A stretch of DNA of 45,844 bases from Notodromas monacha (Eukaryota), in the NCBI GenBank assembly GCA_905338405.1, contig CAJPEX010000070.1:130645-176488 (forward strand), in the 5' to 3' direction. The position numbers were made by a program, and so were the translations under genes. Under the pieces are notes generated by a model, which searched no databases, had not been told where the DNA came from, and was given only the letters and a program-made list of their open reading frames with translations. Below, in pieces: positions 1-45,844 of this stretch. The first letter of the stretch is position 1. The number at the start of each line of letters is the position of its first letter.

Positions 1-26
1 AAAAAAAAGAGAGAAATCCTACCAAG

Positions 27-201
27 CCCCCCCCCGTATCAGGGAACAGACTTCCCCCCCCCCCCCTCTCTCTACTCAAAAATAGGTACAATCCACTGCA
101 CCCTCAATGTCATTGCGGCAGCTGTTGCCAACTTCCACCCTACACTCCCTCTTTGGGGTACACGAGAACCTTTTATTCTCACGCTCCCCCCCCCCCCCTC
201 A
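27..201. repeat. Two long poly-C homopolymer tracts of 14-16 nt each, at ~50-67 and ~185-200, each followed by a (CT)n-like run.
   Basis: ttcccccccccccccctctctctac and ctcccccccccccccctcagccc. A third C9 run lies at 27-36. Confidence 0.6.
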
Positions 202-3200
202 GCCCTAATCAGACATGAGCTTCTTTTTTCACGCGAGCAATTGAGTAACTTCAAAATATTGTTACACGAGCCAGATCATCATTAACAACCCAAAATGTGC
301 CTTCATTTACAGTGATCCACCGAATAACTTAAAACCCAGGATAAAGAAAATGGTTAATGGAAAAAAGTGACTTAAATAACGAAATTTGTTGGTCCGAAAA
401 TGCTCAAATTTCAAAAAAGTTTTCAAAACGTCAATTTTTTCAGAAATTGAGAAAATCAAGAAGATAATTGAACACGATTGTTTTTTCTTGTCTTTAATAC
501 AACATCTGTGAAATTTGCTAAGGTTGAAGCATAAGCTTCACCGGATTACTTGAATTCCATACAAATACTGTAAAGTTTAAATTCACAGTTTCATGCTGAA
601 AATAGGGAAAACGCACAATTTTAACGACTTATTATGGTCTTTTGGTGAGTGGATGGAACAAATAAAATCATTTGCGATGCAGTTTTGCGTTTTGAAGATT
701 CCGCATAACGAAACACACCCACGAACAGATTTCAGTTATGCGGGAACCCAGGGTACTGAAATACCGGGAGTCCAAGACTGTAGTTTTTCCTGATCCTGAG
801 GACAGCTTGCTGAAATGAAATAATCTTTACCTAAAGGGTTTTCAAAATGTACAATTTCAATACATTCAGTTTTGAATTCAAAATTGTGGCTTATCATTCC
901 CCAAGTTCTGAATATGTCTGGCAAGAAGGAATTTCTGACTCTGCAGTAACTTTTTGAACACACAATGATCAGAATCAAGTGTCTGAAAAGGAAACTCGGA
1001 ATTGAAAGCATGAATCATTTCATCCAATTGACAAGCTCACAAAGTCAGAGACGATCAAAATCATGGGAATTTAAAATACTGTATCTGACCTTGACAAAGG
1101 CAGAGGATAATAACCATCTTGCGGAGATAACCAAATAAGGAGGAGAAGAAAGGACTGTAAATTGCCTGCTATCTCAAATAGAGCTTTCGTACTTTTAAGT
1201 CATTCCAAGGAAGGGATAATCAAGATATAAACACGAAACTAAATGAAACCAACCATGCCATCTTTAATAACATCATTATTCTTTCGCAATGTAGAACATA
1301 GAACTCACCCAGACTGCAACCAGTCAAGCAGAGCTCCTGGGCAGACAAAGGGAGCAGAGCCGCGTTTATCCACATAACCAGGGTTCAATCAACCCTCGCA
1401 CTGAACAACAAAAGAATAACCGAAGTTCATGGCAAAGAGTTGCAAAATGAAATCAGTCCAGAGAATATTTTCAGATCACCGTTTTCCCCAATTTACTTGG
1501 CAATGAGCAACGTTTCTCCCTTCCCTCAGCGAATTCGGGGAAAATAATCAATAGACCGACTCCCCGTCTGTATTCCCAGATTTTCGGGGAATTTATAACA
1601 CGAACTGCTCATGGGTTGATTGATTTTTTCATTTATTATTTTTGTCGTCGTTATGCGGAGCAAATGAAGCAACTTTCATACTGCAGTACATACCATTTTC
1701 TTACCGTTCATTGCAAAAATAATCCGACCGACAGATCAGTACAGTACAGTACCGTGGAATCCATAACTGCAATTCAACTCGCAATTCATGATCAACAAGG
1801 TCACCCTGTCCTGACCCGAGAAGAGAAAAATGGGATCACACGGAATCAAAATAAATCTGACATAAGTCGCACACCTGCTCCTATTTTTGGCATTAAACGT
1901 CAGACGTGATTCATAACCCTTGACTAATACAGAAACAAATCATATCAGTCAGGTATGCGCAGTACTGAACTCGACAAAATAGTATAATCTGGATTATTTC
2001 TTCAAGTGCTTCAAAAACATAGTCAGATTTTTAAAAAATAAGCTCATAAAGGCATAACCGAAACACAAATTTCACGCGGACTAGCACCACTTCTTCATTG
2101 AAGGTTTCCAGAAAGTTATTGGGTAGACAGAGATTTGTGATTCATACCAAACATTCCCCTGCTTTGTCAATTACAATGATGAATTATTTCAGTGTAGGTA
2201 GATGACACGACGGGATTTTAATTTTCCACTGAGTCATCCCAAGTTCCATCTGCTTCTGAATTTTTCATTCACATGCACGAATGTTGCTACAGGAGCACAG
2301 AGAATCTGATGCCGTTCCAGGTCCTCATTATTCTAGGATTTTCCCGCTGTCATGTTATTTACTTTCGCATAACCTGGGAATATTTGCCACCAACAACTTA
2401 TACACACGTGTGTCACACAAGATTTGGCACAGAAACAAGTATAATTTTTACACTTGAAGGTAACCTTGTGAAGACCATAGCTTAAACGAGCGCTCCCTTC
2501 TGGACCCACATAATTCCTTTTAAATTGTTTGTGGACCGACAAATTAAAAAAAAAAACAATTCTGCCGACTGGTAGAGTTTTAAAAAAAAATTGAAAACTC
2601 AAGTTTCGTTTGAATGAGTTTATGGTAGGTATTGAACATTTTGTTGCTGGTTTCCAGAAGTTAACTTAAGAACCAATGAAGCAGCTATAGTGCAATGTCT
2701 TCAAAAAATTATGAAGGTAGACTTGACGAGGTTTCTCAGAATGACAAATTAAAATAATTCATTTCAACAGGTGAAAGTTTTTCTGAAGTGTTATTACACT
2801 TCATCTACTCGTTATTTCATCAGATAATTTCAACTGCAATTGTCTTTCAGAAATTTCACATTAAGATAACAACTACTTACAATCAATTTATTATTATTTA
2901 TTTATAATTATTTATCATGACGAAAATTTCCTGCCAACCGGCAAAAAACGTCGGTAAACCGGCGCCGGTCCGCGGACCACAAGTTGGGAAACACAAGCTT
3001 AAACAATGCCCGTAATATTCGTATAAACTCAAAATGCCATTGACGCATGACGATATTGGACAAATATCATCTAATCGATGCCTAGCTTTTAGACAAGGTC
3101 AAAGAAACCGACAAAACCAGGAATATGGGCCATCAAAATGCTTTTTACAGACGTATTTTCTAGTTTAATACGATTACGCGTCCAAAACTTTTAGTCAGAA

Positions 3201-6200
3201 ACGAAGATCAACTCCCGATCTAACCAAACTTCCGCACGAATTATTTCAACTTCGGAAATTGATGGAAGATCATTCCGTCGCGCGAAGACCGAACACCAAC
3301 TGAATGACGGTTATACAGTAAGATGTAGGGAAAAACTTGAACGGTATGGGGTTTTACTGAATTCGAAGCCCAACTTCCGTGCAGAAACGAACAGCCTGGA
3401 CATGAATTTTCCACTACAATGCCTTGATCGCCAGGAATATTTTCGGGAGATTTCGTTGGTGCACCGCTAAGCCATGCAAAAATTCCCAACACACGCATGC
3501 AACCGCAACAATTAAGCCTCCAGCACTGGGAAAATAAGCGGAAGGGGAGCGAGGAACTTCCGAAAGCTAGCGTTTCGAAACCCGGCAGAAAACACGGAAG
3601 TTCAAATTTATAAATCACCGAGCTCTGTCCTTGGTCAACAATGGACGAAAGGTAAGACTCGCCTTCACCTCCCCCGACGTGAAATGCAGGAAACACAGTA
3701 GAATAGAGTAAAATAGGAACCCCAGAAGTAATAAAACTGATGACGAATTTCAATTTGGCTGGATTTTTCGAATTATAAAAAAAACTTTATCTCGCCCTAG
3801 ATTTACAGTACAGTACTGTATGCTACAGTGGGTCCTTCAGCAACAAACCTCGTAGGGTACAACCAACTCAAGATAACAAACCTGGGTTTGGCTGCCTTTT
3901 TTTCCTTAAGCAACAAACTACACGGGAGGAAGAAAATTCAAGCTGAAGAAACCTGAAAGTCAAAAAGCAATTTCACTTTTTCTGACACATTTTAAAATGA
4001 GAAAATAGATAGAATTTGTATTAAAAATCTGAATGGACACACATTTTCACAAAATTTGAATTTATTTTCTGCAATTAATTTCCTCGCTGCTGATTATTTT
4101 TGATGGAATTTATTTGTAATCAACGTTTTTAATTTTACGAACTCAAATTTGTTGGGACCAACAGAAAAACGGCTTCGACTAATCTTTAATCACAGAGGTT
4201 AGAAAAACTGTGGCTGATTGTGAATGGTATTGGAAAAAAATGAGTTAAGGAGAATTTTTACTTGGACGGTTTGAGAGAAAATACTTGTTTTCAATTCATC
4301 ATGCTAATTTCCTGTCTTTCACATCGACTTCATCTTTCGCTGGAACCAATTGAATGATTGTTTTTCTTTTAGAAATGTGCGTCCTCGACAAAAAAGAGAT
4401 AGAGCAATGAACCAGCCACTATAACGGGTTCGGTTTCCTGATCAGGTGGATCTTCTGTACAATAATCTTGTCTACAATTACTGCATATCCTCTGTATAAA
4501 CAATTTTTTGCCCCGTAAGGTTCTTTACTACGTAAATCTCTCTGGAACGATTTTTTCTGGTCCCTTGATTTTGTTGCAGAGAGTGTACACCTGTATTTAC
4601 TTGAATGAAAGAGCACCTTTTCCAATATCAAATCACTGGGTATTATGAATTGATGTCGTCTCAGGTTAGCATACAAAATTACAGGTTGAGAGGGTGGTCC
4701 AAAAATGCGTACTCATTCAAATGATTAATACCTATCGGACATATTTTCCCCCGAGAATGATTTTGAAGCAGGATGTGAACTAAATACAGTACAGCGCAGA
4801 AAAAAAACAACTTGAACTGAAAATGGGCAATATTAATAAATGTCAGCTGGAGTTCTATACACGGCAAGGTTCGCGTCGCTTCTGCTTATATTTACCACTT
4901 GAATGGTTCATTTTTCATCTGTGTACACCCATTGTTCTAGATTCTCGACGATTACGGGAACATGTACACGTATATTTTGCTGCACCGACGAAACTACCGT
5001 GAACGTTTTTGTCTTCACGCTTTCATTTTTTTTAAAGCTCCATATACAGTACAATATATACGAAAATGAAGCACGAAATTTCTCACGAACTTGGAGATCT
5101 GCCGGAGATTTTACGACGGAACTTTCAGAACACGTTTTTCACAGTAGATTTTTCTTCACGGATCCTTTCAAACCTTTCTGAATAACCAAAAATCAAAAAT
5201 AAGTATTGTACTTTACTGTTTCACGGTATAATCATAGCTTGACACGAATTCGTCTCGCTTCAGCGATTTTCACGAAAATCGCGGAGGATCTCAATTGTAC
5301 TTCTGAAAAGGGGAACGAATAGATGCGCATTTTTAGCTATTCAGTCCAGATTAAAGGATACTGCACACGGATGGAGTGGACGTACATTTCAGAACTAGAA
5401 ACATCCGGCAAACGTGTTTTTTAAGCGCCAAGCCACCAACAATAACGACATTTTCAAAGAATCGTTAGTGAGGAAATTAGTTCCATGCGTGGAGCAAATA
5501 ACTAAGAGTAGACGCCGCATATAAACGTAAATTATTGCCGAAAATAGGATAAGAATGATTAATCTAAGAAATGTGTCAATTCGTACCAAAATAAAACATG
5601 AAGCAGCTGAAATGCGTACTGGAACAAGTTTTGTTAAAACGAGTTAAAATTTTTAAATAGAATTGCCAGGAATAAGGAGACCAAAATCAACTTCTCACGT
5701 AGCCTCGCCAAATAGGTCACACTGCATACCATTCAGCGTACCAGACATGACCTACCTCACAGCTTGAGACCCAACCATGCACCGATTTTAGCAGTGTGGC
5801 TCACACAGGTATGTACTTTAGTATGAAATACTCCACTGAATAATTTTTTCATCAATGGTATGTACAACCAATGAAGATTCATTTCTCTAATGGCGAGATA
5901 CTCCCACATTTCTTTGTCCCCTAAAACCGCTCAGGATGAACACAGTACACGAACTATTCAAGGAATTTTTTAAAGTAAAAAAACGATGAATTTTTGGGTA
6001 TTCAAGTTGTGAGCTATTGAGAAATATGGTACTGTACTTACAGGTTATGGCCCATTCATATCATACACATCAGCTACCTTTAGGGGCCCATTTGGGATAA
6101 GGAATAATGAATCCTTGTAAAATAAAAGACTAGTTTTTTAAGCAGCGCTAGGCTTTACAAATCGGGTACCGTACTTCAAAATATTGTTACAACAAAGCTG

Positions 6201-6689
6201 TTATGATCTGGAGAAGACTTCGTGATAAGTGACAACACATTCATTATAAGGCCATTTGAATAACATTGCTAGTGGACAGGGACCTAAAAATGAATAAATT
6301 CTAAGCAAGATTCCATTATAATGAGAATGCTTGCAACAAGATTTTTACTGTACTTCCAGGCATCAATGGCACTGAGATTAAGAGCCCTAAATTAGATTGC
6401 AAGTACAATTCTTGGTGGTATTTTTTATGGAGGAGGTGTTCATGCAAGAATCATTTTTTCCCGTCCATTTGCATGGTCGGTTACACTACCTACCACTTAG
6501 GGATGCAGGTAGACTCTATAACAAATTTCTTTATGCTGGTTTTCTCTGTACAGTTGAATCTCAATGCCTCAAAGCCCTTTAATTCAAATACCTCTGTTGA
6601 AATTTTAAGATTTCTGTCTGAATTCTTTCAAGAACAACACATTACATAATTTTTTCACTTGAACACTTCCACTACAGAACTCTCCAATT

Positions 6690-6880
6690 TCAAATTTTCT
6701 GGAGGCCTTGGGCTATATTATTTTGCGGACTCTGAAGAGAAAAGTACATCGAAAATTTAATTATGTCCTTCAAAATGGAAATGAGTTGATTATGTTCTTC
6801 TACTGGGCAAATGAACCTTTGCCTCGCAAGTTTAGTAACCAGAAGTTCAAGGACTAAAATATCACAAAATTCAACTTCCA
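6690..6880. repeat. Copy of a dispersed ~200-250-bp repeat family (SINE/MITE-like). Other copies are at ~14880-15090 and ~42000-42250.
   Basis: Blocks are shared at about 75% identity. Block 1: ttctggaggccttgggctatattattttgcgg (6705), ttatggaggccttttggctattattttttcg (42063), tgtggatgccttttgggttgtattctgg (14938). Block 2: aatgaacctttgcctcgcaagtt...cagaagttcaaggactaaaat (6810-6860), aatgaacctttgcttccaagtt...cagaagcagttcaaggcccagaat (42166-42235). Block 3: taaaaacctctcttaactcgaag (14884), taaaaacctctataactcgaag (42008). Confidence 0.6.
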
Positions 6881-8630
6881 GCACGTCATCTCCCCCACCA
6901 CTAGCAAAATTTTTTTTTCTCCATAACTCAAAACCTCCCTAAGTCAAGTTGTTTCGCTTGTCCCTGTAGGTTTGAGGTGAAGAGGTTTTATTGTACAGTA
7001 TTGAACTTCTTCAGCTCCTTAAGGGTTCTCTACCCATTTTAGGGGGTTCTCTAAAACAAATTTCTCTCTACGAAGAATTGTTTCTGGTCTCCTGAATTTG
7101 GTGTTAAAAGAGGGCGAGTTCACCTTCATGCTGTTCTACAGTACAGTACTTGAAAATTCGTGCATTTCGCCGCCATTTTTCCAAACGATCGCAATCGCAA
7201 AGGGGGATTTTTCGCATATCACACGAACAATAGATCACACTGGTGCACGCCGCAAGCAACACACGACCGACCAGCACGGTATCCCAGCCATGACTGACAC
7301 CAGAGCGTAACGGGCATTCACCACCGTCGTCAGGAGAGGCGCCGCACGAAGCGGAGACCAAAGGCGGCACACCGCCTGACCATCCACTCGCCAACCGAGA
7401 TACGACACTGTGATATCCGAGGGCCGACGGCGACCGTCGTCTCCGTCGAAATGGCGACGGTCGTCGACACATGGCAGCGCGACACTAGGCCCCCTTCGCC
7501 GAAATGGATCGCGGTCAAGACTGAAGAAATGTTAATGAATAAGCCTGAATTTTACCTAGGTTCTCCACCGACGCGACGGTCAAGAGCGATGCTGCATTCG
7601 ATCCCTTCGTGTTCCATGGTTGTACCCTAATTTAAGCAAATATAAGCACTAGTTTTTTTTTTGTCAATTTTAGAAGCTCAAAAACAGGAGGAGAGCTTAA
7701 ACTGCTTATATTTGCATTTTTGCGATTCGCATCGATGCGGTTTTCACTAGAGTACAACATGCACATTTTTTCTCAAATTCAAGAGGAAAAGATGTCGAGT
7801 GCATCATAGGCAGATTTTTCAAAAAGATTCAGCTGTTTAGGTGTGCATTATACAGTAATTGATTCTAATGGGAAATCTTGGACCAGGTTTAACACAAAAA
7901 CTTATTTTAATGGAAACTTTCAATTCATGGCTAAATTCAAATTTTCGTGTTCTTGTCTTTGAAATACAGACAGACTCTCTCTACAACGAAATTCAAGGAA
8001 CCAGAAAAAAATTGTTTCAGAGAGAATTTTGTTGCACGAAGTCCCTTGAACTTGGAGGTGAGAACCCTATGGGACCAAAAAAATCCGTCATATTGAGAAA
8101 AACGTTGTAGACGAGATCCTTGCAGAGAGACCCCACCTGCATTGCAGTTTCAAACTCACGAAAGATGGGGTGCGTGTCTTACTTTGGGGTTCAATTTCAT
8201 CAGAATAGTTGACAGAACCCCCTGGTGCATGTTTGTAATCGAGGGAACATGGTACAGTACAGTACTTGAGTAAATACCGTATAAGCAACCCTTTTTAAAT
8301 TTCCAAGTCACAGGAGCAATCAAAACAAAAGGAAATACTGTACTTCTTCAGAAATGCTATCCAAGTGTGATTATTCAACATATCTTATTCAAGTAATACA
8401 ACGCCGAAGTTAAATATGCAGACACAGAGAGCCATGTGTCTGTTTCACCTTGTTTCGACACCTTTGATCATTTTCTGGGAAAAACCAAACATTAGTCAGA
8501 AATTGTAGGTTCCTGAAAAGTCAGAACCCCAGAGAGCTAAGGGGTTGCTTAAATTAGACCATCATATACAGTATGAACACTTCTTTCCTGCATGAAAAAT
8601 CTAGGGGGTGCTTACATTCGAGTAATACTG

Positions 8631-9040
8631 AATGGTTGGCCTACTTTTCAGGACAATCGAAACACGTACAGTAAAAATTATTGGTTCCGTCTTTGGTAGC
8701 TTTCGATAAGCTGAGCTGTGCAATGAGTGGTCACGGATTTTTACCGAACCTCACAATAATTCAACGATACTTTTCGGGCTTCAGAAAAATAAACGTTTAG
8801 ATCACTAGGATAACCTCTCCAATCAACTCAATTTTTCGAGTTCAATGACCTGAAACTCTCACGCTGGGAGCGTAAAAACTCGTAATAAATGTTCACCAAA
8901 ACCCGTCAGACACTGAACCCGAGTGTTGCAAATGGTTGGCTTACTTTCGGATATGATGAAAACACGAAGCAATCGTTAGGTTTTATGAGTGGCTTTTGCG
9001 GATCGGCGCAAAATGTTCGCTAAACGCTCAGCTAGAAATA
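8631..9040. repeat. Two local direct repeats of ~110-120 bp, at 8631-8750 and 8931-9040, about 300 bp apart.
   Basis: aatggttggcctacttttcaggacaatcgaaacacgtacag...gagtggtcacggattttt versus aatggttggcttactttcggatatgatgaaaacacgaagc...gagtggcttttgcggatcgg. Confidence 0.5.
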
Positions 9041-12000
9041 ATGTACTTCGAAGACCTTTCGAATTTAGAAAAAAACTCTTTTACGCACTTCAACTCATCG
9101 GATGCACTATTGAAAGTTCATGATTGTCATGACAATGGAAAAGGCTGAATTCGATTATCGGCAGCATCACAGACACTTCCCGTGATTGTCAGTGTTCATG
9201 AATTTTTAAAAGATATTTTATTTCAGGCGGCAAGAAGCATATCACAAATTTTTCAGATGCTCCTCCGAATAGTTACTGCTAGTTTAAAACATATGTTCCC
9301 AAAGCAGCTGATCCCAAACTTAACGCGTTGTAGGAGCATTCCTATATGGATCATTTTTTGCGACATAAAAATTCTTGTGTACAATTGAATTAGTTTTCGT
9401 CAAACAAACAATTTTTGCTTCGATAAAATGAACATCTTGGTCTTCATAGAGCTTCCAATGCATCAACAGCACTGTACAGTACAACGATTCTTCCTTCACT
9501 TCAAAAAGAATTCAACAACATTGTGTTCGCTATAAGAATGGTTTACTACGAACAACAAAACGCATTTGTGAAAGGATTAACTAAGCAAGACTAAATAGCA
9601 CGGCGAATCTACTTACAATAGAAGATGCTCATTTCATAGTTGAGACAATTTCAATTACTGCAATGACGCAGACAAAAAAGAAGGGAAGGTTTTCATCTCC
9701 TAATCGGGAAAAAGTGAACAAAAAACAAGTAGACTTTGTTCTGTGCTTCACACGCCCATGAGTTGTTTATAAACTTGAGACCTGCCGGAAATGTGCAACA
9801 CTGGTCTTTAATTTCGGACAAAAAAGATATAAATGGGAATGTTCAAGGAGGTACAGTACAGAATTGTGGTCTTAGAACTCCACTCTTTGAGCAAAAGATA
9901 TAAGTAACGAACTTGGTTTTTCATTCGAAGAGGAGTAACCGGAGTTCCATGCGCCGAAAATAATGAAGCGGAATGTAGTCGCACATCACTTAACCGGGAA
10001 CCTGGACACTTCCGATCGGAGCACACCATAATTCACGATTGTATCAGCCGGGTTTCATGAGACTATATCGCCGAAAGCTTGTAAACTTCGGCAGCTAAGC
10101 ATGCGAACAGAAGATGGAGCTGAGTCCAACATTCGACCATAACGTAATGCCCGAGGAGTTTAAATCTCATCAAAATGCACGAGGAGCGTTTGAAATGAAA
10201 ACCTTGTCCATCTTGACTCATGCATGCAAAACCAATTGGAATCATGCAAATTTCATGCAATATAAAGGAAGCGCATTGGACATAGTCCACGAGAACGTGG
10301 TATCAACTGAACGATCAACTCGAACAAATAGACGAGAGGTTCGCATAGGAGATGATGACAAACTTCGTAAAACGAACTGCTCTCATCATAATTGTTTGAG
10401 TGACGAGGAAGATATGAATCAAGGTGCACAACTAAAATCGTACGATGTGGCTTACATCAGGTACCTCGACAAGATGCACTTCAAATTCCTCTGCGCTCAC
10501 GGCGGTGTTCGGGAAATCGAAGTTCAAGAGAGATGGATTGGATAAGGTATTCCTCGTGTTCGGTGCCAATAAAGTGGGTTAGTCCTCGCGTTTAGTATCA
10601 GAAATTCAAGATTCAGAATGCATCGAAAAATACACAAGAAACAGATCAAAAATTGCAAAATCAAAGGTAAAATCGAAACAAGGGAAACTGGTGTGCACAC
10701 TTCCAAGCCAGCGAACATACCCGAGTACCCGAAATCAGGAATTTATCTTAAACTTGAGAGCTTTTGAAACATATGATACCTGACTACTGTAATCCCCCAA
10801 ATGTCACGCAGAACATCTAACGAACTAGCAGTACTAGCAAGATATACTCAATTACAGGAGTATCCAGATTCAAATAACATCCATTAAGACACGAACGAAC
10901 CGCTTCCGACCGGTAGCAGCGCGCGAGAGCCAACCTCGTGACACCTGCGGTCACGGCGGGCGAACTGTACGGTTAACTTGCACGCTTCAGCTGGATCCTG
11001 GTGCGGACTTGCTGCAATTGTTCACTTCTCGTCAATAGATGGCATTCTCAATCATAAGCAGACCATAGTGTTTTTTTTCTTTCTAGTTCCAGTCTTATGG
11101 CTTTTTGCCCGACAGCCCTTGCGTACACCTTGGAGGCAACAGCAGCAGTATGATGACGGAACCGAAGATATACTGTACATTCGATTCATTAGACCAAACT
11201 CAATGAAAAATACTGTAGTTCGGTATGAAGGGGACTATGCGAGATTTTGTAAAATTCTTCATGCACAAGGCAGTATATGCCCAGCAGGAGAAATCGTACA
11301 ACAATCTGCATGGTACAAATCTCTGTTGAAATTTGCAGCAGCATATGTCTGTAGTACAGGTAGGTTACATAATTTGGAGAGGATATACAGTAAATATATA
11401 CTGTAATCAATGTATTGTGTATGGCTATATGGTGCTGATAGCGTGTTTCTTATACTGTATATAGAACAAAAAACATGGAATTCATTGATGGCATGAGCCA
11501 TACTAATGTTTTATACGCGATAGTTTTCTTCAAGAAATTTGACTGCTCCCGCTATAGTTAGATATATTGACTTCGCTGATGGTAGAAGTTATATATACAC
11601 GAGAATAATAAAGGTATACACTGATGGTACAGTCGTGTGCTGCGCGCAGCAGTATTGCAAACACTTGTAACGATGACAAACTGGTATAAAATCAATCATA
11701 ACATGAGGCAAATAAACGCTGTGAAAACCCGGCGAAATAAAATTCGAATCTGGTTTGGTTCACTTGATAAAAATGTCAATACGCATTTTCTGCTCGAAAG
11801 CGGCTCTGCATATTGGAATTCTTGTTTTCATTGTTCGATCAAGTACTCCATTGAAGGGCTTCCGGATTTGAACACTGCTGACGATGAAGGTCGAAATCTG
11901 AGCTGCCACTGTAAAATGCTTGGGCGTGAAAATGCGCCTGAAGCAGATAATCTCTGCAAAGGGATTATAAAGACGCATTTCAAGTGTGATATTCCCGGCC

Positions 12001-14879
12001 TCGATGCAGTTTCCAACATCACCTCTGTGCGTATGTATTATTGATGAGGGTCATCGTAATATGTATTAAACGTGGGGTTTATTCCTTCATATCAAAAAAC
12101 ATCACGCACCAGCTAATATTCCAACTTCTTTAATTCCAGAAACTAAAAAAGGTCATCAAAAATTTATGGGATTGAATGTTGATGTCATTTTAATTAACAT
12201 AATACTGTGCATCCTGCAGTAACAAGAATACTCAGCAGACATGCTGGTTATGGTTTAATAATGGCCATTATTCCATTTATTTTTCATTATTTTGTAGTCC
12301 TAAAGTAATTATGTATAATATAATTTGAATGAAACTTGAAAATTTTTTTCTTTTCAACTCTTCTTTTTTCTGACCCATAACAATGGGAGACATTCATGAG
12401 ATGACTTGCAATCATTTGAATGATGCAATGTAGGGCAACTTTTCAGTGTCCAAATACAGTGCAGTATAACTGCAATGCTACTTTTAGTATTATACCAGCA
12501 TCTATATATTGAAACCTCTTCTAAGTTACTTTTGTAACTTCTATCAATCAATGAACAGCAGCTTTATGCATCACAGTAGCCAATTTTTCCTGCAACTACT
12601 GTATATATTTTGTACGGATTAATTTTCTTGGATGCTCCCTGGAACTTTTAAAAATATGTATAATTTTTTTTCATCATGATGATATGACTCATATAGGGTT
12701 ACGCAAGATGGGTTTATAACATTTGGAACTTGAATTTTGTCAGAAAAAGGTTATATAATACAGTACTGTAAATACTTTTGAGTGATATATCAAAACAAAT
12801 ATGATGCAGTAGGGCTTATTTTCATATAATTTCCAACTCATTATTTCAACCAATTAATAGCGTAAATAAGGAAAAATTGAAAATAAAAAATAAAGTCATT
12901 TCCTTATGTTTATCCCGCGCCCCAGCTTAAAATGTTGAACAATTACTGTATATACTGTACTGATCCCAACAAAGCACCTTATCAGAAAAAGTTTCAAGAT
13001 GTATATGTAATTCACTGTACATTATTTGCTATAGTAACAGCTATAGGGTCTTGAAATGCGGTAATAAATGACAAACAAGGAATGAGGACCACAGTACAAT
13101 ACTGTAAGAAAGTGTCCTCTAGCACTAGCTCTGCCATGTTGGTTACTTCACCTCTCCCACCTTAACACTGCATCCCGCTGAACACTGCTGCTCTTGGTTT
13201 GCGGTATTGAAGGTGTGGTTCGTATTCCTGACGAAGAGTTACAGATGTGGGGAGAAATTGCGACATGTGTACGGCTTCGTGAGAAATCATGAATCAGAGA
13301 ATCTGATTCGATGAAACGATCACGTGACAGCCTCTTGCGCTCAGCATTCGAATAGAACGAACGTGTTCTGAAATCCTGGTTCCAGTGTTCGAAATTTATC
13401 CCCGCAAAATTGTTTGTGAGACTCTCGTTTTACGTTTGAAATCTATGCAATTCATGTCGATTTTTTTTTCGAGTGAAAATATGCTCCTGCTGGTGTATGA
13501 TAGTCGATTCAATGGAGCGCAGTGGAAACGCTCGATCCTTTCTAATTATGAGCAAGGATTTTACGTGGCTTGTGATCCGTTACTGATTCCGAGTTGATCA
13601 CGTGCAGGAAAGGGAAGAAACGATGGGGCCAGTGAAATTTTTGTCGGAATTGAGCGGCTTAATTCGACAGAATCTTTGAATTGCTATTAGCGATTCGTTA
13701 TTTTGGCGACACCAGGATCAGCAAGTATGCCGAGTTCCGCGAGTCGAACCTATGCTAGAGCGAGTGTAAATCGAACATTGTTGATCGTCAACTGATGGCG
13801 TCTATGGCGTCAAATTGGTCCTGTTGATACTCCTGTTGAATGTCTGCGAGTTCTTTCGCTCTTCAGAAATGACTTATAGGTCACATTTCCTACGTTGAAG
13901 TACCGTATAGTTGTTGGTGTATTGAAATCACACTTGAAAATAATGGAATCACTCCAAGTACATTTTTTAATAAGCAGGTTATACGCCTTTTTTTCATTTG
14001 ATCTGCCATTTTTCAAGTAAATTTATGAAATATTGCATTCGTTGTAAAGAATAAATTACTTTCTCCCCCTCATTGTATTTAATACGGTATTGTACTGTGA
14101 TTTTAAAAACAGTCAGGAGTCCATCCCGAATGAGGTTCTAATTAGGTAATTGCTTCTTGCTCGCTGACCAAAATTGCTTGTCTAATTGCACGCGTTGATG
14201 TTTATGAACTCTTTCAATTACCGATACCATCAAATGACATATATTCGAAGTTTGACTGTATTGTACTGTATAATAAAATAAGTTCACTAGCCGTACACTG
14301 CATAGGTTCATCATTCGTCACAAGTGTTGGTATCTGATCGAATTAACGTTGGAAGCATATGGTCAATTCGAAGTAATGTTCATAATTTAGGAATACTGTG
14401 CAGTGCAATGGAGGAGAAAACCTGGAGATTCTAGCATTTTAAAAACAATCAATGAGGATGAAATAAAGTCAATGTGTTGTACAATATATGATACTGTACA
14501 TGTAAAGTTGTCCTTGAATAAAAATTTCATATCCATGGTTTGTCATGAAGACACCCTTTGGGACAGTACGCAAATACGAATTTTGTTGGCTTGGGTAAAT
14601 TGATCGGATTACATTAGCTTGTTCTGCTGGAGATTAAGGTAATCTTAGGTGGCTAGCTAGTTTTAGATTTTCAACTTCACATCTCAGTTTGTAAGTTACT
14701 GAACAGGATTCTGACGTTAGGAAACGTGTAGAATTGCGTAGTGCAATAAAGTGCGCCTTACAAATGCTCTTGAGTGACCTGGTTTTGTCTCACCAAACTT
14801 ATGCAGGTGGACCTTGATAACTCAAACCCAAGTACTTCGTGGAATTTTTTCGGACCCTTTCTGAATCTCCTTCATAAAA

Positions 14880-15090
14880 TGTATAAAAACCTCTCTTAAC
14901 TCGAAGAATTCCTCCTCCAACCTCCATAAATATAATTTGTGGATGCCTTTTGGGTTGTATTCTGGTTATTCAGGATATTATAAACACACAAAAAATTTAA
15001 CTTGATGCCGTTCAAAAATAAAAGACTGAAAGCAAACCCCCATTAGAACCGCCTCCGAGTTCTGCATCCTTTCAAACTCATTTATTCTGC
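14880..15090. repeat. Second copy of the dispersed repeat family seen at 6690 and 42000.
   Basis: See the 6690-6880 feature. It also shares aaaaaatttaacttgatgccgttcaaaaataaaag with 42111 aaaaaaatttaacttcatgtgttttaaaagg. Confidence 0.55.
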
Positions 15091-16480
15091 AGTTTAAGAC
15101 CCAAATGATGAAACATTTTGGTTCCCTGCGATTCTTTTGATTGATATTCAGCAAAAACAAAGCTATTTCTCTAGCTGGTAACCTCTCTGAGCTGAATTAT
15201 TTCCTGGTTTCTTGGTGTTCGACTTGAGAGTCTCGGCCGTAGTTTGAAGGAATGGAATATACGTTTGTGGGCATCAAAACAGTCTTTTTGCCCTTGGGAT
15301 CCAATGAAAACGTATAAATGGGGTTGTGTCAAAATTTCTTGCATGCAAAGCCTTCCATATTGGGAAAACATATTGGGAGGATATGCATTTTCATTATTTA
15401 ATTGGATTCGTAATTTTGATGAACAAAGAGGTACAATATGCAACAGTATGAGAAAGGATTTTTGGAAACGTTCAGTTAGACACGTTTTCCAAGTATGATG
15501 ATTGCAGGTTGATTTAAAAGTGCGAATTGCCTGTAACCCGACCGATTAACTAATTTCCCCGGCGAAAATTCGACCGCCTAATAGAGTTTGAAAACCAACC
15601 TATCATCCTAGTCTTATTCAACTTGTGATGTGTACAAGGGAAAGTCTTGTATTCCTGACATTGTTCTGAGATATAAACCATGGAATGCGATGTTCAATAT
15701 CACACGCTGGATTGAAACCACGACCATTAGGACTGTGGAGCCCATTTTAAAATAAATTCACGTGGCGGAGCTCTTGATTTTTTGGCCCAGCCTCTTGCAA
15801 CTTCTCAGTGTTTTAAATTATTACCTTGAGCTTCAGCAAATGAACATACGCTTCTGCCCTTCATACTGCATTTCGGACCTGTAGGTTTGTCTTGCAAAAA
15901 ATTAATCTTTTGGAGCAGCCGCGAAGCACAGGTTGAGATCCTCTGAACAAAGAATTTGAATCATTGTTTGAGGATAATGAAGTCGAAGTTAGCAAATAAG
16001 TGTATTCGTGGATTCCATTTGCGAACGTGTATTTCAGGAAGATTAGATAGCTCCGCTTGTGGATCTAGTAAAATTCACCATTGTATTGAGACACTTACAT
16101 TCCGAGATAAGCTAAGCCTGAGGATGTATCGTATTTCTTTGATCAACCTATGCATGAATTTCTTCCTGCGTGTTCATGGGGGAATTTCTGAGTCTTGAAA
16201 AAAAAAAACCGTGAGTTTCATTTCTTTATTCTCCGTTGCTTAGAAATTTTCCAGAAGACGCAAACGTAAACGTGGCACTTCTCACAAGGACCTCTTTCTG
16301 TTGGCGATGTTTCGATAATCCTACGTTATTCGCGTATTGATCCGCTGCCTTAGCAACCCGAGCAAGAAACAATTCCGCCGCGTTTCTCCGGAACGTGTCG
16401 GTGTTCTGAGCGATAGCTGTGTCACACACCAGCGTTGCATCGTGAAGCTTGGGTCTGTTTAGCTTTTGAAGTGTGATAAA

Positions 16481-19400
16481 ATGGCTCAAAAAGTTGTGAG
16501 TAAACCGTGGGGTCAGCAAGGCCATGCCGGCGTTAGTTTCGAAGGAAGCCAGGAAAATCTGTACCGAGTTGGTCCTCATCAGTACCTACATGTCCTGGAT
16601 TTGACCACGAATGTTACGAGGCTTGAAACTGGACCACAGACTTACATGCGGAAAGACAATGAGAGGTCAGTTGTTGGTGGTTGATTTGTGGCGTCTTGAG
16701 TCGTTTTTTAATGACGTGTAACTTCAGGATTGTTCTGGGACCATGTCAGATGATCATTGTTCCTCCGAGACATTTCTGTATCATTGAAAATCCCGCGCAG
16801 AGGGGAGAAGAAAACCACGTCTTATTAGATTCGTGGGGTCAAGCCAAATTGCAACATGCCGAATTGGAGGTGAGTCACAGTTCACTAGATGATTCGTTTG
16901 CTTATTAAATCAAGGTTATTTTTAGCTATGATCAAACTTTTCCGAAGCCCTTCACAGATGTTTCTGTTAACACAGAGGAGTTCAAGTTTCGTGTAAAACC
17001 GCAGTCACGCGAATAGAAGCACCTCTTAAATATAAGAACCCCCTGCCCCTATATGTTTCATACACAAAATAAGAATTCCATTATTATTCGAATGTAAGCT
17101 TCTACTTATTTTCCCGACTTTTTTACTTTTCAGGAACCTAAAATTTCTGCCTAAATTTCGGTTTCCCCAGAACAGGAAAAACGGTGTCACACAACCCTTG
17201 CTCTTCCCTTTCAGTCGATGACTCTTGCACCTTGATCGTGCTTGCTGTAAAAGCTGACCATTTGTTGTATTTTCAACTTCAATTTCAAAATAACTTGAGA
17301 AAAGGAATGCTCGATCTTTTTCGTGGCCCGAAAACAAGATTTCCTGATACTGTACACTTGTAGACGCATAATTTTTCAAATTTCGTATATGTGCGAATGT
17401 AAGCACCACCGTATTTTTTGAGCTTTTATAAATGGTACTTTTATTCGCGTAAATCTTTTGAATCAGTTTTTTGAAATGGTATGCGATGAATATGCTGTAA
17501 CTGACTTTTCCCCCGTTCAATCTGCGTATACAGTATCGTGTCGGATTGTATGTATTCGCCTTTTAGAATGGTTGAGCAGCAGGTCGACTTCAGTTTTTCG
17601 GTTTTTACTGGTGAAATGTGCACACTCTCAGTCATACAAGCAAACATTTTCACTTGACCCTCGTGGCAATTATCAAGAAATAGTTCGAAATTGAAACTGC
17701 TGAGACGTTTTAAGAATCAGGAATACTGTAAATCAGATCTAGCCCTAGTCCAGATGAGGTTCAGCTTCATGATTCAAGCACCATTCCACCGTAACACTTT
17801 ATGTATGAAATAACGTAATTTTTTTCTGTATACTGAAATGATTCAGAAATTCGTGTAAACCTGCTTGGGATCTCGGTGGGCGATTTATTTTCAACCGATT
17901 TTTGGTCTTTTAGAGTAAGTCCAATAAAGTGTTGTTTGTCCTAGATACGCTTGGAGCAAGACCCGTTTCCGTTGTACCCCGGAGAAATACTTTCCCTCAA
18001 AGTTACCCCCTTGACAGTGGTTGTGAAAGGTTCCGCCCTGAAACTCAGAGCCACAAGGGATTTTTTGGACGGTGGCGTTACGAGGATTGCCGGAGAGATG
18101 TGGCTGTTTGAAGGCCCTGGCGAGTTTACTTTGTAAATACAGTATCTGAGGGCTTTCTCTGAAATAACTGAATTTTTTTCAGGTACTTACATACCGCAAA
18201 AAGAAGTTGAAGTTGTGGAGGAAATCCAGGCGAAGGTCATAAAGGCCAATGAAGCATTGAAACTCCGTGCACTCATGGAGACCCGAGACCGAGATGGGAA
18301 CGTTAGGGTTGCTGGAGAAGAATGGTTGGTAAAAAGGGTTGGAGCTTATTTGCCTGGTGTTCACGAGGAGGTGGTCGCTGTTGTCACGGCCTGGGTCCTT
18401 ACTGAAACTGTAAGTTCATGTCCAGGGTACTGCGAACACGAGAAATTGTCTACAAATTCATTACAGAAAGCTATTCGCATAAAAGCAACGAGAACGTTTG
18501 TGGATCAGTTCAACAAGACGAGGAAAAACGGCGATGAATGGCTGGTGACACATTTGGACACGGAGACGTATATTCCTGGAGTTTACGAAGAAGTCAAAGG
18601 AGAAGTGGAAATAACTGTGCTCAGTAATCGTCAATACTGTGTTATTCTGAACCCTGTGGATGAAACGACTGGGAAGGTTCTGTGGGGACAAAAAAGGCTC
18701 ATGAAGGTTGGTTGAATAATCTCTTGATCTCCTGAATGAATCCTCGAGAGTTCCTTTTGAAGGGTGAGAAATCATTCTTCTTGAGTCCCGAAGAACAACT
18801 GGAGCATGGGATCCAACATGTTCACGTCTTGGGCGAAGACCAAGGATTGATTCTAAGAGCTAATGAACTCTTCAGAGAGACTATCAAAGATCCAGATACA
18901 GGTGCAGAGAAAGTAATCGAACGTAAGCCTGGTGACAGATGGATGATCAGGGGGCCTTTGGAATACGTCCCACCTGTGGAAGTTGAAGTGGTTTCCAAAA
19001 CGGAGACGATTCCTTTGGACGAGAATGAGGGCATCTATGTCAGGGATATCAGAACAGGCAAAGTAAGCGTTTTCTTTACCTTGAGTGATCATAATTTTGT
19101 AGGATATGTTGGTACTGTGTTAGGTGAGAGCTGTTGTTGGGCATACCTACTTATTGAACCAAAATGAGGAGCTTTGGAAGAAAGAATTGCCAGATGCTGT
19201 AGAAAAATTGCTTAGTCAGGGCAGAGACCCGCTTGCTGACAGGGGCACGAGAGGATCCGACAAAAGGTGACATTGCAATTGGAAATTATTTGCGAATGCC
19301 GTTTGCATTTCCAAGTACAATATTTTTCAGTGATTGTCAAGCGCCTCCGAGGGACAAAACAAGAGTCGTTTCATTTCGGGTCCCACACAATGCAGCTGTG

Positions 19401-22250
19401 CAGATTTACGACTATAAAGAGAAGAAAGCCAGGTAACCATCATTTTTTTCATGCAAATTTGTACGGTGAAATCTTGTTACAAAAAACTATGTATCAGATC
19501 TCCGAATAATCAATTGAATCTTGCTTATCTAGAATTCTCATTTTATTTTTTGAAAAAACAGTGATCTTCTGGAAGAAAAATTAGCTTCACTTCTGCATTT
19601 CATTAGTTCTAGAAGATCTCTTCATTCTTTTCATCCTGGGAAGATGATGGGTGGAACCACTTGTAAGCATGTTTCTCATTGATTATAGCTTCCATCCATG
19701 CTGCAAGAACCAGTCAATCACATTTGGGATCAGAAATTTCATTATGTGCCCGCTTTAGTCAGGAAATTTATACCTGGAGAATCTATTCAACATTCCTCAA
19801 AAAAATTTATTTTGAAATGGGAAGTGGGAAGTTTGGTCTAATGAGATTTTCTTAGCATGTACACTGCATGGACTTCTACTGGGACTTGAGAAAAAGTTTG
19901 CTATACTATGCCAACAAATTTGTAGTAGCGGTATTTAATTTAACAAGATTCTACTGGAGTATGGTGCATTATCAAGAGACGTGCTTTCGCAGGGTGATCT
20001 TTGGTCCGGATTTGGTCCTACTCGGCCCAGATGAGCAGTTCACTCAGTTGTCCTTGTCTGGTGGGAAACCGAAAAGACCAAACCAGATCAGAAGCTTGGC
20101 GTTGTTGTTGGGACCAGACTTCTGTGCTGACGTGATTGTTGTGGAAACTGCCGACCATGCGAGACTCAGTCTTTCTCTCGCTTACAACTGGCACTTCGAC
20201 ACAAGTGACAGGTCTGCGAAAGGTGCCGAAAAACTATTCTCTGTCCCTGATTTCGTCGGGGACACGTGTAAAACCATTGCATCTAGGGTCAGAGGAGCCG
20301 TGGCTGGTGTCAACTTTGACAACTTCCACAAGGTAAGATCCGTTGTAATTGTCCTGCTTATTTTCAGTGAATCCCATTCAAGTTTTTTTCCAGAATTCAG
20401 CGCAAGTCATTCGAGAAGCTGTATTCGGCTCAGACGAAACTACGAAGAAGATAAAAGACAAGCTAATTTTCCCTCAGACCGGCCTCACAGTCACCAGTGT
20501 GGACATCCAAAGCGTTGAACCAGTTGATCAAAGAACCAGGGATTCATTACAAAAGTCGGTTCAGCTTGCTATAGAGATCACCACCAACTCTCAGGAAGCT
20601 GCTGCTCGACATGAAGCGGAACGGCTTGAACAGGAAGCGAAAGGGAAGTTGGAAAGACAGAGGATCGTTGATGAAGCCGAGGCGGAGAAGAAAAACAAAG
20701 AGCTTCTGGAGTTGAAGGTTATGAATCATCTTGTTATGGATTGTGCTTATTTCAACCTTTTTGAGGACCAAACTCGAGTGATTGTTCAACTATGTCTTAT
20801 ACCTTAATTCTGTGCAGCTCATGCGTTATTGTAAGAACCCTCCCAAGATTTACGAAATTTTAGAATGACCGCAACTTTAGCGCTCATGAATGTCTCTATG
20901 CTGTCCTGCTCTGGTTGTGAAGAACATTAGCTAGACTGCTGTGAAATGCCGATTTCTGTTCCCATGAACAATATGACATTTCATTTTGCTCTGTGGCTAC
21001 TCCAGGAAAAAATTGACTCAAATCTATGGTCACGTATTAGACTCAACGGAGACGTCTCATGCTCAAAAAAGAGAACTACTCCGTTACCCGAAGAAAAAAT
21101 TGTCCCACTTTGAAACCATTTGTTTTTGACCCCATAGCATGTGCCTCAGGAGGTCCGTCATATGAATAATGAAAGGCCCCGTGAGTCTAAAATAGTCAAA
21201 CCTCTTGACATTCAACTTCGAGGGATTATGAAAAAATTCGAGTTTCGGGAACAAGCATTTTTGTTGGGGGGAAAAGAAGAAGAATTACAGGAAAATGTAA
21301 TTGATGATATTCTGGGCCTTAAATTGCTTCTTGAAATACAGTAGTTGATGGGATGTTGAAGTTGGAGGTAAGGGTTCATCTGCCCAACTAATCTTCCACT
21401 TCTTTTCAAAATGTTCATCAGGTTACATTTTTATTGTCTTTCTCTTTCCTGTGCCGATAAAAAAATAGCAAAAAACCTCCAGAAAATTCGTGATATCCAT
21501 GGGAAGCTTGCGACTTATGGAGGTTTTCAATGCATTGCAATGCTGAGGTAATTTAGAAAGGGACTTCAAAAATTCGACATAATTAGGCATTCCACTTAGG
21601 GAGGTTTCGGTTGTCAAGGTTCAACTGTTTTGGGAATCGCTGTCTCGGGAATTTGATTGCTTTGCTCAATCCAACGTGATCTGGCAAATTAAATTCACAG
21701 GCTGCGTCAGCTGCTGTCGAATCCTGTGGCCAGGCGACAGCGGAAGCCAGAAGCCAAGCTGAAGCTGCCAGGATCCAAAGATCCGCAGAAGTCGAGCAAG
21801 CCAGACTGCGGGCTGAAGCTGGTAGCATTGACCTGGAGGCAGAGCTGGAGAAAATGAATAAAGCCAGGCGTTCGGAGTTGGATTACATTAAGGAGAAGAA
21901 CACTTTGGAGCTTGCTAGAACGAGAGATCTGGCACAAATCGAAGTTGCTAAATTCAAGGAGATGGTAGATGCGATTGGGGCGTCCAACCTGACTGTCATG
22001 GCCTCAGCTGGGCCAGACCATCAAGTAAAGCCATTGTCACGTACAGTACTGTTTTTTTTGTCCAGTGAACTAATCATCTTTCATTTGTCTGCGAAAGGTA
22101 AGAATGCTGGAGGCATTGGGGCTAAAAGCTACCTTGATAACTGATGGAAGAACTCCAATCAACCTTCTCTCAACTGCACAAGGACTGTTGGGAGGATTCA
22201 ATTCGGACTCTGAGCCGCAAGCCAAACGAAGCAGGGAATTTGCGACTTAA
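16481..22250 (+). CDS. MVP: Major vault protein (MVP), complete multi-exon gene. Coding exons: 16481-16665, 16728-16869, 17945-18119, 18183-18409, 18467-18706, 18763-19062, 19124-19266, 19331-19432, 19993-20332, 20394-20717, 21701-22024, 22098-22250 (stop TAA 22248-22250). About 884 aa.
   Basis: Each exon translation aligns colinearly with human MVP as recalled from memory. Examples: [18 protein letters not shown]|[23 protein letters not shown]; [14 protein letters not shown]...WLFEGPG|[15 protein letters not shown]; [33 protein letters not shown]; [18 protein letters not shown]...[18 protein letters not shown]; [25 protein letters not shown]; [29 protein letters not shown]...[33 protein letters not shown]...[34 protein letters not shown]; [66 protein letters not shown]; C-terminal [26 protein letters not shown]. 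All exon phases are consistent across the junctions. Introns are 56-63 nt except two long ones, 16870-17944 and 20718-21700. Intron 3 (18120-18182) uses a GC donor, G|GCGAGT. Confidence 0.9.
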
Positions 22251-23206
22251 TTTGTAATCGGTGACTATATACTGTATTCAGATTTATTATTCAAGCTTTA
22301 AAACAGAATTTATTCACGTCAATCACTAGACCGTGGCTTTCAAATATTGTGCGTACAGGAACACCTAACTGTGATCAGTTGTGCCTCTTTACCTCTATAG
22401 TTTCAAAAACTGGAAAGAATTTATTGTTACATCTTGATTGATTTGGTGCTGATACTGTGCTTACTGTACCTTGGTTATTTGTGGAAGTGCACTTCTTGTG
22501 AGTTATTTTGAATTTCGTCTTCAGTGATCGTTCGAGTGCTAGATGGGATTCTGTGAAGCAGAGAAATGAATTATTCTCAAACCATGTGCCGTATATCATT
22601 TCTTCACTTCAATTATCGAGTATTGGACTGTTGTGCGATGTACAGTAATTTTGTTCATAATATGACCGATTCCTGCACATGATGATTTATCCGGTTTATT
22701 TCTAATTTTCGTCGGAACGTACACTCATCTCTGCCTTAGTTTTGCGTGACAAAATGAAATTTGAGTTCTGGTAAATTTTGAGTTGTAACGGGTACTCTCG
22801 CTGTAACTAAATAATCAACACCAATTCACCCGAGATTCACGTGTACTGTATAGTCACGTACGGTCCGGTACGCTTCGTAACATGCATAATGCAGTACTGT
22901 ATTGAAGGAAAAGCAGAAGGTTTGATGGGTAGAGGGCAGCAGCAATGCATGGCGGCTCCCTAACGATGTTGAGGTTTCACACCACCGAAGTCCCCAAGCT
23001 AGGTTGTTAGCGGTGACCAGACATTATGGTACACTTTCAAACTCAACGCAACTCATTTCCACGCTGCCCCTCCAGAGGGCTATTCCCTACCACTCCATCC
23101 CTCAACACCAAAAATGAGTGACTTCATGAACTGCGCATGCTTGCAGATACGAATTACATGTTGAAGAATTGTGTAGGAGTAGGAAGATAACGTAATATTC
23201 AATACA

Positions 23207-23722
23207 GTACTTTCCTGTTATCTCTGTACCTCATTCCTAGACTGCACTACCATCCAGACAAATCTTTAGGACAAGTTCATAATCACAAGAACCTACCAGA
23301 AACTGTGAATTTTATTTTCTGCATTCTGCTGAAACTGATCAGGTTATGTTAGTTACAAATATATTTTAATTAACATAACCTGACCTAACCTAACTTTACC
23401 TAACTGCCTCCTAAATATCAAATATCTTTAATTAACATAACCTGACCTAACCTAACTTTACCTAACCACCTCCCAAGTATCAAATATCTTTTAATTAACA
23501 TAACCTGACCTAAACTAACTTTACCTAACCACCTCCCAAATATCTTTTAATTAACATAACCTGACCTAACCTAACTTTACCTAACCGCCTCCCAAAATCA
23601 GTTTCAGCAGAATGCAGAAAAATCAAATTCACATCTGTTGTGTATATGAATTTGTCATAAAGATTTGTCTGGATGGTATAGTATGGTCTAGAAATGAGGT
23701 ACAGAGATAACAGGAAAGTACC
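23207..23722. mobile_element. Foldback / MITE-like non-autonomous element. Imperfect inverted arms of ~130 bp flank a central tandem array of about 4.2 copies of a ~60-bp unit.
   Basis: The left arm gtactttcctgttatctctgtacctcattcctagac...catccagacaaatcttt...ctgtgaattttattttctgcattctgctgaaactgat is the reverse complement of the right arm atcagtttcagcagaatgcagaaaaatcaaattcaca...aaagatttgtctggatg...gtctagaaatgaggtacagagataacaggaaagtac. The central unit (23340-23590) is ttaattaacataacctgacctaacctaactttacctaacNgcctcccaaatatcaaatatct. Each unit contains (CCTAA)2, i.e. TTAGG-type telomere-like dimers. Confidence 0.7.
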
Positions 23723-23799
23723 ATATATTTTATTTATTTAAAAAAGGTGTTTTTATATGTACACTATGTTATTTGTCCCTCAGAGTCTCTGTTTACATT

Positions 23800-24000
23800 T
23801 TACACTGCCAAAGCATTGCAGTTCAAGTCACTCAATGAGAGGCTGGCGCTCCTAGGGGTGGCGTGGAAGAGGTAGCGTTGAATGGACCTGCGTTGAGTGG
23901 AAGTTGTACCATAATGTCGTGTCACGGTGCTGGTGGCGTTGAAGAGTAGGCCCTGAATTGAGTTGCTCTTAGTAGAAGTTGTGCTGGAAGGGGGCATAAG
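23800..24000. repeat. Short GC-rich tandem duplication, about 2 copies of a ~60-bp unit.
   Basis: ggcgtggaagaggtagcgttgaatggacctgcgttgagtggaagttgtacc and ggtggcgttgaagagtaggccctgaattgagttgctcttagtagaagttgtgct. Confidence 0.4.
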
Positions 24001-24285
24001 GATGGATTTTGCAATTCTGCTGATCGCAGTGTAGTTCTAGAAACGTTAGCGTGATTTCAGAGCACAGTACAGTAATGCAGTTCCGTCATCCAATCGCGGA
24101 AGGAATTCTAAATTGTTCGAGTGATTGCGCGAATGCGCAGTTCCTGAGCGAAGGAAATCCCAATTTTATGTAAACGCGAATGCAGTGGATGGTTGGAATT
24201 GCAGCTTATTTCATTTATGTGTGAATTCTATACCGGTCTCGTGAAATGAAAAATTAAACCATCGCAGTGGTATTTCTATTTCGTG

Positions 24286-26741
24286 ATGGCTGCACTCGAG
24301 CATTTCGTTCATAACGTTCGGACACTCTCCAGCCAAGGTATCGTACAGATCGCGGTTTTTATCTTTCTGACATTCACGCAAGTTGAACATGATTTCAGGA
24401 AATCTCAAGCAACTGACGGAGTATCTCGGGAAGTCTGCAGATTTGCTCTCGAAACACCAGTTGCAGTTAGATAGCGTTCTTCAAACGCTGGATTTACAGC
24501 AGCATTCTCTGGGAATCCTGGCTATCCTGTTGGTGAAATTCAACAGTGTCGCCGTTACATCGGACGCCTTCGAACCCCTGTTCGTTCAGTTTCACGAGTT
24601 CATTCTTGGCTGCAACGGTGAACAGATCCGGTTTGCTGCAGACTCATGTAAGTGTAGAACTTCATGCGCTTTTGTTATAATTTTTTTAGGTGCAACCATT
24701 ACATCTTCTGCTCGTACTTTCATGGTATACTGTAGTTCGTATTATTTCTGAACCCCTTATTATTCAGTTGCAGAGCTATGTCACTTGTGCACTGAAGCTC
24801 TGACGGAACGAAGGAAGCCAGCGATGGGAATTCCTGCAATGAAGTCAGTGTGTTTTTCAAGCAATTGTTTTAGAGGATTAATTTTCATTTAATTTCAGGG
24901 AAGCGTTAATCAAGTTACAATCAAAAGAGTCGCAGTTGACTTCTATCCACTCTGATCTACTGAGGCTGTGTCTACTTGCGCGAAATTCCACTGCGCCGCT
25001 TCACTTACTGGAAATAGACATTGATGATATAAATCGTGAGGTATGAACACTGAAAACTTGTTCATAAAATTATTCGACCCACGCTCAATTAAAATATTTT
25101 ACAGAACGGCCAGATGGATCCAAAGTACGTTCTATTGTATTATTATTACGGAGGAATGATCTACGCAACCCGCAAGAACTGGGAAAATGCCCTTTTCATG
25201 CTGTCAATGTGCATAACAACGCCTGCCATGGCTGTTTCACACATAATGTTGGAGGCCTACAAGAAGCATATGCTCATATCTCTTATCCATATGAAAAAGA
25301 TTGTTCCGTTGCCGAAGTACACTTCAGGAGTGGTTAACCGTTTTTTCAAGCATCTTGCTCTTCCGTATCATGACCTCGCCACCGCATTTTCGCACAACGA
25401 CTCAATCGAATTTGAGCAAGTGATGGCCCGACATTCGGATGCTTTTGTGAGGTTTGTAGACATTTTCGTTTGAGTTTCAGAGTTACTGTATTAATTTCTG
25501 TTCACTTATGTTACTGGCTTTATTTTTTAAAACTTCGTTTTGTTTCCTGACGCGAAGTCGCTATCTTTTCGGACAAATTCGGCCGAGTTAAACGTTGTTG
25601 CAAATATTCAGTGTGGCATAGTACAGTATCGCGATCTTGGTGAAATCGTGAACTTCAAAAATGTTAAATCAGTAAATTTTAAGTAAGTTTCGGGTTTCTT
25701 TTTGTATTGTAACTAGATAATGCAGTATTCAAGCGAGTATTTTCGTCGCCGATTTCCGAACGTCGTCAGTGACAATTATTTCATTATTTGGTTTTAGCAA
25801 TTAATTTTTTGACTAACCATCACATTCCTTCTTCGGCTGATTTTTTTCTGTTCTCAATTTCAGATTAAAAAAAAATTCTATATCTCCCGGTTTGTGGATC
25901 ACGCTGCTAACCTTTTTTTCATGTAAATCTTCAATTTTGGTAAACAATCTATTTCAGGGATCAGAACATGGGATTGGTAAAGCAATGCCTGAGCTCTCTT
26001 CACCGAAAGAACATCCAAAGGTTGACAATGACGTTTATGACGCTATCATTGGAGGACATGGCGAATCGTGTAAAGCTTTCTGGTCCTCAGGAAGCTGAAC
26101 GATACGTGCTGGAAATGGTAAACACTTCCCCTGATAATTAAAGTACGATTCATGACGATAAAATCACTACTGTTGAGGAAGGATTGTTGAATTGCCACCT
26201 CGAACAGTAGTACAGTACTGTACTTTAAAAATGCAATGCATTTTCAGATAGAAGATGGTGATATATACGCAACAATTCACCCTGATGACGGCATGGTCGA
26301 ATTTCAAACAAATCCTGAAAATTACGAAAGCATGTCGGTGTTGGAGCAGCTTAAGGCAGCAGTGAGTTGCTTTGTATTTTCTTTCCCATTTATGTCGATG
26401 ACGAACATTTTTGCCTAGATTCGCCGCTTATCTTGAGCGCGGAATGAGAGTTAGCTGATAAGAGCTGATGCTGAGTTCAATTGTAAATTAGTTTTTAAAG
26501 CAATTTAGTTTCTGATCAGGCACATTTTTTGTTTTTACAGATGGAGGCGAGCATGCACTTGGAGAACAAAGTTCAAAAAATGAGCGATGAACTTTCTGTT
26601 AATCCCGAGTTCGTGAAGAAAATGTCGAGTTTGAGCCAGGAAGACGAAGGGACGTCTTGTGCGTCAGGTTCGTCGTCATCCACGTCCGTTCCGAATGCGC
26701 AACCAGCCAAAGCGTCGTCCGCTTTCGCTCCTCGACTCTAA
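24286..26741 (+). CDS. COPS3: COP9 signalosome complex subunit 3 (CSN3, PCI-domain protein), complete. Exons: 24286-24337, 24399-24647, 24768-24849, 24899-25040, 25105-25451, 25958-26117, 26248-26361, 26541-26741 (stop TAA). About 448 aa.
   Basis: Translation is colinear with human COPS3 as recalled from memory. Examples: [18 protein letters not shown] vs MASALEQFVNSVRQLSAQG; [13 protein letters not shown]...[12 protein letters not shown]; [25 protein letters not shown]; [17 protein letters not shown]; [53 protein letters not shown]...[12 protein letters not shown]; [51 protein letters not shown]; [26 protein letters not shown]; [19 protein letters not shown]. Splice phases check at every junction. 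Donors are GTATCG, GTAAGT, GTGTTT, GTATGA, GTTTGT, GTAAAC and GTGAGT. Acceptors are ...TTTCAG / ...TTACAG. Confidence 0.9.
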
Positions 26742-27222
26742 TTGATATTTTTTGGAAACGCCGATTTGTTTTTGTTAAAAAAAACCTTGTGTTCTGGGTC
26801 TATACAACTTTAATTCCTAGTTCGAGTGTAAGGATGAAATTGAAGTTGTAGGTGCAGTAAATTTTTATTTTATATTTGTTGATGAATGAATCGTGAGAGG
26901 CATTTGAGATGTTGTCAGTATTCAGCTTACAATCTTATGCGTCAAATATTTTGAAAACATCAATTAGAGCTTCGCGAACTTTGAGGGAATATTCCGGAGT
27001 GTTGTACCTTCAACTTTTATTTTACGATTGATTTTAAAGTTTAGAGACGGATTGATCGACAGTTTCCACTTATCTGATCATATCGATTATTCTATACTTC
27101 TGAAATGCCTCATTACGATGATCATTCAAGTTCCACACTGTGGTATTGTAATATCTGATGTAGTATCTCTTGAATGCTTACTATCAGTTAGTTATTATAG
27201 AATCTGAAGTGTGAAATGCGAC

Positions 27223-27935
27223 ATGGCGGATTCAGAGTTGAAAAGAGCTCTCACGTCATTCGACGATGACTTTGGCAATCATAGAGAGACCTCAAAAAGT
27301 GAGTTAGATTTCTTATACCTCTCCGCTTTAGAGTTCAGGGCACATTTTTTTTTACACAGACCGAGTATCGACATCGTCAGCTGGAAAAGGCACAGTCCGA
27401 GTCCCTCGTCAAGCCCAGAGTTAGTAATACGTGTTCATTTGCGGTCCAGAAATTAAGTATTGAACATTATTATTTTTTTTTTTCTCAGGGAAGGCAATTT
27501 GTTCGTTAGTGGAAGATCTGAGAAAATCTCGAGAAAAAGAAGAGAAAAAGAAAAAACTTGCGCATAAACGTTTGAAAGCTTTGGATCGTGGTATCAGGGT
27601 TTTGAAGCCTGATTTTGTTGCAAAGGTGAGTTCTACCTGTTGAATTATTTGATCTGGAATTAGCGGACTTGAAGAATGTAAAAAAGAGAAAAAAATAGTG
27701 ATCCTACGTTGCCATGGTTCACACAATTTTTTGAGAAGTACTTTTTATTTCATTTTTCAATTGATGAAAAAATGTTGAAAATGTTTCAACTGTTTGACTT
27801 TTTTTTCAGGTCATTTCCACAGAACCACCAACGAAGCAACCATCAATAAAGCCGAAAGAAAGAGGAACCAGCACGTTTACGGACGAAGATTTTGAGAAGT
27901 TTGAGGAAGAATATTTTGTTCCCGGAAAATTTTGA
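27223..27935 (+). CDS. Small (~133 aa) charged K/E-rich protein with acidic N- and C-termini, identity unresolved. Proposed exons: 27223-27298, 27360-27419, 27489-27625, 27810-27935 (stop TGA 27933-27935).
   Basis: Exon 1 starts at ATG 27223 and encodes MADSELKRALTSFDDDFGNHRETSK. It ends at a strong GTGAGT donor (27299). Exon 2 follows the acceptor tttttttttacacAG and ends at donor GTTAGT (27420). Exon 3 follows the acceptor tttttttttttctcAG and encodes KAICSLVEDLRKSREKEEKKKKLAHKRLKALDRGIRVLKPDFVAK, ending at donor GTGAGT. Exon 4 follows the acceptor ttttttttcAG and encodes VISTEPPTKQPSIKPKERGTSTFTDEDFEKFEEEYFVPGKF*. With these strong sites exon 2 reads NRVSTSSAGKGTVRVPRQAQR. An alternative exon-2 frame, TEYRHRQLEKAQSESLVKPR, looks more protein-like but cannot be joined to exon 1 by canonical sites. 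The exon-2 frame is therefore uncertain. Confidence 0.5.
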
Positions 27936-28025
27936 AACGGAAATTAAAATTTTTCCGTTCGCAAATTCTAGATACAGTACTTTCTTCTAGCTTTATCAAA
28001 GATTTCATCTCTTTTCTGTCTTGAA

Positions 28026-29048
28026 ATGCCGCCGATCGTGATCGGGATTGGCGGGTGTTCGTCGAGTGGCAAAACCACGCTTGCGTCTTGGCTAGCCCGT
28101 TGCTATAAAAAGCCTGTCGTGATCTCGTTAGATAAATTCTACCTCATGGAAGATAACCCGAAGTTAGAGAAAGTGATTCCGGAATTGAACATGTTCAACT
28201 ACGATCACATTTCGGCGTTCGACGTTCGTGCTATTGTACGAGCTGTCAAAGACGCTATAAGAAAGGAATCCATCGATCTCGTTGTGGTGGAGGGAATCGT
28301 TGTGTTCGAGATTCCTTCGCTTCAAGACTTTTTTACTCGAAAGTGAGTGAATTTTACTGTATATTTATTCGATATCACGTGTGGCATACAATTTTGTGCT
28401 CTTTTAATGATGCTGTACCCGCAAACCTAGCAGAAATCTTGGCGTTGTTGTATTTTCAGGTATATTCCGTTTATGCATTTTCTTTCTACTCAAAATCACT
28501 AGAAACTATTGATTTAACGTAAAATCTCGAATTGTTTCAAGTTTTCAGTCGTTTTCTATGTGTTTTCTGCTTTTGACATTCTCTTTTAGGTCACCTTCTG
28601 TGGTGTAAAGAGATGTTCAATGACTTAAACGTATAATCAATAATTTGATTGAGTGTATTATTTTGAAATTTTTTTTACACCCTCATTTTTTGTGCGATCG
28701 TATTTCACACCTGTTTCTGTTGATCAGAATCGAAAAAAGTGCATCTTCCATTCTCATGAATACGGGAAAATTCTATGTGAGCTCGTGCTAAGGTAGTACG
28801 ATGTACATTTTTCCAGGTATTTTCTGAAGCTTGATTCTGAGGAATTCAAAAGACGTCGAAAACTTCGGGTTTATCCAGGCGCACCAGACTGCGATAAATA
28901 CGTGGAAAATTTTGTATGGCCTGGTTATCTGCACTTCCTCGATGGAGCCCAGAATCAGGAGAAGATGGTGTTTCTTGATTCGACTTACCTTACTTTGGAA
29001 CAGATGTTCTCGATAATTAAGCGAGATCTGCCACAAGAATCACATTGA
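28026..29048 (+). CDS. NMRK: Nicotinamide riboside kinase (NRK/NMRK family P-loop kinase), complete. Exons 28026-28342 and 28817-29048 (stop TGA 29046-29048). About 183 aa.
   Basis: MPPIVIGIGGCSSSGKTTLASWLARCY... matches the NRK P-loop (human NRK1 GISGVTNSGKTTLA). Exon 2 reads YFLKLDSEEFKRRRKLRVYPGAPDCDKYVENFVWPGYLHF, matching NRK1 YFLTIPYEECKRRRSTRVYQPPDSPGYFDGHVWPMYLKY. The donor AA|GTGAGT (28343) and acceptor tttttccAG (28815-16) are phase-consistent and rebuild a split K codon. The ATG lies only 90 nt downstream of the preceding gene's stop. Confidence 0.8.
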
Positions 29049-29586
29049 GTATTCTGTCGTGTAGCAGAAGACCCTCGATCAATGATTTCCTGCTTTAAAT
29101 TTCAAGCTTTACGTTTTCAAGTTGATTAGATTGACATTCATTTCTCAAATGGAAATCAAATTCGGTTTAGGGCGCGTGATAGATGCGTCCAAAAGTTGCG
29201 TTTTCGGATCCAAAACGGTCTAGTTTCGATTTGAATAGTTTTTTTCAGTGGATCAGGCGTTATGTTGTGAAAATTTCCTATCTCAAAATTCGGAAACCAT
29301 GTTTATCCGTTATCAAGTGCAATTGTGTGTCACTGTGTAACGCGTGGTTGATGAAAGAGGAAAAGATTTGTTAGGCCACGTGCATGTGTTCAATTGTGTC
29401 AAGGTTGCGTCGTTTAAACGATGTGTGGCAGTGAACTTGAAGCGCGTGTAGTTGAAAACGGAAACGCGTGCGAAAGTTTTTGAACTGCGTTAAGCTGCTT
29501 GGAATGTCACTCCTACTCGGCAGGACTCTAGAGTGTGGTTCGACTTGGTTTTGACGAGTATTAATCGTGTTCCGTACGTTTCTGAC

Positions 29587-32952
<3,366 letters not shown>

Positions 32953-33402
32953 TGACGTAGAAAGTTTTAATTTCGAGGAAAACGAGCGATTTGATTTACT
33001 AGAAAAGTTCTCGACATCGTGCGGACGAAGCAAAATGCACGTTTCGTTGATTATGAAGCAACCCCTAATTAATAAATTATGTACACCTAGCAAAAATTAA
33101 TGCCCGGCGTACATGAATGACAGAAAAATCTTCAATCTGCCGAACATCAATTTCAAGTTGCATCGCTTCATTGGAATTAATCAGGTGATGCTGAATGTGA
33201 AGGTTTCTTTCAAATCAATACGCACAAAGTTGCGCAGTAGAGGCTACATACTCCCAGAAACTTGCTGACCATTATTTCTTGGTACTTTTGAACAAGCCAT
33301 TTTTAAAATTATTTTGAATTTTCCACATGAAATGCAGTGTTAGAAAAATGTATGCACATTTTTATCAACTGAACAAAGAAACCTTGTTCACTGAGTTTTC
33401 AG

Positions 33403-33697
33403 TGGTTTTGTCGAACGAAGGCCCTTGTTCGAAGTGATTTCTTTGGGCGGGTGAGTAGTCCTCTTTCGTTTTTAATTAATTCCAAACATTTGATGAATCA
33501 GTATAAACATAGATGAATTCGGATTAAAGTAAAGTTCACATTTGACAAAACGAAGTTTAATCTTACGAAGAACGCGAGATGATTTAATCGGTGATCACGA
33601 GTGTGCGGAATGGAATACATGGAACAAAAGTGAAGAGAAAGCAACAAAAATTCAAGAAAAAGAAAAGAAACGGAAAAGATTGTCAAATGAGAGCTGA
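33403..33697 (+). CDS. PCYT2: Tentative 3' exons of PCYT2. Exon 33403-33450 encodes GFVERRPLFEVISLGG. A terminal exon 33571-33697 encodes TRDDLIGDHECAEWNTWNKSEEKATKIQEKEKKRKRLSNES*.
   Basis: The 33403-33450 exon is flanked by the acceptor ttttcAG and the donor GTGAGT. In one frame it gives ERRPLFEVISLGG, resembling human PCYT2 KRRGIFRQIDSGS. The next exon follows the acceptor cttacgaAG. It gives T-R-D-D-L-I-G..., resembling TTDLIVQRI, then a K/E-rich tail like human NQKKEAKE, and a stop at 33695-97. Phase is consistent between these two exons. The exon that should encode ...VIGAPY...HGKTEI... upstream of them was not found. Confidence 0.3.
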
Positions 33698-34124
33698 AAG
33701 AACTACCTTTTCAGCTCGGGATTTGTACGGAATGAAAATGGACTACGTTAAAAGCGCTACAGCCCCGGAGGTTGAAAGTGGTCTCCAATTGCTGTCCCGA
33801 TCAGGGTTTTTTCTCACACCAGTTGCATTTCTTTCACTACTATTTTCTGCGGTTGCCAAGGAAGGTAATTCGGCTCCCCAAATGCGTCGACTATTGCCGA
33901 ACACAGATTAACTTGGCTACAATCTCCAGCCTGAAATGATAAAGAGTAAAATCTCATTGCAAAAAATACCGTCACAACCGTAGAAAGCCCATAGAGTAGA
34001 TGTTAAAGCAGTCTTGTTGAAACAAACTTCCAATTTCCAGTAGAGCAAATTTTCTAAAGAAATGTTTTAGATTTTCAAGGTAGACGTCTCCTGACAAATG
34101 CAGGCAGTCTGTAACTTATGATTA

Positions 34125-35643
34125 CTAATTCTTGTAGCATGAATGAAAGCTGTGATCAATGATGAAAACTTCCGAGTAGTTCCACACATCATCCTCCCAG
34201 AATAAAAAAAATTATGACGCATCTGAGGGAATGCATGATTGAAACTAAATTTTCTTCAGAAGATCACCCTGCTTTTTCGCTAGAATAAAAAAATTGTAAG
34301 TAGACCAAAGACTAAGAAAAATTGATTATGGGCTAGTCTGGTTATGAATGTAAAAATTCACAATACGAAATTAATAATCATTACCCGATTTTTTTGAAGT
34401 CACCAGAAGTTTATATTAACGAGATTTCACGGTATAATAAAATTAAAGCATATCTGTTTTATTGAAATTGATAAATCTCACCGATTCAGCCTGGTTGTCC
34501 AAAGCTGTCTTCATTGCTTCATAACGAGTCAGAGACGGCTGTAGAACGATGATCTGACATTCTTGAGCAGATGTCAGCTTATCGCTAACGACTAAGTTCA
34601 CAGTGAGGCTCTCAATGTCGAGGAGGTCTTCGCATTCTCGAGTGACGACCTGATGTCATAAAATTTTCTTATCCTCTTGGAACATCTTGATGCAATGCAT
34701 TTTTCACATCCGTCGAGGAAAGACGACATACCTTGCAGGTTGGATCGAAGTAAACGAGGGTTCTAAATTCACATAGCGACCATAGAAAAGCTACTGCTGA
34801 CGCATGGCTGAATTCGTGCGGATTGCACTCGTTGACATTGAGAGGGATGACGGTGAAGTACTTCTTCAATGTCCTCCTGGAATAAATGACCCAAATTGAA
34901 TACTGTATTAAAACCTCATGTGTTTTTCCATTTGGATTTATTAGCGACGAAGATGTTTCGCCTTAATAAAGAAAAGGCTGGATATCGCAGCAAAAACTAC
35001 CCAGAGCAAAATCAAACTATTGTGCGAACCGACGCACTTTAAATCGAGCAAATTCATTCAGCTATTGCATAAAAATAGCCGGGAGTTTTAACTTGAAAAT
35101 CTTATCATAATAAAAATTTAGGACGTAGTCTCATTTAAGAATCTCGTCACTACGAATCGCGTCGTAATGGATTACGTACTTTCCCATCAACAAGGATGTT
35201 AAGTGTTCGAAAGAAGTCAGGAACAAAATCAACGCAAATGAATCGAGTAACCTCGAACGAAATTTAAACTTTACCAATTTGTTTACGCTACTTCATATTG
35301 ACCGTGTAATAAATTCAGCGGACATGACATGAAAGTTATTTACATACACGGTTGTTCCATCAAGTGCCTTGTTCACGAGGATGAATCTCTCGTAACAACA
35401 TCCAATGTCAGCAAAACTCATGCCTTGTCCCAGAGCCGAGGCTGCTTGGCAACAAGTCAGTGCAACGGTCGCAAATCCTTTCTTCCCCGCACAACCGACT
35501 TCAGGCGCTTTTAAAATATTCACGGAATTAAAAAAGTTGTTGGGGTGAAAACCGGAAATGTGTTGAATGTGTATTGATTTTGCTGTTTTCACAACCGCAG
35601 AAAAGCAGGTTTTGGGTAGGGTTAGCTTGAAAAACGTGGGCAT
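34125..35643 (-). CDS. Unidentified Cys-rich protein of ~225 aa on the minus strand. Exons (5' to 3'): 35348-35643, 34732-34876, 34482-34649, 34125-34193 (stop at 34125-34127).
   Basis: Exon 1 starts at an ATG (context aaaagaATGc) and encodes MPTFFKLTLPKTCFSAVVKTAKSIHIQHISGFHPNNFFNSVNILKAPEVGCAGKKGFATVALTCCQAASALGQGMSFADIGCCYERFILVNKALDGTT. It ends with GT|GTATGT, a strong phase-2 donor. Exon 2 follows the acceptor tttattccAG and encodes V RTLKKYFTVIPLNVNECNPHEFSHASAVAFLWSLCEFRTLVYFDPTCK, ending at donor AAG|GTATGT. Exon 3 follows the acceptor ttttatgacatcAG and encodes VVTRECEDLLDIESLTVNLVVSDKLTSAQECQIIVLQPSLTRYEAMKTALDNQAES, ending at donor GTGAGA. Exon 4 follows the acceptor tttttttttattctgggAG and encodes DDVWNYSEVFIIDHSFHSCYKN*. 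All phases agree. There is weak resemblance to the DJ-1/PfpI (KGxxAAICAGPxAL) and Tctex (HTASSCFWDS) families, too weak to call. Confidence 0.45.
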
Positions 35644-37229
35644 TCTTTTGTACGGTTAGTTCGGTCAAAATGCTTTTGGATATTTTAAAACTTGTCGCAT
35701 AGCTCACAGATCTTCCTTCACCTGAAACCTTAAAATCGGTCGTACTATTCGAGAAAAAGATTGCGGCTATTTCTCTCCGACCCTAAATTACTGCTGAAAA
35801 TTTCGTGGCATTTACGCGCATGCTGCAGAATGCATATCTAGCGGGAAAAAGTGTGGTCTATATTGGGGTAATCGCGCCGTAAATCTCACGATTTTCGATG
35901 GGCCAGAAAGTATCCAAAATGCTCTCCCAAACGCCTTTCGAGGGCCTCGGGGGTCTTGGTAAACATTGAGGACAAGGACAAGTTCCCGCGGTCCGAACGA
36001 TCAGAGGCTCTCTGCCATCTTGAGTGTGGACAAAAACTGTGACAGTGCCGTCGTCCTGCGTCGTCGACAAGGCGTAATCGTCGACGCAAGGAGCGAATTC
36101 TGACTCTTTGTCCAAGAGGGTTTTAGTAGACCCCTGACGACTCCCAGTTTGCGACGATCTCCTTGCTTCCTTTGTTGGGGGTTCAGCTGAAGGCTGATGA
36201 AAAAAATAAATAACACAATTGAACCTCGTTTTTTCCCCATCTCGGTTTTTTTGCTGATCCCGTGAAGTTCGACAGTCGAACCTTAAAATTATTGTACCCA
36301 GAAATCCCGAAATAAGCAAAAAATCGGAGATAGGAAAAAAGTATTCTCGAGACGAAAGAATTACAGGCTATTATTTCCCGATTTCCTTTCATTTTAATTC
36401 GAAAATCAAATGATGCAAGTCGATTTTTGAAATGCCAGGAAAAAAGTTAGGTTGGTTTCGGATTGGGATACAATTCGAAGGGTAATAAAGAATTGTAATT
36501 CGTGACTTTCTGGGGCTTGAATTAATTGACGGGATGCTTAACTTGGAGGCAAGGGTTTATTATCTCTAATAGTCATTCACTTCCTTTCAAAATGAAGCAA
36601 GTTATATATTTTTGCTTTTCTCTTTCCCGTGGTAATAGCTTGAAAGCCTCCAAAAAAAAATTCGAGTTGAGGAGATTCGCGGGAAAAGCATTCGAGTTAG
36701 TTAGGTTTTTAACGCATGGTTTCTAAGTGAATTCAGACATATACAAGAAAAAAAATTAAATTTATTCAACAGATGTAAGAGAAGTTATTTGTTTACTGTT
36801 TTCTTTTAAAGAGAGATTATTTCTCAAAAACCTGTGTCGATGAGGTTGAGCCGCGAATGGAAGACCGTCGATCGTTGCCCAGGGCCGTTTGTTGTTTCGC
36901 ACTCAGGGGAGGGCAAATGGGGAAGACTGGGAGTCCACAAGAAGGAAAGGCACCAATTGCCTTCAATTTTTCCAACTCATCCTCATCCTTCTCTATGTAT
37001 TCTGAAACGTGTTCACACTTGACTGGAGGGTCTGGACAGACTCCATCAGGATCCCCTCCATCAGGTTCATCAGGACCCCCTCCAGAAGGTAGATCGTCTT
37101 GTGACGCTGCAGTCTGCTCCTCTTCTCCTCCACCTCCACCACCCTGTGTTGAAAATTTAGGTAGTAGTATACTGTACTGTACTTGGTTTTATTAGGGCAT
37201 GTTTACGAAAAAACAAAAAAATCTTCACG

Positions 37230-38010
37230 CTGTCAAATCGAAAAAAAGAAATTTACCCTTGCGCGCCTTACTTGAGTATTACTTGAGTATTAGTAGTGTT
37301 AGTATTTACTTGAGTACCACGCGCCCTCAAGTAAGGCGCACAAAAGGGTTTTTCAGTTGAAAATTTTGCAAAAATCTTATCCCCGAGTAAGACGCGCACC
37401 CCAATTTTTAGTGAATCTACAACCATACAATTTCAACAAAAAAAATTGACTTTAGGCGTGAATTTAACAAAAATCTGATCAATTTTCAACTTTTTCAATA
37501 CAAAAATGTTTTCTTGTTATATTTGTTCCAAATGTCTCCATTATAATTAAGTATAATGCATACAAAACTTTTAAAACTTTGTGAAAATTTTGTAACTGCT
37601 TATGACGCGCACCCCTTTTTTTCTTCTGAAATTTGGGAAAAAAGGTGCGCGTGGTACTTGAGTAAATATGGTACTTGGGTACCAAGCGCATCAGAGTTTT
37701 TCATTTGAAAATTAGGATAAAATTGTATCCTTATGTTAGACGCGCACCTTCATTTTCAGTGTCTTTAAAACCGATTGATTAAAAAAATAAGGATGCCCCA
37801 ATTTGAATTTAGACGTGGATTGAACCTGAATTCAAATAATAAATTCAATATTTTTTTATTAAAATAATCTGCTTTGTCAAACTTGGTCCAAAATTGGAAT
37901 CAAATGGAATTAAAAATTTAACTCATAAAATTTCTTGTAACATTATTATGGACTAAGATGCGCAACCCCCGTTTAGTCCTCGGAAATTTGAGAAGGGTGC
38001 AGATGGTACT
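37230..38010. repeat. Degenerate tandem array, about 2.2 copies of a ~350-370-bp unit. It carries GC-rich palindromic cores (gacgcgcacc / ggtgcgcg) and the hairpin-forming tacttgagta...ctcaagta.
   Basis: The pairs cttgcgcgccttacttgagta...ctcaagtaaggcgcacaaaagggtttttcagttgaaaatttt...atccccgagtaagacgcgcaccccaattttt and aaaaggtgcgcgtggtacttgagtaaata...accaagcgcatcagagtttttcatttgaaaatt...atccttatgttagacgcgcaccttcatttt recur. A third partial copy lies at ~37950 (gatgcgcaacccccg...ggtgcagatggtacttcagtaaatacc). Inside copy 1 there is also an internal direct repeat, tacttgagtattacttgagtatt. Confidence 0.65.
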
Positions 38011-38295
38011 TCAGTAAATACCTAATTTTTAAACTATTGGCTTGCATGTTAAGAAAGAAGTTTCTTAACACGTTCCTACAGCAACAACAGTGCCATTTCC
38101 ACTTCTTTGAACGGGGTTTTCATTGTAAAAGGGTGTGTAGCCTTAGTTCAAAAAGATTCAGAAATTCAAAATGAGAATTTAATCAAAGTTTGATTTCGAC
38201 TCCTAAAAATTTAGAATACTTTTCATTTTGAGATCTGCTTGGTGCAGAATTTCAAGCTATCAATTAATGCAGTAAGTGACGATCTTAATTGACTG

Positions 38296-38904
38296 TCAAG
38301 TTGAATTTCCGAAGGGTTTTGAAGCAGGGTTAGAAATGAATTTGTCTGTTAAAAAACTCACATCTTGACCCGACTCATCCGCGCCAGGGTCCATGTAAGA
38401 CTGCAACCCATCGCCAGTGGCACTGGAAAGCCCTGTCGGTGGTACACTCGTGTCGAGGGCTTGAGGCATGGCACCACTTCCGCCGTGCACCGTCTTGAAG
38501 GTTCTAGTAGATGTCCCAGCTTCTTCCGCTAAAATCGAACCAGATCCGGCCGGAATTGATCCAGTTCCGCCTCCCGCCGAACCAGTTGGCACAGATTCCA
38601 TGAAATCTATCGAGGTGGTTCCTTTGGATTGTCCAGACGTGGTCGCAGCGGAGGATATGCCTTCTTTTGTCCGAGATGCCACTGCGGAACCACCGCCCAT
38701 GGCCAAATCTGACACGGTTATGGGTTCTTTGGAACCTTTTCCGATGAGTGCAGTTTGTTTCGCGTCCAGGGCAACTTGTGATAGTTCCTTTGAAATCTTT
38801 TTGTCCATTTCACTCTCCTTTTTGGAGGCTGCATTTGGAGCAAACAGCAAATGAAATTCTGAAACTTTTGCATTGATATCGCCTAAATTTGAAATGGTTC
38901 GCAT
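38296..38904 (-). CDS. 202-aa uninterrupted ORF encoding a low-complexity S/G/T/A-rich, probably disordered, protein. Possibly a single-exon gene.
   Basis: ATG-initiated ORF MRTISNLGDINAKVSEFHLLFAPNAASKKESEMDKKISKELSQVALDAKQTALIGKG...GSGSILAEEAG...KPFGNST*. An open frame of 609 nt is unlikely by chance in ~40% GC sequence (roughly one stop per 20 codons expected). The + strand ORF 38468-38854 is its antisense shadow. Confidence 0.35.
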   Translation of the reverse strand: MRTISNLGDINAKVSEFHLLFAPNAASKKESEMDKKISKELSQVALDAKQTALIGKGSKEPITVSDLAMGGGSAVASRTKEGISSAATTSGQSKGTTSIDFMESVPTGSAGGGTGSIPAGSGSILAEEAGTSTRTFKTVHGGSGAMPQALDTSVPPTGLSSATGDGLQSYMDPGADESGQDVSFLTDKFISNPASKPFGNST

Positions 38905-39587
38905 TAATCTGCGATATTACGTGTTCGTTTTTGTTGGACGAGTTAAGTTGAAATTAAAATAATTTCAAGTCAAACGTTCAAATCGAAAATCTGCCTCGGC
39001 TGGTTTTTCTACCTTTCGAGATGTTTTTTAAATTAGTGGGGCCCAGAGATCCAGACGTAATTGATGCTTGGACTTTGTCTTTATGTCGGAACGTCCGTTT
39101 GTCGGATCATTCAGAGATTATTTAAATGGTTTTTCTGACAATGCTCGGAAAAAGTCTTCCAAAAATGTTCCTATGCGACAATTTTATGTAAAATATGAGA
39201 GAATTTTACAAACTTCAAGTTTAAGAAAATAATAGCAAATGAGAAACCACGCATGATTCATATTTTGGCATGAAAAGGAGCCCGAAAAGCGAAGAACAAC
39301 AGCAAGACTTCCTTTACTGTGCTCAGATGTTGGATATAACTCTGTAAAATTTATCACAGAATTATCCTGTTATGGATTATGAATTTTACCGAGTTTATTA
39401 TATTTTTTCCGATATTTTTTGTATTAAAAACTCAGTCTGTCCATGAGATATCAAAAATTTGAAGAATTAAGTTTTAAGGTGGTCCAGAAATTATGTAAAA
39501 TACTGTATTAGTAAAGTTTCCAAATAGAGACATTGTACGGATGTCGGGGCCATAAGTCAACTCGTCCATGTGTATTTGGATATGGAA

Positions 39588-40290
39588 TCAAGAATTCAGG
39601 AAGTTTCTCAAACCTTGCTCAACTGGGTCTTCAGAAATATCAAAATTGGGGCCACCAAACGTCTCTTTTCCGTACCCGCCTGTCCTTTGATCAACGAGAG
39701 AAGACCTCCGATGATTCATGAACACTTCTTGCAATTCTGGCTTTTCTGCACGTGGTGCTTTTCCTATTGGAGCCCGCAAAATTTCCGCGTTTTCAGACCC
39801 CGGCTTTGGATCCGTTCCTTGTTGTCCTTCTTTGCTACTTCCACCAGAGTCTCTGTCGCTAGATACTATTTCCGGGCTCGTTTTCTTTGCGCTAAAAATG
39901 TAAAAAAAAAGTTTCTTCAAGTTTTAGTCTGTTGAAAAAAAAAATGTATGTAGAATTGCAGAAGCTGTACAAAGTAGTTCCGCATGAAACTCGCCTGATG
40001 GAGAAAGATTGTTTGCGAAACTCCAGAGTTTCCGGGCGCATTCCTCGAAGTTTGGCGAGTTTCCTTTTGTAAGAGTCGCTTCTCGACCCGCGCGAAGAAC
40101 TTTCACAGCGTTGCCAAAGTCGCACGGCGGCGACGGACACGGCGCCCGCCAGGACGCCACCCACCACCAGCCGCCATTCTCCCGGGTTTGGACACGTGCT
40201 CGACTGCACTGTGGCGCAGCATGTTTCGCAGATTTCCCGGAAGCTGAGTGGCGGTGTTGGGGGCGCCGGCGGAGAGCAGTTTTGTGCCAT
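39588..40290 (-). CDS. Small predicted single-pass membrane protein of ~199 aa, unknown function. Exon 1 is 39995-40290 and exon 2 is 39588-39891.
   Basis: The ATG at 40290 is preceded 7 nt upstream by an acceptor-like ataatttttttacAG. The N-terminus is Cys-rich (MAQNCSPPAPPTPPLSFREICETCCATVQSSTCPNPGE). A hydrophobic segment WRLVVGGVLAGAVSVAAVRLW is followed by the basic stop-transfer KRKLAKLRG. Exon 1 is GC-rich (a CpG-like island at 40000-40290). The proposed junction is ...FSI|S|AKKTSPEIVSSDRDSGGSSKEGQQGTDPKPGSE..., using the donor AG|GCGAGT (GC donor, 39994) and the acceptor tttttttttacatttttAG (39892-93). It is phase-consistent. An alternative weak donor GTACAG at TT|GTACAG is also phase-consistent. 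Confidence 0.4.
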
Positions 40291-41999
40291 TTCCTTCTGT
40301 AAAAAAATTATGATTTTATATTGAGTAAATGAGCAACCTTACATAGTTCTCACGTGACAAGAATGTTGAGGCTGCTCAGAAACCCGTTGCAACTTACAAC
40401 GAATCGTTTAGAACCTTAGAAGAAGCTAAATTACAAAGAAAATGCGTTAAAGCGAATGACAAATGAACGAGGACCGAAACAAAAATCATTTACAGGATTA
40501 ATTCGTTATACCGTGAGTTTAACTGCTACAATGTAAGAACGAATGTTTGCAATATTTGAGGATTTCATTTTACAGGGAAGAATTGCAGGCAACAAAAATA
40601 TTAAAAACTTGAAATTTGACTCAAGAATTATGCAAAAATGATGCTGCGTATCATTCATCCATTCCTGGAAAATAGTCAAACGATATTCCTTAAAAAACTA
40701 GCCGGCCATTTGCTTTGTACACATCATCTGAATCTAACTCAACACCAAACTAAAAAAATATCCGAAGCTTGCAATGAAAATCAGAGTTTGGGTTGCGAAG
40801 TTAATTTTTAACTTATTTTGCATTAAATTGTCGCATAGGAGAAAGAAAACTAGGGACGGCTTTGACAAAGGCAAGCTCATCATATTTTCTCGATTTCGAT
40901 CTGGTTTAAAAATTGGAATTGGAATATTTAAAAAATTGATTCCGAATTTCTCATATTAAGCTCATCAGAACATATCCTGAAAAAAAATGTGTGAAAAGTT
41001 TTTCTTAATTTCTTTACCTCTTGTTAACCTGCTGCAATTCGAAGTCTCAGGAATTCCTCTCCGTAGGTCAGGAAAAGCCGTCGAAAGTCATCCCGCAAAC
41101 CTTTGTGAAAATTTATTCATTTTATCTTTTACTACGACAGAAGTACGTGCAGTAGAAGAGAAGGATTAATCATAAATTACAGGATCGAAATTCTGATAAA
41201 GTGTGGAGTAATGGGCAAGTAATACGCAATCCTGGGCGATTGTTTCAAATTTAACATGCTAATAGGACAGCACGCGCAAAAAAACTTTTAAAAGGTTTTA
41301 CAACTCTAATTATTATTTTCTAATTTAATTACAAATGCGTCCAAAACTTTACCCATGCTTTCCTTGAAGAGCTATTTTTGTAAACTCACGCAGAAAATGA
41401 TGAAAGAAACACTGGAAAGCGTGGAACCCTCAGTAGATGATCTGCTGTCTGGTGCATTGCCCCAGAGGGCGCTGAATCGCCTCAGAGGCATTCGATTCTG
41501 CACCAGGCTCATCGTCGGAAGCAGTAAATGAGTCCCAAACATAGTTTAGAAACCGCATGAATCGGTTCAACAAACAGGCGACGACTTTGTACAGCCATGC
41601 CCAGAAATCAGGGAACAACAGGTACGTTAAATAAAGGAATAGTGCAGAGAGCAGAAGGGATGTCATCAGCCTGATGATCCTTTCCGTTTCTGGTGCTCTT
41701 GATCTGGAAGTAAAAAAAAACTTCATTCCTAAAATGTTTGCTGTCGCCTGTATCAGTAATCTTGAACTTGTGAATCGAGATTGGAACTGATCATGCGCGA
41801 TTAGAATTCAGGCGACATCTATGTAATGGTTAAGATTTACGTGGGTTAGAATGATGGACGAAACATCTACAGCAGCTAAAAAAAAAACTGAAACGACAGT
41901 ATGAAAACTGATTGCATGAGATATATTAATCCTTGAATCTCCGTATGAATCATAAACGTCCCTATGTCAATTTTTATGAGTCAGTGTCTTTAAAAAATG

Positions 42000-42250
42000 A
42001 TGCATTAAAAACCTCTATAACTCGAAGGTTTTTCCCGTAAACCCCCATAAATCGAATTTTATGGAGGCCTTTTGGCTATTATTTTTTCGACACGAGGTAA
42101 TGAAATTAAAAAAATTTAACTTCATGTGTTTTAAAAGGAAGTGAAGGACTACAGTAATTGAGAAAATGAACCTTTGCTTCCAAGTTCAACACCCTGTCAA
42201 CTCATTTCAGAAGCAGTTCAAGGCCCAGAATCTCATCCTTACAATTTTTC
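42000..42250. repeat. Third, longest copy of the dispersed repeat family.
   Basis: It contains all three shared blocks listed for 6690-6880 and 14880-15090. Confidence 0.6.
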
Positions 42251-43376
42251 TGTAATTCGTCTTTCTTTCCCCCCAACATAAAATGCTTTTTTCCCAGACT
42301 TGAAACCTATGTTTTACTTTGTTTATTAATATTTAATCAAAATTGAGAAAATGTCGAGGACAAAAAAGCAAACCGTCGTTTTTTGTTGACGAGAGGCGAC
42401 AGGCAAGACCTGTAACCAAATGTGGGCTCAGCCCAGAGTGAACCCTGGTCATGAATCTCGCAGCTAATTGCTGTGTCGTCACACTTTCTGCAGGACCCAT
42501 CAGGGCGATAATACGGCGGTCGTGGGTACAGCAAGGCATGATTTAATGCACACCGATCCGTGTCACACCTAATGCAAATTTTATGCAAATATACGTACGA
42601 TTTAATGTATGCTTGAAATCCAGCTGGATTTTGTCACTCACGCGGCGGAGCCAGGCTTTTTGCTCGTCATTTCGCCCCGAAGGTTGAGCCTTTTGATGCT
42701 AGATGATCTCTTTCGTGTACCCTTGGGCTCTGGAATCAGTGGGAGTTTATTTAAAAAAATAATAAAATGGGCCTTTTTCTACGCAACTTTAACTGCAGAA
42801 TGAGCTGAAGTTTTCATCTCAGCGGAGTCAGGTTAATCGCTTAATTACGCGATTAATCCGAGATCAACTGCAGGGTTCAAATTTATCGTGACAGTGGGAA
42901 ACAGTTATTTTTGTTGTCGAAACTCAAGAAATGGGATTTAGTCCTCGAAGGTTCTCCCCAAAACTTCGTCAAACCATGTGTGCTATTTTTCCAATGCTTG
43001 CATTCGTAATACGAATTCGTAATGACCCAGAAGTTCTTGAGTTGAATTCTTGGAGAACCGAAACGTCAAATTGACCACCAACGACATCTACAGACGCAAA
43101 ACTAAAATTTTTACGTGATGGAAAATACGAAACATTTTCTTTCAACTCTGAAATTATTTAAATGCAGTAGTTGGGTTGCATCAGTGAATAACCCGTAAAT
43201 ATTCTAAAACCCTTTTATAATTTGAAAATGGGGATTCCAGCTGAACTGGAATGAACGGCATGGGCTATATTTTGAACACGGATCCTCGTGCAAACTGGGC
43301 TGATGGCTGAATTTGCATAACTGCTTGGATTACGAAGATTTGCATGATTTCTGTAAGGGGTTGAAAACGGGATTAC

Positions 43377-44548
43377 CTTGAAAAATGGAGGGCTTTTCAG
43401 CAGCGAATTGATCACTCGCGTCTAACAGAGTCCCGTTGGAAGTCAGTTCTCGTTTGCCAATCGAAGGGATTGGAACCTCCAAATCTTCCGCAAATTTCAC
43501 GCTGTCTCGGCGACTAGGAGACTCTGGTTTCGAATCTGCTGGACTCGATGCCTTTCGTGATTTTTCGTCTGTTTTTAAATTAGCTGGACTCGAAGCCTTG
43601 CTTGAGTTTTCGTCTGCCGTCAAATTTGCAGGACTCGATGCCTTGCGTACTTCTTCGTTTTTGGTCAAATCAGCTGGACTCGATGCGTTGTTAACTTCAA
43701 CGTCATCAGGCTGGTTGTCGAGGGCATCAAAAGCTTTACTCTCAATTGATGTCGGGTCGTTGGAAGAAGCCGAATGGTCAATTATTTGTATCCCTTGCTT
43801 CGTTTCTTGACGCGATGGACTCCGGCCGGTGGGACTGGTTTGAGCAGATCTGCAAGGAAAGTGCCGTAAAGCCCGACCTTGGGTTCATAAGAAAATTTTT
43901 CAAATATGATGTCAGCCAAGATAAGTTCGTGACATCTACCGAAGACTGCAGAATAAATTTACCCATCCAGAGAATTTTCAACAAACAATTCGAAAAATTG
44001 GAAATGAAACGTTCAAGTTAAAATTGAATTTCTGGTGCGTTTCATTATAAAAAAATATTTCTATTTCAAGTCTCCAAAATGGGGTGTACCTCGGGATACA
44101 TTTACATCTAATTTTTTGGCTGAAAATTCATGCTACGTGGTACTGAAGTACCGCAGTACTGCACAGTAAATTGCTTGGTTTGATCAAGAGATATCAATTT
44201 TTTTATCAACTCCGCTAATGTCTTCAAGAGGCCCCATTGTATTTCAAGTTGTGTTGACCTTCGCAAAAATATATTATATAGATTTCGGTGCTTGTGTATC
44301 TGAAGGATACCAATTATCCATGGCCTAGTATTTCGTGAATATGTACTCACTGATCTGGAAAGAAGATGGGATGTTCAGTGACTTCGTAGGGAGAAAGTTT
44401 GGTTTCCAGGTCGCTGTAAATTCCGGGGGCGAGCGGATTGCCGGGAATTTTGTCAACCGACGTCCCAGCCTCGTTCGGCTTTGAAATGAACTTGTCCCCT
44501 TCCTCGCGAAGAAGTTCCTCGTCGGAACTGGATGAACTCCTCTTCCTC
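43377..44548 (-). CDS. Two internal coding exons of a Ser-rich acidic protein, probably a phosphoprotein or IDP. Exon A is 44351-44548 and exon B is 43377-43849. The gene continues beyond both ends.
   Basis: Exon A follows the acceptor ttttcgtttcaacAG and encodes RKRSSSSSDEELLREEGDKFISKPNEAGTSVDKIPGNPLAPGIYSDLETKLSPYEVTEHPIFFPD, ending at donor CA|GTGAGT (phase 2). Exon B follows the acceptor cactttccttgcAG and begins with 1 nt, so the phases match. It encodes Q SAQTSPTGRSPSRQETKQGIQIIDHSASSNDPTSIESKAFDALDNQPDDVEVN then four 15-aa repeats (NASSPADLTKNEEVR / KASSPANLTADENSS / KASSPANLKTDEKSR / KASSPADSKPESPSR), then RDSVKFAEDLEVPIPSIGKRELTSNGTLLDASDQFAAEKPSIFQ, ending at donor G|GTAATC. There is a 473-nt stop-free frame with no ATG/TTG/GTG/CTG start, as expected for an internal exon. 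Confidence 0.5.
43500..43690 (-). repeat. In-frame 45-nt tandem repeat of about 4 copies within a coding exon. It encodes KASSPANL-type 15-aa repeats.
   Basis: Shown on the + strand, the repeat reads gctggactcgatgcctt(t/g)cg...tttt(t/g)...a(a/g)att(a/t)gc(t/a)ggactcga(a/t)gcct.... It is the source of the antisense + ORF 43436-43810. Confidence 0.6.
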
Positions 44549-45844
44549 CTGTTGAAACGAAAACTTTTTCGTGATTGCACTCGAAACGTCGGAATGCGGT
44601 GGTATTCAAATGCTTGGGCGGATGTATTTCATACTTGATCGCACTCTCTTTGGGGTCCTTGATGAGAGAACTACGCTTGCTTTTCTTGGAAGCCCGAGTG
44701 GAGAACTGAACGAAAGCACCGGGTGTGCCAAACGTGGGCTGTGAAAAGGAGTTTATTAGGTCGTGGGGAAGTTAACGCCTGTTTTCACCCCTTTTGCACC
44801 GTAAATAAAAGACTACTGACTGGGTCAAAATCACTGTACTGTACACAGGTACAGAATAAAAGAGTAAAAAGATTAATCTTTTGTGTAAATAACCGTTGAA
44901 GGTTATTCTTGGTAATCAATGAAGCCAGAGATTGGAATTACTCTAGGGAGGAAATCAAGCCTGTGAAGGTTTCTGTCGTTGGCAGACGTTTGTCTAGAGT
45001 CTAGAGACTACAGAGCAGTGTTCCCCAACCCATGGAAATTTTCTCAAGCAGAGTGCATTTTATCGAAACTATCTAAGAAAGACGTTACAGTATCTTCATC
45101 TGAAAATTGTTAATGAGAATTGCGGTTAAAATTATTTCATGGAAAATAAAAGTTGGCTTTCCTCCTGATGATAGCTCAGATATATTTTCACCTGATAAAA
45201 TTATTTTAATTTTTCATTCTGATATACTGTATGTTCAATCCCACCTGTCTAATTTTTTGAAGACATTCCAATATACTGTACCTGCTTCTTTGGTTCTCAA
45301 CTTAATTTTTTTTGCCAAAAGCAGAAACTTTTTCAATACCTGCTGTAAAGTATTTCAAGCGAAACTTGTCTGGGTCTGCAAAAATTTTACAAAACTTTGC
45401 CGGTCCGTAGAACATATTTTGAAAATGTGATGGTGTGCGAAAAATTGAATGGAAATTTGCCGGTCCGCGGGCCCAAGAAGGTTGGAGTTCACTGCTCTAG
45501 AAAGCAAGTTATTTACATATTTCGACAAACTTACTTGAGAAGTTCCAGAAGCCGGCATATCCAAAAAAGGAACCAAGCAACAGCCCGATAGTTGTCCATA
45601 TCGCATCGCGTATCGTACAATCCAAAGCCTCTTGTGCTGGTGGATTGCAGCGAACACACGTTGGCACTGATTCAGAAACCCAGCAAGAATAAAAGCAAAT
45701 TTAAAATATTTTAATTGATGTTGTGGCGAAATTTCCTGGCTACACTATTATACCTTAAACTAATCAGAATTAATATTATACTGAATATTACTTCAATATG
45801 AATGAGCCTTATCTGACCCGAAATACTGTAACCTGAAATAAAAC

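Follow-up and report, generated by a model that had tools for sequence, protein, structure and literature searches.

A 2024 survey (PMC11219742) reported the major vault protein (MVP) from the majority of ecdysozoan lineages, among them copepods, a barnacle and Argulus, and listed losses of the gene in Pterygota, Malacostraca, Branchiopoda, Acari and tardigrades. Neither the text of that survey nor the supplements consulted mention ostracods. Besides the surveyed crustacean MVPs, the described systems with which the present locus can be compared are the mammalian MVPs of solved structure (rat 4V60/4HL8, human 9BW5 and rabbit 9Z4W), and the ostracod protein resembles the latter in domain order and length, with identities of 58-60%.

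The locus lies in a 45.8-kb stretch of DNA (hereafter the window, i.e. the whole stretch that was analysed) from the ostracod Notodromas monacha. Analyses of the nucleotide and deduced protein sequences indicated, with a probability of about 0.9, that it is a single, intact, vertically inherited MVP orthologue of this ostracod. The gene is real, ordinary and already known, and the public databases carry an N. monacha protein of the same name. The interest first attached to it came from a nematode framing, and the occurrence of MVP in crustaceans has already been published; what is added here is a correction of the public gene model P0001, the presence of three long introns, and a repeat copy in intron 10, an intron of unshared position.

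Structure and integrity of the MVP gene

Analysis of the forward strand revealed a complete MVP gene at positions 16481-22250, running from ATG to TAA through 12 exons and 11 introns and encoding 884 amino acids (Table 1). The start codon is located at 16481, with an in-frame TAG upstream at 16460, and the stop codon occupies 22248-22250; the length of 884 residues and the ends at 16481 and 22250 that had been given in the preliminary description were identical to those of the exon assembly. The 2655-nt coding sequence contains no internal stop codons and no frameshifts, and the splice sites, which belong to 10 GT-AG introns and one GC-AG intron, are all usable.

Table 1. Coordinates of the MVP exons, of introns discussed in the text and of the dispersed repeat, numbered from the first nucleotide of the window
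Feature	Position	Strand	Remarks
MVP exon 1	16481..16665	+	22-aa non-conserved N-terminal extension, then R1
MVP exon 2	16728..16869	+	
Intron 2	16870..17944	+	1075 nt, phase 0, after aa 109; position also in Nematostella
MVP exon 3	17945..18119	+	
Intron 3 (predicted)	18120..18182	+	63 nt, GC-AG, donor ctg/GCGAGT
MVP exon 4	18183..18409	+	
MVP exon 5	18467..18706	+	
MVP exon 6	18763..19062	+	
MVP exon 7	19124..19266	+	
MVP exon 8	19331..19432	+	
Intron 8	19433..19992	+	560 nt; position conserved in 4/4 comparators
MVP exon 9	19993..20332	+	Last part of R9, then first shoulder segment
MVP exon 10	20394..20717	+	Remaining shoulder and start of cap-helix
Intron 10	20718..21700	+	983 nt, phase 0, after aa 726
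Dispersed repeat, copy within intron 10	21237..21535	+	~300 nt
MVP exon 11	21701..22024	+	Cap-helix
MVP exon 12	22098..22250	+	Cap-ring, C-terminal tail, TAA stop
Dispersed repeat, other window copy	42000-42304	-	~70-73% identity
Dispersed repeat, other window copy	36520-36717	+	~70-73% identity
Dispersed repeat, other window copy	14884-15007	-	~70-73% identity

The deduced product consists, in this order, of nine Vault repeat domains, an SPFH-like shoulder, a cap-helix of ~150 residues and a cap-ring, with the spacing of solved mammalian MVP. The Vault repeat families tested were PF01505, PF17794, PF17795 and PF17796, and the repeats fill the ~545 N-terminal residues; PF01505-type repeats were recovered in four stretches (E=7.2e-62), together with Vault_2 (8e-33), Vault_3 (1.3e-35) and Vault_4 (1.5e-20), each above its gathering score. 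The MVP_shoulder family (PF11978) aligned with residues 545-663 along profile positions 1-118 of 118 (E=1.2e-49). On the 884-residue model, Pfam/HMMER placed all five MVP families far above threshold, in agreement with the preliminary identification.

A phmmer search against the PDB recovered the rabbit, human and rat MVP chains with E=0 and scores of 1095-1104 bits, residues 23-877 of the query being collinear with residues 3-860 of the chain. Identity to rabbit MVP (9z4w_A) was 59.6% over 866 columns and ranged from 49 to 76% by domain; it was 63% in the shoulder and 58-61%, without large gaps, in the cap-helix and cap-ring (rabbit residues 647-845). Foldseek gave 59-60% identity to human MVP, and its best 17 PDB matches were all MVP (E ~1e-73). 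The earlier estimate of more than 50% identity to human MVP in all domains was accordingly correct in essence, R1 and R5 reaching 49% in the comparison with rabbit. Differences from the mammalian proteins were also observed: the ostracod protein has an extra N-terminus of 22 residues, which, like the start codon, is without conservation, and relative to rabbit MVP its R7 contains a small insertion (~361-372), while ~9 residues are deleted from a shoulder loop.

In the AF2 monomer model (mean pLDDT 59, pTM 0.28) the beta-rich repeats are followed by an alpha/beta shoulder at 549-661 and by helices at 664-730 and 738-818; because its global confidence is low, the model was used for, and supports, secondary structure, domain order and local fold matches only, and does not bear out the extended shape. 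The kinship of the MVP shoulder with the cage-forming SPFH/band-7 proteins is a known relationship, and secondary Foldseek matches with stomatin, prohibitin, flotillin and HflK/C were obtained for the shoulder and the next helix (E 1e-5 to 1e-3). Membership of the ostracod protein in the SPFH/band-7 family was rejected, since the resemblance, at 11-20% identity, is confined to the shoulder and helix and since those proteins contain no Vault repeats.

One copy of the gene was seen.

Two observations at the locus would fit a pseudogene, either inactivated not long ago or unexpressed, that is heading for the loss that has occurred in Pterygota, Malacostraca and Branchiopoda: neither AATAAA nor ATTAAA, and hence no canonical poly(A) hexamer, is present within 1.15 kb 3' of the stop codon, and two introns are swollen, one of them with a repeat insertion. 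Against this stand the open 12-exon frame, the usable splice sites and the composition of the protein: among 245 columns that do not vary across 19 other metazoan MVPs, it keeps 231 (94%), a retention similar to that of the barnacle, scorpion and rotifer proteins and higher than that of Argulus. Pseudogene status was rejected on these grounds and is, in our view, highly improbable. The claim that the locus encodes an intact, full-length and conserved MVP was borne out by the stop-free 12-exon reading frame and by the presence of all MVP domains.

Taxonomic placement of the locus

The NJ tree showed that the ostracod MVP fell within Arthropoda with 99% bootstrap, beside the MVPs of barnacle, copepod and Argulus, and the Pancrustacea grouping received 44.5%. 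For the adjacent CSN3 gene, the matching N. monacha protein belongs to the same contig (216,852 bp), and the best named relatives of CSN3 were insects.

In the preliminary description the locus had been assigned to a compact, nematode-style genome, in which the retention of MVP would be an unexpected phylogenetic occurrence. The eight short introns (56-73 nt) and the TTTCAG hexamer at two acceptors are the features that resemble such a genome. The hexamer, which had been called typical, is found at only two of the 11 MVP acceptors, and introns of ~60 nt are ordinary in arthropods. The best database match was the MVP of N. monacha, which the window encodes exactly, and CSN3 likewise led to N. 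monacha, with insects next, so that nematode proteins are the closest relatives of neither gene. Together with the position of the protein in the arthropod clade and a haploid genome of ~385-425 Mb (PMC8049415), these matches refute a nematode-like origin, to which we give practically no credence.

Contaminant MVP cases have been flagged in insect and isopod data (PMC11219742), and a contig derived from a rotifer, mollusc, protist or food organism would mean that the MVP is foreign to the ostracod. Among the matches listed, raw identity was highest for molluscs and a cnidarian (66-67%) rather than for arthropods, and no other ostracod MVP was present, as might be expected of foreign DNA. The high mollusc identity is, however, explained by the short mollusc branches, and the tree places the sequence inside Arthropoda and distant from the rotifer. 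The C-terminal motif VRMLxxLG... conforms to the barnacle, copepod and Argulus forms and not to those of the rotifer or of deuterostomes. As insects are the best named matches of CSN3, which lies on the same 217-kb contig, and the N. monacha assembly was filtered with Blobtools (PMC8049415), a contaminant origin was also rejected, the chance of it being very small, and the gene is best regarded as one inherited by the ostracod itself.

Public gene model and long introns

P0001, the public N. monacha model of 899 aa (UniRef "Major vault protein"), is encoded residue for residue by the window. It represents the same locus as the 884-residue model, and the two are 100% identical except at one site, where P0001 runs into intron 3 and an 18-nt GT-AG pseudo-intron (18133-18150) jumps a TAA. 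Judged from the nucleotide sequence, the 15 extra residues of P0001 are a spurious insertion that arose because the GC-AG intron 3 was missed. The position of this intron is common to all four comparison species (Limulus, a millipede, Lottia and Nematostella), and splicing it out brings back the invariant WLFEGPGTYIP motif, the predicted exon 3/4 junction (across 18120-18182) reading CCCTG/GTACTTAC. The correction is useful to anyone expressing or modelling the ostracod MVP.

Comparison with the same four species indicated that nine of the 11 MVP intron positions are common to at least one of them. Besides the eight short introns, the gene contains three long ones, introns 2, 8 and 10; the two introns of ~1 kb that had been reported against a norm of ~60 nt correspond to introns 2 and 10, while intron 8 had been missed. 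The accompanying suggestion that long introns carry embedded elements applies to intron 10, in which a copy of the dispersed repeat was identified, but not to intron 2, where nothing convincing as an embedded element was found: it gave no Pfam or Rfam match, its inverted repeats are weak, and a 65-nt segment matches positions 8457-8521. Intron 8 showed no repeat, Pfam or Rfam match.

Six-frame Pfam analysis of the three long introns returned a single match at chance level and no recognisable transposase or RT remnant, and the search for inverted and direct repeats in them returned short, weak pairs with no clear TIRs. No tRNA or tRNA-derived element was detected with ARAGORN, and no intronic snoRNA with Rfam, either at E<=1 across the MVP gene or at the gathering threshold across the whole window. 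A bacterial promoter/terminator scan returned nothing; this type of scan is irrelevant to a eukaryote.

The position of intron 10 was absent from Limulus, the millipede, Lottia and Nematostella (0/4). The intron is inserted at an AAG/G site, is ~15 times the usual length, and is flanked by lost ancestral intron positions at aa 689 and 771. It could represent a lineage-specific gain, possibly seeded by a mobile element, in a gene that has otherwise lost ancestral introns, an explanation that we consider unlikely. If a mobile element did create or seed intron 10, an ostracod would provide an example of an 'introner'-like event.

Vault assembly and comparison with known MVPs

N. monacha plausibly builds vaults. 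MVP alone assembles into vaults (work cited in PMC11219742), and this published assembly, taken with the conservation of the domains, suggests that the ostracod protein may self-assemble into a 78-mer barrel. In such a barrel each of the two caps would be a bundle of cap-helices, and the N-terminal repeats would meet at the waist, where the 22-residue N-terminal extension would face the lumen. By analogy, the ostracod MVP would act as a cytoplasmic container or scaffold, and might additionally have an extracellular structural use of the kind reported in the salmon louse.

No Rfam family, vault RNA (RF00006) included, gave a match in the 45.8-kb window at the gathering threshold, nor did any at E<=1 across 16000-22800. 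TEP1 and PARP4 were not found in the window with Pfam in all ORFs of at least 50 aa on both strands; beyond MVP, the Pfam matches in the window were limited to CSN3, a pair of cytidylyltransferase domains and one weak P-loop kinase.

These results have a parallel in the salmon louse, whose cement material uses MVP and whose genome yielded neither vPARP nor vault RNA (PMC11219742). The ostracod gene may likewise be a genuine MVP used mainly in a non-vault or extracellular structural role rather than in classical cytoplasmic vaults, and the lack of PARP4 and vault RNA in the window would agree with this. However, all domains that matter for assembly show the same degree of conservation as those of species that form vaults, and extracellular and vault roles can coexist. 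Moreover, the salmon louse has three MVP paralogues, which leave room for specialisation, while one gene copy is seen here. A mainly non-vault or extracellular role is for these reasons improbable.

The three copies of the salmon louse (LsMVP1-3) thus contrast with the one seen in the N. monacha window. The genomic neighbourhood is also different, since LsMvp2 and LsTep1 are arranged head-to-head in the salmon louse while the ostracod MVP is without such a TEP1 neighbour. The ostracod MVP shares the pancrustacean group and the C-terminal motif with the surveyed crustacean MVPs (Lepeophtheirus salmonis LsMVP1-3, Acartia, Amphibalanus and Argulus). The meaning of the locus is small: it provides an explicit genome-level point in Ostracoda for the published view of an MVP that was ancestral in Ecdysozoa and has been repeatedly lost, and it agrees with Argulus in indicating that the gene persisted in Oligostraca but disappeared from Branchiopoda, Malacostraca and the winged insects.

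The MVP gene model and its product

Translation of the three forward frames revealed open segments with clear major vault protein (MVP) sequence chained along 16000-22800, which, joined at splice sites, give 12 exons (see table) and a CDS of 2655 nt encoding 884 aa without internal stop and ending in a TAA at 22248-22250. Since this joining reproduces both the ends and the 884-aa length proposed in the preliminary description, both were exact. The ATG at 16481 is preceded by an in-frame TAG at 16460, the first 22 aa are not conserved, and neither AATAAA nor ATTAAA was found in 22251-23400, the 1.15 kb past the stop. Ten introns have GT-AG ends; the donor of intron 3 (18120-18182) is GC (ctg/GCGAGT), and only with this choice was the invariant motif WLFEGPGTYIP recovered.

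The best database match was P0001, the public N. monacha model of 899 aa on a 216,852-bp contig, deposited as "unnamed protein product" and named "Major vault protein" in UniRef; the matches listed after it were only 62-67% identical to the window MVP. Apart from 15 extra residues P0001 is identical to the 884-aa model, and its exact sequence follows from the window if translation continues into intron 3 and an 18-nt GT-AG gap (18133-18150) is left out. Judged from the sequence, this insertion is spurious, the GC-AG intron having been missed and the gap used to hide a TAA.

The Pfam search suggested in the preliminary description matched the 884-aa product to Vault (7.2e-62), Vault_2, Vault_3, Vault_4 and MVP_shoulder (1.2e-49), each well above its gathering score, and phmmer against PDB sequences matched it to rabbit, human and rat MVP at E=0 and about 1100 bits, residues 23-877 aligning with chain positions 3-860. 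Identity to rabbit MVP (9z4w_A) was 59.6% over 866 columns and ranged by domain from 49 to 76% (R1 49%, R5 49%, R9 76%, shoulder 63%, cap-helix 61%, cap-ring 58%), with approximate boundaries which we take to be those of rat MVP in the 2009 rat vault structure paper. From a 30-sequence alignment AlphaFold2 produced a model of poor global quality (pLDDT 59, pTM 0.28), whose low-confidence order of beta-rich repeats, alpha/beta shoulder and long helices (664-818) is as expected. In a Foldseek comparison with PDB all top matches were MVP structures (E about 1e-73; human and rat at 58-60% identity); SPFH cage proteins, to which the shoulder domain is known to be distantly related, came next (E 1e-5 to 1e-3).

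When the window MVP was aligned with 19 other full-length MVPs of metazoans, 245 columns proved invariant among those 19, and it keeps 231 of them (94%); barnacle, scorpion and rotifer retain a similar share, Argulus a lower one. Nothing in the sequence suggests decay; with no internal stop, the Pfam domains and these columns, the intact, full-length and conserved MVP described earlier is confirmed.

Features located in the window
Feature	Position	Strand	Basis or remark
MVP exons 1-6	16481-16665, 16728-16869, 17945-18119, 18183-18409, 18467-18706, 18763-19062	+	joined at splice sites
MVP exons 7-12	19124-19266, 19331-19432, 19993-20332, 20394-20717, 21701-22024, 22098-22250	+	joined at splice sites
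Dispersed repeat, copy inside MVP intron 10	21237-21535	+	one of four copies
Same repeat, other copies	42000-42304, 36520-36717, 14884-15007	-, +, -	about 70-73% identity
Second dispersed repeat pair	2560-2868, 45091-45412	+, -	about 68% identity, about 320 nt, inverted, near window ends
Foldback-like structure	23207-23721 (arms 23207-23339, 23597-23721)		about 1 kb downstream of MVP; arms inverted, 83% identical
Tandem array, 63 nt x 4	23356-23600		flanked by the foldback arms
CSN3 gene	24371-26738	+	Pfam COP9_hel_rpt 4.6e-65 and PCI
Small P-loop kinase-like gene	27972-29045	+	GIGGCSSSGKTTL motif
Gene with two cytidylyltransferase-like domains	30956-32952	+	Pfam CTP_transf_like 2.9e-34
GC-richer patch	about 7000-7650		long overlapping ORFs, both strands
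Two long open frames (>180 aa)	38299-38916, 43333-43884	-	one Ser/Gly/Thr-rich, one with repeated 'ASSPANL' units

Intron positions and dispersed repeats

Intron positions were compared with the MVP loci of Limulus, Nematostella, Lottia and a millipede, whose exon ends, read from ungapped tblastn, are precise to within about 3 aa. Of the 11 introns, nine lie at positions common to at least one comparator; that of the GC-AG intron 3 is common to all four and that of intron 2 to Nematostella, while four introns of all four comparators (aa 367, 571, 689 and 771) are missing. Intron 10 (20718-21700; after aa 726, phase 0) has a position found in none of the four and may be a lineage-specific intron gain.

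Two long introns had been noted before, namely introns 2 (1075 nt) and 10 (983 nt), while a third, intron 8 (560 nt), had been missed. None of the three carries a Pfam-recognisable ORF, Rfam family, tRNA or clear terminal inverted repeats. The earlier guess of embedded elements was right for intron 10, because a dispersed repeat copy lies within it, but in introns 2 and 8 no convincing element was found. The 45.8-kb window holds four copies of this repeat family (about 300-400 nt), which has no coding signal, tRNA-like part or clear terminal inverted repeats and is an unclassified interspersed element.

Source organism and placement

Because P0001 is exactly encoded by the window, the latter is N. 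monacha DNA. For CSN3 (COP9 signalosome subunit 3), the gene downstream of MVP, an approximate model also matched an N. monacha protein from the same contig as P0001, the next best named matches to this approximate query being orthopteran and other insects. The "nematode-style compact genome" of the preliminary description is not supported: arthropods commonly have introns of about 60 nt, and TTTCAG, supposedly typical, is found at only two of the 11 MVP acceptors. N. monacha, a podocopid ostracod (Pancrustacea, Oligostraca), has a haploid genome of about 385-425 Mb, and its assembly was filtered for contaminants (PMC8049415).

Since some of the arthropod data examined in a 2024 survey contained contaminant MVPs (PMC11219742), we checked the placement of the window MVP with a neighbour-joining tree only (Kimura distances, 842 columns, 200 bootstraps, 21 sequences including barnacle, copepod, Argulus and rotifer MVPs from the supplement of that survey). 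In 99% of replicates Arthropoda was monophyletic and included the window MVP, beside other pancrustaceans (Pancrustacea 44.5%) and apart from rotifer and molluscs; its raw identity is higher to molluscs because of their short branches. At the C-terminus the motif VRML..LG... (14 protein letters not shown) resembles that of crustaceans, and the gene structure agrees with the arthropod placement. A contaminant origin is very unlikely given this placement, the distance from rotifer and molluscs, the motif and the shared gene structure.

Neighbouring genes, vault components and known MVPs

The public CSN3 model P0121 has 525 aa against about 400-460 aa in most orthologues among the matches listed, and may therefore be over-extended. 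The predicted product of 27972-29045 gave sub-threshold Pfam matches only (AAA_18 25.7 bits, cut-off 29.4; PRK 16.8 bits) and by eye resembles nicotinamide riboside or uridine kinases. The predicted two-domain layout of 30956-32952 is that of ethanolamine-phosphate cytidylyltransferase (PCYT2). On neither strand of 1-16480, the 16 kb upstream of the MVP gene, did Pfam detect coding; this stretch is either gene-poor or home to lineage-specific genes. Neither of the two long open frames had a Pfam match; they may represent exons that encode disordered or lineage-specific proteins.

Homology suggests that the window MVP would form a vault shell of 78 copies; in heterologous cells MVP needs no other component to do so (cited in PMC11219742). 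Rfam detected no vault RNA within the 45.8-kb window. In the salmon louse the MVP and TEP1 genes lie head-to-head (PMC11219742), whereas in the window, both strands included, Pfam detected neither TEP1 nor PARP4 domains and this arrangement is therefore absent at the N. monacha locus.

No arthropod MVP was reported by Daly et al. 2013 (PMC3762200). In the 2024 salmon-louse study, MVP orthologues turned up in 41 taxa of Ecdysozoa, among them copepods, a barnacle, Argulus, chelicerates, early-branching hexapods and two marine nematodes; six or seven independent losses were inferred, including those in Pterygota, Malacostraca, the Daphnia and Artemia groups, Acari and tardigrades (PMC11219742). 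The surprise expressed in the preliminary description was thus misplaced, MVP being already known in crustaceans and other ecdysozoans. Ostracods are not mentioned in the text of PMC11219742 or in the supplementary files searched, and our literature search found no paper naming MVP together with ostracods. The by-products of this work are a corrected MVP gene model and one possibly lineage-specific intron. As Oligostraca were already represented by Argulus (PMC11219742) and the N. monacha protein was already deposited and named, the window MVP is a gene already known, of a familiar kind and where it would be expected.
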